Shown: piece after piece, positions 1 through 64,000 of the stretch
Position numbering within the stretch: the first letter of the stretch is position 1
Layout of the letters: each line of letters starts with the position of its first letter
Source of the DNA: Candidatus Brocadiia bacterium
Lineage (GTDB): Bacteria; Planctomycetota; Brocadiia; CAIUPP01
Assembly: GCA_050015075.1 (NCBI GenBank)
Contig: JBEKCB010000018.1
Span: 20,461-84,460, forward strand
Direction of reading: 5' to 3'
Length of the DNA stretch: 64,000 nucleotides
Position numbers and translations under genes: made by a program
The notes under the pieces: model-generated
The model's input: only the letters and a program-made list of their open reading frames with translations
Database searches by the model: none
Told to the model about the DNA's origin: nothing

Positions 1-178
1 CGTAGGCGGGCATCGCGTGGATGAAGCAGTCCGCGCGCGGATGGATCCCCGGCTTCGGCGGCATCTCGGTCCGGCCGAGCCCCTTCAGGCGAAACCCGTT
101 CTCCACCGCCTCAAGCACTTCCGCCATGGTCATGCCGAGGGACTCGACGGCGCTGCGGCTCAGATAGATGATCTCCAC
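1..178 (-). CDS. ornithine cyclodeaminase / mu-crystallin family protein (N-terminal fragment; gene runs off the window start)
   Basis: Minus-strand translation from a GTG at about 178 gives VEIIYLSRSAVESLGMTMAEVLEAVENGFRLKGLGRTEMPPKPGIHPRADCFIHAMPAY, a typical OCD/mu-crystallin N-terminus. A GGAGGA RBS lies 6 nt upstream. Confidence 0.5.
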   Translation of the reverse strand, partial: MEIIYLSRSAVESLGMTMAEVLEAVENGFRLKGLGRTEMPPKPGIHPRADCFIHAMPAY

Positions 179-265
179 GATCGTCCTCCGTTTCCATGGA
201 ATCGTCAACGCGACGGCTTCGATTATATCACTCGGAGCGGCGCACGATAAATGATGGTCCGCGGT

Positions 266-1216
266 CTATCGCCAGTCCTCCGCCGGCGGCCTATCGTCCC
301 TCCGTTCAACCACGGAGAACTTGCAGATGACGGCGCCGGCGATGACCAGCCCGCAACCGAGCCACAGCGCGCGCGTCAGCGGGACGCGCAGATACAGCGA
401 GCTGATGACCGTCGAGAAGAGCGGCAGCAGGTACGAGAAGGACGCGACGAAGACCATCCGCCCGCGGCGCATGGCGATGTCCCAGAACGGATAGGCCAGG
501 CCGATCGGGAAGATGACATAGAGCGCCATTTTTACGGCGATGTCCGGGCTCCAGTGCGGGTGCTCGTGGAAAAAGCAGCGCGCGAGGAGCAGGACCAGCC
601 CGCTCGCGACCATGAACAGATTCATCGCCCCGCCGCCGGCGTCCGCGGCCCAGCGGCGGCTGAGGTTGGAATAGAGCGCCCAGGCGACCGCCGCCGCGAG
701 CGCGAGCAGATACGGCGCAGCGTTCGCGCGCAGGTCGGCCGTGAATCCCGACCAGGACAGGACCTGGTTCTGCGCACTGGCGACGAGAGCGATGCCCGCG
801 AAGGCGATCAGCACGCCGGGGACGAGGCCGATGCGCGCGCGATCGCCCAGGATCGGCATGGCGAGCAAGAGCGTCAGCACCGGCCATAGGTAGTTGATCA
901 AACCGACCTCGACGGCCTGCGCGCGGTCAGCGGCCAGCCCCACGGCCAGGAAGAAGCAGAGGACGTAGAGTACGACCAGTCCGCCGCAGCCGAACAGGTA
1001 CGCGCGCGGCAGCCGGAGCATCCGCTGGATGCGTTCCGGCCGGATGAGCAGCGGAAGACTGCTCAGCACGCCGCCGGCCAGGTAAAGCACGGCGCTCGCC
1101 GTCAGCGGTCCCAGGCATTCGACGATGTCCCGCGCGACCGCCACCGTCGTGCTCCAGAACAGCACCGCCAGGATGCCCGCGACGGTGGGCAGATGTTTGG
1201 ACGAGGAAGACTGCAT
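266..1216 (-). CDS. DMT superfamily (EamA-like) membrane transporter
   Basis: 316 aa with about 10 predicted TM helices and an EamA-like duplicated architecture; high GC3. Confidence 0.7.
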   Translation of the reverse strand: MQSSSSKHLPTVAGILAVLFWSTTVAVARDIVECLGPLTASAVLYLAGGVLSSLPLLIRPERIQRMLRLPRAYLFGCGGLVVLYVLCFFLAVGLAADRAQAVEVGLINYLWPVLTLLLAMPILGDRARIGLVPGVLIAFAGIALVASAQNQVLSWSGFTADLRANAAPYLLALAAAVAWALYSNLSRRWAADAGGGAMNLFMVASGLVLLLARCFFHEHPHWSPDIAVKMALYVIFPIGLAYPFWDIAMRRGRMVFVASFSYLLPLFSTVISSLYLRVPLTRALWLGCGLVIAGAVICKFSVVERRDDRPPAEDWR

Positions 1217-1344
1217 CCGGCGCTTTCCTTGAGGGCTGATGGAAGTTCGAAGGAAAAGACCAGGAACAAAGGCGGCATCTTACATGGACCCGGCGGCTCG
1301 GAGCAAGTGCTTCGACGCGCGCCGCCGGACGCCCTGTTCTCCGA

Positions 1345-2538
1345 TCAGATTGCCCGGAGCGCCCTGACCATCGCCAGCACATTCTCCGCCGGGACGTCCG
1401 GTTGGATATTGTGAACCTGCGTAAAGACAAATCCTCCATGCGCTCCGAAGATCGCCGCGTTTCGGCGCACTTCCCGGCCGACCTGCGCCGCGGAGGCGCG
1501 GTTCAACGTGCGCTGGGTGTCGCACCCGCCGCCCCAGAAGACGATGTCCTTGCCGAATTCGCGCTTGAGCTGCGCTGGGTCCATGCCGGCCGCCGAAATC
1601 TGCACGGGGTTGATCGCCTGCACGCCGCATTCGATCAGGTCCGGAAGAAACTCCGCGATGGCCCCGCAGGAGTGCAAAAGCAAGACGCCGTCGAAAACTT
1701 GCCTGAGATGGCCGAAGAACCGCTTCTGGTACGGCCGGATCATTTCCCGGTACGTGCTCAGAGAGATGATCGGCCCGTTCTGCGTTCCGAGATCGTCGTT
1801 GACGAGAATGACATCCAGATACGGACCGAGTGTTTTCACATAGCGATCGGCGCGGCGCATGTACGCGGCGCAGAGCGCATCGAGGAGCGCGTGGGCCAGC
1901 GCCTTCTCGGCCACGAGATCGCACATGAAATTCTCGTAACCTCGAAGCGCTTCGCCGGCGGCCAGAAGGTGGCAGGCGAGGTTGCCGACCACGGCGCGAC
2001 CGGTGGCGTGCAGGCGCCGGGCTCGGGCGGCGCGCTCTTCCCACGTTTCGTCGGAGAATCCTGGCACGTCGAAGTTCACAATGCAGGGCGCCGCGGGGTC
2101 CACCTGCGATGCGGACGTCAAGCTCCTGAGCGGCGCGTCGCACCACTCAAAATAGAATCCCTCCGCCGGCATGCGCGCCAGCAGGCTTCCGCCGTCACCG
2201 CGCACCTCGCGCGAGCCGTCCGGCAAGAACTTCTCGTTCCAAAGTCCGGGGACTTCGCACGCCGATCCATCGGGCAGGGTTGACCGCTTCCACGTTCTCG
2301 GCTCCCAATTCAGCGATACCGCGTCAATCTCCAGCGCGTCCAGGATGGCGGGTTCGATCAGGGACAATTGCTGGTACGGGTCGTAGATCCTCGGCGCGCC
2401 GCCGAGCCCCAGGGCCGCTTTCAGACGGGCATAGGCAATCCCGGTCATGCCCGAGGAGTCCGTAGCGCCGATGTCGAGGGGGATCCGGTCCGGCGCCTTG
2501 TGAGCCAGCGCCGCCTTAACGCGCTCCCGGGAATTCAT
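1345..2538 (-). CDS. uroporphyrinogen decarboxylase (URO-D) family methyltransferase (MtaA/CmuA-like methylcobamide methyltransferase)
   Basis: From the internal start MNSRERVKAALAHKAPDRIPLDIGATDSSGMTG... with a URO-D/MtaA fold signature. The upstream GTG at 2742 would overlap the mttB-family gene by 140 bp, so the internal ATG is preferred. Confidence 0.65.
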   Translation of the reverse strand: MNSRERVKAALAHKAPDRIPLDIGATDSSGMTGIAYARLKAALGLGGAPRIYDPYQQLSLIEPAILDALEIDAVSLNWEPRTWKRSTLPDGSACEVPGLWNEKFLPDGSREVRGDGGSLLARMPAEGFYFEWCDAPLRSLTSASQVDPAAPCIVNFDVPGFSDETWEERAARARRLHATGRAVVGNLACHLLAAGEALRGYENFMCDLVAEKALAHALLDALCAAYMRRADRYVKTLGPYLDVILVNDDLGTQNGPIISLSTYREMIRPYQKRFFGHLRQVFDGVLLLHSCGAIAEFLPDLIECGVQAINPVQISAAGMDPAQLKREFGKDIVFWGGGCDTQRTLNRASAAQVGREVRRNAAIFGAHGGFVFTQVHNIQPDVPAENVLAMVRALRAI

Positions 2539-2603
2539 TCTTGCGCGTGTCCAATGTCCAGTTGTGTGAAGCGTTGCGCTTTCGGCGGCGGCGCATCCGG
2601 CCT

Positions 2604-4172
2604 CTATCCGCGTCGCGCCAGCGCCTGGTCCATCGCCCGGGCTTGACCCCGCGTGAATGCTTGGGGCTGGGCCGTGGACAACACTTCTTGAGCTTTGCGG
2701 CGCGCGGCGGCGTCCACCGGCTGACCGCCGGCCGCGGACCACGCGTCATGCCGTGAGCGGTCGAAGATCTGCGGATACCACACCTCGCGCCGGAAGTGCT
2801 TCACCGTGTGCGGATGGCTCATGAAGTCGCCCTGCGGGCCGACGGCGTCAATGACGTCCAAAGCCAGGGCCTCGGCATTGATCTCCGTCCCCGCGCGATA
2901 GCGTTTGACCATGCCGATGATCTCGTCGGCCAGGACGATGCTCTCCATCGAGCAGCACAGTCCGGTCTCCAGGTATCCGACGTCGTGAATCAGGTTGCAG
3001 CCGTTCAGGGCGCTGACCAGAAGGGAAGCGGCCATCTCCGCTCCTGCCTGCGCGTCGAGTACTTTGGAATCCGTCGCGCCCGCGATGCAGAAGAAGGGCA
3101 GTTGGTAGTGATGGGCCAAGTCCGCGAAGGCGATGTTCATCATCTGAAGTTCCGGCGCTCCATAGGAGAAGATCATGGTGCGCATATCCATGATGGACGC
3201 ATCCGCCCCGAAGATGAACGGCGCGCCGGGGTTCTTCAACTGATGGATCACCAGCCCGGAGAGCGCCTCGGCGTTCGCCAGGGCGATGCAGCCGGCCATG
3301 GTCACCGGGGCCGACGCCCCCATCATCGGGCTGGCGATATAGATCATCGGCATCCGGTGCTCGGCGCAGAACAGCAGCTTGCCCGTTCCGTTCGGAGTGT
3401 GGTGCAAGGGACTGACCGGTTCGTTGTAGTGAACGTACCGCGGCCGCTCCTCCAGGTCCCGGCGCCCGCCCCCGGTTGCAATCTCGGCCAGGGACAGGAT
3501 GTCGCGCATGTCCTCCGCATCGTGTGCGGTGAACAGGACCGGTTTAGACGTGTTCCGGACCATGGCGTCGAACTGGTGGACAAAGCTCGTCAGGCGGCTG
3601 GCGTCCGATGCGATCCCCATGGACATGCAGAAATCAATGTTGGCGAGACGGTCGCAGAGGAGGGCCAGGCGGCCCACGTCCGCCTTGGTGCTGGGCCGAT
3701 GCAGGCCGGTGTCGGCGTCCAGGGCGCTGGGGCAATCGGACCCGGTGCCGTAGTAAGAGTTCCAGCCTTCGAGACGCATCGCCGGTTGGCCGGCGCGGTT
3801 ATAGATCTGAATACTCTTGGGCGCGGTCTTCAGCGCGCGCTCCACGAGAACGGCCTTCATGCGGACCCGCTCGCCCTCCACCCGCGCGCCCGCCTTCTTG
3901 AGCAGGCCCAGCGCCGCCGCATCCTGCACGGCCACGCCGGTCCGGTCCAGAATTTTCAGCGCGGCCGCGTGAAGGGTCTGAATCTGTTGCTTGCCGAACA
4001 GACTCAAGGAAATTTCCGCGTGAGTGCGAAGTTTACGTGGCGTTATCACAAACTTCCTTTCGCCAAGGGGAAAATGAGCGAGGGTTGCATCCGGCGCGGC
4101 CTTGCGCGTTGCCGGGTGTTCGCCGGCAAGGCGATTGAGGTCGGAGAGCCCATGCGTCCCGCGGCATCGCAC
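2604..4172 (-). CDS. trimethylamine/quaternary-amine methyltransferase MttB family (non-pyrrolysine type, MtgB-like)
   Basis: 522-aa ORF containing ISLSLFGKQQIQTLHAAALKILDRTGV plus MttB-family core motifs. No in-frame TAG. The true start is probably downstream of 4172 (a candidate GTG near 4049 with a GAAAGGAAG RBS). Confidence 0.65.
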   Translation of the reverse strand: MRCRGTHGLSDLNRLAGEHPATRKAAPDATLAHFPLGERKFVITPRKLRTHAEISLSLFGKQQIQTLHAAALKILDRTGVAVQDAAALGLLKKAGARVEGERVRMKAVLVERALKTAPKSIQIYNRAGQPAMRLEGWNSYYGTGSDCPSALDADTGLHRPSTKADVGRLALLCDRLANIDFCMSMGIASDASRLTSFVHQFDAMVRNTSKPVLFTAHDAEDMRDILSLAEIATGGGRRDLEERPRYVHYNEPVSPLHHTPNGTGKLLFCAEHRMPMIYIASPMMGASAPVTMAGCIALANAEALSGLVIHQLKNPGAPFIFGADASIMDMRTMIFSYGAPELQMMNIAFADLAHHYQLPFFCIAGATDSKVLDAQAGAEMAASLLVSALNGCNLIHDVGYLETGLCCSMESIVLADEIIGMVKRYRAGTEINAEALALDVIDAVGPQGDFMSHPHTVKHFRREVWYPQIFDRSRHDAWSAAGGQPVDAAARRKAQEVLSTAQPQAFTRGQARAMDQALARRG

Positions 4173-4185
4173 GGGGCATAATGAG

Positions 4186-4258
4186 TGGCGGGGGTGGGAG
4201 TCGAACCCACACTCTTGTCCTTATGAAGAACCTGCTTTATCCCTTAAGCTACCCCGCC
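4186..4258 (-). tRNA. tRNA-Met(CAT): tRNA-Met, anticodon CAT (elongator-type or tRNA-Ile2 precursor; CCA not encoded)
   Basis: 73 nt: GGCGGGG-TA-GCTT..AAGC-A-GGTTC-TTCATAA-GGACA-AGAGT-GTGGG-TTCGACT-CCCAC-CCCCGCC-A. It has a 7-bp acceptor stem, a GTTCGA T-loop and a CAT anticodon, and lacks the initiator-type 3xG:C anticodon stem. Confidence 0.8.
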
Positions 4259-4477
4259 GTGCGCTCTCGAGCAGCCTGAGCGGCAGGCTTTCAAATTATC
4301 AGGCCGGGGCGAAACTGTCAAGCGATTGCGGCTGCTCGTAGTGTGCCCGTCAGGGCATACGAACTAGCGCCTGACGGCGCCACTACAAGCTGCGCATGAG
4401 AATCTTCCCTGCACTCGGCATGACGCGACATCAGGCACCACTCGCGCAGGCAACGCCGTCCGTTGTAGAATCACGCC

Positions 4478-5767
4478 ATGGAAGACTCCAGCATGAATCC
4501 CAATGTTCGCCGCGCGCAAAGCCGGACGTCCCTTGCGGCGTTCAACTGGAGCGTCGGGCTGCGGAGTTTCTACGACACCACCTGCGGCGGCGGGCTGTTC
4601 ATCTTTGTCTCGTTCGCGCTCTCGCTGGGCCTGGCCAAGGAGCGCGTCGGGTTGATCACCTCGGTCGTGAGCTTTGCCTGCCTGCTGCAGGTCGTGAGCA
4701 TTGCGGTGGTCAATTTCATTCCGGACAAGAAGCGGTTCATCCTCTCGGTCGGGCTCTGCGAGCCGCTGGCGCTGATCGTCACGGCGCTGGCGACGCCGTT
4801 TCTGCCGGCGGGCCTGCGGCTCTGGGCGCTGGGCGCGGGAATTTTTCTGGCGGGCGCCGCCTATCACCTGACGCGTCCCCTGGCGGACGATTGGCTGGTC
4901 TCGAGCATCCCGGTGGCCATCCGGCCGAGCTACCTCGGCGGGCGGTTCCGGGTGATCAGCGCATGCACGATCGTGGCGATGCTGCTGGCGGGCTGCGTGG
5001 CTGAGCGGATCGCGAAGTCCGATTCGTTCGGCCTCGGCCTGGCGCTGGCCGGCGGCGGCGTGTTCGGGGTGCTCTCCATTCTGGCGCTGCGGCGCGCGCC
5101 GATGCCGGTCCGGTCGGCGCTCGCGCGCGTCGCCTGGAAGGATGCGCGCGAGGCGCTCCGCGTCAAACCGTTCCGCAATTACCTGGCCGGGTTCTTCGTC
5201 TACAACATTCCGTTCCTGGCGGCCATCCCGTATTACCAGGTGTTCAATCTCAAAGTGCTTCAGATGAAGGAGAGCCGGATCGCGTACGTGGCCATCGGCT
5301 ATCTGGGCATGAAGCTGCTCGTGACGGGATTCTGCGCGCGGGTCATTCGCCGGTACGGGATCCGGCGGGTGCTCTGGGCGTGCGGGCCGCTGTACGCGCT
5401 GTTCTTCCTGGCGTACCTCTTCTGCACGCCGGAACGCACCTGGCCGCTCTATGCGGCGTGGGCGCTGGTCGGCATTGCGGACGCGGCCTTCTCGATCGCC
5501 GCGGCGATGGCGCTTTACGATTGCGTGCCGGAGACTCCCGGGCGGCCGGTCTATTTCGCCATCGCCAACGTGCTGTCCATCGGCATTTTCTGCATCGGCG
5601 GCGTCGTGGCGGTCCCGATCCTGGAAGCTCTCCAGGGCGCGGCCGTTCAGATCGGCCCGCTCACGCTCGGGCAGTTCCACTGCCTCTACGCGATCTGCTT
5701 CATCCTGATGATCCCCGCCACGTGCGGCGCGGCGTTTTTCCCTGCACGTGAAAGGTCCCTCGAGTAG
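4478..5767 (+). CDS. MFS transporter
   Basis: 429 aa with 12 predicted TM helices in an MFS-like arrangement. Confidence 0.7.
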   Translation: MEDSSMNPNVRRAQSRTSLAAFNWSVGLRSFYDTTCGGGLFIFVSFALSLGLAKERVGLITSVVSFACLLQVVSIAVVNFIPDKKRFILSVGLCEPLALIVTALATPFLPAGLRLWALGAGIFLAGAAYHLTRPLADDWLVSSIPVAIRPSYLGGRFRVISACTIVAMLLAGCVAERIAKSDSFGLGLALAGGGVFGVLSILALRRAPMPVRSALARVAWKDAREALRVKPFRNYLAGFFVYNIPFLAAIPYYQVFNLKVLQMKESRIAYVAIGYLGMKLLVTGFCARVIRRYGIRRVLWACGPLYALFFLAYLFCTPERTWPLYAAWALVGIADAAFSIAAAMALYDCVPETPGRPVYFAIANVLSIGIFCIGGVVAVPILEALQGAAVQIGPLTLGQFHCLYAICFILMIPATCGAAFFPARERSLE

Positions 5768-5783
5768 CCGGACACGTGTACGA

Positions 5784-5936
5784 ACCACCGAGACACCAAA
5801 GCACCAAGAACGCCAAATGATAATGCAACCACGGAACACACGGAAGACACTGAAACTGTTTAGCAAAGCCTTTCGGTGTGCTCCGTGTATTCCGTGGTGG
5901 AAGCCGTTGTCTCTTTGTGCCTTGGTGTCTTGGCGG
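5784..5936. repeat. nested palindromic repeat element (outer CACCAAG-unit arms, inner CCACGGAA/ACACGGA-unit arms) between convergent genes
   Basis: gagacaccaaagcaccaag...ccacggaacacacggaagacac || gtgtgctccgtgtattccgtgg...cttggtgtcttggcgg. The same inner module occurs at 29462-29612 and the same outer module at 40874-41047. Confidence 0.8.
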
Positions 5937-5948
5937 TAAATGCGGCGC

Positions 5949-6641
5949 TTAGCTTTTCTGCCCGTAATACGCGTCCGGCCCGTGCTTGCGGAGGAAGTGT
6001 TTCGCGAGGAGGAACTCCGGGATGGGGCCCGCCGCGCCGTTGAGCTGCAACGTGCCCAGCGCGGTCTGCGCGACCAGCTCCAGCGCGACGCTGTTCGTCA
6101 GCGATTCGGCGGCGGTCCTGCCCCACGTGAACGGGCCATGATGCGCGACGAGGACGGCGGGCATCTCGTTCGGGTTGATCTTCTTGAACCGCTCGACGAT
6201 CGCGCGGCCGGTGTTCTCCTCGTACTTGCCGGCGACCTCTTTGCGGGTCAGGGCGCGCGTGACGGGAACCTCGCCGTTGAAATGGTCCGCGTGCGTCGTC
6301 CCCAGGCACGGAATGCCGCGGCCGGCCTGCGCGAACATTGTCGCGCAGGGGCTGTGCGTGTGCGTCACGCCGCCGATTCCCGCAAAGGCGCGGTAGAGCG
6401 CCAGGTGCGTCGGCGCGTCCGTCGAGGGCTGGAGCCTGCCCTCCGCGCGCGCTCCGTCCAGGTCCACGAGCACGATGTCGTGCCGCTTCAAAGCGGCATA
6501 GCCGACGCCGCTGGGCTTGATCGCCATCATCCCTTTCGCGCGGTCGAAGCCGCTGACGTTGCCGAACGTCAGCGTCACCAGCCGGCAGCGCTCCAGTTCC
6601 CGGTTCGCCCGGCACACTTGTTCTTTCAAGTCCTCAAGCAT
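5949..6641 (-). CDS. araD: L-ribulose-5-phosphate 4-epimerase (class II aldolase/adducin family)
   Basis: 230 aa with AraD-like motifs (GVTHTHSP, HHGPFTWG). Confidence 0.8.
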   Translation of the reverse strand: MLEDLKEQVCRANRELERCRLVTLTFGNVSGFDRAKGMMAIKPSGVGYAALKRHDIVLVDLDGARAEGRLQPSTDAPTHLALYRAFAGIGGVTHTHSPCATMFAQAGRGIPCLGTTHADHFNGEVPVTRALTRKEVAGKYEENTGRAIVERFKKINPNEMPAVLVAHHGPFTWGRTAAESLTNSVALELVAQTALGTLQLNGAAGPIPEFLLAKHFLRKHGPDAYYGQKS

Positions 6642-6692
6642 GAGTTCCCTTCGATCCCGTTTTATCCTGTAATCCTGTCAAATCCGTTATCA

Positions 6693-8387
6693 TTATCCGC
6701 GCTGACGTTCGCGGATGCGGATGAGGTCCTTCATCACGTGGTCGAGCTTGCCCGACCACTCGCGCGTGCCGAAGGCGTCGTGCAGCGTGCGGTAGAGCGG
6801 GTAGAGTTCGGCGTAGACCGCCTGCGCCTTCGGGTTCGGGCGGTAGAACTTGTCCTTCACGCCGCAGACGGCGCGCTGCGCCTCGGCCGCGTCCGCGAAC
6901 CCGCCGGCCTCTTTGCCGGCGGCGACCGCGCCGAAGATCGCCGCGCCGAGCGCGCAGGTCTGGTCGCTGCGCGAGACCTTCATCGGGCGGCCGGTGACGT
7001 CGGCGTAGATCTGCATCAGCAGCGGGTTCTTCGCCGCCAGGCCGCCGCAGTTGACGAACTCCTTCACCGGCACGCCGTACTCCTCGATGCGCTTGGCGAT
7101 CGTCAGCGCGCCGAACGCGGTCGCCTCGATCAGCGCGCGGTAAATCTCGTGCGCCTCGGTGTGCAGCGTCTGCCCGAGCAGCAGTCCGCTCAGGCGCACG
7201 TCCACCAGGATCGTGCGGTTGCCGTTGTTCCAGTCGAGCGCCAGCAGGCCGTGCTCGCCGGGCTTCTGCTTCGCGGCGAGCGCGCCAAGCGTCTTGAATT
7301 TCTCGTCCGTCGTCCGGCCGAAGCGCTCCGGCACGAGATGGGCGATGAACCAGAGGAAAATGTCGCCGACGGCGGACTGCCCGGCCTCGATGCCGTAGAA
7401 CCCGGGCAGGATCGAGCCGTCCACGATCCCGCAGACGCCGGGGATGTCGGCGAGCTTCTTCGCGTTGGGCATGACCATCATGTCGCAGGTGCTCGTGCCG
7501 AGGATTTTCACGAGCGTCCCTTCGCGGACGCCGGCGCCTACCGCGCCCATGTGCGCGTCGAACGCGCCGGCGGCGATCGCGATGCCCGGCTTCAGCCCGA
7601 GCTTCTTCGCCCATTCCGCCGAGAGTCGCCCCGCCGCGTGGTCAGCCGGCACCGCCTTCTCGTAGAGCCGCCGGCGCAGCGCGGCCAGAGCCGGGTCGAG
7701 CCCGCGCAGGAACTCCTCGTCCGGCAGGCCGCCCCATTCCGGGCAGTACATCGCCTTGTGGCCGGCGGCGCAGACGCCGCGGACGATTTGCTCCGGCCGC
7801 GTGTCGCCGGCGAGCAGCGCGGGCATCCAGTCGCAGTGCTCGACGAAGCTGTGCGCGGCGGCGAAGACCTTCGGCGCGGCGCGCTTGCAGCGCAGGGCCT
7901 TGCTCCAGAACCACTCCGAGGAATAAGTCCCGCCGCATTTGGCCAGGTACTGCGGCCGGATTTTCCGCGCGCGCGCGGTGATCTCCGCCGCCTCGGCGTG
8001 GCCGGTGTGGTCCTTCCAGAGCCAGGCCATCGCATCGAGGTTCCCCTTGAACTGCGGCAGCATGGCCAGCGGCGTGCCGTCGCGGTCCACCGGCATCGGC
8101 GTGCTGCCGGTGGTGTCAATGCCGATGCCGACGATCTGCGCCGGGTCGAACCGGCGGTCCGCCTTCTTCGCGCGGCGGATCGTCCGCGGCACAACGCCCA
8201 GCGCGGCGACGTAGTCCTGCGGATTCTGCCGCGCCAGGTTCGGCTCGCGCGGATCGAGCAGAATCCCCGCCGCGCCGGACGGAAAATCGAAGACGCAGCT
8301 TTCCACCTCGCGCCCGTCGGCCAGGTCCACGATCAGGCAGCGGCAGGAGTTCGTCCCGTAGTCGAGTCCCAACGCATATCTCTTCAT
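6693..8387 (-). CDS. araB: ribulokinase (FGGY carbohydrate kinase)
   Basis: Start at MKRYALGLDYGTNSCRC with a GGAGAG RBS. FGGY/AraB motifs run throughout. It lies upstream of araD on the same strand. Confidence 0.8.
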   Translation of the reverse strand: MKRYALGLDYGTNSCRCLIVDLADGREVESCVFDFPSGAAGILLDPREPNLARQNPQDYVAALGVVPRTIRRAKKADRRFDPAQIVGIGIDTTGSTPMPVDRDGTPLAMLPQFKGNLDAMAWLWKDHTGHAEAAEITARARKIRPQYLAKCGGTYSSEWFWSKALRCKRAAPKVFAAAHSFVEHCDWMPALLAGDTRPEQIVRGVCAAGHKAMYCPEWGGLPDEEFLRGLDPALAALRRRLYEKAVPADHAAGRLSAEWAKKLGLKPGIAIAAGAFDAHMGAVGAGVREGTLVKILGTSTCDMMVMPNAKKLADIPGVCGIVDGSILPGFYGIEAGQSAVGDIFLWFIAHLVPERFGRTTDEKFKTLGALAAKQKPGEHGLLALDWNNGNRTILVDVRLSGLLLGQTLHTEAHEIYRALIEATAFGALTIAKRIEEYGVPVKEFVNCGGLAAKNPLLMQIYADVTGRPMKVSRSDQTCALGAAIFGAVAAGKEAGGFADAAEAQRAVCGVKDKFYRPNPKAQAVYAELYPLYRTLHDAFGTREWSGKLDHVMKDLIRIRERQRG

Positions 8388-8491
8388 CGCCGGCTCTCCC
8401 GGAACATTCTGACATCCAGCAGGCGTCCACCGTTGCACTATTATCTCCGAGGCGGCGGTTTTTGCAAGAGCTTTGTGCAAACTGACAGAGG

Positions 8492-8640
8492 CTCGCCCGT
8501 TTGACGTCGCGACCCTGCTCGCGATATGCTGCGCGAGCCGTCGGAACGGATCGTCCTCGTCTTCGAACTCGTCCTCGTCCTCGGCTGTTCGTAACGGCCG
8601 TTCGAGGACGGGGACGAGGACGACGACGAGGACGCTTGGC
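8492..8640 (+). repeat. promoter-hairpin repeat cassette, copy 1 (sigma70-like TTGACG-N17-ATATGC followed by a long GTC/GAC-rich imperfect hairpin)
   Basis: cccgtttgacgtcgcgaccctgctcgcgatatgctgcgc, then an imperfect palindrome of about 85 bp built from CGTCCT/AGGACG units. It is nearly identical to 9266-9412. Confidence 0.75.
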
Positions 8641-8733
8641 TAATGGGCGACTCGCCACGAAGAGGCAAGTCGCACGCAACGGGTGCGATACAGTCCGCGC
8701 GCAAGGACGGCGGCTCCCGGTGGAGGAAAATCC

Positions 8734-9135
8734 ATGGCTGATGCGCTTCCGAAAGAGGAAAGTCCCGGAATCTCTGAGGAGGTTAAGCGTGTTGCAGGCG
8801 GTCTCGCACTCTGGATGCGGGTAGTGGCCATCATGGGCTTTCTCGGCGTACTCTACCAGTGGGGTAGGATGTTGCCGCAAGCAAAATTCGCCTCGGCATC
8901 CGAATTCGTTTTCGCCGTCATCAGCGGACTAATAGAATGCTTCGCGCTATTCTATTTATGGCAAAGCGCCGGCTCCTTTCGCCGGCTAGCAAGAGTTGAG
9001 CAGAGCGACGGCCGGCCACTGGAGCATGCGCTCCGGCAACTGAAGACGTACTTCTGCTTCGCGACGATTCTGACCGTGATCGAATTTGCGGCATTCTTTT
9101 GGCTTACCCGCTGGGTCGGCGCGGGAACGCGTTGA
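8734..9135 (+). CDS. small membrane protein (2-3 TM helices), hypothetical; markedly lower GC than its surroundings
   Basis: Start MADALPKEE with a GGAGGA RBS. TM segments VAGGLALWMRVVAIMGFLGVLY and FVFAVISGLIECFALFYLW. Flanked by two copies of the promoter-hairpin repeat. Confidence 0.5.
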   Translation: MADALPKEESPGISEEVKRVAGGLALWMRVVAIMGFLGVLYQWGRMLPQAKFASASEFVFAVISGLIECFALFYLWQSAGSFRRLARVEQSDGRPLEHALRQLKTYFCFATILTVIEFAAFFWLTRWVGAGTR

Positions 9136-9265
9136 GTGACGCCGCAATGCAACAGATACTTGATGCAGTCAAGAAAGCCAACACGGAAAGCCTTCACCAA
9201 TGAGTTTCGCGGCCCGAGCAGGTGGGGCCTGGCCGCTCTAACACCTGACTCCAAACCGATATAGG

Positions 9266-9412
9266 TCCGCCCGTTTGACGTCGCGACCCTGCGCGCGATA
9301 TGCTGCGCCATTTGTTGGAATGGATCGTCCTCGTCCTCGAACTCGTCCTCGGCCGTTTTCTAACGGCCGTTCGAGGACGAGGACGAGGACGGGGACGAGG
9401 ACGATTGGCTTA
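9266..9412 (+). repeat. promoter-hairpin repeat cassette, copy 2
   Basis: cccgtttgacgtcgcgaccctgcgcgcgatatgctgcgc plus a GTC-rich hairpin, immediately upstream of the aldolase gene. Confidence 0.75.
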
Positions 9413-9451
9413 TGGGGAGACTCACGAGTGAAGAGACCCTCTGTCGCCACA

Positions 9452-10336
9452 ATGATGCAGGCGGCGTGCGAGAAGCAGATCCTGATCCCGGCGTTCAACA
9501 TCGCCTACCTGCCGATGACGCGGCCGGTGGCGCGGACGCTCGAACGGCTCGGGACGTTCGGGCTGGCCGAGGTGGCGATGCCGGACGTGACGCGCTTCGG
9601 CGCGAAGAGTTTCGACGCGGTCGCCGCCGAGTACCGCAAGGAGGCGAACCCGGAGTTCGTGGCGCTCCACCTCGACCACGTGCCGGTGATTGACGAGGAA
9701 CACAAGCGCCTGGATTGGGAAGCGCTGATCCGCAAGGGACTGGATCTCCGGTTCGAGTCGGTGATGCTCGACGGCTCGCGCCTGCCGCTGGAGGAGAACA
9801 TCGCGGCGGTGCGTCAGGTCGTAGAGATGTGCCACCCCAGGGTCGCCGTCGAGGCGGAGCTCGGCGCGGTGCTCGGACACGAGGCCGGGCCGATCCCGCC
9901 GTACGAGGAACTCTTCCGGACGAAGAGAGGATTCACCGACCCGGACGAGGCGCGGCGGTTCGTGAAGGAGACCGGCGTGGACTGGCTCAGCGTGGCCGTC
10001 GGCAGCATCCACGGCGCGATCACCGGCGCGGGCAAGGACCAGGCGAAAGTCGCCGCACGGCTGCACAGCGAGCATCTGCGCACGCTCCGCAAGGCCACCG
10101 GCGTGCCGCTGGTGCTCCACGGCGGATCGGGCGTGCAGAAGGAATCCGTCCTTGAGGGCATCCGCAACGGCATCGCTAAGATCAATATCGGAACCGAGAT
10201 ACGACAGGCTTACGAGAAGCCGCTGGCCGCCGGCAAGGGCGAGAAGGCCGCGCAGGAGGCGGTCGCCGCGAAGGTCGAGGAACTCATCGTCGAGGTTTAC
10301 GGCATCGCCGGCTCGCGGGCGAAGCTGTGCGGATGA
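9452..10336 (+). CDS. class II fructose/tagatose-bisphosphate aldolase family protein
   Basis: Start MMQAACEKQILIPAFNIAY, with LHLDH and LHGGSG zinc-aldolase motifs. The upstream part of the ORF (from 9275) lies inside the repeat hairpin and is not coding. Confidence 0.75.
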   Translation: MMQAACEKQILIPAFNIAYLPMTRPVARTLERLGTFGLAEVAMPDVTRFGAKSFDAVAAEYRKEANPEFVALHLDHVPVIDEEHKRLDWEALIRKGLDLRFESVMLDGSRLPLEENIAAVRQVVEMCHPRVAVEAELGAVLGHEAGPIPPYEELFRTKRGFTDPDEARRFVKETGVDWLSVAVGSIHGAITGAGKDQAKVAARLHSEHLRTLRKATGVPLVLHGGSGVQKESVLEGIRNGIAKINIGTEIRQAYEKPLAAGKGEKAAQEAVAAKVEELIVEVYGIAGSRAKLCG

Positions 10337-10342
10337 ACTCCC

Positions 10343-10425
10343 AATCGTCCTCGTCCTCGCTCTCGTCCTCGTCCTCGAACGGTAGGTCATAACGGCCGAG
10401 GCGGAGGACGACGACGAGGACGATC
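10343..10425. repeat. GTC/GAC-rich hairpin (hairpin-only copy of the cassette; probable terminator between the aldolase gene and murJ)
   Basis: cgtcctcgtcctcgctctcgtcctcgtcctcgaacgg...ccgaggcggaggacgacgacgaggacg. Confidence 0.7.
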
Positions 10426-10446
10426 GAGGCGCAATCGGCGTTATAG

Positions 10447-12045
10447 ATGCCTGAAAAACACGACATTCTTCCCGGCATGCTCAAGACCGGCGCGGGGACA
10501 TTGGCCAGCCGGATTCTGGGGCTTCTGCGCGAGGTGTTCACCACGCGCTTTTTCGGCGCCGGCCCCGCGTTCGATATGTTCGTCATCGCCTTCCGCGTGC
10601 CGAACCTCTTTCGTGCGCTCTTCGGCGAGGGCGCGTTGAACGCGTCGTTCATCCCGGTCTTCACGCGCGAGGGGCTCGATCCGGCGGGCGATGCGCGGCG
10701 GCTGCTCAACGCCGTCATGACGGCGCTCGCCGCGCTGCTGATGGGCATCACCTGCCTGGGCTGGCTGATCTGCGGCATCGCCCTGCTCTCCGGCCGCCTG
10801 CCGCCCAACGGCAAGCTGTTCTGCCTGCTGCTGATGATCCTGCTGCCGTACCTTCCGCTCATCTGCCTCACCGCGCTGCAGGGCGCCGCGCTGAACGTGA
10901 AAGGGCATTTCCTCCGGCCCGCGTTCGCGCCGACGATCATGAACATCTGCTGGATCGGCGCGATTGTCCTGCTGCGGTTTTGGCACGTCAAGGACTTGAG
11001 CCTGGGCGCCACCGCGCTCGCGGTCGGAGTGCTGATTTCGGGCGGGCTCCAGTTCGCCTATCAGGCGATGATGCTGCGCCGCTGCAAGCTCCATTTTCGG
11101 CTGGTCTGGGACCTGGCGCATCCGGGCCTGCGGCAGATCGTTCACCTGACGCTCCCGGTGGCGCTGGGAGTGGGCGTCATCCAGGTCAACACGTTCGTGG
11201 ATTCGCTCTTTGCGCAGTTCTGCGTGCGGGATGCGGGCGCCAACAGCGCGCTGTGGTATGGCAACAACCTGATGCAATTTCCGCTGGGCGTGCTGGGTAC
11301 CGCGCTGGCGACGGCGGTGCTTCCGGCGCTGGCGCACCACGAGGCCGTGGGCGACCGCAAGTCGTTCGTGGACGCCATCGGCCTGTCGCTCCGGACGGCG
11401 TTCTTCGTCTCGCTTCCCTGCGTCGCCGCCACGGTCGCGCTCAGCGCGCCGATCGTGCGGGTGCTCTATGAGGGCGGGCGGTTTACGCCTGAATCCACGG
11501 CGCGGACGGCGGCGGTCTTCCTCTGTTTCACCGCGGGCCTGTGGGCGTTCTGCGCCATCCAGGTGCTGGCGCGCGCGTTCTACGCTCAGCAGGACGTGCG
11601 CGCGCCCAGGCGGATTGCGGTCATGATGGTCGGCGCAAACTTCGTCCTGAACGCGATTTTGGTCTGGCCGATGCGCGAGGCGGGACTGGCGCTGTCGAGC
11701 AGCATCTGCGGGGTCGGGAACATGGTGCTGCTGTGGATACACCTGAGAAAGAAGATCGGTCCGATCGGCGGGCGCGCTGTGGCGGCCAGCGCGGTGAAGT
11801 CCGCCGTCGCCGCCGCGATCGCAGGGCTCGCCGGGTACGGCGCATTTTACGGAACTCTGCGAGCGGCCGGCGGGCCGGCGATGACCTCGCCGCGGGCCTG
11901 GCCTCAACTCCTGGCGCTCTCGTGCGGCCTGGCCGCCGTGTGCGCGGTCTTCCTGCTGGCGGCGTGGGCGCTGCGCGCGACGGAACTGAGCGAGTTCCTC
12001 CAGTCCCTCCGCCGGAAGAAAGACCGGGCGCCTTCGGACGGCTGA
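10447..12045 (+). CDS. murJ: lipid II flippase MurJ/MviN
   Basis: 532 aa with 14 TM helices and a MurJ N-terminal signature (LASRILGLLREV...FGAGPAFDMFVIAFRVPNLFRALFGEGALNASFIPVF). Confidence 0.85.
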   Translation: MPEKHDILPGMLKTGAGTLASRILGLLREVFTTRFFGAGPAFDMFVIAFRVPNLFRALFGEGALNASFIPVFTREGLDPAGDARRLLNAVMTALAALLMGITCLGWLICGIALLSGRLPPNGKLFCLLLMILLPYLPLICLTALQGAALNVKGHFLRPAFAPTIMNICWIGAIVLLRFWHVKDLSLGATALAVGVLISGGLQFAYQAMMLRRCKLHFRLVWDLAHPGLRQIVHLTLPVALGVGVIQVNTFVDSLFAQFCVRDAGANSALWYGNNLMQFPLGVLGTALATAVLPALAHHEAVGDRKSFVDAIGLSLRTAFFVSLPCVAATVALSAPIVRVLYEGGRFTPESTARTAAVFLCFTAGLWAFCAIQVLARAFYAQQDVRAPRRIAVMMVGANFVLNAILVWPMREAGLALSSSICGVGNMVLLWIHLRKKIGPIGGRAVAASAVKSAVAAAIAGLAGYGAFYGTLRAAGGPAMTSPRAWPQLLALSCGLAAVCAVFLLAAWALRATELSEFLQSLRRKKDRAPSDG

Positions 12046-12085
12046 GCGATTGCGGGTCGGAAAATCTGATGGAGAGGAGATGACC

Positions 12086-13096
12086 ATGAAGCGAACCCTG
12101 CTCACGACCGCGGCCGCCGCGTGGGTCGCCGTCTCCCTTGCCGCATGCCGGACCGCGCCGAGCCACCCGCCTTCGTTCAAGGAGTTGCTCGGGTTGACGG
12201 CGGTGAAAGGCTCGCAGCTTCCGGCCGCGGCGAAAATGAAGATGTTGCAGGAGCTTCACCAGGCCATACAGTTCACGCCGGCGGAACTGCGGAAAATTCA
12301 GGACAGCGGCGATGTCCGCCTGATGGCCGGAGCGCTCGCGGTCACCGACGGCGAGAACCTGCTCGCGCCGGCGCTTCTGAGCCTGGCCCTTTCGAAAGCG
12401 CCGGACGATCCCGCGCTGCTGGCCGTTCTTGCGTACCGGGCGACTTTTTTTCAGCAGCAGCGGGAAATGCCCGAATCGGAGTTTCTGGATGCCCTGGACC
12501 GATGGCGGAAACTGGAGCCGGAAAACTCAGTCCCTTATTACCTCGAGGCGGCGTGGCGGGTGAATGAAAAGAAGTTCGGGGACGCCGCCCGGGCGCTGGC
12601 CGAGGCGAGCCGCCATCCGAAATTCGACTCGTACTGCGCGGCGCTGCGACTGGACGTCGTCGCCGCGGGCGATTTCGCCGACTATCCGAAATTCACCGCG
12701 CGCTACCTGGCCCTCACTTTTCCCGGCGAGGCGCCTTTCGCCAATGCCGCCTGGCGTTGCCTGGATTGGCAAGGCGCGAACGAGCAGGTGGCGCGCGACT
12801 GCATCGTCCTCGGCAAGCGCCTGGAGGCCGAAAAAACGCTCCTGGTCGGCGAGTTGATGGGCCTGACGCTGCAGTCGGCGGCCATGACGAGATTCGCTCA
12901 AACCGGCAGCGCGGCGGAGTTGAAACGCGTCCTGGAACGCGCGAAACGGATCAGGGAGATCGGCGACCGGATGAACGCCCTGTCAGAGCGCATACCCGAG
13001 AAGCGCTTCGTCGCGTTCCTGGACGAAGGGCTTGCCGGATCCGAGGCCGCGGCGGACGAGAAGCTCATTGCGGAATATGGAGATTCCTCGAAGTGA
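12086..13096 (+). CDS. hypothetical lipoprotein (signal peptide + LAAC lipobox), alpha-helical
   Basis: MKRTLLTTAAAAWVAVSLAAC... with a GGAGAGGAG RBS. No recognisable catalytic motif. Confidence 0.55.
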   Translation: MKRTLLTTAAAAWVAVSLAACRTAPSHPPSFKELLGLTAVKGSQLPAAAKMKMLQELHQAIQFTPAELRKIQDSGDVRLMAGALAVTDGENLLAPALLSLALSKAPDDPALLAVLAYRATFFQQQREMPESEFLDALDRWRKLEPENSVPYYLEAAWRVNEKKFGDAARALAEASRHPKFDSYCAALRLDVVAAGDFADYPKFTARYLALTFPGEAPFANAAWRCLDWQGANEQVARDCIVLGKRLEAEKTLLVGELMGLTLQSAAMTRFAQTGSAAELKRVLERAKRIREIGDRMNALSERIPEKRFVAFLDEGLAGSEAAADEKLIAEYGDSSK

Positions 13097-13243
13097 CCGG
13101 GACTCGCCGGGCCCGGCCGCGCGGCGCGCCGACACGAGGAGCGTCGGCCGGTTCCTGGGCGCGGACTGGTTCCGGGAACCGGCGCTCGGTCGCGATGGGG
13201 TGTGCCGTGGACGAAGCGGGATTGTGTCGTTCGAGGGAGAGCG

Positions 13244-13444
13244 TTACTCGGCTTCGATCATGGCCGCCTGATCGGGTTCGGACTCCATGTCCATTTCCAG
13301 GTCGTTCTCTTCCTGGAAACTCTCCAGCAGTTCCTTCTCGATCTCCTGCCGCTGCTTCAGAATGAGCTTCTGGTAGCGCTCCTTCAGAAGCGGCAGCCGC
13401 GCGGTCCTCGATCTCTTGTTCGACATCTGAGCCTTCGCGATCAT
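13244..13444 (-). CDS. small acidic hypothetical protein (66 aa)
   Basis: High GC3 consistent with coding: MIAKAQMSNKRSRTARLPLLKERYQK...EENDLEMDMESEPDQAAMIEAE. Function unknown. Confidence 0.4.
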   Translation of the reverse strand: MIAKAQMSNKRSRTARLPLLKERYQKLILKQRQEIEKELLESFQEENDLEMDMESEPDQAAMIEAE

Positions 13445-13773
13445 GCTTGCGCCTTCTCCTTCAATAGGGCTGTCCGGGTTAGAGCCATCCGCGGTGCAAC
13501 TGCAGGCATCAAAGGGGCGAATTATACCATCGGAAACTGCCTTGTCAACCCTAATTCGACAGAATTTTGAAAATATTCAGCGGCCCGCCCGTTCGACCAT
13601 GCTCAGGGCGGCCCTGAGCGAAAGTCGAAGGGCCGCCCGCGCCGCCGCCGGTTGTCTCGGTTTTCGCGCCGTGCTATGATTGCGTTCGACCTGATATCAC
13701 AAGGGCGGGACGCGTTTGAAGAGGCATTCCAGCCGGGCGCCGGCGGACTGAAACAGGCACAGGAGCTCGCACC

Positions 13774-14799
13774 ATGAAACTGACCGTCGCGGAAGTGAGC
13801 CGCCTTGTAGGCGGCGAGTTGATCGGACCGGGCGAAGCGATCGTCGAGCGCGTGGCCGGCCTGTCGCAGGCCGGGCCGGGCGACATCACCTTCGCGAAGC
13901 GCGAGAACCTCAAGGCGGCGGCCGCCAGCCGCGCGACCGCCGTGCTGGTCCCGGAGCGCGTCGCCGGAATGGCCGCGGCGCAGATCGTCGTCGCGAACCC
14001 GCACTTCGCCTTCGGGGTGCTGCTCGCCCTCGTGGAGAAGGAGCAGCGCGCGCACCCGGCCGGCATTCACCCGTCGGCGGTCCTCGGAGCGGGCGTCCGG
14101 CTGGGGAAGGACGTCGGGCTCGGCGCGCACGCGGTCCTCGGCGACGGCTGCGTTCTCGGCGACCGGACCGTCATTTATCCGAACAGCACCCTGGGCGCGC
14201 ATTGCTCCGTCGGGTCGGATTCGATCATTTACTCCAACGTCGCCATCCGCGAGTGCGTGAGCCTCGGGAGCCGGACGATCATCCACAGCGGCTGCTCGAT
14301 CGGCGGCGACGGCTTCGGCTACCTCCAGGTCGAAGGCCGCCACGTGAAGGTGCCGCAGGTGGGCACGGTCGAGATCGGCGACGACGTCGAGATCGGCTGC
14401 AACTGCACCGTGGACCGCGCGACGATGGACAAGACGATCATCGAGAACGGCGTGAAGATAGACAACCACAGCCACATCGCGCACAATTGCCGGATCGGGG
14501 CGAACTCGATGCTGATCGCCTACGCGCGCATGGGCGGCAGCACGGTGCTGGGCCGGAACGTGCTGCTCGCCGAGGACGTGGGACTCACGAACGGGATTAC
14601 GCTCGGCGACCGCTGCATTGTCGGGGCCTGCTCCAAGGTCTCCCGTTCCTGGCCGGCCGACTCCGTCATCCTCGGCGCGCCCGCGCAGCGCATACAGGAC
14701 GAGAAACGCCAGATCGTGATGATCAAGAAACTCTCGCGGCTCTACGAGATGATGCGGGAGTTGAAGAGAAGCGTTCAGGGCGGGAAAACGGAAGACTGA
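13774..14799 (+). CDS. lpxD: UDP-3-O-(3-hydroxyacyl)glucosamine N-acyltransferase
   Basis: 341 aa with an N-terminal LpxD domain and left-handed beta-helix hexapeptide repeats. Confidence 0.85.
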   Translation: MKLTVAEVSRLVGGELIGPGEAIVERVAGLSQAGPGDITFAKRENLKAAAASRATAVLVPERVAGMAAAQIVVANPHFAFGVLLALVEKEQRAHPAGIHPSAVLGAGVRLGKDVGLGAHAVLGDGCVLGDRTVIYPNSTLGAHCSVGSDSIIYSNVAIRECVSLGSRTIIHSGCSIGGDGFGYLQVEGRHVKVPQVGTVEIGDDVEIGCNCTVDRATMDKTIIENGVKIDNHSHIAHNCRIGANSMLIAYARMGGSTVLGRNVLLAEDVGLTNGITLGDRCIVGACSKVSRSWPADSVILGAPAQRIQDEKRQIVMIKKLSRLYEMMRELKRSVQGGKTED

Positions 14800-14807
14800 C
14801 CCTTACG

Positions 14808-14880
14808 AATTGCGGATTGGGGAATGCGGACTGCGGATTAGCGTGCCGGCTTTCGCCGTCCACTCCGCACTCCCTAGTCC
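14808..14880. repeat. palindromic element with TGCGGA(T/C)T tandem-unit arms between the convergent lpxD and STAS genes
   Basis: aattgcggattggggaatgcggactgcggatt ... ccgtccactccgcactcc (the reverse complement resembles the left arm). Confidence 0.6.
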
Positions 14881-15383
14881 GGTCCCTTCATCCCGCGCTG
14901 CTTCATCTCCAGCTCCAGCGCGGCGACGAACGGGCGGAAGATCTCCTCGTTGCGGTCGTTGATCTTCATCAGGTGCTCGTGCGCGGCATGGACGCACGCC
15001 AGGCGTTCCTTTTCGCCGCGTTGTTCCTCGAGCCGGACGAATTCCAGCGCCGGCGTCTCGAACGGCTCCGACTCGACGAAAATCAACTCCGTGAGCCCCA
15101 CATTTTTCAACAGTTGCAGCAGCGGCGCGGAGACGTTGACCGCGGCGATACCGGGCGTCTTGTCGTTCTGCTCGAAGGTGGCCGCGCCGGCGAGCACGCC
15201 CATGAACGTGCTGTCCATGCCGGTGCAATCGCCCAGGTCCACGACGATGAAACTCCGTCCCGCGGCGAGCAGGCCTTCCATGAAGGTGCGCAGGCACAGG
15301 CAGTTGCTCATCGTCGCCAGTCCGTGCACGCGCACATAGACGGCGCGCGTGCCGGTGGCGACTTCGTAATACCCGCCTTGCAT
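14874..15383 (-). CDS. STAS-domain protein (anti-sigma-factor antagonist-like)
   Basis: From MQGGYYEVATGTRAVYVRVHGLATMSNCLCLRTFMEG...FIVVDLGDCTGMDSTFMGVL. The ORF part upstream of 15383 overlaps csaA in another frame and is rejected. Confidence 0.5.
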   Translation of the reverse strand: MQGGYYEVATGTRAVYVRVHGLATMSNCLCLRTFMEGLLAAGRSFIVVDLGDCTGMDSTFMGVLAGAATFEQNDKTPGIAAVNVSAPLLQLLKNVGLTELIFVESEPFETPALEFVRLEEQRGEKERLACVHAAHEHLMKINDRNEEIFRPFVAALELEMKQRGMKGPD

Positions 15384-15426
15384 CACAACCAAATCCGAAT
15401 CTCCGCAAACGCCGAGCCAGCAGGCG

Positions 15427-15747
15427 CTATGAGACGCGAGAACCGGGCGCCGCCTGGCCATCCGGCCGGAGCACCAGCACCTTCGGCCCGTCCTGCGCCG
15501 CCAGCAGCATGCCCTGGCTCTCCACTCCGCGCAGCACGGCCGGTTCCAGGTTCGCCACGACGACGATCGTCGAGCCCAGGAGCTGCTCGGGCGTGTAATA
15601 CGCCCGCAGACCGGCGACGATCTGCCGCTCCGTGCCCCCCAGATCAATTTTGAGCACGTACAGCTTGTCGGCGTTAGGATGGTTCTCGACGGAAAGGACC
15701 TTCGCGACGCGGAGGTCCAGCTTTTGAAATTCTGCGAATGGGATCAT
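15427..15747 (-). CDS. csaA: tRNA-binding protein (CsaA/EMAP-like OB fold)
   Basis: 106 aa: DLRVAKVLSVENHPNADKLYVLKIDLGGTERQIVAGLRAYY, a typical tRNA-binding domain. Confidence 0.7.
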   Translation of the reverse strand: MIPFAEFQKLDLRVAKVLSVENHPNADKLYVLKIDLGGTERQIVAGLRAYYTPEQLLGSTIVVVANLEPAVLRGVESQGMLLAAQDGPKVLVLRPDGQAAPGSRVS

Positions 15748-15894
15748 TTTGCTCCCCTCCGAACGCGCGCGACCAAGCGAATCGGAATCAGCCTACCAGA
15801 AACGCCGCCGCCTTCGCAACGCAGAACAGCGCGCAATTTCCCACTCTCCGCGGCGCCGGGCGCAGCGCTGTAAACCGTGCAAGGCTGGCTGACC

Positions 15895-17244
15895 TCAGCG
15901 CGGATTCCGCTTCGGCCCGCCGACGAGGAACAGGTACAAGTCCATGACGTTCGTGCCGGTCGGCCCGGTCATCAGCAGGTCGCCGAGCGGCTGGAAGAAA
16001 TGGTACGAGTCGTTGCGGGCCAGGAAATCCGCCGCGCTGAGGCCGAGTCCAGCGGCGCGGTCGCACGTCGCGCCGTCGGCCAGGGCGCCGGCCGCGTCGG
16101 TCGGGCCGTCGGTCCCGTCGGTGCCGCCGGCGAGGATGGCCACGCCTTCCAGCCCGCGCGCGGCGAGGGCGGCGGCGAGCGCGAACTCCTGGTTTCGGCC
16201 GCCGAGCCCGCTCCCGCGGAGCGTGACGGTGGTCTCGCCGCCGGCGATCAGGCAGGCCGGCGGCGCGACGGGCCGGCCGCTCGCCAGCGACTCGCGCGCG
16301 ATGGCCACGCACACGCGCGCCACTTCGCGGGCCTCGCCCTCGATCGTGGACGAGAGCACCAGCGGGCGATAGCCGAGTTCGCGGGCCTTCCGGGCGCAGG
16401 CGGCGACGGAGGCGGCGTTGTTCGCGATGAGCAGGTTGCGGACCTTCGCGAAGATCGGGTCGCCGGGCTTCGGCGTCTCGGGTTTCGCACCGGCCGCGCC
16501 GGCGCGCAGATGCTCCAGCACGCCTCGCGGCGCGCGGGACTCGATGCCGTACTTGCTCAACACGGCCAGCGCGTCGGCGAAGGTGGTGCTGTCCGGCGCC
16601 GACGGCCCCGACGCGATGGCGTCGAGCGGGTCGCCGACGACGTCGGAGAGGATCAGCGCGACGACCTCGGCCGGCTGCGCCGCTTGCGCGAATCGCCCGC
16701 CCTTCAACTGCGACAGATGCTTGCGCACGGTGTTGATTTCGCGGATGTCCGCGCCGCACGCCAGGAGCGCCTGCGTGACCGCCTGCTTGTCCGCCAGCGA
16801 CACGCCTTCAACCGGCAGCGGCATCAGCGCCGAGCCGCCGCCGCTCAGGCACAGCAGCACCAGGTCGCCTGCGCCGGCCGATTCGAGGATCTTGACGATC
16901 TCGCGCGCGCCGCCCAGTCCGGCTTCGTCCGGCACCGGATGCCCGGCCTCATGGACATGAATCCGCCGCAGCGGTTTCTCCGCGGCGGCCGACTTGACGT
17001 TGATCCAGCCGCCGGCGATTCGGTCGCCGAGGATTTCCTCCAGCGCGCCGGCCATCCGCGCCGACGCCTTGCCCGCGCCGACGACAAAAATATTCCGCAC
17101 CTTCGTCAGGTCCCAGGAGTAATCGCCGAGCCGCAGCTTCCGCCCGCGCCGGACCACGTGGCGCCGGACCGCGTCAACCGGGTCGGCCGCCGCGAGCCCG
17201 GCCTTGAAGATTGCGAGGATATCCCTGCGCGCGCGCTTGTCCAT
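15895..17244 (-). CDS. glycerate kinase (MOFRL family, GckA/TtuD-like)
   Basis: Start MDKRARRDILAIFKAGLAAADP; MOFRL-family motifs throughout. Confidence 0.8.
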   Translation of the reverse strand: MDKRARRDILAIFKAGLAAADPVDAVRRHVVRRGRKLRLGDYSWDLTKVRNIFVVGAGKASARMAGALEEILGDRIAGGWINVKSAAAEKPLRRIHVHEAGHPVPDEAGLGGAREIVKILESAGAGDLVLLCLSGGGSALMPLPVEGVSLADKQAVTQALLACGADIREINTVRKHLSQLKGGRFAQAAQPAEVVALILSDVVGDPLDAIASGPSAPDSTTFADALAVLSKYGIESRAPRGVLEHLRAGAAGAKPETPKPGDPIFAKVRNLLIANNAASVAACARKARELGYRPLVLSSTIEGEAREVARVCVAIARESLASGRPVAPPACLIAGGETTVTLRGSGLGGRNQEFALAAALAARGLEGVAILAGGTDGTDGPTDAAGALADGATCDRAAGLGLSAADFLARNDSYHFFQPLGDLLMTGPTGTNVMDLYLFLVGGPKRNPR

Positions 17245-17364
17245 TGCCCGCCTCTCTCCATTTCGCCCAGGATTATAGGTGCACCGCGTCCGGCCGGTCA
17301 AACGATGGACAAGACGGAAACGACGTGTTACGATCCGTCATCGTGATCATGATTGAGGCCGCAC

Positions 17365-19041
<1,677 letters not shown>

Positions 19042-19164
19042 TGAATGATGAGCGGCGGGGAAAGCGGCGCTGGTCCGGCGCGGCACAGACGGCGTCAAAT
19101 ATGGTATGATGCGATCGGGAGGAGTTTCAGAGAACCTCCTCGCGGCGAGGCGAAAGGATCGAGA

Positions 19165-19545
19165 ATGGGCCTGACCAATGTGACGGCCGAGGTGGCGAAT
19201 CCGTTTGACTTGAAGCGGAAAAAGATGCTGACCTTTCTTGTGGATTCCGGGGCGGTCTACTCGGTGATCCCGTCTGCGCAACTCAAGGCGCTGGGCATTG
19301 CCAGCACCGGCCAGCGGACGTTCTTTCTCGCCAACGGGCAGCCTGTCAAGCGCCGCACGGGAGAAGCGCGCATCAAACTGAACGCGGACTCGGCCACCTG
19401 CGTGGTGCTCTTCGGCGAGAAAGGCGACAGCACTCTTCTCGGTGTGACCACGCTGGAGAACCTCGGGTTGATATTCGATCCCATCCGCCAGAAACTCATG
19501 TCTCTGCCGATGCTCATAGCCGATGTGCGGAGATACTTCCGCTGA
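19165..19545 (+). CDS. retropepsin-like aspartic protease family protein
   Basis: Start MGLTNVTAEV; catalytic-motif context LVDSGAVYSVIP (D-S-G-A). Confidence 0.55.
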   Translation: MGLTNVTAEVANPFDLKRKKMLTFLVDSGAVYSVIPSAQLKALGIASTGQRTFFLANGQPVKRRTGEARIKLNADSATCVVLFGEKGDSTLLGVTTLENLGLIFDPIRQKLMSLPMLIADVRRYFR

Positions 19546-19594
19546 CGGCCAGGAAGCGGTGAAGCTTCTTTGTCCCTCGTCATGCCTGAAACAC

Positions 19595-20170
19595 ATGAAA
19601 AACCGATGCGAATGGGGCGTCAGCGATCCGCTGTATGTGAAGTACCACGACCGCGAATGGGGAACGCCTCTGCATGACGATCACGGGCTTTTCGAGTTCC
19701 TGGTTCTGGAGGGCGCGCAAGCGGGGCTGAGCTGGCTGACCATCCTCCGGAAACGCGACAACTATCGCAAGGCGTTCGACCGGTTCGATCCGCAGAAGGT
19801 CGCGCGCTATTCGGCGGCGGATGTCCGGCGCCTTCGTGCCGACCCCGGCATTGTGCGCAATCGCCTGAAGATCGAATCGGCCATTCGAAACGCGCGGTGC
19901 GCGCTCGCCGCCGCTGACGAGTTCGGCTCCTTCGACTCCTTCATCTGGCGCTACGTGGACCACCAGCCTCGGCAGAATGCCTGGCGCACGCTGGCCGAAC
20001 TGCCGGCCAGAACCGCGCTCTCCGACAGGATGAGTAAAGAGTTGAAGAAGCGGGGATTCAGCTTCGCGGGCTCGACGATCTGCTACGCCTTCATGCAGGC
20101 GGTCGGGATGGTGAACGACCACGTCGTGGGCTGCTTCCGGCATGAGGAACTGAAGAAGATGGCCCGATAA
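19595..20170 (+). CDS. tag: DNA-3-methyladenine glycosylase I
   Basis: MKNRCEWGVSDPLYVKYHDREWGTPLHDD...GSTICYAFMQAVGMVNDH, a Tag signature. Confidence 0.85.
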   Translation: MKNRCEWGVSDPLYVKYHDREWGTPLHDDHGLFEFLVLEGAQAGLSWLTILRKRDNYRKAFDRFDPQKVARYSAADVRRLRADPGIVRNRLKIESAIRNARCALAAADEFGSFDSFIWRYVDHQPRQNAWRTLAELPARTALSDRMSKELKKRGFSFAGSTICYAFMQAVGMVNDHVVGCFRHEELKKMAR

Positions 20171-20248
20171 GGCAAAACGAGCATTTCCCTTTCGTACAAT
20201 TCCTGGCACAGCAACGATTAATGATTCGCCCGCACAGCTAGCGGATTA

Positions 20249-21061
20249 TTACGTCGAAGAAGGGTTAGTTTCGATTTCCGTCTCTACTATCGCATCGGGT
20301 ATTCCAACCTTATCAATCCAATCACGAAGACGTGCGGCGTTCTCAGGCGTTAGCTCATTCCAGTCCTTGAGATGAACATGTAGGACGACAGACATAGCTA
20401 CCGCGTGTTTCTGCTGAACGCACACATCACCTTTCACTTGTGTTGCGACTGCCGCCATCTGTTCAATGTTTGGAGTGGGAGTTTGCGCCGGTACTTCAAC
20501 TTCATCGAGGTTCCCCTTTGTGAGCGTACCGGCGTCATCTGCCAACACTAGCCCGGTGTACAGGATGAAATCGATGAGTCGGTCCAAAGCGGATGAATCG
20601 CCCTCGGTCGCCCCCGCCTTGATTGCTAGTGATTTCTTCATCTCGGACCTGGACAACGAAGGACGCAAAGCAAAGTTCTGAACTACGACCTGTCCATACC
20701 AGCACCGAGCTACGAGCCTACGAAGATAAGATTTCGCCTTCTCCTCATCCCACGCCGCTTCGCGAGCAAACCGAACAGCCTCTTGGCTGGGAACATAATA
20801 CCCGTACTTGGGCGATACCAGAATCTGGGACTCCGACAAGAAATTGTTGTTGGCACTAACCGTAGACTGCCCCAAACCAGTAGCGCTTGCCACATCGCTG
20901 TACTTGACCGGAGACTCTCCGCCATTCGAGGCAACGACATAACCCTTTATTACTCTGACAAGTACGTCCGCTCCAGAAAGGGGAAGCGCTTTCTCTGCTG
21001 TAAGCTTCGGCAGTTTTGTCTTTATTTGTTGCTCGACTTTTTGTTCCTCATCTTTACTCAT
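20249..21061 (-). CDS. hypothetical protein with a predicted N-terminal (winged) HTH; last gene of the low-GC island operon
   Basis: 270 aa with an HTH-like YSDVASATGLGQSTVSANNNFL. The GC is much lower than the host genome. It overlaps the upstream NTPase gene by ATGA. Confidence 0.5.
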   Translation of the reverse strand: MSKDEEQKVEQQIKTKLPKLTAEKALPLSGADVLVRVIKGYVVASNGGESPVKYSDVASATGLGQSTVSANNNFLSESQILVSPKYGYYVPSQEAVRFAREAAWDEEKAKSYLRRLVARCWYGQVVVQNFALRPSLSRSEMKKSLAIKAGATEGDSSALDRLIDFILYTGLVLADDAGTLTKGNLDEVEVPAQTPTPNIEQMAAVATQVKGDVCVQQKHAVAMSVVLHVHLKDWNELTPENAARLRDWIDKVGIPDAIVETEIETNPSST

Positions 21062-22422
21062 GACGCGCCTCCAATCTTTAGGGCCAAGGCATAAAGGTAA
21101 GGAATCTCAAACGAATCAGATTGATTGACCGCCTTCCTGTCTTTTACGGCCACAGCACCAATCCTGACAAGATCGGATATGACCAACTTGGCGTCTAGAT
21201 CAGCCTTACCAAGAGCAGCAGATAGTTGCTTCCGGTTGAAAGTCCGCGAGTTGTGCCCGCTCAACTGTTTATATGTTTGGCTGTAGTTTGGAAAAACCTG
21301 AAGGAAATCGTTCAGCTTATCCGCAGCGGTAAGATCTATTGCCTGTCGAATTGCCTCAGCGGAAATCAAACACGTCGGCTTGTTTACACCCTGGCGGTTG
21401 AAAGTTAACTGCGATTTCTGAGCCTCGATGCAGAAATTTACAAAATCGCGCGGAAGTGCATCGCCATTTCCGTCCTTGAAGCGTTCATACAGCACTTCAA
21501 ACCCGCCCGCGTAAGGCTCTTCCCAATCGAAAACTTCATCGAGCCACTTTTGGGCAACGGGATAGATGATGTCGTCATTATGCTCTGGATGTAAGACAGC
21601 GAGACGGTGGGCGAGAAGAATCCCTATGTCCTCCTTAGTCCACTTCAAAGTCAATTTCAACGCGCTGAAATGGTCTTTGTTGACATAGCCGAGTTCGTCA
21701 TAAATGTCAGACCGGAAAAACAGCTTAAACTTCAATCTCCTGAGTCGTATCAAGTCGCTGACAGCCGTCATTAGGCTGCTGAGGAGCTCGGCGATTTCAT
21801 CTTCCTTACTGCCGTTCAGCCGGACCTCGTCCAGACTGTCGAGGCAAATCCACAAGTCTGCTCCTTGCTCATCCAACCATGAACTTGCCAGATGGATAAC
21901 CTGATCGCATTCCGTCATCGCAAGGGGTATCTTCGGCGGTATCTCTGTAGTCACATACTCACCGATCCCGACCTTGAACTTCAAAGTCCTCAACGACTGC
22001 CACGGCGTAGGAACTATCCCGACCAGTCCCCAACGCACTAAGAATCGCTCGAACGTCTTTCTTGTCGTCTCGGCCAGACGGTCTTCATTGATGAGAAGCC
22101 CCGCGATGAGTGACGCGATATGAAAACGCCATAACCCAACCTTCGATGATGAAACAGCCGGATGCAAAGTGGCCCAGTGTTGTTGAAGTTGCGGCTCTTC
22201 ACCGAGCCAAAGGTTCGGTTTCTTGAAAATCGGGATCTTGTCTTCCCACTCGCGCAACATTTGGTAAATGGCGCTTTTACCGGCGCCCTTTGCTCCGAGA
22301 ACGAGGTAAATCCTATCGGAGCATGTCAAATCAAAAGCAACCGACTTATAGAAATAGTGCTTCAGATTGGTATCATGCTGCGCAGCACCGAAGCCAAAAT
22401 CAATCTTTTCGAGTGCGTTCAT
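21058..22422 (-). CDS. P-loop NTPase with a NACHT-like Walker B motif (STAND-like ATPase), hypothetical
   Basis: 454 aa. Walker A LVLGAKGAGKSAIYQ at about residue 45; Walker B LWICLDSLDEV (hhhhD[GAS]hDE) at about residue 195. Low GC. ATGA overlaps with both neighbouring genes. Confidence 0.6.
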   Translation of the reverse strand: MNALEKIDFGFGAAQHDTNLKHYFYKSVAFDLTCSDRIYLVLGAKGAGKSAIYQMLREWEDKIPIFKKPNLWLGEEPQLQQHWATLHPAVSSSKVGLWRFHIASLIAGLLINEDRLAETTRKTFERFLVRWGLVGIVPTPWQSLRTLKFKVGIGEYVTTEIPPKIPLAMTECDQVIHLASSWLDEQGADLWICLDSLDEVRLNGSKEDEIAELLSSLMTAVSDLIRLRRLKFKLFFRSDIYDELGYVNKDHFSALKLTLKWTKEDIGILLAHRLAVLHPEHNDDIIYPVAQKWLDEVFDWEEPYAGGFEVLYERFKDGNGDALPRDFVNFCIEAQKSQLTFNRQGVNKPTCLISAEAIRQAIDLTAADKLNDFLQVFPNYSQTYKQLSGHNSRTFNRKQLSAALGKADLDAKLVISDLVRIGAVAVKDRKAVNQSDSFEIPYLYALALKIGGAS

Positions 22423-22634
22423 TGATGTTCAAGGCCATCCGCAGGGTAAACGCTTCTGACAAGACGTCCACGTAATACGTTGACCGTTCGCATCCGTTGC
22501 CTTGGAGTATACCAACGTGAGGCGTTTCGCGCCAGCACGCTGTGAGACCCTTTAGCCTCTCGTTTAACGGACCCGCCGACGCGAAGGAGCACAGCGCGAA
22601 CGTGACGTGTCTTGGCGGACGGCCAATCGCTCAT
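22419..22634 (-). CDS. hicA: HicA-like mRNA interferase toxin (putative)
   Basis: 71 aa, basic, with a GSH motif (KREAKGSHSVLAR). Translationally coupled downstream of the HicB-like gene. The assignment is tentative. Confidence 0.4.
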   Translation of the reverse strand: MSDWPSAKTRHVRAVLLRVGGSVKREAKGSHSVLARNASRWYTPRQRMRTVNVLRGRLVRSVYPADGLEHQ

Positions 22635-22831
22635 ACCGGCATCGCGAAAAGTTCGTCCAGTTCCGGAATCGCTTCACCGTGCTCCAGGCGGTCAGCGATG
22701 ACACGCAGAGCCAATGCCTCGGCTTTGCAAACCGCCTCTTTCCGGGTCTTGCCATACGCCATAACTCCCGGCAGATCCGGCACTTCGGCGATCCAGCGGC
22801 CATCCGTTTCGCGCTCGATTTCAATCTTCAT
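22631..22831 (-). CDS. hicB: HicB-like antitoxin (UPF0150 family)
   Basis: MKIEIERETDGRWIAEVPDLPGVMAYGKTRKEAVCKAEALALRVIADRLEHGE, typical of HicB/UPF0150. Confidence 0.6.
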   Translation of the reverse strand: MKIEIERETDGRWIAEVPDLPGVMAYGKTRKEAVCKAEALALRVIADRLEHGEAIPELDELFAMPV

Positions 22832-22890
22832 CCAGGTAGCCTCCGTCGCATACGATATCACACGCCTCCGAACTGAGCAAGTTTTTCCCG

Positions 22891-25227
22891 TCACTCTTGC
22901 GTGTAAATCACAATCCGGTCATGGATGAGCAGCACGATGTCGGGCTTGCCGCCGGTGACGGCGCCGATGGCGAACTCGCGCGGTTCCGACGAGGCCGCCG
23001 GCGCCGGACCCATGCGGCCGCCGACGAACGCCTTGGCTTCGAAGACCGGCCAGGCGAGCACGCGCTCGATGCGCGGCTCTTCTTTCCGCCACGTCAGCAG
23101 TTCCATCAACTGCTTCGTCCCCTCGGTGACGATGATCTGCGGCCGGCCGTCGCCGCGGAGGTCGCCGACCTCGACGTTCTCCAGCCGCCCGTTGCGCACC
23201 GGCGATTCGTACGAGGCGATCGAGCGCAGCGCCACGCGCGGCAGGCCCGGGCGCAGGATGTGGAAATCGTCCTGCCCGGCCAGGATGACGGCCGGCTTGC
23301 CGCTTCCATCCAGGTCCGCGACGTGCAGCCGCTCGAGGTTGACCGCGCCGGTCTGGAGTTTGTCCGCGACTTCGTACACGCCGGTCTTGTTCGCCCGGAG
23401 CACGGTCAGGCAATGGTTCGCCGCGTCCGCGAGGAGGATGTCCGTGGTCGAACTTCCGTTGAGCCGGACAGCGGAGGCCGCGACGATCTGGCTGGTCGGC
23501 GCCACGCCGTTGAACTGCTCGACGATCTCGATCCGGTCCTTGTCGTCGAGCCGCAGCGCGCGCGCGAAGCTCTTCGCGGCGACGAGGATCGTCGGCTTGC
23601 CGTCACCCTTGAGGTCGGCGATCGAGACGGCCCGCCGCGTGACGCCCTGCACGAGCCCCTTGCCGTAATCCGGCCCGCGCGAGACGTCAACGAATTGCGC
23701 GTCGGCCGTCTGCTTGAAGATGCGCATCTCCTGGTACGGCGTGAAGAGCAGGATGTCCGGCCGGCCGTCCTGGTTCGCGTCGGCCACGAGCAGGCCGTCG
23801 GGATCGGTGCGCGCGTCCTCGATCGGGATGCGCAGGGACTCGACGAAGGTCGCGCCCGGCCCGATGGTCAGCACGCGAATGGACTTGTCGCGTGCCTGGG
23901 AGGAGACGTAGAGGATCTCGCGTTTGCCGTCGGCGAAGAGGTCGGCGACGCACATGCAGGTCGGCTTGCCGACGATCGGCAGCGACCGCGGGAAGGTCAG
24001 GCGGCCCTGCGCGTCGAGGCGCATCAGGCCCAGCATCGGTTCATCGGGGCTGAGGACGAGCACCGCCGGGGCGCCGTCCACTTCGAGCACGGCGACGTCC
24101 GTCACTCCCTGCAGGCACGGGAAGGCCGCCTGCCGGTCCCACTGGCCGGACTGGTTCTGGCGGAAGAGTTCGATCTCGGCCGCGTCGGGGTCAGCGACGA
24201 CGATGTCCATCCGTCTCGGATCGGTCAACGGGCCGAAAGCGAGCGGGTGCGCGCGCCGCGAGCCGGTCCCGCGCAGCGCGTAACGCTCGAACGGCCCGTC
24301 GAGGAGCACGCCCGGATCCGCCGGCTCCGTGCCGACCTTGTAAACCACCAGCCGGCCCTGTGACCGCTCAATCGCGACCAGTTCGGTGCAGCCGTCCTTG
24401 TCGAGGTCGCCGAGGGCTACGCTGCTCATCGGCGGCGCCTTGCAGCGCACTTCGGGGCCGAGCCGCCCTTCGGCGTTCTGGAACCGGAAGCAGAACGGCG
24501 CGGCCTCGTCGCTGCAGAAGTAGAGCAGGTCCTTCCGGCCGTTGCCGTCGAAATCGGCGATGGCGATGCCGACGGCGCCCTCGGGCAGGCCCGATTCCTT
24601 GATCGGCGCTTCGAGCTGGCCGGCGGCGTTCTGGTGGAAGAAGTAGGTGCCGTCCGTGCCGAGGAGGACCAGGTCGTTCCGGCCGCTCTTGCGCAGGTCG
24701 CCGATCGCCAGGGCGTTCATCTGCGTGGAGCCGTCGGCGATGTCAAACGTCCGGCGCGGTCCCCATTGCCCGTTCTTGTCCTGGTAGACCACGACGAGTT
24801 CGCGCGGATCGCCGTAGTACGCCATGTCCGTCCGGCCGTCGCCGTTGAGGTCGCCAAGCTCCAGGCTGTAGACGTGCTTCTCGGTCAGATAGGGCCGGCT
24901 GTCGAACTGCGCGTCGTTGGGAACCTCGTTCGGCTCCGCGTCCGCCGGCTTCGCCGCCGGGGCCTTCGCAGCGCCGGCCGTTTTCGGGCGCTGCAGCAGG
25001 CACTCGATCCGCGCGCGCGCGTTGTTCACCACGACGATGTCGGTCAGCCCGTCGCCGTTGACGTCGGCGAGGCGCAGGTTGCTCGTGTCCCAGTCGAGCT
25101 TGTACATCTCCATACCGGAGAAGCCGAAAGATTCCGTCGCCGGCTTCGTTTCGCCGGACGCCGGCAATGAGAGCACGCCCAGGCATAACGCGGCGAAGAC
25201 CAGACGAATCACCGGTGGATTTCGCAT
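22891..25227 (-). CDS. secreted FG-GAP / VCBS repeat protein (integrin-alpha-like beta-propeller repeats)
   Basis: Signal peptide MRNPPVIRLVFAALCLGVLSLPASG, followed by many (N/D)xDGxxD(I/L)(V/L) FG-GAP repeats. Confidence 0.75.
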   Translation of the reverse strand: MRNPPVIRLVFAALCLGVLSLPASGETKPATESFGFSGMEMYKLDWDTSNLRLADVNGDGLTDIVVVNNARARIECLLQRPKTAGAAKAPAAKPADAEPNEVPNDAQFDSRPYLTEKHVYSLELGDLNGDGRTDMAYYGDPRELVVVYQDKNGQWGPRRTFDIADGSTQMNALAIGDLRKSGRNDLVLLGTDGTYFFHQNAAGQLEAPIKESGLPEGAVGIAIADFDGNGRKDLLYFCSDEAAPFCFRFQNAEGRLGPEVRCKAPPMSSVALGDLDKDGCTELVAIERSQGRLVVYKVGTEPADPGVLLDGPFERYALRGTGSRRAHPLAFGPLTDPRRMDIVVADPDAAEIELFRQNQSGQWDRQAAFPCLQGVTDVAVLEVDGAPAVLVLSPDEPMLGLMRLDAQGRLTFPRSLPIVGKPTCMCVADLFADGKREILYVSSQARDKSIRVLTIGPGATFVESLRIPIEDARTDPDGLLVADANQDGRPDILLFTPYQEMRIFKQTADAQFVDVSRGPDYGKGLVQGVTRRAVSIADLKGDGKPTILVAAKSFARALRLDDKDRIEIVEQFNGVAPTSQIVAASAVRLNGSSTTDILLADAANHCLTVLRANKTGVYEVADKLQTGAVNLERLHVADLDGSGKPAVILAGQDDFHILRPGLPRVALRSIASYESPVRNGRLENVEVGDLRGDGRPQIIVTEGTKQLMELLTWRKEEPRIERVLAWPVFEAKAFVGGRMGPAPAASSEPREFAIGAVTGGKPDIVLLIHDRIVIYTQE

Positions 25228-25667
25228 CGTTCCGCGCGCCTCCTCTATCACGAACTCAGGACGCCTGGATTCCCGCTTTCGCGGCAATGACGTAAGGTGT
25301 TTTCAGCACAGTGTTTGCTGCAAATTGGATTCGTTTTTTCAAATCGCATTTTCAGCTTCATATCCTTGCCTGCCAATAACTTACGGCATCTCGAGGCTTG
25401 GATTATACAATAAGTTTTCTGATATGTCAAGGGCCGCGCTGCTGTTTTAATGGTGCCATGCATACAGATTATAATCATAACAGATTATAGCTACGGTGCT
25501 TACGGCTTATCTCTCCGATAACAACGTTTCCGTTTTTCCGGTTTTCAGCCCTTCGGCCGTGAGAGGAGCCGAACGGGTCAGCGCCGAACGGCTGAAAACA
25601 ACCGACCAAGCATATTGCAGTCTAGCGGTTTTGCAAGAGGCGTTCAATGGGTGGCGGCCATCAATCC

Positions 25668-27014
25668 TCAACCGCCGATCGTCGGCCGCAAATCGCCGGC
25701 CGGCGCTTGGCTGCCGGCGAGCGTGAGCGGCGTGGCGGACTCGACGCGGACGCGGACGAGTTCGCCGGCGAGCGCCTCCGGACCCTCGAAGACGACGATC
25801 TGGTTGGTGCGCAGGCGGCCGGTCAGGCGCGAGGCGTCGCGGTGGCTGCGCCCTTCGACGAGGACTTCCACCTCCTGCCCGATGAACTTGCGGTTCTCCT
25901 CGAGCTGGACCGCTGACTGAATCTCCAGCAGCGCCAGGTTTCGGCGGCGCTTCTCTTCCCAGGGCACGTCGTCGGCGAGTTTCGCGGCGGCGGTGCCGGG
26001 GCGCGTTGAGTACTTGAAGACAAAGGAGTTCTGGAAGCGAAGGTCGCGGACGAGCGCGGCGGTCTCGTCGAATTCCGCCTCCGTCTCGCCGGGGAAGCCG
26101 ACGATGAAGTCGCTGGCGATGGCGATGCCCGGCACGAGTTCGCGCGCGAGGGCGACGAGGTCGCGGTAACCGCGCGCGGTGTAGCTGCGGTTCATCGCGG
26201 CCAGGACGCGGTCGCTCCCGGACTGCGCAGGCATGTGCAGATGCTCGCAGACCGCCGGCAGGTCGCGCACGGCCTCGAGGATTTCGCGCGACATGTCCTT
26301 CGGATGCGAGGTGACGAAACGCACTCGCGCCAGCCCGGCGATCCGGTCCAGCCGCGCGAGCAGGTCCGCCAGCGCGTGCGCCGGCGGGTCGAACGACTTC
26401 CCATAGCTGTTGACGTTCTGGCCGAGCAGCGTGATCTCGCGGCAGCCGTCATCGGCGAGGCGATGCGCCTCGTCCACGACTTCGGTGATGGGCCGGCTGA
26501 TTTCAGGCCCGCGCACGTACGGCACCACGCAGTAGGCGCAGTAGTTGTCGCAGCCGCGCATGATGCCGAGGAACGCGCGGCGGCGGTCCGGCCGGACCGA
26601 GATCTCGCGCGCCTCCGAGACCGCCGCGGCCTCGCTGCACGCCAGCACGCGGTCCGCGCGGCGCGCCTCCTCGATCAGCTCGGCGATGCGCGGGAACTCG
26701 CGCGTGCCGCAGACGAGGTCCACGTGCGGCAGCCGCTCGAAGATTTTCTCGCCGTCCTTCTGAGCCATGCAGCCGAGGATGCCGATGATCAGGCGGGGCT
26801 TGCGGCGTTTCAGGCTCTTGAGCTTGCCGACGTTGCTGTACACGCGCTCCTCGGCGTGCGCGCGCACCGAGCAGGTGTTGTAGAGCACCACGTCAGCCTC
26901 GTCGGGCGTGGCGGCCTCTTCGTAGCCGGCGCGCCGAAGCGCGGAGAGCGCCAGTTCGGCGTCCAGCTTGTTCATCTGGCAGCCGAAGGCGTGGATGAAG
27001 ACTTTATGCGGCAC
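25668..27014 (-). CDS. miaB: tRNA-2-methylthio-N6-dimethylallyladenosine synthase (radical SAM methylthiotransferase)
   Basis: GTG start with a GAGGA RBS. It has an MTTase N-terminal domain with 3 Cys, a radical SAM motif CDNYCAYC and a TRAM domain. Confidence 0.85.
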   Translation of the reverse strand: MPHKVFIHAFGCQMNKLDAELALSALRRAGYEEAATPDEADVVLYNTCSVRAHAEERVYSNVGKLKSLKRRKPRLIIGILGCMAQKDGEKIFERLPHVDLVCGTREFPRIAELIEEARRADRVLACSEAAAVSEAREISVRPDRRRAFLGIMRGCDNYCAYCVVPYVRGPEISRPITEVVDEAHRLADDGCREITLLGQNVNSYGKSFDPPAHALADLLARLDRIAGLARVRFVTSHPKDMSREILEAVRDLPAVCEHLHMPAQSGSDRVLAAMNRSYTARGYRDLVALARELVPGIAIASDFIVGFPGETEAEFDETAALVRDLRFQNSFVFKYSTRPGTAAAKLADDVPWEEKRRRNLALLEIQSAVQLEENRKFIGQEVEVLVEGRSHRDASRLTGRLRTNQIVVFEGPEALAGELVRVRVESATPLTLAGSQAPAGDLRPTIGG

Positions 27015-27090
27015 TCTGCGGTCCTCAGTTCGATGGGAGGAATGGGGAATGCCGGGAGGTATGGACGAGCGGATTGCTCGTCTGCACTCC

Positions 27091-28500
27091 TCACTCGGCA
27101 TTCCTGGTCAGCCTGGCCATGAACAGCCCGTCTCCACCGTCGTGCGCCGGCAGGAATTCCTCCTGCGCTTCGAGCCGGAAGCCCGGCGCGGAGCGCAGCG
27201 CCGCGGCGACGACGTGCGCGTTCTCGTCCGGCTCCACGCTGCACGTGCTGTAAACCAGCGTGCCGCCGGGGCGGAGGCAATGCAGCGCGGCCTCGAGCAG
27301 CGCGCGCTGCTGCGCGGTCAGTTCGGCCAGGCCCGCGTCGGAGAAACGCCAGCGCGCCTCCACGCGCCGGCGCAGGACGCCGGTGTTCGAGCAGGGCGCG
27401 TCGAGCAGCACGCGGTCGAACTTGCCCGGATGCTGCCGCGCGAAGTTCGCGCCTTCCGACTCGACCGTCGCGATGATCCGCAGGTCCAGGCGCTGCACGT
27501 TCTCGACCAGCCGCTTGAGCCGCCGCGCCGAGTCGTCCACCGCGGCGATCATGCCCCGGTTCTGCATCCGCTCGGCCATGTGGCACGCCTTGCCGCCCGG
27601 CGCGGCGCAGAGGTCGAGGACGTTCTCGCCCGGCTGCGGCCCGACGAACGGCGCGACCGCGGCACTGGAATCGTCCTGCACCTGGAAGAGCCCCTCGCGG
27701 AAGGCGCGCAGCCGCGACACCTGCGTTCCCGGCGGCAGCAGCAGCGTACGGCCGGTCGCCGACGGGCGGGCTTCCACCTGCTCGGCGAGAAGGCTCGCGA
27801 TGAGCTGCTCCGGCGAAGTCCGCAGCGCGTTCGGCCGAATGAAAAGCGGCGGCGGCTCGTTCGCCAGCCGGCAGAGCTCGCACGCGCGCGACGTGCCGAA
27901 CCGCGCCAGCCAGCGCCGCATCAGCCCGACCGGGAACGAGAGCGCGGCGGCCAGGTGCGCCGCGGATTCCGCGGGCGGCGGCAGGACTTTTTTCCCGAGC
28001 ACGCAGGCACGGCCCGGCCGAACCTCGAAGGAACATTGCGGCTGGGCGAGATCGGGCTCGGCGGCGAAGCGCAGGTCGCGGCCGATGGAGCGCAGGACGG
28101 CGTTGACGAAACCGGTCGCGCGCGATTTTCCCGTCGCGCGCGCCAGCCGAACCGATTCGTCCACGATCGCGTGCTGCGGGACGCGCTCGAGGAAGAGCAT
28201 CTGGTAGACGCCCAGCCGCAGCGCCTGCCGGACCACCGGGTCGAGTTCGTCCAGCGGCCGCGCCGAATACGCCGCGAGCACCGCATCGAGCGTGGCCAAC
28301 CGCCGAATGACGCCATACGTCAGGTCCGCCGCCAAGCGCCGGTCCTCGGGTTTCATCGGCGCGCCCGAGAACCGCTCGTCGAGCAGCTCGCGGGCGAACG
28401 CTTTGCCGGTCGGCGACAGCGCCTGGCTGATGACCTCGAGCGCGCAGCGCCGCGGATTGGGCGAGAAGCCGCGCGGTTCGTCGCCGGTTTCACGCGCCAT
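27091..28500 (-). CDS. rsmB: 16S rRNA (cytosine967-C5)-methyltransferase RsmB/Sun
   Basis: N-terminal NusB-like region and a C-terminal m5C methyltransferase (DLCAAPGGK, DAPCS, TLVYSTCS). Confidence 0.8.
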   Translation of the reverse strand: MARETGDEPRGFSPNPRRCALEVISQALSPTGKAFARELLDERFSGAPMKPEDRRLAADLTYGVIRRLATLDAVLAAYSARPLDELDPVVRQALRLGVYQMLFLERVPQHAIVDESVRLARATGKSRATGFVNAVLRSIGRDLRFAAEPDLAQPQCSFEVRPGRACVLGKKVLPPPAESAAHLAAALSFPVGLMRRWLARFGTSRACELCRLANEPPPLFIRPNALRTSPEQLIASLLAEQVEARPSATGRTLLLPPGTQVSRLRAFREGLFQVQDDSSAAVAPFVGPQPGENVLDLCAAPGGKACHMAERMQNRGMIAAVDDSARRLKRLVENVQRLDLRIIATVESEGANFARQHPGKFDRVLLDAPCSNTGVLRRRVEARWRFSDAGLAELTAQQRALLEAALHCLRPGGTLVYSTCSVEPDENAHVVAAALRSAPGFRLEAQEEFLPAHDGGDGLFMARLTRNAE

Positions 28501-29437
28501 GGAGAAGGTCTCCGGGTTTGACAACGTGGCCGCGCAGGTACGCGGCGGCGTCCATCGGCTTGCGGCCTTCGGGCTGGACGCGCAATACGGTGACGCATCC
28601 ACGCCCGGTCCCGACGATGAGCCGATCCTCGGCGCGGAGGACCTGTCCGGGCGTCGCCGCCGCGCCCGCATCGTCAGCCGGACGCGCGGCCAGCAGGATC
28701 AGCCGCTCGCGCCGCTCGCCGCAGAGGTAGAACGTGAACGCGCCCGGCCAGGGCGTCATGCCGCGGATGAAATTGCAGACGCCGCGCGCATCGAGGCGCC
28801 AAGGAACCAGGCCGTCGTTTTTCCGCAGGCTCGGCGCCTCGGTCGCCCGCGCGGCATCCTGCGGCTGCTCGACGGCCGCGCCGGACTCGACCGCGTCGAG
28901 CAGCGGCGCGATCATCTCGGCCGCCAGCACCGCGAGACGCACGGAAAGCTCGCCGGCGGTCTCCTCGTCGCCGATGCGCAGCGCGCGCTGGACGAGAATT
29001 GCGCCGGCGTCCAGCTCGGGCGCCATGCGCTGGATGGTGACGCCGGTCTCCGATTCGCCGCACAGGATCGCGCGCTCGATCGGCGCGGCGCCGCGGTACT
29101 TCGGCAGGAGCGAGGCATGCGCGTTGAAGCAGCCGAGCCGCGGCAGCGCCAGCACGCGCCGCCCCAGGCGCTTGCCGTACGCGGTGACGACGATCGCGTC
29201 CGGCGCGGCGGCGCGCAGCGACTGCACCGCCTCGGGCCGGTTGATGCTCTCCGGCTGGATCACCGGCACGCCCCGCGATTGGGCGACCTGCTTGACCGGC
29301 GGTGCCCACGGCACGCGCCCGCGCCCGCGCGGCTTGTCCGGCTGCGTGACGACCAGGCAGACCGCGTGGCGGCTGCGCAGCAGCGCCTCCAGCGTCGGGA
29401 CGGCGAAATCGGGGGTTCCGGCGAAACAGATCTTCAC
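28490..29437 (-). CDS. fmt: methionyl-tRNA formyltransferase
   Basis: MKICFAGTPDFAVPTLEAL...NAHASLLPKYRGAAPI, an Fmt signature. Confidence 0.85.
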   Translation of the reverse strand: MKICFAGTPDFAVPTLEALLRSRHAVCLVVTQPDKPRGRGRVPWAPPVKQVAQSRGVPVIQPESINRPEAVQSLRAAAPDAIVVTAYGKRLGRRVLALPRLGCFNAHASLLPKYRGAAPIERAILCGESETGVTIQRMAPELDAGAILVQRALRIGDEETAGELSVRLAVLAAEMIAPLLDAVESGAAVEQPQDAARATEAPSLRKNDGLVPWRLDARGVCNFIRGMTPWPGAFTFYLCGERRERLILLAARPADDAGAAATPGQVLRAEDRLIVGTGRGCVTVLRVQPEGRKPMDAAAYLRGHVVKPGDLLHGA

Positions 29438-29461
29438 TCGGCGTTTTCCGTTAACCCGAAT

Positions 29462-29612
29462 TTACCACTAAGTTACCAAGGCTCAAAGAGACAACGGCTT
29501 CCACCACGGAATACACGGAGCACACCGAATGACTTTCCTGAACAGCTTCAGTGTCTTCCGTGTGTTCCGTGGTTGCAATATCAGTTGGCGTTTTTGACGC
29601 CTTGGTGGTTCA
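29462..29612. repeat. nested palindromic repeat element inserted between def and fmt (same inner module as 5784-5936)
   Basis: ccaccacggaatacacggagcacaccgaa...ttcagtgtcttccgtgtgttccgtgg, flanked by ccaaggc / gccttggtgg outer arms. Confidence 0.8.
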
Positions 29613-29615
29613 ACA

Positions 29616-30203
29616 CTAACGTTGGTCGTCAGACGAGGGCGGGCCGGACGCCTGACGTTCAGCCATCTCCTGGAGCTTCGGCTCGATGATGAGCTTGGCG
29701 GTCGGGGTGAGGCGGTCCACGAAGAGCGTGCCGTCGAGGTGGTCCAACTCGTGCTGCCACGCGCGCGCGACCAGGCCCTGCGCCTCCATCTCGACCGTCT
29801 CGCCGGACGGGAGCATCGCGCGGACGGTGACGATCTCCGCGCGGCGCACTTTGGCGAAGACGCCGGGCACGCTCAGGCAGCCTTCCTCCTCGAAGAGCTT
29901 TCCGCGCTTGGACAGGATCACCGGATTGATGAACGTCTCGACCTTTCCCGGCTCCGAGGTCGTGTTGATGAGCATGAACCGGAACGGCCAGCCGACCTGC
30001 GTAGCGGCCAGCCCGACGCCCTTCTCCTGGTGCATCAGTTCCGCCATGCGTTCGGACATCTCGCGGAGGAAACTGTTGATTTCCTTGATGCGATCCGCGT
30101 GCGCGCGCAGCGCCGGCGCCGGATAACGGAGGACGTGCAGCGTCTTCAGATCGGGATATTGCACAGGTTTCAATCCACGCCCTGCCGGCCGCAGGCGGGG
30201 CAA
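29616..30203 (-). CDS. def: peptide deformylase
   Basis: GVGLAATQVG, EGCLSVPG and HELDHLDG motifs. The exact start is uncertain. Confidence 0.8.
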   Translation of the reverse strand: MPRLRPAGRGLKPVQYPDLKTLHVLRYPAPALRAHADRIKEINSFLREMSERMAELMHQEKGVGLAATQVGWPFRFMLINTTSEPGKVETFINPVILSKRGKLFEEEGCLSVPGVFAKVRRAEIVTVRAMLPSGETVEMEAQGLVARAWQHELDHLDGTLFVDRLTPTAKLIIEPKLQEMAERQASGPPSSDDQR

Positions 30204-30287
30204 CCAGAGGTCCGCGGCAGATGCAGCCGCCGTACGACCCCAGCAAAGAACGCGGGCGGCGAGTTGACTTCCTGCAGAACCGTCCGC

Positions 30288-30560
30288 CTATTCCGCCGCT
30301 TTCGCCGCGCCGCCGTTGAGCTTGGAGTCGATCAGGGTGATCAGGTCGCCGACGGTGCGGAGTTTCATGGCTTCGTCGTCGGCGATCTTGACATTGAGCC
30401 GCTCCTCGATCTCGAACAGGAGCTCGGTGAGCTGCAGCGAGTCGAACCCCAGTCCCTCGCGCATGACGGTTTCTTCCTGCACCTGCACGCGCTTGAGGAG
30501 CTGATCGTCCACGATGTTCAGAATTTTTTCCAGCTCGGCCTTGATCTGCTGTCTGTCCAT
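30288..30560 (-). CDS. acyl carrier protein
   Basis: MDRQQIKAELEKILNIV...LGFDSLQLTELLFEIEE, with the DSL phosphopantetheine-attachment motif. A GAGGG RBS is present. Confidence 0.75.
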   Translation of the reverse strand: MDRQQIKAELEKILNIVDDQLLKRVQVQEETVMREGLGFDSLQLTELLFEIEERLNVKIADDEAMKLRTVGDLITLIDSKLNGGAAKAAE

Positions 30561-30565
30561 TGGCT

Positions 30566-31828
30566 TCATCCCTCGTAGGCTCGGACGGCGAGAACGGCGT
30601 TGGATCCTCCGAACGCGAACGAATTGCTGAGCGCGGCGCGGATGCGGGCGGGCCGCGCGACATTGGGGACGTAATCCAGGTCGCACTCCGGGTCGGGCTC
30701 ATCGAGGTTGACCGTCGGCGGCATGACCTGATGCCGGATGGCGAGGATGGTGGCGATGAGCTCCAGCGCGCCGCTGGCGCCCAGGGCGTGTCCGACGACG
30801 GACTTGGTGGAGCTGATGCCGACGCGCCGCGCGTGTGCGCCGAGCGCCAGCTTGATCGCCTGCGTCTCGGTGCTGTCGTTGAGGAGCGTGCTGGTGCCGT
30901 GGGCGTTGATGTAGTCCACGTCTTCGGCGGCCAGGCCGGTGACGCGCAGCGCGTGGCGGATGGCGCTGGCCTGGCCTTCGGGGCTGGGCTTGGTGATGTG
31001 CGTGGCGTCGCTGGAGGAGCCGCTGCCGAGGATCTCGGCGTAGATGTGAGCGCCGCGGCGCACGGCGTGCTCGGCCTCTTCGAAGACGAGCATGGCGGAG
31101 CCCTCGGCGAGGACCAGGCCGTCGCGCCGGCGGTCGAACGGGCGGCAGGCCTTGGCCGGGTCCGGGTTCTTGGAGAGGACGCGCAGGTTGATCCACGCGC
31201 CGAACATGCTCTGGATGATCGGCGAATCGCACCCGCCGGTGACGACCATGTCCTCGCGGCCGGTCTGGATCCATTCGCAGGCGTCGGCCATGGCGAGCGC
31301 GCCGCTGGCGCAGGCGGCGGCGACGACGTGATGACCGCCGAGGAGGTGGCATTCCATGGAGATGTGGCTGGCGATGACGTTGTACATCGAGCGCGGGACG
31401 GTGGTCGGCCGGACGCCCTGCCAGCCGCGCGCGTTGTAGAGGGCGTAGGATTCGGTGACCGTCTCGCACGGGCCGAGGCCGGAGCCGATCAGGAGTCCGA
31501 TGCGCGCGCCGTTGCGCGCGGCCTCCGCCAACGCAGCATCCTCCAGGGCGCGCCGCGCGGCAATGAGCCCGAGCAGCGCGCTGCGGTCGGTGCGCTCGAT
31601 GGCGCTCGCCGGCACGGCTTTGAGCAGGTCCGCCTGGTCCACCTCGCCGGCGCTGTGGATGGGCATTTCGCTGCTGTCGAAATTGCGGATGGCGCGGACG
31701 GCGGAACGGCCGCAGGTAAGGCCGGCCCAATACGCGTCGAGGTCGCACCCGGCCGGGCTGAGAAGCCCCATGCCGGTGACGACGACGCGGCGCTGCGGGT
31801 GAGCACGGCCGGCGGACTCCACCATCAT
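30566..31828 (-). CDS. beta-ketoacyl-[ACP] synthase (KAS I/II family, FabF-like)
   Basis: A thiolase-fold KAS with active-site AACASG and a C-terminal HGTSTxxND...GHALGASG. The start ATGATG overlaps the upstream stop (ATGA). Confidence 0.8.
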   Translation of the reverse strand: MMVESAGRAHPQRRVVVTGMGLLSPAGCDLDAYWAGLTCGRSAVRAIRNFDSSEMPIHSAGEVDQADLLKAVPASAIERTDRSALLGLIAARRALEDAALAEAARNGARIGLLIGSGLGPCETVTESYALYNARGWQGVRPTTVPRSMYNVIASHISMECHLLGGHHVVAAACASGALAMADACEWIQTGREDMVVTGGCDSPIIQSMFGAWINLRVLSKNPDPAKACRPFDRRRDGLVLAEGSAMLVFEEAEHAVRRGAHIYAEILGSGSSSDATHITKPSPEGQASAIRHALRVTGLAAEDVDYINAHGTSTLLNDSTETQAIKLALGAHARRVGISSTKSVVGHALGASGALELIATILAIRHQVMPPTVNLDEPDPECDLDYVPNVARPARIRAALSNSFAFGGSNAVLAVRAYEG

Positions 31829-32829
31829 CCTCGCTTCCTGAGTTTCTTTTGCGCGGAGGCCATCTCGCGGAAGACCAGGGCGACGGCGTCGCGCGCGTCT
31901 TCCGCGGTGGCGGTCTCGGGCGCGCGGCCGGCTTTCAAGCAGTCCACGAAGTATTTCACCTCGTTGAAGTAACCGCCGAGGCTGCTGATGTTGCCGCCGG
32001 CCTGGACTTCTCCGGCCTTCACTTGGGGCACACTGACCAGCGCCGGGGGCTTGCCTTTTTCGTAACGGGCGAGCGGCTGACTCTTCGAGGAGTAGCTGAG
32101 CACGCCCTTCGCGAAGACGGCGCGGAAAGCCATCTCGAACGGCTCGGGTGCGTCGCACCAGCCGCCCTGGGCGGTGACGGCGACGGCCGGGTAGTGATAG
32201 TGCGTCGCGATCTGGTTCCACGCGCCGCCCTGGCACACGCCGACGCTGTCGAGGCCCTTCGGCTTGCCCAACAGGTACAGCGCGTAGTCCACGTCGTGGA
32301 TGTGCAGGTCGAGCGCGGCGCCGCCGCTGAGGGCCGGCTTGCGGAACCACCCTTTCCAGCCGACGGGCATTTCGCCGAAGCGCCGCATCTCGAGCGAGAC
32401 GAGCGGACCGAGCGTTTTCTGCTCGGTGTACTGCTTCAGGAGCTGATACTCCGGCCAGAAGCGGAGGACGTGGCCGACCATGAATTTGATTTTCGCGTCG
32501 CGGATGGCCTTGACCATGCGGTTGGCCTGGGCCGGATCGCGCGCGATGGGTTTTTCGCAAAGGCAATCCAGGCCGCGCTTTGCGGCAAGGAGCGCCGCCT
32601 CGCAATGCAGGTAGGTCGGCAGGCAGATGTCCACGAGGTCTACCGGCGCGCGGGTGATGAGTTCGCGCGCGGTGGAGAAGACGGCGGCGCCGTGTTTCGC
32701 GGCGAGCGGCTGCGCGTTCTCCGCCTGGTCATCGGCGATGGCGACGATTCGGACATCAGGGATCGCGGCGTAACAGGCCGCGTGCATTCTTCCCATGAAG
32801 CCGACGCCGCAGAGACCGACTTTGATCAT
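31825..32829 (-). CDS. Gfo/Idh/MocA family NAD(P)-dependent oxidoreductase
   Basis: MIKVGLCGVGFMGRMHA...EKP, a Rossmann fold followed by a GFO_IDH_MocA C-terminal domain. Confidence 0.8.
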   Translation of the reverse strand: MIKVGLCGVGFMGRMHAACYAAIPDVRIVAIADDQAENAQPLAAKHGAAVFSTARELITRAPVDLVDICLPTYLHCEAALLAAKRGLDCLCEKPIARDPAQANRMVKAIRDAKIKFMVGHVLRFWPEYQLLKQYTEQKTLGPLVSLEMRRFGEMPVGWKGWFRKPALSGGAALDLHIHDVDYALYLLGKPKGLDSVGVCQGGAWNQIATHYHYPAVAVTAQGGWCDAPEPFEMAFRAVFAKGVLSYSSKSQPLARYEKGKPPALVSVPQVKAGEVQAGGNISSLGGYFNEVKYFVDCLKAGRAPETATAEDARDAVALVFREMASAQKKLRKRG

Positions 32830-32862
32830 GACCGCTCCTATCGCGCAGGAAGGCGACGACTC

Positions 32863-33714
32863 TCACATCGCCAGGATGGCGTCCATGGCGTTCGAGGTGT
32901 TCTGGATCCGCACCATGGGGCCCGTCCTGTAGGCCGGGACCATCTCGGCGGTGCAGAAGCCATCATATCCGACGGCCTTCAACGCCTTGACGACCTCCGG
33001 CCAGTTCACGTCGCCTTCGAGCAGGTCGCAGAACCCGTCCGCGCCGCCGGCGGAGGCCTTGTAATCCTTGAAATGCACGCGCTTGATGCGCTTGCCGAGG
33101 ATGCGGATCCAGTGCTGCGGGTATCCGAACGCCACGACGTTGCCGACGTCGAAGTACGCCGCGACGAACTCGCTGTCGAACCCGTCAATGAAGTCGCGCA
33201 TCTCGATCGGGCTGAGGAGAAACTTGTTCCAGACGTTCTCGACGCACAGGACGACCTTGCACTGCTCGGCGGTGCGGAGCAGCCGCTGCGTGCCTTCCTT
33301 GGCGCGCGCGAAGAGGATGTCGTACGGGATCACCTCCGCCGCCGGATTGAAGAACACGTCCACCGCGCCCGGGATGAAGAGCAGCGCGTCCGTCCCGAGC
33401 CATTGCGCGATTTGCAGCATCTTCTTCGCGGCCTGCTCGGCGCGGTTGCGGTCGGTGACCTTGTCGCCGCCGAGGCTGTACGACCAGTAGATGCCGCTGG
33501 CGAGCGAGGCGATTTTCACACCGGTCTTCTCGGCCTTCGCGCGGATGTCGGAGCATTCCTTCAGCGTCGTCTTGAGCGTCAACGGCCCCGACTCGGCGCA
33601 GCACAGTTCAACTGCGGGGAAGCCGGCGGCTTTGGCCTCGGCGAAAAACTCGCTGAGACTCTTCTTCGCTTCCAGTCCGCCCGGAAACGACCAGTAGTTG
33701 ATGCTCTTCTGCAT
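32863..33714 (-). CDS. sugar phosphate isomerase/epimerase (xylose isomerase-like TIM barrel)
   Basis: 283 aa with AP-endonuclease-2 / xylose-isomerase-like TIM-barrel features. Confidence 0.7.
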   Translation of the reverse strand: MQKSINYWSFPGGLEAKKSLSEFFAEAKAAGFPAVELCCAESGPLTLKTTLKECSDIRAKAEKTGVKIASLASGIYWSYSLGGDKVTDRNRAEQAAKKMLQIAQWLGTDALLFIPGAVDVFFNPAAEVIPYDILFARAKEGTQRLLRTAEQCKVVLCVENVWNKFLLSPIEMRDFIDGFDSEFVAAYFDVGNVVAFGYPQHWIRILGKRIKRVHFKDYKASAGGADGFCDLLEGDVNWPEVVKALKAVGYDGFCTAEMVPAYRTGPMVRIQNTSNAMDAILAM

Positions 33715-33860
33715 GCACCGACTCCTTGCAAGGCAAAGCTTCTGCGCTCGCGCTGATGCGCGTTTTCAACCCCAGGCAGTGACGAAAGATTCTACCAGAG
33801 TGCTTCGGCGGAAAACAACCGGGTCCGGCGGGAGGCGCCGGAGCGCGTATCGCAACTCGT

Positions 33861-34673
33861 TCAGGCGCTTGGGGTAGCGTTGCGAACGATCGCCATCGCC
33901 CGCAGGTATGCGTCCGCCGGCGCGAAAAACTCGAACGTCAGCGGCCCGCGATAGCCTTCCCCGGCGATGCGCGGCAAAATCTCGCCCCACCGGATCGCTC
34001 CATCGCCCAGCGGCAGGTGCTGGTCCTCCGCGCCGAGGTTGTCGTGCAGGTGGATGTTGAACACGCGGTCGAACGGCTGGCGGAGGAATTCCTCGAGCTG
34101 GTTGTTGATGTGCGCGTGCCCGAGGTCGAGCGTGCGCCCGATCCGCGGCGAGGGAAGTTCGGCCATGACCTGTTCGAAATCCTCCGGCCGATCGCCGAGC
34201 GCGTCGGTGATGATGGCCTTCGTGTGGTTCTCGAGCGCGAGGCGCATTCGCCGCCGCTCGAGTTCCGGAACCGCCAGGCGGATTCCCGCGGCGACGTTGC
34301 CGAGCGCCGCGGCGCGGCCGGTCCCGGCCGGGCAGGAGCCGAGATGCAGCGTGACGAGCGACGCCTCCAGGCGCTGCGCGCGGTCGAGGATCGTCGAGAT
34401 CGTCGCCGCGATGGCCTGCGGCGGGCGCAGCGTTTCGCCGGCGCGCGAGAGGTCGAACGGCGCTTCGTATGGCCCGTGATACTGCGGCGCCAGCTTGTGC
34501 CGCTTGTCCAGCGCGCACAACTGAGGCGCCGTCTCGGTCCCGGACCACGGATCCGCGCTGCCGGGCTCGAACCACTCGACGCGCGCGAACCCGACCTGCG
34601 CGATTGCCTCGACGAGCGCGTCGAGGCTCGAAAACGGATTCCGGTCCACGCAGACGGCAATAGGGTTATCCAT
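33861..34673 (-). CDS. sugar phosphate isomerase/epimerase (xylose isomerase-like TIM barrel), second paralog
   Basis: 270 aa: LDLGHAHINN...NIHLHDN. Confidence 0.65.
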   Translation of the reverse strand: MDNPIAVCVDRNPFSSLDALVEAIAQVGFARVEWFEPGSADPWSGTETAPQLCALDKRHKLAPQYHGPYEAPFDLSRAGETLRPPQAIAATISTILDRAQRLEASLVTLHLGSCPAGTGRAAALGNVAAGIRLAVPELERRRMRLALENHTKAIITDALGDRPEDFEQVMAELPSPRIGRTLDLGHAHINNQLEEFLRQPFDRVFNIHLHDNLGAEDQHLPLGDGAIRWGEILPRIAGEGYRGPLTFEFFAPADAYLRAMAIVRNATPSA

Positions 34674-34725
34674 CGGGCAGTCCCTGATGATGGCGGACGG
34701 GCACGGGCCGAGCGGTCTTCGCCGG

Positions 34726-35694
34726 CTACGACGTCAGGTACAACTCGCGCCGCAGCTCCGCGTAAGCGCCGCCGGATTCTTCCTTCACCTCGGCGCCGAA
34801 AGCGCGCGAGATCCCGTCGCGCTCCTCGGCGGTAAGTTCGAAATCGGACGCCTTGAGGCTGTCTTCGAGTTGATCGAGCCGGCTGGCGCCCACGATCGGG
34901 CAGGTGACCGCGGGGCAGGAGGAAACCCACGCGATGGCCACATGCACGGGCGAAACGCCGCGCCGCGCGGCCAGTTCCAGGAGGAAGCGCATGCCGCTGG
35001 TGTAGCGATCGAGCCAGTCGGTGATGCGCTCGTCCGTCTCCGCGCGCGAGTCCTTGGGAATCGGCCCGCCCGGCTGATATTTCCCGGCCAGCAGCCCGAT
35101 CAGCAGCGTGCGGTAAATGGTGATGGCGCTCCCTTCCGCGAGCGCCTGCGGCAGCACTTCGACCTCGACGCCGCGCTCGATCGGGTTGTACGGCACCTGG
35201 TTGCAGACGAGTTCCGTCCAGCCGTGGAGCCTGGAGATCGCGTTCGAGTAGCAGAACAGCCAGGCCGGGTAGTTGCAGCAGCCGACGAAGCGCGCCTTGC
35301 CGGACTTCACGACGCGGTCCAGCGCCTCCATCACCTCCATCGGCTTCATGCCTTTCTTCGGCCAGTGGATCATGTAGAGATCCACGAAGTCCGTCTGGAG
35401 GCGGCGCAGGCTCTCCTCGATGCTCTGGGTGATCGCCTCGGCGTCAATGCCGCGGTGCACCTTCGTCGCCAGGAAGACTTTCTTGCGCGCGGGCTTGAGG
35501 ATGCGGCCCAGGAGTTCCTCGGCGGCGCCTTCGCCGTACATCGCGGCGGTGTCCACGAAATTCACGCCCGCGTCGAGCGCCGCGGAGATGATGCGGCTCG
35601 CCTCGGCCTCGTCGGTGCGCCGGCCGAACATCATCGTGCCGAGGCACAGGTGCGAGACTTTGACGCCGGTCTTCCCGAAGGTGACTTGCTTCAT
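34726..35694 (-). CDS. aldo/keto reductase
   Basis: LGTMMFG, DTAAMYG, and LYMIHWP motifs. Confidence 0.8.
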   Translation of the reverse strand: MKQVTFGKTGVKVSHLCLGTMMFGRRTDEAEASRIISAALDAGVNFVDTAAMYGEGAAEELLGRILKPARKKVFLATKVHRGIDAEAITQSIEESLRRLQTDFVDLYMIHWPKKGMKPMEVMEALDRVVKSGKARFVGCCNYPAWLFCYSNAISRLHGWTELVCNQVPYNPIERGVEVEVLPQALAEGSAITIYRTLLIGLLAGKYQPGGPIPKDSRAETDERITDWLDRYTSGMRFLLELAARRGVSPVHVAIAWVSSCPAVTCPIVGASRLDQLEDSLKASDFELTAEERDGISRAFGAEVKEESGGAYAELRRELYLTS

Positions 35695-35963
35695 CAGGTT
35701 CGTTCCGATCCGTTGAGGTTGCGTTCAAGTTGCGTTCAGAAACGATGACGGCGATGAGAACACCCGTCCCCGCACGACTGAGCGGTGCCCGTATTGACCC
35801 TGCTACGGCGAGGCAGTATATCACATGTGCGACTTTGAGACAAGTTTTTTCGACGCGGCGGGTTCAAGGCCGTCCTGATTGGCCGAACGGCGGGGTTCTC
35901 CTTGACAGGCCGCGCCCTGCGACTATAATGCACGAACGGGTTGGAATTCAGAAGGAGCATGCG

Positions 35964-36422
35964 ATGGCCGAACTGCTGCAAAGCCAGGTGGCGCAGATCC
36001 TGTCGGACAAGTACATCGTCATCGCCGTCGGCGCGCTCGCCGGCGCGAAGGTTGGGATGACCTTCGTCGTCCTCATGCAGGGCGAAGAGGTGAAGGATCC
36101 CGCCACCGGCGCGGTGCTCGGCCGGTGGGAACTGCCGAAGGGCTACCTGCGCGCGACGCACGTGCAGGAGCGGATGACCACGTGCGAGGGCATTCCGGCG
36201 CCGGGGCAGGACTCGCGCTCGACCGACGAGACCGGCGTGCTCTCGGCCACCATGATCTCCGATTCCCTGCGGCCGGAAACCTGGGGCGGCGCCGGCGACC
36301 GGCTCAACGTGAACCGCGCGCAGGTCGCCGGTATCCCACGCGTCGGCCCCATCTCCGTCGGCGACGTCGTCCGCGAATGCAAACTGGATTCGCCGGCCGA
36401 CCCGAAGGCCCCTCGGCCATGA
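35964..36422 (+). CDS. hypothetical protein (152 aa)
   Basis: GAAGGAG RBS, and the stop overlaps the hisD start (ATGA). No recognisable domain. Confidence 0.45.
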   Translation: MAELLQSQVAQILSDKYIVIAVGALAGAKVGMTFVVLMQGEEVKDPATGAVLGRWELPKGYLRATHVQERMTTCEGIPAPGQDSRSTDETGVLSATMISDSLRPETWGGAGDRLNVNRAQVAGIPRVGPISVGDVVRECKLDSPADPKAPRP

Positions 36423-37774
36423 AGATTCTCCGCGCCGGAGAAACCGATCTCTCGGCCGCGCTCCGGGAACTCTCGTCGAAGCTGGGACTCGGCGGCGGCA
36501 TGGTCTCCGAGAGCAGCCGCCGGAAGACGCTGGAAATCTTCGGCGAGGCGCTCACGCCGCTCGAGGTCGTGCGGAGGATCCTGCGCGACGTGCGCGCGCG
36601 CGGGGACGAGGCGATCTCCGAATACGCGCGCAAGCTCGACGGCGCGACGCTGCCGCCGAAAAAGTTCCTTGTCACGCGCAGGGAGATGGACGCCGCTTGG
36701 CGCTCCGTGCCGGCGCGTTTCCGGAAGAGCCTCGCGCGGGCGAGCGCCAACATCCGCCGCTTCCAGGAGCGCATCAAGCTCAAGGCGCCCGCGCCGCTGT
36801 GGAACCGCGAAGGAGGCCGGGTCGCGGTGGAGTACCGGCCGCTGGCGCGCGTCGGCCTCTGCGTGCCCGGCGGCCGCGCCGCGTATCCGTCCTCGGTGCT
36901 GATGACGGCCATCCCGGCGCAGGTCGCCGGCGTGGACGAGATCGCGATGGTCACGCCGTGCCGGCCCGACGGGACCGTCTGGCCGCAGACGCTCGCCGCG
37001 GCGCGCGTGGCGGAGCTGACCGAAGTCTATCGCATCAGCGGCGCGCCGGCGGTCGCCGCGCTCGCCTACGGGACGAAGACCATCCGCCGCGTGGACAAGA
37101 TCGTCGGCCCCGGAAGCATTTTCGTCACGCTGGCCAAGCGCGAGGTGTACGGCGAAGTCGCCCTCGACATGCTTGCCGGGCCGAGCGAGGTGCTGATCAT
37201 CGCCGACGCGAAGGCCGATCCGCGTTTCGCGGCCGCCGATCTGCTCAGCCAGGCCGAGCACGACCCGGCCGCGGCCGTGCTGCTGACGCCCGATGAACGC
37301 GTGGCGCGCGAGACGCTCGCGGAGATCGAGCGGCAACTGCCGAAGCTCTCGCGCGAGAAGGCCGCGCGCGACGGCCTCGAGCGATATGGTTTGATCGCCG
37401 TCACGCGCGATCTGGACCAGGCCGTCGTCCTGGCGAACCAGTTCGCGCCGGAGCACCTTGAACTCGCGGTCGAGAAGCCGGACGCTCTGCTCGGAAGAAT
37501 CCGGTCCGCCGGCGCGGTCTTCATGGGCGCCTATACGCCCGAACCGGTCGGCGATTACCTGGCCGGCCCGTCGCACGTGCTGCCGACCGGCGGCACCGCG
37601 CGGTTCTTCAGCGGACTGAGCGTGAACGATTTCCTCCGCCGCATCAGCGTGCTGCGCTACACGAAAGCGGCGCTCAGGAAGAGCGTCGCCGACATCGACA
37701 CGCTCGCCCGAGCCGAGGGCCTCGACGCGCACGCGCGGGCGGCCACGATACGGTTTGAAGACGAGGGACAATAG
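36419..37774 (+). CDS. hisD: histidinol dehydrogenase
   Basis: A full-length HisD signature. Confidence 0.85.
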   Translation: MKILRAGETDLSAALRELSSKLGLGGGMVSESSRRKTLEIFGEALTPLEVVRRILRDVRARGDEAISEYARKLDGATLPPKKFLVTRREMDAAWRSVPARFRKSLARASANIRRFQERIKLKAPAPLWNREGGRVAVEYRPLARVGLCVPGGRAAYPSSVLMTAIPAQVAGVDEIAMVTPCRPDGTVWPQTLAAARVAELTEVYRISGAPAVAALAYGTKTIRRVDKIVGPGSIFVTLAKREVYGEVALDMLAGPSEVLIIADAKADPRFAAADLLSQAEHDPAAAVLLTPDERVARETLAEIERQLPKLSREKAARDGLERYGLIAVTRDLDQAVVLANQFAPEHLELAVEKPDALLGRIRSAGAVFMGAYTPEPVGDYLAGPSHVLPTGGTARFFSGLSVNDFLRRISVLRYTKAALRKSVADIDTLARAEGLDAHARAATIRFEDEGQ

Positions 37775-37826
37775 ACTACCGGTTTCGTTCCATCGTCCAT
37801 CGTCTGCAGTTCTTCTAAGGTGCAAC

Positions 37827-38903
37827 ATGAGTTACTTCCGCCGCAACATCCAGCGCATGACCGGCTACGTGCCGGGCGAGCAACCGCAGGAGAAAGGGTT
37901 TATCAAGCTCAACACGAACGAGTCGCCGTATCCGCCATCGCGGAAGGTGCTCCGCGCGGTCCGGGCGGCGGTGAACGCGGACGTGCGGCTCTACCCCGAC
38001 CCGATGGCCAACGCGCTCCGGCGCAGGGCGGCGGAACTCTTCGGGACTCGGCCGGAATGCGTGCTGGCGGGGAACGGGTCGGATGAGCTGCTCACGATCG
38101 TTGTGCGCGCGTTCGCCGGGCCGAAGCGCGTCGTGGCGTATCCGACGCCGACCTATTCGCTCTATCCGACGCTCGCCGCCATCGAGGACGCGCGCACGCG
38201 CCCGGTCCCGTACCCGCGCGATTTCTCGCTGCCCGCCGGGCTTTTCCGCAAGGGCGCGGCGGTGACGATCGTGGCGAACCCGAACAGCCCGACCGGCACC
38301 GCGGCGTTGCCGAAAGAACTCGCGCGGCTGGCGCGCGCGGTCAGCGGCGTGCTGGTGATTGACGAGGCGTACGTGGATTTCGCGGACCTCGACTGCATGG
38401 AACTCGCGAGACGCCACAGCAACGTGATCGTGCTGCGGACGTTCTCGAAGTCGTTTTCGCTCTGCGGCCTCCGGCTCGGCCTGGCCGTCGCCGACGAGAA
38501 GCTCATCGAGGGCATGGCCAAGGTCAAGGACAGCTACAACGTCAACCGGCTGGCGATCGTGGCGGGCGCGGCGGCGCTCGACGACATCGGCTCGATGCGG
38601 GCGAACGCGGAGAAAATCCGCCGGACGCGCGCGCGGCTGACGGCGGCGCTGGAATCGCGCGGCTGGTTCGTTTATCCTTCGCAGAGCAACTTCATCTTCG
38701 CGCGTGTGCCGCCGCCGCTCTCGGCGCGCCGGATTTACCAGGAGCTGAAGCGCCGGAAAATCCTCGTCCGCTATTTCGACGCGCCCGGTCTCGACGACGG
38801 GCTGCGCATCACCATCGGCAGCGACCGCGAGATCAGCGCATTGATCCGCGGCCTGCGAAGCATCGAGGAACAAAGAATTTTAACCACAGATGGACACAGA
38901 TGA
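37827..38903 (+). CDS. hisC: histidinol-phosphate aminotransferase
   Basis: MSYFRRNIQRMTGYVPGEQ...KLNTNESPY, and TFSKSFSLCGLRLG containing the PLP-binding lysine. Confidence 0.85.
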   Translation: MSYFRRNIQRMTGYVPGEQPQEKGFIKLNTNESPYPPSRKVLRAVRAAVNADVRLYPDPMANALRRRAAELFGTRPECVLAGNGSDELLTIVVRAFAGPKRVVAYPTPTYSLYPTLAAIEDARTRPVPYPRDFSLPAGLFRKGAAVTIVANPNSPTGTAALPKELARLARAVSGVLVIDEAYVDFADLDCMELARRHSNVIVLRTFSKSFSLCGLRLGLAVADEKLIEGMAKVKDSYNVNRLAIVAGAAALDDIGSMRANAEKIRRTRARLTAALESRGWFVYPSQSNFIFARVPPPLSARRIYQELKRRKILVRYFDAPGLDDGLRITIGSDREISALIRGLRSIEEQRILTTDGHR

Positions 38904-38962
38904 ACACAGATACGCAATAACTTTCTTGTCCACATCTGTGCTCATCTGTGTCCATCTGTGGT
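38884..38962. repeat. palindrome with CACAGATG(A/G)A tandem-unit arms (28-bp arms, 1 mismatch) overlapping the hisC stop codon
   Basis: ccacagatggacacagatgaacacagat-[loop]-atctgtgctcatctgtgtccatctgtgg. The same module occurs at 40921-41000. Confidence 0.8.
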
Positions 38963-38992
38963 TTCAAAATGAATTAAACTGAGGAGATGAAC

Positions 38993-39583
38993 ATGGCATC
39001 CCGCAAGTCCGAGGTCCGCCGCAAGACGAAGGAGACGGACGTGACGCTCTCGCTGGTGCTCGACGGCGGCGGCGCGGGCGCGATTTCCACCGGAGTCGGG
39101 TTCCTCGATCACATGCTCGACCTGCTGGCGCGGCACGGGCTGCTGGACCTGACCGTGAAGGCGACGGGCGATACGCACGTGGACGCGCACCACACCGTCG
39201 AGGACGTCGGCATCTGCTTCGGCCAGGCGCTGAAGGAGGCGCTCGGCGACCGCAGGGGCATCCGCCGGTTCGGCGATTGCGCCGTGCCGATGGAGGACTC
39301 GCTGGCGCAGGTGGCGCTGGACCTCGGCGGCCGCGGCGCGCTCGTCTTCAACGTCGCGTTCCCGACTCCGAAGACCGGCGATTTCGACGTGGTCCTCGTC
39401 GAGGAATTCTTCCGCGCCGTCGCGGGCAACTCCGGCATGAACCTGCACGTCAACGTCCCGTACGGCAAGAACAGCCACCACGTCGCCGAAGCGGTCTTCA
39501 AGTCCTTCGCCCGCGCGCTGGACCAGGCGATGCAGCTCGATCCGCGGATCAAGGGCGTGCCGTCAACGAAAGGTATGATTTAG
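38993..39583 (+). CDS. hisB: imidazoleglycerol-phosphate dehydratase
   Basis: IGPD motifs (GVGFLDHMLDLLARHG, HHTVEDVGI). A GAGGAG RBS is present. Confidence 0.85.
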   Translation: MASRKSEVRRKTKETDVTLSLVLDGGGAGAISTGVGFLDHMLDLLARHGLLDLTVKATGDTHVDAHHTVEDVGICFGQALKEALGDRRGIRRFGDCAVPMEDSLAQVALDLGGRGALVFNVAFPTPKTGDFDVVLVEEFFRAVAGNSGMNLHVNVPYGKNSHHVAEAVFKSFARALDQAMQLDPRIKGVPSTKGMI

Positions 39584-39595
39584 GGAATAACCAAA

Positions 39596-39675
39596 CTCGT
39601 AATCGTAATCGCCGTTTTACCTACAGCCGGACGAACGGACGAGTACGATTAGGAGCAAGATTACGATTACGAAAA
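39596..39675. repeat. palindrome with CGTAAT tandem-unit arms between hisB and alr
   Basis: actcgtaatcgtaatcgcc ... gattacgattacgaaaagt. Confidence 0.65.
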
Positions 39676-39724
39676 GTAGGCGCTCCTGGTTTTCTCGGCT
39701 CTTAGGTTTTGTCGTTGGAACCCC

Positions 39725-40864
39725 ATGCCTCGCCCCACGATCGTGGAAATTGATCTCTCCGCCATCCGCGACAACCTGCGCGCGATACGGGCGCTGGTTG
39801 GGCCGGCGGTGGAGATCATCGGCATGGTCAAGGCCGACGCGTACGGCCATGGCGCGGCGGCGGTCGGCCGGACGCTGGCGGCGGAGGACGTGAAGCGGTT
39901 CGGCGTGGCGCTGGTCGAGGAAGGCGCGGCGCTGCGCGCAGCGGGGATCCCCGGAGAAGTGCTCGTCCTCGGCGCGCTGCTGCCGGAGGACGCGCCGGAG
40001 ATCGTCGAGAATGGGTTCGAGGCGGCGCTGAGCGACCTGGATTTCGCCCGCCGGCTGGACGAAGTTTCCCGCCGGCGGCACGGTCCGCCGGTCGGCGTCC
40101 ACGTGAAGCTCGATACCGGCATGGGCCGGTTTGGATTCCCGCTGAAGCGGGCGCTGGACGTCATCTGCGAACTGGCCGGCCTGCGCGGTCTGAGGCTGGT
40201 CGGCGCGATGACGCATTTTCCCTCGGCGGATGAAGCCGGGCCGCCGGGCCGCGGGAGCGACGGCGTGGAGTTCACGCGCGGGCAGATCGGCGCGTTCCTG
40301 AAAATCCGCGAGGCGGTCGCGGCGGCGGGAATCCGGCTGCCGCTCTGGCACGCGGCGAATTCGGCGGGCATCCTGCTGCATCCCGAGTCGCGCCTGGACG
40401 CGGTGCGGCCCGGGCTGGCGCTCTACGGCGGGTTCCCGGCGGCGCAGGTGCCGCCTCCGGCGAAGCTGCGCCAGGCGATGACGCTCAAGACACGGATCGT
40501 GCTCGTCCGCGAGTTCCCGGCCGGCGCGACGCTGGGCTACGGGCGGACCTTCCGGACCGCACGCGCCTCGCGCATCGCGGCGCTGCCGATCGGCTATGCG
40601 GACGGATTCAGCCGCGCGCACTCGAACAAGGGGCAGGCGCTGGTCCGCGGGCGGCGCGCGCCGATCGTCGGGCGGGTGTCCATGGACACGGTGCTGGTGG
40701 ACGTGACCGACGTGGCGGGCGCGCAAGCCGGCGACGAGGCGGTGCTCTACGGCCGGCAGGGCGCGGCGGAGATCTCCATCGTCGAAGCGGCCGAGACGCT
40801 CGGCACGATCCCCTACGAACTGATGACCTCGCTCACAGCCCGCGTGCCGAGGGTCTGGCGCTAA
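39725..40864 (+). CDS. alr: alanine racemase
   Basis: PLP site VKADAYGHG, and a C-terminal RVSMD. Confidence 0.85.
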   Translation: MPRPTIVEIDLSAIRDNLRAIRALVGPAVEIIGMVKADAYGHGAAAVGRTLAAEDVKRFGVALVEEGAALRAAGIPGEVLVLGALLPEDAPEIVENGFEAALSDLDFARRLDEVSRRRHGPPVGVHVKLDTGMGRFGFPLKRALDVICELAGLRGLRLVGAMTHFPSADEAGPPGRGSDGVEFTRGQIGAFLKIREAVAAAGIRLPLWHAANSAGILLHPESRLDAVRPGLALYGGFPAAQVPPPAKLRQAMTLKTRIVLVREFPAGATLGYGRTFRTARASRIAALPIGYADGFSRAHSNKGQALVRGRRAPIVGRVSMDTVLVDVTDVAGAQAGDEAVLYGRQGAAEISIVEAAETLGTIPYELMTSLTARVPRVWR

Positions 40865-40873
40865 ACGGTTCTA

Positions 40874-41047
40874 TTAACCACCAAGACACCAAGGCACCAA
40901 GGACGACGGCAGTTTTCGGAACCACAGATGAACACAGATGAGCACAGATACGAATTTCGTTTTGGCCCCATCTGTGTTTATCTGTGTTCATCTGTGGTTC
41001 CTAAATCCGTCATCGTCCTTGGTGCCTTGGCGTCTTGGTGGTTAAGT
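40874..41047. repeat. roughly 175-bp near-perfect nested palindrome (outer CACCAAGG-unit arms, inner CACAGATGA-unit arms) between the convergent alr and ugd genes
   Basis: ttaaccaccaagacaccaaggcaccaaggacgacgg..ggaaccacagatgaacacagatgagcacagat | atctgtgtttatctgtgttcatctgtggttcc..ccgtcatcgtccttggtgccttggcgtcttggtggttaa. Confidence 0.85.
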
Positions 41048-41049
41048 TC

Positions 41050-42408
41050 TCAGTCCGCCGCAGCCGCTCCGATCCGGTAGGCGTGGAAGCCGATCTTCGC
41101 CAGCGCGTCGTGGTCCAGGAAATTCCAGCCGTCGAAGAGGAAGGCGGGCTTCTCCATCGCGTCGAAGATGCGGCGGAAGTCCAGGTCGCGGTACTCCGGC
41201 CAGGCGGTCAGCAGCGCGATGGCATGCGCGCCGCGCGCGGCTTCGTAGGGGTCGGCGGTGAAACTGCACTCGGCGGCGGCTTTCAGGTCCTCCTGCGCGC
41301 TCTCGAGCGCGCGCGGGTCGCTGATCGCCAGCCGGGCGCGCTCGTCGAGCAGCAGCTTGCAGACCGCCAGCGCCGGCGAATCGCGCGTGTCGCTCGTGCC
41401 GGGCTTGAAAGCGAAGCCGAGGACGGCGATGCGTTTCCCGGCCAGCGTGTTGAACATCGTGTGGACCATCGTCTTGACGAAGCGCTCCTTCTGGTCTTCG
41501 TTCATCCGGAGCACCTCTTCCCAGTAGCGCGCCGCCTCGGGCAGGCCGTTGGATTCGCAGAGGTAGGCGAGGTGGAGGATGTCTTTGCGGAAGCAGGAGC
41601 CGCCGAAGCCCAGTCCGGCGCGGAGGAACTCGGCCCCGATGCGGTGGTCCATGCCGACGGCGCGGCTGACCTCGGCGATGTTGGCGCCGGTGCGCTCGCA
41701 GAGGGCGGCGACGGCGTTGATCGAGCTGACGCGCTGGGCGAGCATGGCGTTGGCGGCCAGCTTGGCCAGTTCACTCGACCAGAGGCCGGTGGTAAGGATG
41801 CGGTCGCGCGGGACCCAGTGCGCGTAGATGTCCACGAGGTCCTGCTGGGCCTGGCGCCCGGTCGGCGTCGAGTGGGCGCCGATCAGCACGCGGTCGGGGT
41901 GCTCCAGGTCGCTCAGCGCGCTGCCCTCGGCGAGGAACTCGGGGTTGGAGACGACCTCGAAATGGACGCGGCCGCCGCTGCCGGAGAGGATGGCCTCCAT
42001 CGCCTCGGCGGTGCGCACCGGCAGGGTGCTCTTCTCGACGACGATTTTCGGGCGCGTGCTGCGGCGGGCGATGAGGCGGGCGGTCTGTTCCCAGTACTGC
42101 AGGTCGGCGGCTCGGCCGGCTCCCTGGCCGAAGGTCTTCGTCGGCGTGTTGACGCTCACGAAGACGATGTCCGCGCGGTCAATGCGGTCCTCGACGTCGG
42201 TGTAGAAGAAGAGGTTGCGGCCGCGCGCGAGCCGGATCGTCTCGAGCAGCCCCGGCTCGAAGATCGGCAGCCGGTCGGTCTGCCAGGCCGCGATGCGCTC
42301 CGCGTTGATGTCCACGATCTCCACGCGGTGCTCGGGGCAGTGCTTGGCGATCACGGCCATCGTCGGGCCGCCGACGTATCCGGCGCCGATGCACAGGATA
42401 TTCTTCAT
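41050..42408 (-). CDS. ugd: UDP-glucose 6-dehydrogenase
   Basis: MKNILCIGAGYVGGPT, the catalytic GGSCFRKD, and a full UDPG_MGDP_dh architecture. Confidence 0.85.
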   Translation of the reverse strand: MKNILCIGAGYVGGPTMAVIAKHCPEHRVEIVDINAERIAAWQTDRLPIFEPGLLETIRLARGRNLFFYTDVEDRIDRADIVFVSVNTPTKTFGQGAGRAADLQYWEQTARLIARRSTRPKIVVEKSTLPVRTAEAMEAILSGSGGRVHFEVVSNPEFLAEGSALSDLEHPDRVLIGAHSTPTGRQAQQDLVDIYAHWVPRDRILTTGLWSSELAKLAANAMLAQRVSSINAVAALCERTGANIAEVSRAVGMDHRIGAEFLRAGLGFGGSCFRKDILHLAYLCESNGLPEAARYWEEVLRMNEDQKERFVKTMVHTMFNTLAGKRIAVLGFAFKPGTSDTRDSPALAVCKLLLDERARLAISDPRALESAQEDLKAAAECSFTADPYEAARGAHAIALLTAWPEYRDLDFRRIFDAMEKPAFLFDGWNFLDHDALAKIGFHAYRIGAAAAD

Positions 42409-42672
42409 GTCCACCTCGGCGATGAAGAAAGCGCGAGATTCCACCGGCCGCGCTAACACTATACCGGTCTCGCGCGCGCGGTTCAATCGGTCTCGCGTCA
42501 TTCTCCGGCGCGCGAGGGTTAATAGCGCGTCAAGTTATTGACACACGGCGCCTAACCCGATAAACTCCTCCCGCATGCGTTGAAAGGCTCCCGCGGCCGC
42601 GGGCTTCCGCCTTCTCCACCGGGGACAAGACGGTTTCTTCGCCTGCCGACGGGTTCATTGCGTGGAGGCCTG

Positions 42673-43434
42673 ATGATGCCGAGCCGGACGCTCCTGGGAC
42701 CAGGTCAACGGAAGCAGACCGCGACTCGGGCGCTGGTCCTCTTTTCCGGCTTTTTCGGCGACGTGTCCAACTGGGCTGCGACGGTCGAGCGCTTCCAGGA
42801 GCGGTACCGCGTCCTGCCGATGGCGTTCCAGCTCTACCGGCGCGACGCCCCCTATCACACCGTGGCCAGCCTGACGCGCACGGTGTGCGAGGAGATGGAC
42901 CGGCTGGGCCTGGCGCAGGCGGTGCTCTTCGGGAACTCGATGGGCGGGCAGATCGCCCTGAACGTGGCGCTCGAGCAGCCGCATCGCGTGGCCGGGCTGG
43001 TGCTCACCGGCTCGGCGGGGCTGATGGAGCGGAACCTGGCCGAGTACCCGCCGCTGGACCCGCCGCGAGAATACATCCGCGGCAAAGTCGAGCAGGTCTT
43101 CTTCGATCCGCGCCACGCGACCGACCAGATCGTGGACGAGGTCCAGAGCATCCTCCGCGACAACCGCAACAAGCTGCGGCTGGTGAAGCTGGCGCGGTCG
43201 GTGCGCGAGTTCAACCTGCACGACCGCCTGCCGGCGATCACCGCGCCGACGCTGCTGGTGTGGGGAAAGCAGGACTCGATCACGCCGGTGGAGGTAGGAG
43301 AGATCTTCGCCCAGCGCCTGCCCCAGGCGCGGATGTTCGTGCTCGACCGCTGCGGCCACGCGCCGAACATCGAGCAGCCCGACGAGCTCAACCGCCTGGC
43401 CGATGAGTTCCTGGCCGAGATCGGATATGTATGA
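42673..43434 (+). CDS. alpha/beta hydrolase fold protein
   Basis: Nucleophile elbow GNSMGG; a catalytic Asp and His (DRCGH) near the C-terminus. Confidence 0.7.
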   Translation: MMPSRTLLGPGQRKQTATRALVLFSGFFGDVSNWAATVERFQERYRVLPMAFQLYRRDAPYHTVASLTRTVCEEMDRLGLAQAVLFGNSMGGQIALNVALEQPHRVAGLVLTGSAGLMERNLAEYPPLDPPREYIRGKVEQVFFDPRHATDQIVDEVQSILRDNRNKLRLVKLARSVREFNLHDRLPAITAPTLLVWGKQDSITPVEVGEIFAQRLPQARMFVLDRCGHAPNIEQPDELNRLADEFLAEIGYV

Positions 43435-44996
43435 GAGGCGTGATCGGTAAGGTCTTCCGGGGCCTGTCCGGTCCTCGGATGCGGACCGTCGCGGAATGGC
43501 AGCGCGACCCGGCGCCGACCCAGAAAGCCCTGCTCGACCACCTCGTCGGAACCGCCGCGCGGACGCGCTTCGGCGCCGAACACCATTTTGAATCCATCGG
43601 GTCCATCGCCGATTACCAGGCGCGCGTGCCGCTGAGGACCTACGCGGACTTCAAGCCGTACTGGGACCGCGTGTTCGAGGGCGAACGCGACGTCACCTGG
43701 CGGGGCCACCCGCGGTATTTCGCCGTCACCTCCGGCACGACCTCGATCGCCGCCGCGGGGAACAAGTACATCCCGGTCTCCGACGAAGGCATCCACAGCC
43801 AGATGCGCGTGGGCCGCGATATCCTCAACTTCTACTTCAACCACACGCACGACACGGACCTCTTCCGCGGGCGGTTCATGTTTCTCGCCGGCAGCACGGA
43901 GCTGAAGCGCCATCCGCACGGCATACTCACCGGCGACCTCAGCGGCATCATGGCGCTCGAGACGCCGCTCTACACCGGTTTCCTGCGCCTGCCCACCGGG
44001 CGGACGGCGGCCATCGCGGACTGGGAGCAGAAGCTCGACGCAGTCGCGCGCGAGGCCCACGCGGCCGACGTGCGCGGCATCGGCGGCACGCCCTCGTGGC
44101 TGATCTGCGTTTTCGAGCGCGTCCTGGAGCTGCGCCGCAAGGCCGGCCGCCCGGCGCGCACGCTGGCCGACGTCTGGCCGCACCTGTCGCTCCTCGTCCA
44201 CGGCGGCGTGAACTTTAGCCCCTACCGCGCCGCGTTCGAGGCGCTCTTCGGCAAGCCGGTGACCACGCTCGAAGTCTATCCCGCCTCCGAGGGATTCATC
44301 GGCGTCGAGGACGTGCCCGGCACGCAGGACCTGCTGCTGATGATGGACTCGGGGCTGTTCTACGAATTCATCCCGGCCGCGGAGGTCGGCGGCGCACCGC
44401 CGGCGCGGCGGACGGTCGCCGACGTGGAGACCGGCGTGGACTACGCCATCGCGCTCAGCACGAACAGCGGGCTGTGGAGCTACCTCGTCGGCGACACGGT
44501 CCGGTTCACCTCGCTGCGCCCGCACCGCCTGCGCGTCACCGGGCGGACGCAGCAGTTCCTCAGCGCCTTCGGCGAGCACCTGGTCGTCGAGGACGTCGAG
44601 ATCGCGATGGCCGCCGCCTGCCGTGCCGCCGGCGCGCAGGTGCAGGACTTCCACGTCGTGCCGGTCTATCCCATCTCTGATCCAGCGGGCAAGCCGGCCG
44701 GGACGGACATGCGCCCGCAGCATCAATGGCTCGTGGAATTTATCCAGCCGCCGGCCGACGCGGAGAAGTTCGGCGCGGCCCTCGACGACGCGCTGCGGCG
44801 GCAGAACGAGGACTACGCCGCGCACCGGCAGGGCGACGCCGGCATGCGCCCGCCGGAGGTCGTGGCGCTTCCGCCGAAGACGTTCTACCGCGCGATGAAG
44901 GAGATCGGCCGCTTCGGCCCGCAGAACAAAGCGCCGCGCCTCCGCAACGACCGCGAATTCGCCGAAGTTCTGCTCCGGAACGCCCAGGCCAGTTAA
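43431..44996 (+). CDS. GH3 family (auxin-responsive-promoter-like) acyl-acid amido synthetase / adenylating enzyme
   Basis: 521 aa with GH3-family conservation (YFAVTSGTTS, a YASSE-like PASEGFIGVED). ATGA overlap with the upstream hydrolase gene. Confidence 0.7.
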   Translation: MRGVIGKVFRGLSGPRMRTVAEWQRDPAPTQKALLDHLVGTAARTRFGAEHHFESIGSIADYQARVPLRTYADFKPYWDRVFEGERDVTWRGHPRYFAVTSGTTSIAAAGNKYIPVSDEGIHSQMRVGRDILNFYFNHTHDTDLFRGRFMFLAGSTELKRHPHGILTGDLSGIMALETPLYTGFLRLPTGRTAAIADWEQKLDAVAREAHAADVRGIGGTPSWLICVFERVLELRRKAGRPARTLADVWPHLSLLVHGGVNFSPYRAAFEALFGKPVTTLEVYPASEGFIGVEDVPGTQDLLLMMDSGLFYEFIPAAEVGGAPPARRTVADVETGVDYAIALSTNSGLWSYLVGDTVRFTSLRPHRLRVTGRTQQFLSAFGEHLVVEDVEIAMAAACRAAGAQVQDFHVVPVYPISDPAGKPAGTDMRPQHQWLVEFIQPPADAEKFGAALDDALRRQNEDYAAHRQGDAGMRPPEVVALPPKTFYRAMKEIGRFGPQNKAPRLRNDREFAEVLLRNAQAS

Positions 44997-45008
44997 GGGG
45001 ATCAGGCC

Positions 45009-47057
45009 ATGGTGAACGATTCTCAGGCAGACGCCGGACCGCAAACGGAGATCGTCGTCGGGACGGAACTCGATCTGCGGATCCTGCTGTTTTTGATCAT
45101 ACCGTTTTCATTGATGGTGCCTGTCCAATTCCTGCTTGGAGGCATCACCGACACGGTTTACATATCACTCTTTGAGTTCGCCGTCGTGCTCTTCGTTTTT
45201 CTCGGCTGCCGATATGCAGAGTCCCGCCGCGTGCTCTTCGATCGCGAGGGAATGACTTTTCTTGCGCGCGGCATCGGCCGCCTGCGCGCGCCTCCTTTCC
45301 ATTTCCGCTGGGACGAAGTCGCTGAAATCCGGCCCGCGATGCTCGGGACGATGCGGCTCCGCCTCAACCGCCCGCGGAAATTCTGGACGTTCCGTTCGCA
45401 GCCGAAGAATTCGATCTGGGTTCCCAAACGCATCCGGACTGAGCCACAGTTCACCGAGGCGCTTCGCACTTTCGTGCCGGCTGAGCGAATCCGTGCGGAA
45501 CTGGTATTCGACGAACGCCTTTCATGGTCTGCCCGGTATGGGTGGATTCTGGCGCCGGTCATGCTCCTCTGCGCTGCGGCGGCCGCGGGGTGCGGCTCAG
45601 TCGCGTTCCGCAGCCTGGAGTTCATGGTATTTCTCGCGAGGTGCGGTCTTGGGCTGGTCATCCTGGCGTTGGTCATGCTCCTTCGCCGGTCCGCTGACCG
45701 CGCGCGGCCCGCGCTCGTGGTGGTCGCGGGACTCCTGTTCACATTCACGCTTCTGATGTCGTCCACGGCAATGGCGGCGTTGTTGCTGCCCCGGGGTCTG
45801 AAGCTGGCCACCGGTTACTGGGGCGCGCTGGCCGGCGCGCTGATCGGCTCGGCGATTATGGTGATACACGGCAGGAAGCGCGGCGGATGGCGCTATGCCG
45901 GCGCGACTTTTCTTCTGGCTGCGGCCGGGTTCTGGTGCGGCTGGGCCGGCTTTCACGGGGTCGCCGCAACATGTCTGGGCACCGGATGGTTTTACCGGAG
46001 TCCTTGGACACCCAACGGCGAGGCTTTCCTGTGGACAGGGGTCGCTCATTCCGGGTCGCCTGAAAGGCAGTTGACGGTGCGCTGGTATTCCTCCGACTTG
46101 AAACTGGAACACCGGGCCGTCCTGCCTGTCGATGCGTTCCTTATCGCGGTCGGCCAGGAAGCGGCGCTTTTTTACGCCAACCGCAAGGAGGGCTCGCAAC
46201 TCTGGTTCGTTCCCAGGCACGCGGAAGCGCGAGTCATTGATACGGCGACATATTTCGGATACAGGAACATGATATCCCCCGATTGTCGGCACGCACTCAT
46301 CGCCGATTGGGACAGACGAGGCAATATTCTCGCCTGGAAAATCTGCGACCTTGAGACCGGCGCGGTCGAGCCGGTCAACTTTCCCGTGCCGCTGAGCGAG
46401 ACCACCGTGATCGCGCTGCGCGACGACGGAACGGTCCTATGGCTATCCGGCTCCGGGCCGCTGGACAAAGAGAATCGCCCGTGGCCGCGCGCTAATCCCG
46501 TGCCGGAGAGCGGCGAATTCCCGCATCCCGGCAAGCCGTACGTCGTCTGGTCATGGAAGATCAATTCCGCCGACGCCCCGGCGCGGCTCCATGCCGCCAA
46601 AACGCAGTGGGTTCATTGGGAACGGTCCGCTGAGCCCGGGCGGCTTTGCGTCTTGCGCGTCGCCGAAAGTCCGCCCGCGCGGACCGAGTACGTCGCGCTG
46701 GATTTCTCGCAGTCGCCGCCTGCCGAGACAACGATTTCAGAGGAGGAGTTCGACAGGACGTGGAGGCAGCCGCAGGACAGGTGCTTCGACGGACGCTTCG
46801 CGTTCGAGCCCAAAGATGCAGGCAGGTTCGCTCCCGGCTGGATTGTGGACACGAAGACCGGCCGGAAATTCGGCATGGTGTCGCGGGCTACGGCGTATAA
46901 CGACGCGTCCCTTTGGTGGTCGCCGGGCGCGCACAAGTTCCTGATGGAAGTCCCGGAATTCGTGCTTGCGGGCGGCCGGTGGCACTGGCGCCACATGTCC
47001 GAGGAGATGTTCGACACCGTCTTCGTCGTCTACTTCGTGGACATGGACCGCCAATAA
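45009..47057 (+). CDS. membrane protein, tandem paralog 1 (N-terminal bPH-like domain, multi-TM core, large C-terminal domain)
   Basis: 682 aa, with conserved blocks shared by all three paralogs: DREGMT(F/L)L, FRWDEV, RLNRPRKFW, WKICDLETG, VVYFVDMDRQ. Confidence 0.65.
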   Translation: MVNDSQADAGPQTEIVVGTELDLRILLFLIIPFSLMVPVQFLLGGITDTVYISLFEFAVVLFVFLGCRYAESRRVLFDREGMTFLARGIGRLRAPPFHFRWDEVAEIRPAMLGTMRLRLNRPRKFWTFRSQPKNSIWVPKRIRTEPQFTEALRTFVPAERIRAELVFDERLSWSARYGWILAPVMLLCAAAAAGCGSVAFRSLEFMVFLARCGLGLVILALVMLLRRSADRARPALVVVAGLLFTFTLLMSSTAMAALLLPRGLKLATGYWGALAGALIGSAIMVIHGRKRGGWRYAGATFLLAAAGFWCGWAGFHGVAATCLGTGWFYRSPWTPNGEAFLWTGVAHSGSPERQLTVRWYSSDLKLEHRAVLPVDAFLIAVGQEAALFYANRKEGSQLWFVPRHAEARVIDTATYFGYRNMISPDCRHALIADWDRRGNILAWKICDLETGAVEPVNFPVPLSETTVIALRDDGTVLWLSGSGPLDKENRPWPRANPVPESGEFPHPGKPYVVWSWKINSADAPARLHAAKTQWVHWERSAEPGRLCVLRVAESPPARTEYVALDFSQSPPAETTISEEEFDRTWRQPQDRCFDGRFAFEPKDAGRFAPGWIVDTKTGRKFGMVSRATAYNDASLWWSPGAHKFLMEVPEFVLAGGRWHWRHMSEEMFDTVFVVYFVDMDRQ

Positions 47058-47101
47058 CGCCGCGGCATCGCAATTACCGCACCGGTTAAAGAGGTTGGGC
47101 C

Positions 47102-49126
47102 ATGGTGAATGGTTCAAGCGCAGACGCCGGACCTCAGACGGAGATCGCCGCCAGGACGCGACTCGATCTACGGAGCGTGCTGCCTTTTATCATAGCGTTT
47201 GCGTTGACGGTATCTGTCGATTTCCTGATTTTGGGCGTCCGCAGCGCGGTTTTCCTGTCGCTCATGGGCATCGCCGTCGCGTGTTGCTTTCTATTCGGCG
47301 TCCGATATGCAGAGCTGCGCCGTGCGCTCTTTGATCGCGAGGGAATGACGTTGCTTCCACGCGGCATCGGCCGCCTGAGCGCGCGTCCGCAGCATTTTCG
47401 CTGGGACGAGGTCGTCGAAGTCCGGCGGATGCCGTTCGGGACGATGCGGCTCCGCCTCAACCGCCCGCGGAAATTCTGGGCGTTCTTTTCGCAGTCGAAG
47501 AATTCAGTCGTGGTCCCCCAACGCATCTGGACGGAGCCGCGATTCGCCGAGGCGCTTCGCACCTTCGTGCCGGCTGAGCGCATCCATGCGGAACTGGCAT
47601 TCGACGAATGCCTTTCTTTCCCGGTGCGATACGCCTGGGTCCTGATGCTGGTGCTCTTCCTTTGCGCTGCGGCGGCCGCAGGGTGCAGCTTCGTCGCTTT
47701 CCGCAGCGCGGGTCTCCCGAGGTCAATCCTCGACCTGTTAATCCTGGCGGTGGCCATGGTCCTTTGCACGGATAGTGCGCGGCCCGCGTTCAGGGTGGTC
47801 GCGGGTTTCCTGTTTACATTCGTGTTTCTGGCGGCGTTCACCATAATTGTAGCGTTTTCGTTTCCCCACGCTCTGAAGCTGATCGCCGGTTACTGGGGCG
47901 CGCTGGCCGGCGCGCTGATCGGCGCGGCGGTCATGGTGATGAACGGCAGGAAGTCCCGCGCAGGATTCTGCGCCGGCGCGACTTTTCTTCTGGCCGCGGC
48001 CGGGTTCTGGTGCGGATGGGCCGGCTTTCCCCAGGTCGCCGGGATACGCCTGGGCGCAGGAGAGGTGGATTATCGCAGTGCCTGGACGCCCAACGGCGAC
48101 GGGTTCCTGTTGACGGAGGACGATTCTTCCGGGGCGGTCGGGCGGCCGAAGACGGTGTGCTGGTATTCATCCGATGCGAAACTGGAACGCCGGAGCGTCC
48201 TGCCCGCCGGTGCGAGCCTTCTCGCAGTCGGCCGGGAAGCGGCGTTCTTCAAGGCCGGCGAGTCGCACGATCAACTCTGGTTCGTGCCGAGACGCGCGGA
48301 GCCGCGAGTCATTAACGAGGCGCCCTACTTCATCAATGTCAGCACGTCGCCCGATGTTCGGCACGCACTCATGGCAGATCGGGACAGGCGAGGCAAAATC
48401 CTCGCCTGGAAAATCTGCGACCTTGATACCGGCAAGGTCGAGCCGGTCAACCTTCCCATGCCGGTGAGTGAGGTTGACTTGATTGCGCTCCACGACGACC
48501 TGACGGCTCTATGGCTGCGCGGCTCGCTGGCGATGGACAAAGGGAATCTCAAGGTGAGCCGCCACGTTCCGGTGCCCGAGAGCGGCGACTTCCAGGTTCC
48601 CGGCAAGCCGTACGTCGTCTGGTCGTGGAAGGTCAATTCCGCCGACTCGCCTGTGAAAGTCTGCGCCGCCAAAACGCAGTGGCTCGATTGGAGGCCCTCG
48701 GACGAGCCCGGGCGAATTCGCGTCTGCCGTGTCTCCGAAAACCCGCCCGCGCGGGTCGAGTACGTCGAGCTGGATTTCACGCAGTCGCTTCCTGCGGAGG
48801 CAACGATCTCCGAGGAGGAGTTCGTCACGACGTGGACGCCGCGGCCGGCCAGCTCCTTTGACGGACGGTTCGCGTTTGAGATCGGCGGTGGCAGATTCGC
48901 TCCCGCATGGATTGTGGACACGAAGGCCGGCAGGAAATTCGGCATGCAGTTGCAAGCAGTGATACTTGGCACGGTGCCTCTTTGGTGGTCGCCGAAGGCG
49001 CACAAGTGCTTGATGGAAATCCCGGAAGTGAAGCTGACGGGCGGGCGTTGGCACTGGCGCCGCGGTTCCGAGGGGATGTTCGATGCCGCCATGGTCGTCT
49101 ACTTCGTAGACATGGACCGTCAATAG
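47102..49126 (+). CDS. membrane protein, tandem paralog 2
   Basis: 674 aa, collinear with paralog 1 (estimated 55-65% identity), and the same C-terminus VVYFVDMDRQ. Confidence 0.65.
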   Translation: MVNGSSADAGPQTEIAARTRLDLRSVLPFIIAFALTVSVDFLILGVRSAVFLSLMGIAVACCFLFGVRYAELRRALFDREGMTLLPRGIGRLSARPQHFRWDEVVEVRRMPFGTMRLRLNRPRKFWAFFSQSKNSVVVPQRIWTEPRFAEALRTFVPAERIHAELAFDECLSFPVRYAWVLMLVLFLCAAAAAGCSFVAFRSAGLPRSILDLLILAVAMVLCTDSARPAFRVVAGFLFTFVFLAAFTIIVAFSFPHALKLIAGYWGALAGALIGAAVMVMNGRKSRAGFCAGATFLLAAAGFWCGWAGFPQVAGIRLGAGEVDYRSAWTPNGDGFLLTEDDSSGAVGRPKTVCWYSSDAKLERRSVLPAGASLLAVGREAAFFKAGESHDQLWFVPRRAEPRVINEAPYFINVSTSPDVRHALMADRDRRGKILAWKICDLDTGKVEPVNLPMPVSEVDLIALHDDLTALWLRGSLAMDKGNLKVSRHVPVPESGDFQVPGKPYVVWSWKVNSADSPVKVCAAKTQWLDWRPSDEPGRIRVCRVSENPPARVEYVELDFTQSLPAEATISEEEFVTTWTPRPASSFDGRFAFEIGGGRFAPAWIVDTKAGRKFGMQLQAVILGTVPLWWSPKAHKCLMEIPEVKLTGGRWHWRRGSEGMFDAAMVVYFVDMDRQ

Positions 49127-49163
49127 CGCCGCGGCATCGCAACGACCGCGCCGGCTAAAGGGG

Positions 49164-51227
49164 TTGGACATGATGAACGATTCTCAGGCGAACGCCGGCT
49201 CGCAGACGGAGATCGTCGCTGGGACGGAATCCAAGCTGGCGGCCGCGTTGCCTATGATCATACCATTTGCGTTCTGCGTCCTTTTGGAATTCGTGACTTT
49301 GGGCATTTGGGGCGTGGTCTGCCTGCTGCTCATTGGCATTGCCGTAGGGGCCGATGCTCTTTACTCGGCCCGATATAGAATGCCTCGCCGGGCGCTCCTT
49401 GATCGCGAGGGAATGACGTTGCTTCCGCTGGAGACCGGCCGCTTCAGCGGGCGTCCGCTGCATTTTCGCTGGGACGAGGTGCTCGAAGTCCGGCGCGCAT
49501 CGCGCTGGAAAGGCTGCGCGTTGCAAGTGCGCCTGGACCGCCCGCGGAAATTCTGGACGTTCAGTCCGCAGCGGCAGGATTTGATCTCGGTCCCCCGAGG
49601 CGTCTGTGCGAACCCGCAGTTTGCCGAGGCGATCCGCGCTCACGTCCCGGCTGAGCGGATCCATGGGGAACTGGCCTGCGACGAACGCCTTTCCTTATCA
49701 GCCCGATACCGGTGGGTCTTGGTTTTAGTGATGCTCGCCTGCGCCGCCATGACCGCAGGGTGCAGCTTCGCTATTATTCGCGGCGAGAATTTCCTGGCGG
49801 CCCTTTTGGCGGCGGTCATCGCACTGATGATCGGAGCGATGGCCATGGCGTTTTGCGCCAGCCATGCGCCCAGGGCATTCGGACTGATCGCAGGGATCTT
49901 CAATACGTTCGCCTTTCTCTCGCTTACAGGCCCTTTCATGCCATTTTTCTTCCCGAGCGGCCTGGCGCTGATCGCCGCTGGCCTGGGCGCCGCGGCCGGT
50001 ACGTTGGCCGGTGCGGCGATCATGGTGATCAAAGGCAGGAAGGCCGGCGGATGGGGCTACGCCGGCGCGACTTTTGTTCTGGCCGCGGCCGGGTTCTGGT
50101 GCGCGTGGACAAGCTTTCACCAGATCAGCGAGATACGCGTGGACGCCGGCAGCCTTGACATTCGCAGCCCGTGGACGCCCAAGGGCGATGCTTTCTGGAT
50201 AACGGAGGGCGATTCTTTCGCCTCACCCGATGAGCCGGCCTCGGTGTGCTGGTATTCGCGCGACTTAAAACTGGAACGCCGCGCCGTCCTGCCCGGCCAT
50301 GCGCACACTCTCGCGGTCGGCGAGGATGCGGCGCTCCTCTGCGTCAAGGGCCAGCCGGATGACCAGCTCTGGCTCGTCCCCAGGAACGCGGAACCGCGAG
50401 TCGTTGACGAGGCGCCGTACTTCGGGAACGGCGCTGTTATATCGCCCGATTCTCGTCATGCTCTCGTTTCCATTTGGGGTACGGAGCGTGAACCGGTTGC
50501 GTGGAAAGTCTATGACCTTGAGACCGGCGAGGTGGAGACCGTGAACTTCCCCGTGCCGCTGAAAGAGGTTTCCCCGATCACGCTCCGCGACGACGGAACG
50601 GTCCTATGGCTGTCCGGCTCGCGGCCGCTGGACAAGGGGAATTACCCGACGACCCACCTTACCCCGCTGCCCGAGAGCGGCGAGTTCCCGCATCCCGGCA
50701 AACCGTTCGTCGTCTGGGCGTGGAAGATCAATTCCGTCGATGCGCCCGCGAAGCTCTACGCCGCCGGGACCCAGTGGCTTGAATGGCGCCGGCCGGACAA
50801 GTCCCAGCGGCTTTACGTCTGCCGCGTCTCAGAGAATCCGCCTGCGCGGGTCGAGTGCGTCACGCTCGATTTCGCGCAGTCGCCGCCCGCCCAGACAACG
50901 ATATCGCAAGATGAGTTCGAGTTCCACCAGCCCTGGATGCCCCGGACGCGCTCCTTTGACGGACGTTTTGCGTTCGCGGCTGCCGAACGCGGCTTCTTCG
51001 CCCCGGCGTTCATCGTGGACACGAAGACCGGCAGAAAATTCCGCTTGCCGGCTCCGGCAATGCCGTTCGGCCCGTCGTACGTTCATTGGTCGCCGAGCGA
51101 GAACAAATTCTTGATCGAGGTCACGCAATCCAAGCTCCCGGCCGGACTCTGGCGCTGGCGCCGGGACACTGAGAAGACCTTAGAGCCCGCCACCGTCGTT
51201 TACTTCGTGGACATGGACCGTCAATAA
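49164..51227 (+). CDS. membrane protein, tandem paralog 3
   Basis: 687 aa, collinear with paralogs 1 and 2, with the same N-terminal and C-terminal blocks. Confidence 0.65.
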   Translation: MDMMNDSQANAGSQTEIVAGTESKLAAALPMIIPFAFCVLLEFVTLGIWGVVCLLLIGIAVGADALYSARYRMPRRALLDREGMTLLPLETGRFSGRPLHFRWDEVLEVRRASRWKGCALQVRLDRPRKFWTFSPQRQDLISVPRGVCANPQFAEAIRAHVPAERIHGELACDERLSLSARYRWVLVLVMLACAAMTAGCSFAIIRGENFLAALLAAVIALMIGAMAMAFCASHAPRAFGLIAGIFNTFAFLSLTGPFMPFFFPSGLALIAAGLGAAAGTLAGAAIMVIKGRKAGGWGYAGATFVLAAAGFWCAWTSFHQISEIRVDAGSLDIRSPWTPKGDAFWITEGDSFASPDEPASVCWYSRDLKLERRAVLPGHAHTLAVGEDAALLCVKGQPDDQLWLVPRNAEPRVVDEAPYFGNGAVISPDSRHALVSIWGTEREPVAWKVYDLETGEVETVNFPVPLKEVSPITLRDDGTVLWLSGSRPLDKGNYPTTHLTPLPESGEFPHPGKPFVVWAWKINSVDAPAKLYAAGTQWLEWRRPDKSQRLYVCRVSENPPARVECVTLDFAQSPPAQTTISQDEFEFHQPWMPRTRSFDGRFAFAAAERGFFAPAFIVDTKTGRKFRLPAPAMPFGPSYVHWSPSENKFLIEVTQSKLPAGLWRWRRDTEKTLEPATVVYFVDMDRQ

Positions 51228-53836
51228 CGCCGCGCTTTTCGGGCGAGCAGCCCGCCGAGCGCCGCCAGCCAGCCGGCCGCCGCGATGATGGAAATCCACA
51301 ACCCGATCCGGAAGCCTCGCGGCGCGTACTCCATCAGGATCTTGTGATGGCCCGCCTGCAGCGGCACCGCGCGCAGGCAGTAGTTCGCGGGCATGATCTC
51401 GTAGTGCGACTGCGGGCCGGCCTCCAGCGGCCGCGCGCGCCAGCCGGCGGAATAGTCGTCGGTCACCAGCAGGATCGCCGGCCGCTCCGTCTCCGCTTCG
51501 ATGACCAGGTAGTCCGTGCCCGATTCCACCACCGCCGCGTAGCCCGGCTTGCTCGCCGGCGCGGGCTCCGGGTCCGGCCGCGACTCGAGGATCACCTGGC
51601 GGCTCGGATCGAAGCGCACGTCAATCAGCGCGGCGAAGATGTCGTCGCGCTTCGTCAGAAGCACGTAGTCCCGCATCAGCGCGACGTGCGGCAGGATGTC
51701 GTGCACCTCCGCCGGGATGGCCGGCAGAATGCTGTACTGGCAGCGGAGCATTTTGTAAATCGGCAGATACAGGCGGAACGGCAGCGAAGGCTCCGCCACG
51801 TCCGGGTCTATGCCCTGCGTGAACCACATGAAGCGCCCGTAGCGCTCGGGCACCAGCGGGCCATATCCCCAGATGTCGTATCCGCCGGCCGCCATGACGA
51901 AATCGCCCTCGGCCGGCTGCAGGACGCGGAAGTCGCCGGGGTGGCCCTGGAAGAAATCCTTGAGGCCGAACGCTCTCTTCGAGAGATCGAACGACGTCCT
52001 CAGCGACCCGGCGAAGAGGAGCATCTCGCCCATGCCGAGGACCGCCAGGCAGAGGCCGAGTTTCCGCGGCGATTTGAGGAAGAGCAGGCAGATTCCGGCG
52101 ACCACGCACGGGCCGGCCGCCCACAGCAGCGATTGGCCCGCATGGACCTGGGCCTGTCGCGCGAACGCGGGATCGTTGTACAGCCTGTTGTACATGTGAA
52201 TTTCCGGCGTGTCGCGGACGTCGCGCATGATCCGCCACCACCAGGGCGCCGGTTCCGTCGGCCCGACCGACACCGCCATTCCCGCGCCGAGGCCGATCAG
52301 CAGCGCCGCCAGTACCAGCGGCGCCGCCGCCAGGCGCACGTTGAACTTCTCCGCGCGCAGGAGCCGGTCCAGCCCGATGCCCGAAAGCAGCACCAGGAAC
52401 GCCGTGGCCGGCACGGCGAATTTCGACATGCCGCGGAACCGGTTGAACCCCGGCGCCCAATCGTAAAGGAGGCGGAAAAGCCGCACGTCGAAAAGCGGCG
52501 TGAACCACCACAGAGCCAGCACCGCCGATAGCAGAAGGACCAGCGCCGTCCGGATGAACAGCCGCAGCCGAGGCCTGTCCGCGGCCGCCCTCCAGAACCT
52601 CAGCAGAAGGACCACGCCGATGAGCGAAGGGAAAAGCCCCGTCACCACCGGCGGCAGCCAGGCTCCGAGCGCGAGCACCAGCAGCACCAGCACCATCGCG
52701 AGCGAGAACCGCCGCTTCGCGCGCTCGCCGGCGACGGCCCCGTAAATCGCCAGCAGCAGGCCGGTGAGGCCGATGAACAGGCACATCTCCCACACGAAGC
52801 ACCGGCCCCAGTACCGGAAAAAGGCCGTCTCGGTCTCCGGCCCGAAGAAGCCCGGCGCCAGGAAGGTCAGGAAATTCTCCGGCGGCAGCCAGAACACGCG
52901 GGCGAAATCGTACGGCACGCCGTGCCCGCCGCGAAGGCTCTCGCCGGTCGTCTCCATGCCCGAGAGGATCTGCACGGCCGCGATCGCGGCGCCGACGGCG
53001 CATATCGCCGCGAGCCCCGCCAGGATCCGCGCCCGGTTCACGGACCTCACCCAGCAGAGCGCCGAATAGATCGCCGCGGCCACGCCGACGTGGAAGAGAT
53101 ACTGCGGGTCGCCGCCGAGGGCCATCATCGCAATCGTCAGCGAGCCCAGCAGAATCCATTTGGAGTGCAAAGTGCGGAGTACGGACTCGTCCGCCGAAGC
53201 CTTGGCGAAGGCGGAGTGCGGAATGAAAGAGGCGTTCGCGTCCTCGAAAAGGCCGTCCAGCGTAAGGAACAGCAACGGGATCCACGCCGTCGAGATCAGG
53301 CCGGTCAGGTGCCCCGCCATGATATGGTAATAGTGCTGCCCGCAGAACATCCACAGCACGCCGCAGAACAGGCAGGCCAGGAACCGCAGCCCGCGCCGGC
53401 TCGCCCACAGGTACATGAACAGGCCGCCCAGGAACACGTGCAGCGCCACGCCGGTGTTGATCGCCCGGGCCAGCGGCAGGAAGAGGTACGGCCAATTCAG
53501 CGGATAGAGCAGGCCCGTCTGCGCCCCGCCGAAGAACGGCGCGCCGGAAAAGATGTGCGGGTTCCACAGGGGGAAATTCCCGTGGCGCAACTGCGAGAAG
53601 CCGAAGTCCCGCCACGGCGCGTATTGCAGGCAGATGTCGGTGCGCGCTTCGGAGACGACCCGGTCGCCGGTCGCGAAGAGCACGTCGCCGAAGATCACCA
53701 GCACAAAGGCCAGCAGGATTGCGGCGGCGAGCCACGTGCGCCGCGGGCGCTCGGCCCGCGCCTCAGCGGCGGCTGCCTCGGCGCGGCCGGATTGCGCATC
53801 AGGAGCCGTGCCCGGCTTTTTTCTCTTTGAGCTCAT
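51221..53836 (-). CDS. YfhO family membrane protein (putative glycosyltransferase-like, large polytopic)
   Basis: Start MSSKRKKPG with a GGAAGGA RBS. YfhO-like N-terminal region (NPHIFSGAPFFGGAQTGLLYPLNWPYLFLP) and many TM helices. Confidence 0.65.
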   Translation of the reverse strand: MSSKRKKPGTAPDAQSGRAEAAAAEARAERPRRTWLAAAILLAFVLVIFGDVLFATGDRVVSEARTDICLQYAPWRDFGFSQLRHGNFPLWNPHIFSGAPFFGGAQTGLLYPLNWPYLFLPLARAINTGVALHVFLGGLFMYLWASRRGLRFLACLFCGVLWMFCGQHYYHIMAGHLTGLISTAWIPLLFLTLDGLFEDANASFIPHSAFAKASADESVLRTLHSKWILLGSLTIAMMALGGDPQYLFHVGVAAAIYSALCWVRSVNRARILAGLAAICAVGAAIAAVQILSGMETTGESLRGGHGVPYDFARVFWLPPENFLTFLAPGFFGPETETAFFRYWGRCFVWEMCLFIGLTGLLLAIYGAVAGERAKRRFSLAMVLVLLVLALGAWLPPVVTGLFPSLIGVVLLLRFWRAAADRPRLRLFIRTALVLLLSAVLALWWFTPLFDVRLFRLLYDWAPGFNRFRGMSKFAVPATAFLVLLSGIGLDRLLRAEKFNVRLAAAPLVLAALLIGLGAGMAVSVGPTEPAPWWWRIMRDVRDTPEIHMYNRLYNDPAFARQAQVHAGQSLLWAAGPCVVAGICLLFLKSPRKLGLCLAVLGMGEMLLFAGSLRTSFDLSKRAFGLKDFFQGHPGDFRVLQPAEGDFVMAAGGYDIWGYGPLVPERYGRFMWFTQGIDPDVAEPSLPFRLYLPIYKMLRCQYSILPAIPAEVHDILPHVALMRDYVLLTKRDDIFAALIDVRFDPSRQVILESRPDPEPAPASKPGYAAVVESGTDYLVIEAETERPAILLVTDDYSAGWRARPLEAGPQSHYEIMPANYCLRAVPLQAGHHKILMEYAPRGFRIGLWISIIAAAGWLAALGGLLARKARRY

Positions 53837-53922
53837 TGCGGCCCTGCGGTCCTTCCGACAGGAGGCGCCTCTTCCCTCGGCGGGATTATCCGCCATTGCG
53901 GCGGCGCGTGTCAACGAGGCGC

Positions 53923-53959
53923 TTGACGCTCAGCCCGCGACGCGATATAATTCGTTATA
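53923..53959 (+). promoter_or_regulatory. sigma70-type promoter (TTGACG-N17-TATAAT) with an overlapping ATATAA-ttcg-TTATAT inverted repeat (putative ArsR operator) upstream of arsR
   Basis: cttgacgctcagcccgcgacgcgatataattcgttatat. An AGGAG RBS lies 7 nt before the arsR ATG. Confidence 0.6.
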
Positions 53960-53981
53960 TGGCGAAGTATAGGAGCGAAAG

Positions 53982-54344
53982 ATGAAGGAGTTCATGGCGG
54001 TCACGAAGGCGCTGGCCGACGACAACCGGACGCGGGCGCTGATGTGCCTGCGCGACGGCGAACTGTGCGTCTGCCAGATCATCGAGCTGCTGCAGCTCGC
54101 GCCCTCGACGGTCTCGAAGCACTTGAATATCCTGCACCGGGCCGGGCTGCTCGAGTCGCGCAAGGAGGGGCGCTGGATCTATTACCGGCTCGCCGGCCCG
54201 GACGCGCCGGAGGCCGCGCGCGAGGCGCTGCGCTGGGTCCGCCAGTCGCTCGCGAAAGACCCGCAGATCGCCCGCGACGCCGCCCGGCTCAAAGCGATCC
54301 GCAAGATGGACGTGCGGCAACTGTGTGAACGGTATCGTAGTTAG
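53982..54344 (+). CDS. arsR: ArsR/SmtB family metalloregulatory transcriptional repressor
   Basis: LCVCQIIELLQLAPSTVSKHLNILHRAGLL, with an ELCVCQI metal-binding site. Confidence 0.8.
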   Translation: MKEFMAVTKALADDNRTRALMCLRDGELCVCQIIELLQLAPSTVSKHLNILHRAGLLESRKEGRWIYYRLAGPDAPEAAREALRWVRQSLAKDPQIARDAARLKAIRKMDVRQLCERYRS

Positions 54345-54364
54345 TCGCTGCCGTGGAGAGAGTT

Positions 54365-55231
54365 ATGGCGAAGACGCTCAAGGTCCTGTTCCTGTGCACG
54401 GGCAATTCCTGCCGAAGCCAGATGGCCGAGGGCTGGGCGCGACGCCTCAAAGGCGACGTGATCGAGGCTTGGTCCGCCGGCATCGAAACCCACGGGCTGA
54501 ACCCGCTGGCGGTGAAGGCGATGGCCGAGGCCGGAGTGGACATCTCGCGCCAGCGCTCGAAGAGCGTGGCCGAAGTGAAGGACGTGCCTTTCGACTACGT
54601 GGTGACCGTCTGCGACCACGCGCACGAGAGCTGCCCGCTGTTTCCGGGCAAGGCGAAGATCGTCCACGTGGGATTCGACGATCCGCCGCGCCTCGCCAGG
54701 GACGCCAGGACCGAAGAGGAGGCGCTGGGACATTACCGGCGCGTCCGGGATGAGATCCGCGCGTACGTCGAGCGCATTCCGGAGGCATTGACCGGCGCGG
54801 GCTGGAATCACAAGGCGCGCGTGCTCTTCTTATGTACAGGCAATTCCGCGCGCAGCCAGATGGCCGAGGCCTTCCTGCGCAAGTACGGCGGAGACCGCTT
54901 TGAACCGCACAGCGCGGGGTTGGACCCGCGGCCCATCCACCCATTGGCGGTGCGCGTGATGCAGGAGGCCGGGATAGACATCCGCCGGCAGCGCTCGAAA
55001 AGCGTGCGCGAGTACCTGGGCAAGATGCATTTTCACCACCTGATCGTCGTGTGCGAGCAAGCCGACCGCAACTGTCCGACGACCTTCCCCGGCATCGGCG
55101 GCCGGCTGTTCTGGCCCTTTGAAGACCCCGCCTCATTCGCCGGCGCCGACGACGAAAAGCTGGCCAGGTTCCGTGAAGTCCGCGACCGGATCGAGGCTCG
55201 CATCAGGGAGTGGATCAAGAGCCAGCCATGA
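54365..55231 (+). CDS. arsC: tandem-fused arsenate reductase (two LMW-PTP / thioredoxin-coupled ArsC domains)
   Basis: Two repeats, each with a CTGNS(C/A)RSQMAE P-loop and a C-X6-C pair (CDHAHESCP / CEQADRNCP). Confidence 0.8.
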   Translation: MAKTLKVLFLCTGNSCRSQMAEGWARRLKGDVIEAWSAGIETHGLNPLAVKAMAEAGVDISRQRSKSVAEVKDVPFDYVVTVCDHAHESCPLFPGKAKIVHVGFDDPPRLARDARTEEEALGHYRRVRDEIRAYVERIPEALTGAGWNHKARVLFLCTGNSARSQMAEAFLRKYGGDRFEPHSAGLDPRPIHPLAVRVMQEAGIDIRRQRSKSVREYLGKMHFHHLIVVCEQADRNCPTTFPGIGGRLFWPFEDPASFAGADDEKLARFREVRDRIEARIREWIKSQP

Positions 55232-55255
55232 CTCTCACAGCAACGGAAAGATCGA

Positions 55256-56362
55256 ATGAATGAAAGCCTCGCAAGGCGTTTGTCGTTTCTCGACCGGTAC
55301 CTGACGCTCTGGATTTTCCTGGCCATGGCGGCGGGCGTACTGCTGGGATATCTCGCGCCGGGCGTCGGCGACTGGATCGGCTCGCTTCGCCCCGCCGGCA
55401 CGCAGACGAGCATCCCCATCGCCGTCGGCCTCATCCTGATGATGTACCCGCCGCTGGCGAAGGTGAAGTACGAGGAACTCGGCGACGTCTTCCGCAATTA
55501 CAAGGTGCTGGGCCTGTCGCTGCTCCAGAACTGGGTCATCGGCCCGGTCCTGATGTTCGGCCTGGCCGTGCTGTTCCTGCGCGGGCGGCCGGAGTTCATG
55601 ATCGGCCTGATTATGATCGGCCTTGCCCGCTGCATCGCGATGGTGATCGTGTGGAACGACCTGGCCAAAGGGGACGCCGAATACGCCGCCGGGCTGGTGG
55701 CGTTCAACTCCATCTTCCAGGTGTTTTTCTACAGCGTGTATGCATGGTTTTTCATCACCGTCCTGCCGCCGATGCTCGGACTGAAAGGGGCCGACACCTC
55801 GGCCATCACCATCGGGCAGATCGCGCGGAGCGTGTTCATCTACCTGGGCATTCCGTTCCTGGCCGGCATGATCACGCGCGCGGTCCTGGTGAAGCTCAAG
55901 GGCAAGGAGTGGTACCATGGCGCCTTCATTCCGAAGATCAGCCCGATCACGCTGGTGGCGCTGCTGTTCACGATTGTGGTAATGTTCTCCATGCAGGGCC
56001 GGAAGATTATCGCGCGGCCGCTTGACGTGGTGCTGATCGCCGTGCCGCTGCTGATCTACTTCGTCGTGATGTTCCTGGCGAGCTTCTGGATGAGCCGGAA
56101 GGTCGGCGCGAATTACGCGCAGAGCGCCACGCTGTCGTTCACGGCGGCCAGCAATAACTTCGAGCTGGCCATCGCGGTGGCCGTCGGGGTGTTCGGCATC
56201 AACCACGGGGCCGCATTCGCCGCGGTCATCGGCCCGCTGGTGGAAGTGCCGGCGCTGATCGGCCTGGTGAATGTCAGCCTGTGGCTCAAGAGGAAGTGGT
56301 TCGCCGGCGAGCCGGCCGAGGTCGCGCCCGGCTGCGCCGTCGGCGGGCGCTCAGCGCAATAA
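55256..56362 (+). CDS. acr3: arsenite efflux transporter ACR3 family
   Basis: 368 aa with 10 TM helices and ACR3/ArsB-like conservation ([31 protein letters not shown]). Confidence 0.85.
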
Positions 56363-56372
56363 GGAGGCGGCG

Positions 56373-57419
56373 ATGGATGCGAAACTGACGCGATGTTCGC
56401 CTGCAAGAGTCGTCCTGGGCGTGGCGCTGGCGGCCGGCGGCTTGCTCTGGTCCGGGTGCAATCCCGGTGCCGACGTGCAGCAAAAACCTGTTGTCGTCGG
56501 CTGCGCCACTTCTACCGCGGTCAAGTCGCCGAAGGAACTCGCCCTGGCCGGCTTCCTCAGCGGGTTGAAGTTGGAGGGCAAGCCCGTCCTGATCGAGTTC
56601 GGAATGGTCGGCTGCGTGTTGAGCGGACAGGGCCTCGACAACATGATCGCCCTGCAATCGGCCGGCACAGTGCCCGGCCTGGCGTTCGTGCGCGTGGAAG
56701 GCAACCCGGACGACGCAGCCGTCGCGCAGTACTTCAAAGACAAGGCGCCGCCGTTTCCCGTTTACCGGGACCGCCAATCCGCTCTGGCCAAGGCGCTCAG
56801 CGCCACGGCCTATCCCACGTTCCTGCTGGCGGACAAGTTCGGGCACATTCGCTACCAGGGCAATTACCCGCAGGAGAACCTGGTGAAGTGGGCCCAGGCT
56901 CTCGTGGCCGAGAACCAGGACCCGGACGGCAACGCGCCGCAATTCGGCGCAAGGGAGCTCGACGTCGAGAAACTCCTGGCGGACAAACTGCCCGACCTGA
57001 AAGACCGGATCAAGCCCCTGGGCGAGTACAAAGGAAGCGGCGGGCTGGTGCTGCTGTTCGTGGATACCTCCTGTCCTTTCTCGGCGGCCGCGTTGCGGGA
57101 GATGCCGGCGGTCTCCAAGACGCTCGCCGGGCGGAACGTTAACGCAGTCGTCCTGAACACCGGCGATTCGCAGTCCGACGTGCGGGAGTTCTACGCGCGG
57201 AACGACCCTGGCGCGCCGGTCCTTTACGACGTCGGAGCAGCCACGCGCGACGGGTGGAACGTGCATTCGGTTCCGGTCGTCGTTTACATCAGCCCGGCCG
57301 GCAAGGTCGGCTATCAGGGCGAAGCGATCTGGGCCAACATGGGGTCGGCCATCGGGACCTCGCTGGGGCTGGCGCCCGGCGCCATCAAGTTCACGGCGAC
57401 CGGCACAGGCTTTGGCTGA
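56373..57419 (+). CDS. thioredoxin-like (redoxin/TlpA-like) tandem two-domain lipoprotein with CxxS motifs
   Basis: AAGGAGG RBS. Signal peptide with lipobox LWSGC. Two thioredoxin-fold halves with CVLS and CPFS in place of CxxC. Confidence 0.55.
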   Translation: MDAKLTRCSPARVVLGVALAAGGLLWSGCNPGADVQQKPVVVGCATSTAVKSPKELALAGFLSGLKLEGKPVLIEFGMVGCVLSGQGLDNMIALQSAGTVPGLAFVRVEGNPDDAAVAQYFKDKAPPFPVYRDRQSALAKALSATAYPTFLLADKFGHIRYQGNYPQENLVKWAQALVAENQDPDGNAPQFGARELDVEKLLADKLPDLKDRIKPLGEYKGSGGLVLLFVDTSCPFSAAALREMPAVSKTLAGRNVNAVVLNTGDSQSDVREFYARNDPGAPVLYDVGAATRDGWNVHSVPVVVYISPAGKVGYQGEAIWANMGSAIGTSLGLAPGAIKFTATGTGFG

Positions 57420-57435
57420 GGGAAGTAACGACGTT

Positions 57436-57456
57436 GCGCCGCCCGTGAGGCGGCGC
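57436..57456 (+). terminator. GC-rich stem-loop after the thioredoxin-like gene (candidate terminator, weak U-tract)
   Basis: gcgccgcc-cgtga-ggcggcgc. Confidence 0.35.
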
Positions 57457-57539
57457 GGAAGAACGATTCCTGGGGTCCCGGCGGAGGCCCTTCGCTCCGC
57501 TGGAGCATGAAGTGAAGTCGTCGTTGCAGGAGGAAAACC

Positions 57540-57995
57540 ATGAGCAAGAACGGCGAGGCCGCCGTGGCGATGTTCCTGCAGGGGTACAACTGCGCGCAAT
57601 CCGTGCTGGTGAGCTGCGGGCAAGAGTACGGCCTGCCGCGCGAGACGGCGGTGCGGGTGGCGCAGGCGTTCGGCGGCGGCATCGGCCGCAGCGGCAACGT
57701 CTGCGGCGCGGCGACCGGCGCGCTGATGACCGTCGGGCTGAAATGCTCCGTGAAGGACGCGACGGACCTCGCGGCGAAAGCGGAGGCCGGCCGCATCGCG
57801 CAGGAATTCCTCGCGCGCTTCAAGGCGCGCAGCGGATCGCTCCTGTGCCGCGACATCATCGGCTGCGACCTGTCCACGGCGGAAGGCTACAAGTACGCCG
57901 TCGAGAGCGGCCGCCACCAGACCATCTGCCCCAAGGCCATCCGCGACGCGATCGAGATTATCGAAGATCTCTTGAACCCTGTGGAGAAACGTTAG
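57540..57995 (+). CDS. C_GCAxxG_C_C family redox-active protein
   Basis: GYNCAQSVL and VCGAATGA motifs. Confidence 0.7.
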   Translation: MSKNGEAAVAMFLQGYNCAQSVLVSCGQEYGLPRETAVRVAQAFGGGIGRSGNVCGAATGALMTVGLKCSVKDATDLAAKAEAGRIAQEFLARFKARSGSLLCRDIIGCDLSTAEGYKYAVESGRHQTICPKAIRDAIEIIEDLLNPVEKR

Positions 57996-58092
57996 GACAT
58001 TGGGAAATTGGGAGATTAGGAGATTGGGACATCTGAAGAGCGCTGCGACAGCCTCCTAATCTCCCAATCTCCTAATCACCCAATCTCCTAAC
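57996..58092. repeat. palindrome with TTGGGAGA/TTAGGAGA tandem-unit arms between the C_GCAxxG gene and arsM; a half-copy also at 58897-58935
   Basis: ggacattgggaaattgggagattaggagattgggac ... cctcctaatctcccaatctcctaatcacccaatctcc. Confidence 0.7.
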
Positions 58093-58105
58093 CAGGAGAA
58101 AAACC

Positions 58106-58900
58106 ATGCGACGAAATGACGCGACTCACACGATGGTGAAGAAGGCTTATGCGGCCGTTGCCCGGCGGCAGTCCTCCCGCTGCGGCAGGCGCGCGGCCTC
58201 GTGCTGCGACAAGTCCTGCGACGTGCCGGACCAGCCGGTCCCGGAAGCGGAACTGGGCCTCTCGTGCGGCAACCCGGTGGCCTTCTCGCACCTGAAGAAA
58301 GGCGACACCGTCCTCGACCTGGGCAGCGGCGCGGGGCGCGACGTGTTCCTGGCCGCGCAGAAAGTCGGCTCGAAGGGAAAGGCCATCGGCGTGGACATGA
58401 CGCCGGAGATGCTCCGGCTCGCGCGCCGCAACGCGGAGAAATTCCGCACAGCGGCGCGGCTCGACAATGTGGAGTTCCGCAGGGGGCTCATCGAAAAGCT
58501 GCCGGTCGCCGACGCGGCCGTGGACGTCGTGATCTCCAACTGCGTCATCAACCTCTCGACGGACAAGCCGCAGGTGTTCCGCGAGGTGCACCGCGTGTTG
58601 AAGCCCGGCGGGCGGATGATCGTCTCGGACATCGTCCTCGAACGCGCGCTGCCGGCGAAGCTGAAGGCGGACGAACAGCTCTACAGCGCCTGCATCGCCG
58701 GCGCGCTGCTGCGGCGCGACTACCTGGACGCGATCCGCGCGGCCGGCTTCGCGAGCGTGAAGATCCTCTCCGACCGCCGGCGCAACAAGGCTGACATCGG
58801 CGGCGACCCGATCACCGCCGACGTCGCCTCCGATCTCAAAAACGCCGCGTCGTCCGTCACCGTTATGGCCGTGAAACGTGCAGCGTGCTGCTGTCATTAG
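58106..58900 (+). CDS. arsM: arsenite S-adenosylmethionine methyltransferase
   Basis: SAM-MTase motif VLDLGSGAGRD, conserved Cys pairs (SCCD...C, and the C-terminal CCCH), and ArsM-like length. Confidence 0.75.
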   Translation: MRRNDATHTMVKKAYAAVARRQSSRCGRRAASCCDKSCDVPDQPVPEAELGLSCGNPVAFSHLKKGDTVLDLGSGAGRDVFLAAQKVGSKGKAIGVDMTPEMLRLARRNAEKFRTAARLDNVEFRRGLIEKLPVADAAVDVVISNCVINLSTDKPQVFREVHRVLKPGGRMIVSDIVLERALPAKLKADEQLYSACIAGALLRRDYLDAIRAAGFASVKILSDRRRNKADIGGDPITADVASDLKNAASSVTVMAVKRAACCCH

Positions 58901-58988
58901 GAAATCGGGACATTGGGAAATTGGGAGATTGGGGCTCTCTGAAAAGCGTAAGCCGTTCCCATGCGGCTCAACCGATGATGGCTGCCAG

Positions 58989-60149
58989 CTACTTCGTGTC
59001 GATGCCGGCGTCGCGGTCGAAAAGGTTCCAGACCCGTTGGCTGGTCGGTGAACTGATCGTCAAATCGTCCACGCCCATAAGGGCGGTTGCGCGGCCGGTA
59101 GTTCCGTTGGGCAAGGTATAAGTGTAGCCGGTATTCCATCCACTGAAGTTGCTGATGCGGTGGTCCGAATCATCATACCACTTGACGTGGTTGTCTCCGT
59201 AGAGAACGTTATAACCGACCTTGTGCGCCGATCTCGCGAGGCCGCCGCCCGATTTGAAGCCGGTTGGCATGGATGTGTTCCAGGCATAATCAAAGGTGTC
59301 GGAGCAGATGGCCCGGTCCTGCAGCGCGCGGCGCGTCTTGAACGCCGGTGTCATGAATTGGGGAAATACCAAAGGGGACACTGATTCCAGCGGCACGACG
59401 CACTGGCCGCTGCCATTGTCCAAGCCCGCCGGATCACTTCCGCCTGCGGGATTCGGGTCATAATAAAATGGGGTATCGCGGTAGGCATAGCTGGAGAGGA
59501 TCGCAACACCTTTATTGCCGTCAGCCAGCGGCGTCTGGAACAGCCACCTGCCGTCGCCGGCTAGAAACATCTGCGTAAGCATCCCGATGCCAGGCGAGCC
59601 GGCGATCTTCTCCCATGCCGCGGGGTCGTAATGGTATTCGAAGTTGTTATAGTACGTGGTGGCGCTGCTTCGCATCTGAGGGCAATCGAGCACCCGCACG
59701 TCAGCCAGATATTGGCTCGCCACTAGGATTCCAAGCCCCACCGGGACGAAATTCGCCTTCACCTGGGAACCGCCGGTCCGTGGCGAGAGGTCCTTGACGT
59801 TCCACGGGGCGCCGGTGGCTGCGTTGTGCTCTAAGCTGCACGCAACAACCATGTGCCGGCTTGGCACCGGAGGAAGCGCGTAGTTCGTGATCGGATTGTG
59901 CAGGTCGCCGTTGGGATTCGGACAGACTGTGGCCGTGGTCGAGCCGTAGCACGCCCAACTCGGCAGATAATCGTCGTTACTGGCGCAATAGATGGCGAGC
60001 GTTGCGCCGATATCGTAGAGGTTACTCGCGCATCTCGGGCGACGATCCGGGCTTGAAGCGGTGAAAACCGGAATCAAGATCAGGCAGAGAAGTGCGACTA
60101 TGAAGAGAACCACGACCACTTCGACGAGTGTAAGCCCCTGATTTTTCAT
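58989..60149 (-). CDS. prepilin-type N-terminal cleavage/methylation domain protein with a DUF1559-like (H-X9-DG) C-terminal domain
   Basis: MKNQGLTLVEVVVVLFIVALLCLILIPVF (class III signal), with a perfect AAGGAGG RBS. A C-terminal ...HKVGYNVLYGDNH motif. This is a PVC-superphylum hallmark family. Confidence 0.65.
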   Translation of the reverse strand: MKNQGLTLVEVVVVLFIVALLCLILIPVFTASSPDRRPRCASNLYDIGATLAIYCASNDDYLPSWACYGSTTATVCPNPNGDLHNPITNYALPPVPSRHMVVACSLEHNAATGAPWNVKDLSPRTGGSQVKANFVPVGLGILVASQYLADVRVLDCPQMRSSATTYYNNFEYHYDPAAWEKIAGSPGIGMLTQMFLAGDGRWLFQTPLADGNKGVAILSSYAYRDTPFYYDPNPAGGSDPAGLDNGSGQCVVPLESVSPLVFPQFMTPAFKTRRALQDRAICSDTFDYAWNTSMPTGFKSGGGLARSAHKVGYNVLYGDNHVKWYDDSDHRISNFSGWNTGYTYTLPNGTTGRATALMGVDDLTISSPTSQRVWNLFDRDAGIDTK

Positions 60150-60160
60150 CGCGCCTCCTT

Positions 60161-61630
60161 TCAGCCGAGTGCGCGATCCCCGGTCGAGCGGTCGCCCTTC
60201 CACTTGCGCCAGATGAGCAGCCCGAGCAGGAAAACCGCCGTCGCGGCGGAGACGAGGAGCGAGAGCTTCAAGACCGTTTCGTACGCCGTCGCGGGCGCGG
60301 CGACGATGCGGACGTCCACCGGATACGGGTAGAGAACTTCCGTCCGCTCGAACAGCACGACGGACCAGCGGACGGAATGGTTGATGATCTCGAACGCGCT
60401 GATGAGGAACGCCGGCACGAGGAGCCACTTCAAGTTTCCCCTCGCGATCAGGCGGTCGAGCGCCTCCTGCATGCGCGCGCAGGAGATCACCACCAGCAGC
60501 AGGACGGGGATGATCAGGAAGCGCGACGAGGCGCGCTCGGAGTTGACCAGCGGCAGCGGCAGCAGGGCGATGAACGCCCAGAAGTAGCCCATCGAGAGCA
60601 GCGCCATCAGCCCGAGCGGCCAGTCGAGCGCCTTGTATTCCCCCCCGCGCAGGTCCCAGTCCTTGCGCCAGCGGACGGCGATCCCCAGGACAATCAGCAT
60701 GGCGAGCCCGAGGACCCCGACGTAGTAATCGTATTCCCACCATCCCTGCCGCCCGAAGATGCCGCCGATGCTGAACTCCGAGCGCTCCTTGATGGCGACG
60801 AAGCTTTGGAAGAGGTCGTACAGCGAGCGGTGGCCGCTGATGAAGCGATAGGCGCTCATGTTCCGGTACTCAAGCGCCGAGGGTAGGAACCGGAACGCGC
60901 CGAGGAGCGCGGTGAAGAGGATCGTCCACGCGACCGTCGCGCGGCTCGGCCGGTGGGCGATCGCCAGCAGCGCCAGGAACATGCAGCACCAGATCACGAT
61001 GTGGAACGACCCTTGCAGAAGCATCGCGAGGAGGACGAACGCCATGGCGGCGGCGGCGCCCGGGCCGGTTTTTCCCTCGGCCAGGTTCAGCGTGATCAGG
61101 CAGAAGAACGGCAGGAAGAAGTAGCCGAGAGACCACGCATGCCCGACGCCGACGTGGCTGGTGACGAAGCCGTTGAAGTTGAAAAGCAGGAACAGCACGG
61201 CGGTGGCGAAGGCCGAGAGCCGGTACTTCCGCCGGATCAGCAGGCACCCGATGAACCCGGCCGTGTAGAGCAGCAAAATGTTGCAGAGCGCGTACTGCCC
61301 GACCGGCAGCCAGGCGAGCGCGAGCACCTGCGGCGAGAGCGTCGTCTCCGGGATCGCCAGGAAGTGCGTGGTGTTGAGCACCTGCCGCGAGATGTGCCAC
61401 GGCATCGCATGCTGCGTGACGGCCTGCTTGAGGACGTTGCCGTACATGAGCTGCAGCGGCCAGTCCTCGACAGTCATCCGCATCTCGCCCAGGTCGAGGA
61501 AGGCGGCCCAGTGCAGCGCGCCGAGGACGAAGAGGACGGCCAGGAAGGCGGCCTGACAGGCCCGCGCGCCGCGGCTATCGTGCGGCGCGCAGAAGAGGAA
61601 CTTGCTGATCCGACTCAGCAGCCGCTGCAT
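60161..61630 (-). CDS. polytopic integral membrane protein, hypothetical (possibly glycosyltransferase-like)
   Basis: 489 aa with more than 10 TM helices; no confident family assignment. Confidence 0.45.
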   Translation of the reverse strand: MQRLLSRISKFLFCAPHDSRGARACQAAFLAVLFVLGALHWAAFLDLGEMRMTVEDWPLQLMYGNVLKQAVTQHAMPWHISRQVLNTTHFLAIPETTLSPQVLALAWLPVGQYALCNILLLYTAGFIGCLLIRRKYRLSAFATAVLFLLFNFNGFVTSHVGVGHAWSLGYFFLPFFCLITLNLAEGKTGPGAAAAMAFVLLAMLLQGSFHIVIWCCMFLALLAIAHRPSRATVAWTILFTALLGAFRFLPSALEYRNMSAYRFISGHRSLYDLFQSFVAIKERSEFSIGGIFGRQGWWEYDYYVGVLGLAMLIVLGIAVRWRKDWDLRGGEYKALDWPLGLMALLSMGYFWAFIALLPLPLVNSERASSRFLIIPVLLLVVISCARMQEALDRLIARGNLKWLLVPAFLISAFEIINHSVRWSVVLFERTEVLYPYPVDVRIVAAPATAYETVLKLSLLVSAATAVFLLGLLIWRKWKGDRSTGDRALG

Positions 61631-61698
61631 CGTGACTCCTGAGACTTGCCGCGCGCCGTGAAAACTTCCCGGTCCGGCCGCCAGCGAGGGCGGAGCGC

Positions 61699-64000
61699 TC
61701 AGCGAGCCGCGCCGGGGTTGAGCTGCAGCGCTTTCTCGGCCTGGCGCTTCATCTCCCTGGCGCGCTCGACCAGCGTCGGACTGGGATTATCCTTGATGAT
61801 GCCGTCACAAGTCTCTATCACTTCGTTCGTCCTGACGCCGTTCTTCAAGGCGTTTTCGGCGCTGATCATGGGGACGTCGTACCGGCAGAGCTTGTTCTTG
61901 ACCGGATTGAGCAGTTCCCACTCCTGCTCCTCGTACGCATTGCGCGCCTGATGAGAGAGGGCCTCGTACCGGGCTCGTATTTCCTTCGAGACGTCCACGT
62001 CGTCGAGCGTCATCAGCGTCTCGATCGCGCAATACCGCGTGGCCGGACCCGGACTCTGGATAAGCCCCACGAGCACCTTGCCCGCCTCGAACCTGTCGAA
62101 CCGCGCGAGGCCGGCGCACACCAGCGCGGCCACCGTCCGCGAGTACCGCTGCTCCGCGGGCGGCCGTGCGCCCGCTTCCGCAAGAGCCGCCGGCGGCGGA
62201 AAGCGGTCGCCCGCGTCGGACTGCATGAGCAGGCGCGCCACGGACGACAGGATCTCGAAGGCCAGCGGCGATTGCTCTTTTTCGATCCCTTTGCACAGGC
62301 TGTAGAGCGTTTCCGGGTCGGGTCCGAGAGACTGGCCGACGAATGCCCGAACATCGTCCTGCAGTTCCTTGAGGTTTCCCTCGGTGACCACCGTCACCGC
62401 CGCGTCGACCCGCTGGCCGGGCGTACCGCTGCGGATCAGCCACTCGAGCACCGTCTGCGCCGTCTGCGGCGGAAACATCAGGCTGGCGCGGGGCTGGCGC
62501 ACCTCGGAGAACGCTTTCACCGCATGCTTGTCAATCAGGGCATTCACTTCCGGCCCGGGCCGGCCCAGGTCAATCAGCGCGCAAGTGGCCGCCTGGACGG
62601 ACTCCGGCGAATGGTCGGCCGGCGTCGCGACCCACTGGAGGAAATCCTTCTGGTTCTCCTCCTTCGCCTGGCGCGCCAGGCAGACCATTGCCGCGTCGCC
62701 GAAGGGGCCGCGCAGGGCGAGGAACGGGCCCGCCCATTCCGGGCTGCTGCGTTCTTCCTTGAGGACCGCGACCAGCGCGTCCGCCGAGGGATGCGGCAGC
62801 CGGTCCGGCGTTGCCGTCACGACCCCGGCGATGGCCGGGCCGCCGCCGAGTCGCAGGATATTCCGGCAAGCGGCGGCGGTCGCCCCCTTGTCGGCCTTTC
62901 CGTCCCAGAGCGTTTGCCAGTCCGCCTCGGGCGCGGCCAGGAGCCCGGCCGCCAGTTTGCCCGCCTCCGCTGCATCGGCGTGCAGGTCCAGGTCATCATA
63001 TTGGCAGAAGCCGGAGAGAAGGCAGGCTCGGTCCGGGCCCATCTGGCCGGTGAGATGGATTTCGCGGAGCTGCTTCGGACGGTGGAACGGCGGCGCCGCG
63101 CCGGTTTCGGCGCCCTTGTCGGAGAGCGCCGCGTCCGCCTCGACGGGCCCGCCGATCATCTCGTGCGTCTGGCCGCCGACTTCCCAGACGACCCGCACGA
63201 TCGAGATGCGCAGCCCGCAGGGCAAGGGGTCCGCCTGGGCATCGTCGCTGGGGACCGCGTACCAAATCTCCGCGGCGCCGGGGATGAATTGCGCGTTTAT
63301 CGTCAGGCCGCCGCTCACCAGTTTCTCCCAGAGTCTCACCGGCGACGGCGGCGCCATCGCCGGCCCGCGGCCCGCCGCGCGCGGGCCACGGCGTGAGAAA
63401 TTCGGCCCCGGTTGGCCTCGCCCCGGCCGGCCCGGCCGAGACGGCATCAGCACCGGCGGAGTCCCGCCCTCGCTGAAATTGAACCTGGCCCACGCCGGCG
63501 CGGTGCTGAAGAAAACCTTGAGGCGGCTGCGCAGCTCTCCGGGATTCGCGGCGCCGGTGGACTGCCCCGCCTCGGCCGGCGCCAGGCCCTTCTCGCGAAG
63601 TATGGCGGCCACGCCCTCATAGACCGTCGCCCGGCTCGCCGAGCGCATCTCTTGAATGCCGGCGTCGGCGTCGTCCTTGTCACGGATGTGCAGGTTCGCT
63701 GCCTCCAGCATCAGGTCGCCGGTCGGGGTGAGGACCGGCATCGGCGGCGCGGCGGCCCCCGCCGAAGCTTCGACCACTTCCACCTCGACGGGCGCCTTGG
63801 CGGCCAGGGCCTGGGCGGCTTCCTTCAGCGCCGCCGGGAACTCAGGCGCCGCCTCCGGCTGCGGCGCAGGCTGGGTCACGAGAATCGGCTGCGCTCTTAC
63901 GCGCGGCTTCCTGCTGCTGAAGCCGATGCTGAGCGCGACGATGACGACGATGAGCAGCAGCAGGCCGCCCGCTACGCCGACCAGAGTCCGCAGCGGCTGC
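61699..64000 (-). CDS. large hypothetical protein, 5' end beyond the window (N-terminal TM anchor just upstream of the annotated Met)
   Basis: A 726-aa ORF. The reading frame stays open upstream to the window edge and encodes a hydrophobic segment (..VGVAGGLLLLIVVIVALSIGFSS..). Confidence 0.45.
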   Translation of the reverse strand, partial: QPLRTLVGVAGGLLLLIVVIVALSIGFSSRKPRVRAQPILVTQPAPQPEAAPEFPAALKEAAQALAAKAPVEVEVVEASAGAAAPPMPVLTPTGDLMLEAANLHIRDKDDADAGIQEMRSASRATVYEGVAAILREKGLAPAEAGQSTGAANPGELRSRLKVFFSTAPAWARFNFSEGGTPPVLMPSRPGRPGRGQPGPNFSRRGPRAAGRGPAMAPPSPVRLWEKLVSGGLTINAQFIPGAAEIWYAVPSDDAQADPLPCGLRISIVRVVWEVGGQTHEMIGGPVEADAALSDKGAETGAAPPFHRPKQLREIHLTGQMGPDRACLLSGFCQYDDLDLHADAAEAGKLAAGLLAAPEADWQTLWDGKADKGATAAACRNILRLGGGPAIAGVVTATPDRLPHPSADALVAVLKEERSSPEWAGPFLALRGPFGDAAMVCLARQAKEENQKDFLQWVATPADHSPESVQAATCALIDLGRPGPEVNALIDKHAVKAFSEVRQPRASLMFPPQTAQTVLEWLIRSGTPGQRVDAAVTVVTEGNLKELQDDVRAFVGQSLGPDPETLYSLCKGIEKEQSPLAFEILSSVARLLMQSDAGDRFPPPAALAEAGARPPAEQRYSRTVAALVCAGLARFDRFEAGKVLVGLIQSPGPATRYCAIETLMTLDDVDVSKEIRARYEALSHQARNAYEEQEWELLNPVKNKLCRYDVPMISAENALKNGVRTNEVIETCDGIIKDNPSPTLVERAREMKRQAEKALQLNPGAAR

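Follow-up and report, generated by a model that had tools for sequence, protein, structure and literature searches.

What might a P-loop ATPase accomplish for its host when nothing recognisable as an effector stands before its nucleotide-binding site and nothing recognisable as a sensor stands behind it? This question is raised by a gene of a Candidatus Brocadiia bacterium that lies in the 64,000-nucleotide stretch of DNA analysed here (the window). A first-pass annotation, made from the sequence alone, had seen in it a possible minimal NACHT-type switch whose output passes to a downstream helix-turn-helix protein. We examine the family and fold of this ATPase, the gene that accompanies it and the genomic company that the two genes keep, and then weigh what the pair could do. 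The coordinates of the relevant features are given in Table 1.

Table 1. Features of the ATPase locus (positions are those of the window)
Feature	Position	Strand	Remarks
Partner gene, 270 aa, orphan family	20249..21061	(-)	Two winged-helix domains, disordered linker, short conserved C-terminal element
Partner C-terminal element S-L-V-x-H228-x-H230 ... L-T-P-E-N-A242 ... W248	20306..20392	(-)	H228, H230, A242 and W248 invariant
Partner winged-helix domain 2, ~residues 106-182	20516..20746	(-)	pLDDT above 90; conserved columns
Partner winged-helix domain 1, ~residues 25-92	20786..20989	(-)	
ATPase gene	21058..22422	(-)	454-aa P-loop ATPase, Sll1717 family; ATG start
ATPase C-terminal winged-helix-like domain, ~residues 378-447	21082..21291	(-)	
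P324-R325, N-terminus of long lid helix	21448..21453	(-)	Invariant 42/42; helix H324-344 in model
Sensor-1 strand K233-L-F-F-R237-S-D239	21706..21726	(-)	F235, R237 and D239 invariant; strand E230-237 in model
Walker B strand and acidic residues, W191-I-C-L-D195-S-L-D198-E199	21826..21852	(-)	Strand E190-194 in model
Walker A / P-loop G43-A-K-G-A-G-K-S50 (GAKGAGKS, residues 43-50)	22273..22296	(-)	Follows strand E40-43 in model
hicA-like ORF, 71 aa, lineage-specific	22419..22634	(-)	Weak Pfam HicA_toxin hit, E 0.13
hicB-like antitoxin gene	22631..22894	(-)	Pfam HicB_lk_antitox E 8e-6; PHROG 497 HicB-like

The ATPase, its family and its class

The reading frame and the Walker A motif that the first-pass annotation had placed near residue 45 both held. 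The protein is not an orphan, as it is already covered by the curated NCBIfam subfamily model NF047389 ('P-loop ATPase, Sll1717 family'), which was named by curation and has no function described. This model matches residues 9-447 of the ATPase against positions 1-453 of its 454 (151.9 bits with a cut-off of 75; E 2.9e-44) and recognises all 42 of the diverse relatives that were compared. A search with a family profile gathered 3,453 clusters at 50% identity, and a literature search found no papers on Sll1717 or PDC-M28. The window ATPase and the members of NF047389 have in common their architecture, the Walker A motif and the residues G10, A14, D195, D198, F235, R237, D239, W261 and P324-R325. 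It nonetheless represents a divergent branch, being ~22-25% identical to the typical members of ~490-500 aa and having Ser after the Walker B Asp, where the family has Arg or Lys.

Within the Walker A motif, K45, G46, G48 and K49 are invariant among the 42 diverse members, and in more than 100 full-length homologues of 45-86% identity no substitution occurs at G43, K45, G46, G48, K49, S50, D195 or D198. The Walker B stretch ICLDSLDEV, from which the NACHT assignment had been drawn, is present at residues 192-200; its D[GAS]hDE form is, however, peculiar to the subfamily. The family-wide form is D-[RK]-L-D-[EV], in which D195 and D198 never vary; of 42 members, 38 have Arg or Lys at position 196 (+1) and just 18 have E199 (+4), and the residue that follows D195 is Ser, Arg or Lys, never Glu. 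A search for the sensor-1 and GxP motifs of STAND NTPases had also been suggested. The sensor-1 strand (230-237) ends in R237, which all 42 members share, and beyond it come a helical lid and, at the C-terminus, a winged helix. Farther on, D317-G318 is separated by five residues from the invariant P324-R325, a candidate GxP-type Pro and/or sensor-2-type Arg: P324 could match the Pro of GxP, and R325 resembles the sensor 2 of AAA+ proteins. The ATPase looks catalytically intact, and its dN/dS of 0.07-0.13 indicates strong purifying selection.

Just 42 residues precede the P-loop. They bear a family-invariant motif (F9, G10, A14, and Glu or Asp at 15 and 17) and contain no recognisable effector, and neither Pfam nor the structural model reveals a repeat or sensor domain (TPR, WD40, LRR) elsewhere; the N-terminal motif, nucleotide-binding domain, lid and winged helix account for all 454 residues. 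The absence of effector and sensor proposed at the outset is in this way borne out. Scanned for fused effectors, the longer members of the family proved to carry no more than occasional extra domains (a methyltransferase, another ATPase, an IF2_N domain).

The fold is that of the STAND/ORC-Cdc6 branch of AAA+-like NTPases. The succession of a P-loop nucleotide-binding domain, a helical domain and a winged helix is the architecture of STAND proteins. Strands 71-75 and 190-194 are separated by a large insert of helices and a hairpin, and the lid and winged helix come after it. This arrangement agrees with the hallmarks listed for the ORC/Cdc6 clade (PMC12839542): helices inserted after strand 2, and at the C-terminus a helical bundle with a wHTH behind it. 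Unlike the AAA+ proteins of that clade, which include BREX BrxC, TnsC and MuB, the family lacks a Glu immediately behind the Walker B Asp; it also has no evident arginine finger, because no conserved Arg stands at the base of strand 5 (none occurs between the sensor-1 strand and strand 256-258, and R226 is not conserved family-wide). From the STAND NTPases (NACHT, NB-ARC, Avs) it is distinguished by the lack of both the N-terminal effector and the C-terminal repeat sensor. The protein is STAND/ORC-like, but it is not specifically NACHT.

Sequence profiles capture this kinship poorly. Pfam detects nothing significant in the ATPase itself, all STAND models remaining below threshold, and the weak matches among the 42 members comprise ORC-CDC6-like (27, covering the P-loop neighbourhood alone), AAA_16 (13), nSTAND1 (7) and ATPase_2 (7). 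The last of these, the archaeal profile PF01637, has no hit in the query and a best E of 0.0015 among the relatives; despite this, structural similarity is highest to archaeal ATPase_2 proteins, SSO1545 (PDB 2fna) and PABY2304 (PDB 2qen), at 11-16% identity. Against PDB sequences, phmmer with the single ATPase sequence returned no matches, and the family profile returned only the P-loop neighbourhoods of ABC proteins; a search of viral folds in BFVD gave weak matches with TM below 0.4. The P-loop classes that had been named as possible refutations of the STAND reading were all rejected. Neither an ABC signature nor a RecA-type core topology was found. A KAP NTPase would have transmembrane helices inserted in its NTPase domain, but the 19-residue Kyte-Doolittle hydropathy peaks at 1.28, and none of the 42 members has a KAP hit at E up to 0.1.

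The partner and the two-gene cassette

The downstream helix-turn-helix protein is real, since the next gene, which overlaps that of the ATPase by 4 nt (ATGA), is predicted to encode a tandem winged-helix protein. It resembles the HrcA, IclR, MarR and ArsR repressors. In the model the two domains are followed by a variable, disordered linker (residues 190-223, pLDDT below 50) and a helix at 239-252; the conserved C-terminal element to which this helix belongs is a candidate docking peptide. None of the profile libraries searched contains the partner, and a deep profile search for distant relatives retrieved the same narrow family only.

The association of the two genes is obligate. In all 26 close-subfamily loci for which downstream DNA is available the partner follows immediately, 16 of 18 loci have an overlap of 4-47 nt between the two genes, and the partner is the only neighbour conserved across the subfamily. 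The two proteins have also co-evolved: a mirror-tree comparison gives r = 0.96, a value reached in none of 2000 permutations, and dN/dS is 0.07-0.15 across both genes. Among the branches of the family seen here the tandem winged-helix partner is found solely in that of the window ATPase, and the distant members have no conserved neighbour gene. The new element at this locus is the obligate partner, the ATPase family itself being already curated.

The history of the pair is one of lateral transfer as a self-contained unit. Its hosts span Planctomycetota, Verrucomicrobiota, Acidobacteriota, Bacteroidota, Chloroflexota and LCP-89, with unrelated flanks. In the window the ATPase gene lies within the core of a region whose GC content is 0.45-0.55, while the flanks have 0.65 or more, and the GC content of the cassette is below that of its surroundings in 17 of 17 loci with usable flanks. 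In L008 the 3' end of groEL is apparently duplicated around the cassette. A search of the window for mobile-element ends yielded no flanking repeats, and there is no tRNA close by; scans for promoters and terminators gave the same result as shuffled sequence, and no non-coding sequence upstream or downstream is conserved across lineages. Among lineages with 86%-identical ATPases the cassette has been kept at a syntenic chromosomal site.

Relatives and contexts that point to defence

The sole experimental anchor of the family is DS-41 ('AAA2', WP_033812887.1; 502 aa), a recently validated anti-phage protein identified with DefensePredictor, which as a single-gene system gives E. coli protection from several Bas phages (PMC13092281). 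Its NCBIfam model, NF053860 (equivalog cut-off 370 bits), matches 35 of 42 family members with a best E of 1.9e-17; the window ATPase reaches 37.7 bits in a partial match over residues 190-276, and we consider it a remote homologue only. An hhalign comparison of the family with the DS-41 sequence, so far as this is printed in the supplement, gives a probability of 94.5%, over the N-terminal motif and P-loop only. DS-41 resembles the family in size, in an N-terminal F..AE.E..Y motif, in its P-loop (GQRGAGKS), in a Walker B of the D-K-L-D-E form and in a lid motif S-P-R-E-L. DS-41 acts as a single gene, whereas the window ATPase has an obligate partner. A second relative is PDC-M28C, a candidate system of PADLOC that is not validated: all 42 family members match it (best E 6e-22), and the query does so partially, at E 2.7e-11 over residues 171-293, from Walker B to lid. 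The gene set of PDC-M28C differs from the cassette, as the partner matches no PADLOC model.

Toxin-antitoxin, restriction-modification or mobile-element genes adjoin several cassettes. In the window a hicB-like gene heads a co-directional string of four ORFs and holds the same position in two syntenic loci (L087, L091). The short ORF that follows it overlaps both hicB and the ATPase gene by ATGA; its likeness to HicA and its conservation are confined to the N-terminal ~40 residues, and in the window and L087 it is open and retains its overlap with the ATPase start codon. Other cassettes are accompanied by MmeI-type pieces (L095 and the P0016 contig), PIN (L097), a methylase fragment with UPF0175 (L090) or ORF6N (L004), and plasmid-borne relatives adjoin AbiEi or sit among HerA/NurA, DUF3696, HNH and DUF262 genes. 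In roughly half of the contexts sampled the neighbouring genes are ordinary housekeeping ones.

What the cassette might do

Our data establish the class of fold, the family, the obligate pairing and co-evolution of the two genes, the purifying selection on them and their horizontal mobility; we infer a defence role, a physical interaction of ATPase and partner, DNA binding and a direction of signalling. The single most likely explanation of the cassette, and one that we judge about as apt to be right as wrong, is that it is a defence-type module (anti-phage or anti-mobile-element) composed of an ATP switch and a DNA-binding adaptor. The ATPase would be a switch or oligomeriser under nucleotide control; in its Walker B the canonical Glu immediately after the Asp is missing, as it is in slow switch-type NTPases. 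Recognition of DNA, or anchoring to it, would fall to the partner. Since enzymatic effector domains are lacking in both proteins, the cassette would act by binding or occluding DNA, or else by recruiting another factor. The remote relation to the validated DS-41 and to PDC-M28C, together with the toxin-antitoxin, restriction-modification and mobile-element contexts, makes the module a candidate for defence. Other observations weigh against that role: the likeness to DS-41 is remote, PDC-M28C is itself a candidate, the cassette has neither a nuclease nor any other effector, and around half of the contexts are of the housekeeping kind. Syntenic chromosomal retention would also suit a domesticated regulator, and with tblastn the ATPase found no match in sequenced phages and the partner none in plasmids.

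The cassette could alternatively be a split version of STAND-type transcription regulators like MalT, AfsR or IniR, the ATPase being the ligand- or nucleotide-gated switch and the partner the DNA-binding half that controls host genes. SSO1545, the closest structural homologue, has also served as a template for the STAND regulator IniR, and the resemblance of the partner to repressors, the syntenic retention and the strong purifying selection all agree with this idea. But a ligand-sensing or repeat domain is missing, no conserved upstream operator was found, and there is no conserved target operon, since every lineage has its own, unrelated flanks; low GC and spread across phyla point instead to an accessory, mobile function, and we regard a split regulator as unlikely. 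It is quite unlikely that the cassette is a mobile-element relic or minimal maintenance module, in which an ORC/Cdc6-, DnaA- or TnsC-like DNA-loading ATPase would be coupled to a Rep-like two-winged-helix initiator or target selector.

The original proposal, a bacterial NLR core of the NACHT type stripped of effector and sensor and signalling to the helix-turn-helix protein, now appears very unlikely. Its STAND component and its exclusion of ABC proteins have survived; the NACHT component has not. The Walker B that inspired it (L-D-S-L-D-E) is a trait of the subfamily, against which must be set the family-wide Arg or Lys at +1, the inconstancy of E199 and the invariant lid P-R with its resemblance to sensor 2 of AAA+ proteins. 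The Pfam NACHT model (PF05729) has no hit in the query at E up to 1 and matches 5 of 42 relatives weakly, all sub-threshold (best E 0.0047), and in the structural comparison NACHT proteins count with the weaker matches, behind ATPase_2, BrxC, Cdc6, NB-ARC and TnsC. A 'NACHT-type' Walker B pattern read from one sequence is evidently not diagnostic. Highly improbable, finally, is an addiction pair akin to toxin-antitoxin systems, with one protein inhibiting growth and the other neutralising it. The genes do overlap and are co-inherited, their operon is fused with hicB/hicA in the lineage of the window, and toxin-antitoxin genes abound in the contexts elsewhere; yet no known toxin fold is recognisable in either protein, their size is great for a type II pair, and distant family members, like DS-41, occur alone.

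A more specific form of the defence reading, which we advance as an unlikely possibility, is that the cassette constitutes an effector-less two-component immune or silencing system. The ATP switch would sense the invader and then load or lock the tandem winged-helix partner onto foreign DNA by way of the partner's tethered C-terminal peptide, so that replication or transcription would be blocked without a nuclease. If true, such a mechanism would be distinct from the effector activation of Avs/NLR-type proteins and might explain the protection conferred by DS-41 too. The strictly co-inherited partner makes this a tractable pair of proteins with which to ask how STAND/ORC-like ATPases that lack effectors might work, and the cassette provides a concrete candidate defence system in the poorly studied Planctomycetota, Verrucomicrobiota and Acidobacteriota.

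The ATPase and its family

The first-pass annotation had described a 454-aa P-loop ORF with a Walker A motif and a DSLDE Walker B, and this is borne out: residues 43-50 read GAKGAGKS and residues 192-200 ICLDSLDEV. The gene sits at the core of a patch of low GC (0.45-0.55 over about 20200-22450, vs 0.64-0.70 on both sides). An identical protein is recorded from a 'Candidatus Brocadiia bacterium' MAG. The existence of more than 100 full-length homologues (45-86% identity), the invariance of the Walker A residues, D195, D198, R237, D239 and P324-R325 across an aligned set of 36 of these, and pairwise dN/dS values of 0.07-0.13 confirm that the ORF is a real gene under selection.

A Pfam search with the ATPase gave no significant match. 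The protein is nonetheless matched end to end by NF047389, 'P-loop ATPase, Sll1717 family' (NCBIfam; 151.9 bits, curated cut-off 75), and since it belongs to a known, curated family it is not in itself new. When 1.84 billion representative proteins were searched with a profile (E <=1e-3), 3,453 clusters of this family were recovered, most of them 490-500 aa long and aligned end to end. In a sample of 42 diverse members, every one is hit by NF047389 and also by PDC-M28C, a PADLOC candidate system (best E 6e-22), and 35 are hit by the DS-41 model, which represents an anti-phage protein (best E 1.9e-17). A few distant members (P0256, P0263, P0265) carry extra modules: a second ORC/AAA_16-like ATPase (1070 aa), IF2_N at the N-terminus, or a SAM methyltransferase at the C-terminus. 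Extensions without a Pfam match occur in several others, which are 600-670 aa long.

AF2 gave a confident model (pLDDT 84.7, pTM 0.83). It runs from a strand-P-loop-helix unit through a second strand, an insert of ~115 residues (helical/hairpin) and the Walker B strand to the strand of sensor 1; a fifth strand follows, then a helical lid and, at the C-terminus, a winged-helix-like unit. The model's structural matches include BREX BrxC (13.5), Cdc6 (13.2), TIR-NLR, CED-4 and NB-ARC (12.4-12.7), TnsC and MuB (11-12), Avs5 (11.4), Avs3 (10.0), MalT (9.9), and NLRP3 and NOD2 (9.6-9.7). Weak Pfam signals in these 42 members point in the same direction (ORC-CDC6-like 27, AAA_16 13, AAA_22 11, nSTAND1 7, ATPase_2 7, NACHT 5). 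KAP had zero Pfam matches in this sample, and no segment of the ATPase is hydrophobic enough for a KAP-type membrane insert. The first-pass annotation had allowed for another P-loop class, for example KAP, ABC or RecA-like; these three classes were rejected on the family profile, the predicted fold and these two KAP results.

Family, fold and weak Pfam signals thus place the ATPase in the STAND/ORC-Cdc6 assemblage, assigned to neither side of that divide alone. It is STAND-like in its invariant sensor-1 Arg (R237), in having no Glu immediately following the Walker B Asp, and in having no conserved Arg before strand 5 able to serve as an arginine finger. By the hallmarks of ORC/Cdc6 proteins (PMC12839542), it resembles these in the insert after strand 2, in the helical bundle with a wHTH after it, and in the invariant R325, which stands at the start of a lid helix and recalls sensor 2.

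The ATPase and its partner as one unit

The 270-aa partner is a predicted tandem winged-helix protein whose family, about 174 clusters all annotated hypothetical, is an orphan, unmatched in Pfam, NCBIfam, PADLOC or PHROGs; its dN/dS is 0.08-0.15. Among the 87 loci analysed, the partner lies directly downstream in every locus of the close subfamily (>=36% identity) that has downstream DNA, and the distant members (22-25% identity) have neither the partner nor any other conserved neighbour. In 16 of 18 loci the two genes share 4-47 nt, their matrices of pairwise identity are correlated (r = 0.96, a value reached by 0/2000 permutations), and cassette GC is below that of the flanks in 17/17 loci with usable flanks. 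All this is evidence that the two genes form one unit.

The cassette occurs in several phyla, with flanks that are unrelated from lineage to lineage. Within the window's own lineage the order FG-GAP protein, hicB, hicA-like ORF, ATPase, partner, tag is kept in a genome where ATPase identity is only 86%. The cassette has therefore been both horizontally spread and stably retained. Such an obligate pairing, as a mobile two-gene cassette, is absent from the profile libraries and literature searched.

In a Verrucomicrobiota-type contig (L008) direct repeats of ~590 nt (93-96% identity) stand on both sides of the cassette; they are the 3' part of a groEL gene adjoining groES and could reflect an integration that duplicated the 3' end of its target, a gain through recombination, or an artefact of long-read assembly. 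A 4.4-kb contig with an N run, assigned to a Bifidobacteriaceae MAG (L010), carries another cassette, which is 64% identical to that of the window; this is either a cross-phylum transfer or a mis-binned contig.

Features of the window and of other loci
Feature	Location	Strand	Remarks
Retropepsin-like aspartyl protease (gag-asp_proteas), 166 aa	19045-19545	+	between sigma-54 activator and tag
Partner gene	20249..21061	-	overlaps ATPase stop by ATGA
ATPase ORF, 454 aa	21058..22422	-	ATG start
hicB-like antitoxin gene and 71-aa hicA-like ORF	22419-22894	-	precede ATPase
FG-GAP/VCBS-repeat protein, 798 aa	22891-25287	-	repeats are 38-59-nt DNA direct-repeat families D1-D5
groEL repeat copies	L008 7253-7842 and 10173-10763		bracket cassette
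MmeI-type (type IIG/IIL) restriction-modification gene pieces	L095 10200-11900	-	abut cassette
MmeI-type (type IIG/IIL) restriction-modification gene pieces	P0016 contig 6891-7922	+	abut cassette
Region of distant relative P0108	L003 269-3239		P0108 follows dprA
Small ORF following ATPase	L030 9458-9859		
Defence-type cluster	L099 43502-58338		Nostoc plasmid pANSO36C

Genomic neighbourhoods

Toxin-antitoxin, restriction-modification or mobile-element genes adjoin the cassette in the window (hicB/hicA) and elsewhere: a PIN pair (L097), a methylase fragment with UPF0175 (L090), ORF6N (L004), a transposase fragment with UvrD (L002) and MmeI-type pieces (L095, P0016 contig). Plain housekeeping neighbourhoods are about as numerous; the contexts are mixed. 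The MmeI-type pieces belong to two independent lineages and differ, one contig holding only MmeI_N and a helical domain and the other only the methylase/Eco57I part, which hints at insertion of the cassette into, or beside, decaying restriction-modification genes.

In the window, hicB, the hicA-like ORF, ATPase and partner are chained through ATGA overlaps. The hicA-like ORF is open both here and in the syntenic locus L087; its conservation and likeness to HicA are confined to the N-terminal ~40 residues, and with its C-terminal part diverged the ORF may code for a degenerate toxin. L087 has a GNAT acetyltransferase in the slot of the window's aspartyl protease, which makes this slot a second variable spot beside the island. 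The D1-D5 repeats were rejected as a regulatory array, being coding repeats of the FG-GAP/VCBS protein.

Two distant relatives are plasmid-borne, one beside AbiEi and the other within a HerA/NurA, DUF3696, HNH and DUF262 gene cluster. The dense cluster on the Nostoc plasmid comprises HerA-like DUF87 and NurA, DUF3696, two HNH endonucleases, DUF262 and a RecD-like helicase around a distant family member. P0108 (23% identity) precedes a 117-aa ORF similar to the small ORF in L030; another branch of the family may have a different small partner here. Remote relatives also include two PHROG families of unknown function.

Possible function

The sole experimental anchor for the function of the family is DS-41 ('AAA2', 502 aa, single gene), which protects E. 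coli from several BASEL phages and was remotely linked by its authors to the Avs1B STAND ATPase (PMC13092281). It shares with the family the N-terminal F..AE.E..Y motif and the P-loop (hhalign probability 94.5%), and its sequence also shows the D-x-L-D-E and P-R-E motifs.

The first-pass annotation had read the Walker B as NACHT-type and suggested a minimal STAND-like switch. Across the Sll1717 family, however, Walker B reads W-h-h-h-D-[RK]-L-D-[EV]; Ser follows D195 in 1 of 42 members, namely the query, and E199 is present in 18, so that the NACHT-like D[GAS]hDE appearance is partly a coincidence of the subfamily. NACHT membership fails all tests run. Less likely readings of the cassette are a split STAND-type transcription regulator, the relic of a mobile-element maintenance module, a toxin-antitoxin-like pair and a minimal NACHT. 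The anchor provided by DS-41, the mixed contexts that include toxin-antitoxin and restriction-modification genes, and the plasmid relatives near defence genes favour a defence-type module, a reading to which we give roughly even chances. In such a module the ATPase would act as a slow switch controlled by nucleotide, or as an oligomeriser, with the partner as a DNA-binding adaptor, perhaps docked via its C-terminal peptide; because the cassette is without an enzymatic effector, it would have to work by binding or occluding DNA, or by recruiting another factor.

Follow-up and report, generated by a model that had tools for sequence, protein, structure and literature searches.

The window analyzed here is the whole stretch of DNA, 64,000 nucleotides (64 kb) in length, and its host is an uncultured planctomycete, Candidatus Brocadiia. 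In the gap between the stop codons of the convergent genes alr and ugd, a repeat search found an inverted repeat of 172 bp at 40874-41045. Its 76-nt arms (40874-40949 and 40970-41045) are 89% complementary, are separated by a spacer of 20 nt, and give the palindrome the ends TTAACC...GGTTAA. The palindrome starts 9 nt downstream of the alr stop codon TAA (40862-40864) and ends 4 nt before TCA, the complement of the ugd stop codon, at 41050-41052. The near-perfect nested palindrome described in the original prediction was confirmed, apart from its right end, which had been placed at 41047 and lies at 41045.

The palindrome consists of two modules, the inner one sitting at the apex of the outer hairpin. 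The left arm of the outer module (40874-40919) reads TTAACC, then the 8-nt units CACCAAGA, CACCAAGG and CACCAAGG at 40879, 40887 and 40895, then the linker ACGACGGCAGTTTTCGG, with GACGACGG following the octamers. Its right arm (41000-41045) is composed of the linker CCTAAATCCGTCATCGT, the units CCTTGGTG at 41017 and CCTTGGCG at 41025, a degenerate third unit, TCTTGGTG, and GTTAA, so that the predicted outer arms of three octamers were borne out with one degenerate unit on the right. The inner module has a left arm (40920-40950) of AAC followed by CACAGATGAA, CACAGATGAG and CACAGATA, which start at 40923, 40933 and 40943, an apical loop of 18 nt (40951-40968, CGAATTTCGTTTTGGCCC), and a right arm (40969-40999) of CATCTGTGTT, TATCTGTGTT and CATCTGTG, starting at 40969, 40979 and 40989, followed by GTT. 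These inner units had been read as nonamers; because their period is 10 nt they are decamers, with CACAGATGNN as the unit. Pairs of such units are far more frequent in the window than expected by chance, with 8 matches to the decamer pair pattern against 0.02 expected and 10 matches to the octamer pair pattern against 0.5 expected.

The fold energy calculation proposed at the outset was carried out for 40860-41060. The predicted RNA fold has a minimum free energy (MFE) of -127.7 kcal/mol, compared with -51.5 +/- 4.4 for shuffled sequences (z = -17.3), and the DNA fold has -75.3 compared with -22.2 (z = -15.9); no shuffled sequence folded as well, as RNA or as DNA. A stem this stable on both strands, located exactly between two convergent stop codons, could be a bidirectional transcription block or a 3'-end stabilizer of the alr and ugd mRNAs, selected by the host and grown in place, for example through slippage and quasi-palindrome correction, without ever having been mobile. 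The mismatches in the stem are compatible with such selection, as they show no strand bias and comprise three G.U per strand, and the count of G.U versus A.C, 3 against 3, is uninformative as a sign of selection on RNA. The stem is however followed by GTTCTCAG on the plus strand and TAGAACCG on the minus strand, neither containing a U-tract, and no canonical Rho-independent terminator was detected on either strand at 40500-41400. An intrinsic terminator was accordingly rejected, in keeping with the original view that the element is more than a simple bidirectional terminator. Taking this together with the evidence given below, we consider an origin in place under host selection unlikely. In searches of Rfam, only a tRNA was matched at the gathering thresholds and no family corresponded to the decamer hairpin, while the E-value mode gave only sub-threshold matches to hairpins of miRNA precursors.

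Both modules recur in the window outside the alr-ugd gap. The gap between hisC and hisB contains a solo CACAGATG decamer hairpin (38882-38963) with 30-nt arms that are 97% complementary. The hisC open reading frame (ORF) runs into this hairpin and ends at the TGA of its second decamer (38901-38903). The loop of the solo copy (38912-38933) is unlike CGAATTTCGTTTTGGCCC, showing that copies of the inner module differ in their loops. Two further composites, copy A at 5783-5938 and copy D at 29464-29609, have outer arms of the CACCAAGG octamer type around an inner hairpin of CACGGAA units. Copies A and D run in opposite directions and share about 88% identity from end to end; because the loop and the non-palindromic linkers are part of this identity, the composite was copied whole. 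That modules turn up inside operons, at other unrelated sites and in other phyla, and that a composite was copied together with its loop and asymmetric linkers, weighs against a structure that grew in place at alr-ugd.

Additional tandem-unit hairpins in the window are built from other units. The hairpin at 57992-58091 has arms of about 4.4 octamers (GGAGATTG and CAATCTCC), a unit family that in relatives also brackets a PF05635 gene and fills an alr-ugd gap. A half array of ATTGGGAA octamers on the plus strand at 58895-58933 has no clear partner arm and overlaps the stop codon of the ORF at 58106-58900. Hexamer arms, (TCGTCC)n and (CGAGGA)n, form a hairpin at 8551-8634 with sister copies at 9323-9405 and 10344-10424. 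The gap between hisB and alr (39596-39722) holds a (TCGTAA)n/(ACGATT)n hexamer hairpin at approximately 39596-39675 and a decayed right arm, GGCTCTTAGGTTTTGTCGTTGGAAC, discussed below. Between modules the unit period ranges from 6 to 10 nt.

To follow the same sites in close relatives, we used eight syntenic loci reached through Alr homologues with 82-91% protein identity; a scan of metagenomes with Alr gave no match above 55% identity among the matches listed. All eight loci have the order hisC-hisB-alr followed by the convergent ugd. The alr-ugd gap measures 185 nt in the window, where the composite is intact (MFE -127.7). In locus L204 the same composite is present in decayed form (MFE -61.2), and in L284 the gap, of 121 nt, holds the outer octamer hairpin only. 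An unrelated CAATCTCC-octamer hairpin occupies the gap in L207, degenerate relics are left in L205 and L285, and the gap is empty in L206 (9 nt) and L283 (16 nt). The outer octamer hairpin also stands alone elsewhere (19315-19399 in L207 and 20567-20651 in L205). The outer-only state at L284, together with these solo outer hairpins, argues for a history in which the outer hairpin was there first and the inner module then inserted at its apex. Modules have therefore been gained, lost and replaced at orthologous sites, in an order of events for which the alr tree is too shallow to be a firm guide. The tendency of relatives to carry some hairpin at alr-ugd would suit selection by the host, whereas the empty sites in L206 and L283 and the decayed element in L204 argue against it. 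Within the 21 kb of L206, no such hairpin was found anywhere.

In the hisC-hisB gap most lineages carry a decamer hairpin, with the arms CACGGATG and CATCCGTG in L286, L284 and L207 as against CACAGATG and CATCTGTG in the window, both arms differing together. In L205, L207 and L284 a GC-rich insert of 13 nt is mirrored in either arm, and the whole element is flipped in L205 relative to L207. Only the left arm is left in L283 and only a short relic in L206, and L285 has none. The hairpin is also missing from two more syntenic loci, L124 and L125, which are too remote for its absence to settle the matter. The hisC-hisB hairpin is old and has been kept paired in several lineages, and the joint change of its arms would also fit host selection for structure.

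The original prediction would have lost ground had the element been unique in its genome. Besides the several copies in the window and the variable occupancy in relatives, copies occur in many phyla. The motif CACAGATGNNCACAGATG was scanned across a collection holding one genome per species and was found at no fewer than 119 loci; by our own arithmetic, chance alone should give about 280 single matches to its 16 specified bases in this collection. At 53 of the 119 loci listed, CACAGATG motifs face each other within 260 nt and so make a hairpin. These loci come from Acidobacteriota (Bryobacterales and others), Planctomycetota (Tepidisphaerae, Phycisphaerae and Gemmatales) and, among further groups, Verrucomicrobiota, Chromatiaceae, Usitatibacter, NC10, Chloroflexota, Cyanobacteria (Scytonema), Abditibacteria and a deltaproteobacterial lineage. 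A plasmid of Thiodictyon syntrophicum, a cultured bacterium, has an unannotated decamer hairpin in the gap separating fmdB from fmdA, and the outer octamer hairpin also stands alone in an unrelated low-GC contig (L161, 5243-5310). The loops of gene-less decamer copies range from 4 to about 150 nt, and many of them contain a second hairpin module of another unit type. An identical 8-mer in many phyla is hard to reconcile with an origin in place.

In the decamer arrays the units are conserved and the spacers vary, and the spacer bases of one arm are complementary to those of the other. Within one element the arms match at 81-83% of variable positions, compared with 46-60% between different elements. 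Quasi-palindrome arms can be corrected against each other by template switching, and the covariation of the arms fits such arm-to-arm correction as well as it fits selection for pairing. Three direct and three inverted units with a period of 10 bp, close to one helical turn, conserved while their spacers vary, could also be read as an array of duplex-DNA binding sites for a nucleoid-associated, partition or regulatory protein of the host, as the original prediction had suggested. That reading is highly improbable in our assessment, and the suggestion did not hold up. Sister modules have periods of 6, 8, 9 and 10 nt, the arrays always come as inverted complementary pairs, and complementary spacers would be needless for a protein site. 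The elements occur singly and scattered, after stop codons and between the genes of operons, rather than clustered or near promoters, and in the cassettes described next the 5' array doubles as coding sequence. DnaA boxes, CRP and PhoB-type boxes, integron attC sites, uptake sequences and Tn7- or IS21-type ends were also considered and rejected, since their motifs differ from those found here and they occur in other genomic contexts.

In at least six genomes (L082, L040, L105, L044, L031 and L279), CACAGATG arms bracket an ORF of about 120 amino acids belonging to the GxxExxY family. In an Azospirillum metagenome-assembled genome (L105), an NC10 bacterium (L040) and a member of the Acidobacteriota (L082), the arrays are about 390 nt apart and enclose a single ORF that matches NCBIfam TIGR04256 (E 1e-43) and Pfam PF13366, PDDEXK_3 (E 1e-41). 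L044 and L031, with the same arms, were added by a profile search of the collected loci, as was L098, in which the GxxExxY ORF is bracketed by variant CACGAATG decamers. Translation of the cassette gene starts at an ATG within a decamer of the 5' array, where cacagATGAACACAGAT is read as M-N-T-D, and the 3' array starts about 10 nt past the stop codon. The family is large, with at least 7,549 matches at E <= 1e-10, and roughly 70 of the best 120 homologues in a large protein collection start with M-[N/D/H]-T-D(-K), which is the decamer array read as codons. A homologue chosen without regard to the motif (P0138) lies between lexA and a polymerase IV-like gene and is likewise bracketed by arrays. 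Eight plasmid GxxExxY genes were also picked blind to the motif, and four of these, from Bacteroides finegoldii, Bernardetia, Treponema and Sphingomonas, have inverted CAC-type units on both sides. Among the remaining four, the gene of Gemmatirosa adjoins a complete three-decamer hairpin, one has a direct repeat and two have nothing of the kind. These observations establish the link between CACAGATG arms and the GxxExxY gene, and arms held in common with a gene cassette are not what selection for an alr-ugd mRNA structure would lead one to expect.

The arms of such cassettes are defined here as inverted arrays of 2-4 CACAGATG-like decamers whose palindrome continues 2-14 nt past the arrays. 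By this definition both the inner module at 40920-40999 and the solo hairpin at 38882-38963 match the arms of L082, L040, L105, L031, L044 and L279. An ORF of the PF13366/TIGR04256 kind with its start codon in the 5' array is absent from the palindrome, and neither a GxxExxY gene (by profile search) nor a PF05635 gene was found in the 64-kb window. Given its 18-nt loop and the lack of a GxxExxY ORF in the window, the inner module is a gene-less relative of the GxxExxY cassette and not a full member. The profile search also recovered no GxxExxY gene in the 21-kb stretches of the relatives L204-L207, and none was found in 63 viral contigs that carry the motif, at least 23 of which have opposed CACAGATG-like motifs of the hairpin kind. 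A search for ORF remnants in 23 CACAGATG hairpins without a gene, whose loops measure 70-330 nt, gave a best E-value of 3.5, equal to that of shuffled controls, and the direction of change, ORF loss as opposed to gain, is for this reason established only for the PF05635 cassette described below. No gene was linked to arms of the outer CACCAAGG type.

A survey of the PD-(D/E)XK superfamily places PF13366 among the families without a known function and notes for it "multiple transfers, mixed clades", the transfers being horizontal (PMC3424549). A search of the PDB by sequence with the GxxExxY protein returned one weak, irrelevant match only. Its AlphaFold2 model has a pLDDT of 94, and the nearest folds in the PDB are those of Cas4 SSO0001 (TM 0.63), lambda exonuclease, MGME1 and AddB. 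D66, E76 and K78 are invariant and correspond to the D-E-K triad of the PD-(D/E)XK fold. The confident model, the nuclease folds that it matches and the invariant triad make it plausible that GxxExxY is an active PD-(D/E)XK nuclease.

A parallel family of cassettes carries a different gene. In the hisB-alr gap of L283, L284 and L285, a PF05635 gene (23S_rRNA_IVP, encoding a four-helix bundle) lies between inverted arrays of the octamer AATTTCCAAATCCGAATTTCCAATTTCCAAT and its complement. The same site in L286 has the arms without the gene, in L204 it has a truncated PF05635 pseudogene and a decayed arm, and in the window only the decayed right arm GGCTCTTAGGTTTTGTCGTTGGAAC is left beside the hexamer hairpin, a remnant of the octamer-bracketed cassette carried there by relatives. 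This series is a direct case of a cassette that lost its ORF, became a solo hairpin and then decayed. The association extends to cultured bacteria, as 6 of 7 plasmid PF05635 genes, taken without selection, have inverted tandem 7-8-mers on both sides. In Nostoc punctiforme, the PF05635 gene is flanked by inverted GTCGGAG x4 arrays, with a score of 29 against a maximum of 13 for shuffled sequences. PF05635 is known as a family found in 23S rRNA intervening sequences and is related to Avd, the accessory protein of diversity-generating retroelements, DGR (PMC10053308; bioRxiv 10.1101/2024.02.27.582315).

The original prediction also named a REP/MITE-like element, and the MITE-like part of that suggestion stands, on account of the dispersed modular copies and the variable occupancy of sites. 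Bacterial MITEs such as Nezha, Correia/NEMIS, RUP and ERIC are likewise short, non-coding, dispersed elements with inverted ends and stable stem-loops, which adjoin genes, are co-transcribed with them and leave filled and empty sites in related genomes (PMC3184786). The palindrome shares with them its terminal inverted repeats, a length within 50-500 bp, the lack of coding sequence and its multiple dispersed copies. It could accordingly be a classical MITE, an internally deleted insertion sequence (IS) moved by an IS transposase that reads the tandem sub-repeats in its terminal inverted repeats, as with cyanobacterial Nezha, whose type was judged mobile from the same comparison of filled and empty sites (PMC3184786). 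Yet no transposase was found between such arms in the loci screened, in which GxxExxY and PF05635 ORFs were the only ones so placed, and no parent IS with the same ends and a transposase was found there either. Target-site duplication is not consistent between copies: GTTCT/TTCT is present on both flanks of the composite in the window and in L204, and no matching flank was found at the outer-only copy of L284 or at copies A, B and D of the window. Differences from MITEs extend to the arms, which are tandem arrays of 6-10-nt units, to the loops, which vary between copies of the inner module, to the nesting of elements in each other's apical loops, and to the recurrence of the same unit sequence across phyla. 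The gene between the arms, where there is one, encodes a 120-aa protein of nuclease fold or an Avd-like four-helix bundle. We therefore regard a classical MITE as very unlikely.

The REP part of the suggestion fell. REP sequences are imperfect palindromes of 20-40 bp with a GTAG or CGTC tetranucleotide at one end (PMC3733652), while the palindrome is 172 bp in length and its ends carry neither tag, and REP/BIME was rejected on these grounds. Like the elements described here, REP, BIME and REPIN sequences with their RAYT are multicopy extragenic palindromes that often follow genes as inverted pairs and are presumed to rely on a protein encoded once in the genome and acting in trans. The present hairpins differ in being 80-170 bp long, untagged and built of tandem units, and the gene found with them does not encode a Y1 HUH transposase.

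The palindrome is probably best explained as a pair of hairpin cassettes, one nested within the other and both without an ORF, from a class of small intergenic elements, with any role as a terminator or in mRNA stability being secondary. The arms of this class would consist of 6-10-nt units repeated a few times in tandem. The outer CACCAAGG-octamer hairpin would have settled in the few bases between the alr and ugd stop codons, and the inner CACAGATG-decamer hairpin at its tip. The inner module has the look of a copy, lacking the gene, of a probably mobile and little-described element rather than of a purpose-built terminator. Since only arms and an 18-nt loop remain, the element encodes nothing, and its movement, if any, needs a protein from elsewhere. 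The modularity of the palindrome, the dispersal of its modules and the copying of whole composites are direct observations from the window and its relatives.

We propose that elements of this class spread as selfish DNA with a preference for gene ends and for the loops of existing hairpins, sites at which they may do little harm. Either the arrays or the folded stem would be the target of the GxxExxY nuclease or, in the octamer families, of an Avd-like four-helix-bundle protein. Once transcribed, the 5' and 3' arrays could pair and would then mask the position at which translation of the cassette gene starts. RNase III cleaves the stems of rRNA intervening sequences, and by analogy the paired arms may be a substrate of this enzyme. 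Transcripts of both alr and ugd would meet a stem of about 76 bp and would either end there or be cut there; termination, 3'-end protection and processing by RNase III would all be by-products. Such hairpins thus probably shape the transcript ends of operons. As a tentative generalization, which we advance as a possibility somewhat short of even odds, tandem-array hairpins could be the footprint of undescribed minimal mobile elements, consisting of a GxxExxY or 23S_rRNA_IVP gene between inverted arrays with a sequestered start codon, inserting at gene ends and hairpin loops, leaving gene-less remnants, and also being the source of rRNA intervening sequences and of the STRR repeats of cyanobacteria.

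In its behavior the element resembles a MITE or REPIN, and in its construction an rRNA intervening sequence. Intervening sequences of 23S rRNA are likewise extended hairpins at the tip of an existing helix, in which a small PF05635 ORF is optional; the ORF is present in the octamer-armed hisB-alr cassette of relatives and absent from the alr-ugd palindrome. They sit in rRNA, however, whereas the elements described here lie between protein-coding genes, and the searchable literature holds no description of tandem-unit arms or of a GxxExxY partner for intervening sequences. The STRR of heterocystous cyanobacteria are intergenic tandem 7-mers, and in N. punctiforme such arrays bracket the PF05635 gene as an inverted pair, as noted above. 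In the work of Mazel and colleagues from 1990, STRR heptamers are reportedly treated as tandem repeats of use for strain typing and not as the arms of gene cassettes. The present units differ from STRR in their length of 8 and 10 nt and in their planctomycete host. Free-standing homing endonuclease genes are also small, selfish nuclease genes between host genes, patchy in distribution and horizontally transferred, but they have no inverted repeats of tandem units and leave no abundant gene-less hairpins, and cleavage of a target by GxxExxY is putative.

Within its family the palindrome is unremarkable, and what merits attention is the family and its link to a gene. The searchable literature, in which subscription journals are thinly covered, contains no account of inverted tandem-unit arrays bracketing GxxExxY or PF05635 genes, a pattern that database curators may have noticed, and it gives no function for either family beyond the relatedness of PF05635 to Avd. 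GxxExxY and 23S_rRNA_IVP are both very large families, and the link to the arms gives each a candidate nucleic-acid partner that is directly testable. The link also explains why identical 8-10-mers recur in hairpins of distant phyla, and it suggests how intergenic hairpins without a gene, rRNA intervening sequences and the STRR of cyanobacteria could share one origin. Such hairpins are unannotated in RefSeq records. They alter the ends of genes, as with the hisC stop codon inside one of them, and they can mislead gene callers, as in L207, where the gene caller extended the ugd ORF through a hairpin.

The decamer hairpin that lies between hisC and hisB (38882-38963) also affects the end of hisC itself. 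At 38860-38903 the aminotransferase ORF of the window differs from those of its relatives by a 1-nt indel, misses the ancestral TAA and reads seven further codons inside the hairpin before terminating at the TGA of decamer 2. Each of the three decamers carries a TGA, and a stop is thus available in all three frames. The orthologous hairpins of the close relatives L205 (9271-9377) and L207 (9250-9390) are inverted as a whole with respect to each other, their loops being reverse complements, and both have a mirrored 13-nt GC-rich mini-hairpin inserted in their two arms.

Octamer arrays overlap gene ends as well. A SAM-methyltransferase-like ORF (58106-58900) ends in a half array (58895-58933) of ATTGGGAA octamers whose partner arm has been lost; the stop codon of the ORF, TAG at 58898-58900, falls in the first of these units. 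In L207 the automatically called ugd (10991-12595) runs on across the octamer hairpin into alr and so exceeds the real protein by about 80 residues; the actual stop codon is near 11212. Elsewhere in the window, two of three (TCGTCC)n/(CGAGGA)n hairpins have a conserved sigma-70-like sequence (TTGACGTCGCGACCCTGC.CGCGATATGCTGCGC) ahead of them, at 8500-8535 and 9276-9310, which would place these two hairpins in 5' leaders. The GC content falls to 0.48-0.55 at 20001-23000, as compared with about 0.66 in the rest of the window, and this stretch may be a foreign island. The sole Rfam match in the window is a tRNA gene on the minus strand (4186-4258).

In other genomes, array-bracketed PF05635 (four-helix-bundle) genes adjoin cas1 and cas2 in Anabaena cylindrica pANACY.01 (L290) and Pseudanabaena pPg_04 (L294), and lie between helicase/methylase or HEPN genes on Chlorohelix and Gloeocapsa plasmids, the latter neighbours being defence-island contexts. 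GxxExxY cassettes or their gene-less hairpins are found inside housekeeping operons, at fabD-fabG, lexA-polymerase IV and fmdB-fmdA, in a Sphingomonas parapaucimobilis plasmid (L211) and in loci L279 and L287; the operons apparently tolerate them and stay intact.

In a Phycisphaerae MAG (L022, 4567-5165) the nesting reaches a third level: several CACAGATG hairpins lie between inverted arrays of four GGAGTCA heptamers that are separated by 541 nt. The heptamer resembles the STRR units of heterocystous cyanobacteria. A contig of a Nitrospirota MAG (L032, 2655-3400) contains long homopolymers of T, A and G that are probably an assembly artefact.

Follow-up and report, generated by a model that had tools for sequence, protein, structure and literature searches.

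Which kind of protein is encoded by a tandem array of three diverged genes on a contig of a Candidatus Brocadiia bacterium, and what the array might add beyond a single copy, are the questions raised by this locus, which was analysed within a window (the whole stretch of DNA considered here) of 64,000 nucleotides. The envelopes of Planctomycetota are unusual, and a very large part of their genes lacks annotation. One such unannotated family, hereafter called X, is resolved here into a predicted architecture of a PH-fold domain, a membrane anchor of seven transmembrane (TM) helices and a TolB-type beta-propeller; the family is unannotated, the folds themselves are known. Equally, one chromosomal slot stays in place, flanked by well-conserved housekeeping genes; the number of X copies in it varies, and the encoded protein diverges several-fold faster than its surroundings.

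Three paralogs and their junctions

Three intact open reading frames on the forward strand constitute the array, namely X1 (45009-47057, 682 amino acids), X2 (47102-49126, 674 amino acids) and X3 (49170-51227, 685 amino acids), the last being the most diverged paralog. Similarity extends over the full length of the proteins with pairwise identities of 64% (X1-X2), 53% (X1-X3) and 54% (X2-X3), so that the three co-directional paralogous genes proposed by an earlier sequence-only reading, which had suggested pairwise alignment as a check, are borne out, and every shared sequence block quoted there is present. That the similarity might be confined to low-complexity TM segments, a possibility raised at the same time, does not apply, the least conserved parts of the proteins being TM segments. 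The coordinates initially given for X1 and X2 stand, whereas the start of X3, first placed at a TTG at 49164 (687 amino acids), is more probably the ATG at 49170, because this ATG aligns with those of X1 and X2. In NCBI, X2 is represented by a shorter protein of 640 amino acids (P0001, 100% identical to X2 over 95% of the query); the longer start is supported by an N-terminus conserved in at least 13 homologs. A further copy was not found in the window by tblastn, and the GC content of the array (0.63-0.67) resembles the remainder of the window.

The intergenic regions, anticipated to be conserved, are indeed approximately 84% identical. The first spacer (47058-47101) holds approximately 10 nucleotides from the flank 3' of X, degenerate remains of the 3' end of a GH3 gene and a Shine-Dalgarno-like AAAGAGG, while the second (49127-49169) contains the 13-mer CGCAACGACCGCG and a Shine-Dalgarno-like AAAGGGG. 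This exact 13-mer recurs elsewhere only at 44943-44955, within the 3' end of the GH3 gene upstream of X1. As read from these junctions, the array is the product of tandem duplication of a unit reaching from the last approximately 50 nucleotides of the GH3 gene to approximately 10 nucleotides beyond the stop codon of X. The spacers show no supported RNA structure (z-scores 0.39, 0.58 and -1.55), and near-identical tracts indicative of recent gene conversion between copies are absent, with a maximal sliding nucleotide identity of 0.89. An Rfam scan across the window identified one tRNA only.

Architecture and affiliation of the family

According to AF2 models combined with hydropathy analysis, a TM hairpin is followed by a basic PH-fold domain, a second membrane block of five helices and, last, a PD40/TolB-type beta-propeller. 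The models were built from 13-16 input sequences and have an overall pLDDT of 73; their confidence is moderate outside the propeller, with 55-80 in the PH and TM parts. In X2, the hairpin (TM1 and TM2; 47168-47311, residues 23-70) comprises helices 23-44 and 46-70, which coincide with hydropathy peaks. The PH-superfold domain (47312-47581, residues 71-160, strands from residue 72), with the blocks DREGMTLL, HFRWDEV, RLNRPRKFW and VPAERI, shows an antiparallel sheet with a C-terminal helix as its cap and follows the hairpin immediately. Thereafter, a Gly/Ala-rich region (47633-48022, residues 178-307) harbours TM3 to TM7, and PD40-type repeats form the propeller (48023-49123, residues 308-674), which has probably seven blades as judged by strand count and ends with VVYFVDMDRQ as final strand at the protein C-terminus. 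The previously assumed six-TM core is thus replaced by two plus five helices, and, of the suggested bacterial PH-like N-terminal domain, the PH superfold is retained, while a Pfam bPH match and a position N-terminal to the membrane core are not, the domain being inserted between TM2 and TM3. On the other hand, the suspicion of a beta-rich and possibly periplasmic C-terminal domain fits the approximately 360-residue all-beta propeller, which the distribution of Lys and Arg places in the periplasm by the positive-inside rule, with the strongly basic PH-fold domain predicted to face the cytoplasm.

Constraint peaks in TM7 (AGATFLLAAAGFWCGWAGF) and is next strongest in the first propeller element and in the PH core, whereas the TM hairpin is the least conserved part (33-44% identity, dN/dS of at least 1). 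Residues invariant throughout the family are W, G, P, T and F, plus the S of SPD-type repeats, and all family-conserved motifs are present in all three window copies. Neither charged TM residues nor catalytic Ser/His/Asp or Cys conserved family-wide were found, and the TM core matches structurally only generic helical bundles.

The original failure to recognise a family is shared by the database scans, as Pfam and NCBIfam gave nothing significant for X1-X3. In a Pfam scan of 30 family members, PD40 remained below threshold at best; bPH families did not match X1-X3, and the best bPH match in the 30 members was bPH_6 with E=0.44 in a single protein. Short proteins resembling the N-terminal module alone equally lack a bPH match, so a transitive link to bPH is not provided. 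The affiliation with TolB is indicated by a wider family profile, which matches TolB sequences with E=7e-7 in two to three stretches, while a close-family profile retrieved nothing from PDB sequences, and by Foldseek, which matches the propeller to TolB (7mx5_A) with E=9e-6. The family comprises 58 representatives, all without a name, among 1.84 billion proteins and 14 clusters in 5.8 billion; a second, word-indexed search using the family alignment recovered the same 14 proteins. The few members with a named source are all from Planctomycetota metagenome-assembled genomes; relatives were not found in GTDB representative genomes, and literature searches on the PH-membrane-propeller architecture gave nothing relevant.

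Judged from the folds alone, X might lack enzymatic activity and serve, anchored in the membrane, as a periplasmic binding or coupling protein, a tentative reading given a probability of roughly 0.45. The non-enzymatic character is suggested because a catalytic or transporter signature is not conserved in the family; enzymes and transport accessories also contain PH-like folds and propellers. Under this proposal a ligand in the periplasm or envelope, be it a protein or a glycan, would be bound by the propeller, which the conserved TM7 and the PWTPxGDAF element immediately following it would tie rigidly to the other TM helices; the PH-like domain, which is basic, would attach to anionic lipids of the inner leaflet or to a cytoplasmic partner. 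Duplication followed by rapid divergence could then create a small repertoire of variants with differing binding specificities.

Neighbourhood, copy number and evolutionary rate

Upstream of the array on the same strand, an alpha/beta-hydrolase gene (42580-43434) overlaps by 4 nucleotides with the GH3-family gene (43431-44996), both assigned by Pfam, and X1 begins just 12 nucleotides past the GH3 stop codon. The only strong promoter-like site of this stretch (42538-42566, promoter scan) precedes the hydrolase gene, and both genes might share a single operon with the array. On the opposite strand, a convergent gene (51221-53914) codes for a polytopic membrane protein of 897 amino acids, possibly GT-C-like, the stop codon region of which overlaps that of X3 by 7 nucleotides, an overlap shared with loci L001 and L004. 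Genes for UDP-glucose dehydrogenase and alanine racemase are located nearby. X could be pictured as an accessory subunit in a pathway of envelope modification that these neighbours (alpha/beta-hydrolase, GH3 adenylating enzyme, YfhO-like GT-C-type protein, UDP-glucose dehydrogenase and alanine racemase) encode, with the propeller holding a periplasmic substrate or polymer. The order hydrolase-GH3-X-(convergent YfhO-like) indeed recurs in every close relative with sufficient flank (L001-L007 and L010). However, the flanks of these relatives are 77-97% identical, so that the shared order may be mere inheritance; L011 retains GH3-X-YfhO-like without the hydrolase gene, L005 carries two unrelated genes between X and the YfhO-like gene, and none of six distant loci (L013, L014, L015, L016/L017, L018 and L019) keeps the window neighbours, the YfhO-like gene adjoining X in close relatives only. 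Furthermore, the matches of the 897-residue protein to YfhO and PTPS_related (Pfam E of approximately 3-5e-4) are below the curated cut-off. Participation in such a pathway is therefore considered rather unlikely. Among the distant loci, a convergent neighbour of 998 amino acids in L015 is unrelated to the 897-residue protein, and a PD40-like gene upstream in L018 is not an X paralog.

At the one chromosomal slot, relatives possess one, two or three X copies, most having one, so that the array, formerly described as kept, is not kept uniformly. Orthologs of X1 are present in L010 (86% identity) and as copy 1 in L006 (77%), and an ortholog of X3 is copy 2 of L006 (P0014, 78-80%), while a counterpart of X2 is found neither in the two-copy array of L006 nor in L010; the retained lineages thus differ from genome to genome. 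Between genomes, X proteins are 45-86% identical, compared to the 77-97% of the flanking genes. The NG86 estimates of dN/dS, which are rough in a 65% GC genome and reliable only as a comparison with the flanks, amount to approximately 0.6-0.7 between the copies and 0.36-0.81 for X between genomes, versus 0.07-0.47 for the flanks. The triplication had been thought old; dS between copies is merely 0.35-0.59, about 1.3-3 times the dS of the flanks as measured against the relatives (0.13-0.41), which argues for a fast-evolving rather than a very old array, the low identity among copies being due to the elevated dN/dS and not to great age. X proteins diverge much faster than their neighbours yet remain intact, as all 11 X genes examined encode full-length proteins (667-685 codons).

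Such divergence could be taken further to propose a new class of fast-diversifying Planctomycetota envelope receptors, which would recognise phages and toxins or variable environmental and envelope polymers, with the arrays as repertoires; the specificity of the propeller would be renewed by gene birth and death, and the propeller would be coupled via the conserved TM helix to a PH domain that binds lipids or a partner. This extension is speculative and rather improbable. Should the propeller be a receptor that determines specificity, the locus would mark envelope recognition or conflict, systems that are almost unknown in Planctomycetota.

Quite unlikely, in turn, is a conflict-related immunity or decoy protein directed against periplasm-acting toxins or phage, for which an arms race would be the driving force and diverged arrays would broaden protection. 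Immunity genes typically form tandem arrays of diverged copies, and the dN/dS of X above that of all neighbours, the one to three copies in one slot with different lineages kept per genome and a nucleotidyltransferase-type gene pair inserted at the edge of the L005 locus would agree with such a role. Yet PADLOC and PHROGs scans gave nothing significant for X1-X3, the defence-protein models of PADLOC-DB giving no match up to E = 1; homologs on phages or plasmids were not found, and toxin, secretion-system or mobile-element genes do not adjoin X in any locus examined. Neither do the window-like GC content of the array nor the propeller, in which no segment exceeds a pN/pS of 1 and a localised hot spot is thus absent, favour a conflict.

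In the propeller, pN/pS is raised to virtually the same level in strands (0.61) and loops (0.59), which general relaxation of constraint explains no less well than a diversifying binding surface. Together with the dN/dS of approximately 0.6-0.7 across all domains and the sufficiency of one copy in most relatives, this evenness would accord with extra copies as redundant duplicates under relaxed constraint, whereby the array adds nothing beyond the single-copy function. That the roughly 680 codons of 11 out of 11 genes stay open in 65% GC DNA with the family motifs kept, and that L006 keeps orthologs of both X1 and X3, makes redundancy improbable; moreover, single-copy orthologs display an equally high dN/dS (0.36-0.68), and the fast rate therefore belongs to the family as such, rather than resulting from duplication.

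Comparison with known systems

If the propeller is not such a receptor, X represents one more lineage-specific membrane family, and the main gain lies in its annotated domains and one revised gene start. Among characterised architectures, the YdbS/YdbT-type bPH_2 proteins, to which DdE/DdF of the enterocin DD14 locus (PMC8657885) belong, are, like X, polytopic membrane proteins without catalytic domain in which a small PH-fold domain, by prediction on the cytoplasmic side, directly follows a TM hairpin. X differs from these by a single PH-like domain, by five additional TM helices and a large propeller, periplasmic by prediction, both absent there, by the lack of a Pfam bPH sequence match and by the lack of bacteriocin and ABC-transporter genes nearby.

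With TolB, X shares a PD40-type propeller, periplasmic by prediction in X. TolB, however, is a soluble protein of the periplasm, possesses a signal peptide as well as an N-terminal alpha/beta domain and is a product of the tol-pal operon, whereas X combines seven TM helices with a PH-like domain in the unrelated context of GH3, alpha/beta-hydrolase and YfhO-like genes. The TolB propeller has six blades, against the probable seven of X.

Best overall structural matches to the X propeller are the propellers of S9 peptidases (prolyl oligopeptidase, acylaminoacyl peptidase and DPP-IV). Despite these matches, despite faint small-multidrug-resistance (SMR) matches of X1 (E 0.03-0.4) and despite the similar layout of membrane glucose dehydrogenase, in which five TM helices precede a periplasmic propeller, an S9/prolyl-oligopeptidase-type peptidase, a membrane PQQ dehydrogenase or an SMR-like transporter is very unlikely, as the protein ends at the propeller without an alpha/beta-hydrolase domain and its Ser-Asp-His triad, the residues required are not conserved, the TM core resembles generic bundles, and, among the 30 members scanned, PQQ families yield no match up to E = 1 and peptidase and SMR families none of significance.

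A comparable overall layout is found in receptor-type bacterial proteins such as PknD, which has an NHL propeller, and hybrid two-component sensors carrying Reg_prop propellers; these likewise join an extracytoplasmic propeller across the membrane to a cytoplasmic module. In X, the place of a kinase, HTH or other recognisable output domain is taken by the approximately 90-residue PH-like domain only, and seven TM helices stand in place of one or two.

A tandem array of a rare, unannotated family

Three consecutive co-directional genes on the plus strand, X1 (45009-47057, 682 aa), X2 (47102-49126, 674 aa) and X3 (49164-51227, 687 aa as open reading frame and 685 aa from the ATG at 49170, the likelier start, as X1 and X2 have their start codons at the aligned position), form a real tandem array. 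The encoded proteins align from end to end with few gaps and share 64% (X1-X2), 53% (X1-X3) and 54% (X2-X3) identity, which bears out the paralogy noticed in the sequence-only reading, and every motif quoted therein is present in X1-X3. The possibility that the similarity might be restricted to low-complexity transmembrane (TM) segments can be dismissed, since the hydrophobic segments are the least similar parts (TM hairpin 33-44%) and the soluble domains are more alike. No further copy was detected in the 64-kb window by tblastn. The public X2 gene model (NCBI; P0001, 640 aa) leaves out the first 34 codons from the ATG at 47102 (47102-47203) and is probably too short, because these 34 N-terminal residues (MVNxSxAxAGPQTEIV...) are conserved in at least 13 homologs.

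The family was not recognised in the sequence-only reading, and indeed scans of X1-X3 against Pfam and NCBIfam and searches with PADLOC and PHROGs gave no match; among 30 family members, the sole recurrent Pfam match was a sub-threshold PD40 (3/30, E >=0.023). Only 14 clusters among 5.8 billion sequences belong to the family, and a profile run against all 1.84 billion representatives recovered 58 proteins at E <=1e-3 and 26 at E <=1e-30. As about 25 of the 58 are of full length (650-726 aa) and match nearly the whole profile, the entire architecture is conserved. All these proteins are unnamed and the few with a source name derive from Planctomycetota MAGs, among them a 'Candidatus Brocadiia bacterium' MAG that encodes a protein 100% identical to X2. 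Relatives were found neither in 185,579 GTDB species-representative genomes nor on phages or plasmids.

A conserved genomic slot with variable copy number

The position of X is fixed among close relatives, in the gene order alanine racemase, UDP-glucose dehydrogenase (minus strand), an alpha/beta-hydrolase, a GH3-family gene, X and then a convergent gene for a polytopic membrane protein (about 900 aa) that weakly matches YfhO/PTPS_related. At 51221-51227, the stop codons of X3 and of this YfhO-like gene (897 aa) overlap by 7 nt, as also seen in the homologous loci L001 and L004 and not in L005 and L007. Next in most relatives, and absent in L001, comes an arsenic-resistance cluster, found in the window downstream of the array (53982-56362) with ArsR (53982-54344), an arsenate reductase of the fused double LMW-phosphatase type (54353-55231) and an ACR3/SBF-family transporter (55256-56362), preceded by promoter-like sites in both directions (53885-53951). 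Locus L011 (8106-8423) is devoid of the alpha/beta-hydrolase gene that all other close relatives have between UDP-glucose dehydrogenase and GH3. In L005, two small genes are located between X and the YfhO-like gene (12145-13156), a 148-aa gene without Pfam match and a 195-aa Polbeta/NTP_transf_2-type nucleotidyltransferase; this inserted pair, which looks like a toxin-antitoxin type, suggests that the 3' edge of the slot tolerates insertions.

Elsewhere in the window, a low-GC island (20001-22422; GC 0.507 vs about 0.65 elsewhere), probably acquired horizontally, carries two minus-strand open reading frames without Pfam match (20249-21061, 270 aa, and 21058-22422, 454 aa) that overlap by 4 nt, and adjoins a gene for a 798-aa FG-GAP repeat protein (22891-25287, minus strand). 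A tRNA-Asn (gtt) was predicted by ARAGORN at 32733-32808 without a match to the Rfam tRNA model at gathering threshold, at which only tRNA-Met (4185-4258) was recovered in the window.

One X copy is present in L001-L005, L007 and L009-L011, two, both frameshifted, in L006, at least two in L008 and three in the window. The triplication, proposed to have been kept as an array, is not kept uniformly, copy number varying from one to three across relatives. In L006 (contig_95209, 1-21308), most genes are fragmented by frameshifts, including both X copies (the 435-aa P0014 being one fragment), GH3 and the YfhO-like gene, which looks like long-read assembly error, not pseudogenisation. Copy 1 of L006 is an X1 ortholog (77%) and copy 2 an X3 ortholog (78%), the sole copy of L010 is an X1 ortholog (86%), and a neighbour-joining tree places X3 with P0014, P0009 and P0010, and X1 and X2 with P0002, P0004 and P0005. 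Therefore, the X1/X3 split is older than these species, and X lineages were gained and lost thereafter.

The two spacers (47058-47101 and 49127-49169), equally noticed before as conserved, are indeed about 84% identical to each other. Both open with the approximately 10 nt also present immediately after the stop codon of X3 (TAACGCCGCG), resemble in their middle the 3' end of the GH3 gene upstream of X1 and close with AAAG(A/G)GG, a Shine-Dalgarno-like motif situated about 8-10 nt ahead of the ATG. Exact copies of the 13-mer CGCAACGACCGCG are present at only two sites in the 64-kb window, the last GH3 codons (44943-44955) and the second spacer (49138-49150). The repeat unit therefore extends from inside the GH3 end to a point shortly beyond the stop codon of X. 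As the inter-copy spacer of L006 (9954-10000) is homologous to those of the window, with about 84-86% identity among all three, the arrays descend from one ancestral junction. The spacers are more alike than the synonymous sites of the genes next to them (pS 0.28-0.41), which may reflect constraint or younger coalescence; the spacers contain the palindrome CCGCGG and no significant RNA structure was found in them. Sliding nucleotide identity between the X copies never exceeds 0.89, so that recent gene conversion between them is rejected.

The constant neighbourhood might indicate that X is an accessory to the adjacent envelope genes, a reading we consider unlikely, as the synteny is confined to close relatives. 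Six distant members (18-41% identity) are single copies in unrelated contexts, adjacent to TPR and DUF6655 genes (L013), purine biosynthesis genes (L014), a dehydrogenase operon (L015), HtrA- and PDZ-type proteins (L016/L017), an LRR/PQQ-propeller protein (L018) and a DUF4136 protein (L019), with no GH3, hydrolase or YfhO-like gene beside any of them; the gene adjacency of the window does not extend family-wide.

Fast protein evolution under maintenance

By the Nei-Gojobori method, applied identically to the flanks, the copies differ with dN 0.25, dS 0.35 and dN/dS 0.71 (X1-X2), 0.35, 0.59 and 0.60 (X1-X3) and 0.34, 0.53 and 0.65 (X2-X3), estimates which are rough in a 65% GC genome, so that only the contrast between X and flanks is to be relied on. 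Between the window and its relatives, flanking genes show dS 0.13-0.41 and dN/dS 0.07-0.47 (ACR3 about 0.08, UDP-glucose dehydrogenase about 0.2, GH3 0.23-0.47, YfhO-like 0.28-0.47), whereas X shows dS 0.33-1.2 and dN/dS 0.36-0.81; protein identity between genomes is 77-97% for flanks and 45-64% for X, with 86% for the closest ortholog. On these rough estimates, the copies are only moderately older than the species splits. As their low identity mainly reflects fast protein change, the triplication had been wrongly read as old.

The raised ratio is present in every domain. In the 11 X genes taken together, it is equal in strands (0.61) and loops (0.59) of the propeller, TM1-2 and TM4-5 are least constrained with ratios near or above 1, and cold spots are TM7 (0.23), the PH helix (0.34) and residues 436-455 (0.37) and 496-525 (0.35-0.41). 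A fast-changing, copy-variable occupant of a conserved slot is the most interesting trait of the family. Evolutionary rate and copy-number variation would suit a conflict-related protein, which is nevertheless quite improbable given that any defence, toxin or mobile-element signal is absent. That the copies are drifting redundant duplicates is just as improbable, as all 11 X genes examined have intact open reading frames (667-685 codons) and single-copy orthologs show an equally high ratio; hence the genes are being maintained, their rapid change being a property of the family and not of post-duplication redundancy.

Architecture and a putative binding module

An AlphaFold2 model of X2 built from 16 homologs (mean pLDDT 73, C-terminal domain 80-92) consists of a short N-terminal tail, two TM helices (23-44, 46-70), a small six-stranded domain with a terminal helix (72-155), five TM helices (178-198, 205-223, 228-253, 257-281, 287-307) and an all-beta domain of about 27 strands (315-670), a predicted count compatible with roughly seven four-stranded blades. 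A hydropathy scan gave the same 2+5 hydrophobic segments in X1, X2 and X3; the TM core proposed before is supported, with seven predicted helices and not six. Lys/Arg residues are concentrated in residues 71-177 (20 residues) and loops 224-227 and 282-286 and are nearly absent in alternate loops, so that, by the positive-inside rule, a cytoplasmic small domain and a periplasmic C-terminal domain are predicted. The small, PH-like domain is strongly basic in 16/16 members examined, its approximately 93 residues carrying a net charge of +4 to +15.

The C-terminal domain, previously suggested to be beta-rich and periplasmic, matches beta-propellers, and its periplasmic location is predicted. Foldseek matched it, at a best E of about 7e-6, to the propellers of prolyl oligopeptidase, TolB, S9 peptidases and WD40 proteins, and PD40-type blades are indicated by a 30-member family profile matching TolB chains (E=7e-7) over two or three repeat stretches; recognisable propeller motifs are WTPxGD, SPDxRH and WSP. 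Structural matches of the TM core were generic helical bundles only. The residues (nearly) invariant family-wide, W101, W328, W354, G301, T329, P330, G332, F335, G377, A381, S416, W527, G610, S630, P631 and L637, form a structural set lacking a catalytic constellation, and conserved charged residues are absent from the TM helices family-wide. An enzyme or transporter is most improbable, as no supporting signature was found.

The structural annotation is solid. We tentatively favour, at a probability of about 0.45, a membrane-anchored, non-enzymatic periplasmic binding and coupling module, because TolB-type propellers serve as interaction platforms, conserved signatures of catalysis or transport are absent, and conservation is strongest in the elements joining the parts, namely TM7, PWTPxGDAF and the PH core. 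These three elements, of which PWTPxGDAF lies where the chain leaves the membrane, suggest mechanical coupling across the membrane. The basic PH-like domain at the inner leaflet would suit an interaction with anionic lipids or with a protein partner. The observation of the sequence-only reading has stood, its interpretation only in part.

A description of this architecture was not found in the searchable literature. The module of TM hairpin and PH fold would work like that of the YdbS/YdbT-type bPH membrane proteins, a group implicated in leaderless bacteriocin export (PMC8657885); by sequence, X does not belong to this group. The propeller is alike in repeat type to that of TolB, but assignment as TolB was equally rejected, as X has no N-terminal TolB domain, is not soluble and is not found in a tol-pal context. 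In contrast to S9 peptidases and membrane PQQ dehydrogenases, X possesses neither the hydrolase domain of the former nor the PQQ signatures of the latter; the family is a new combination of known folds.
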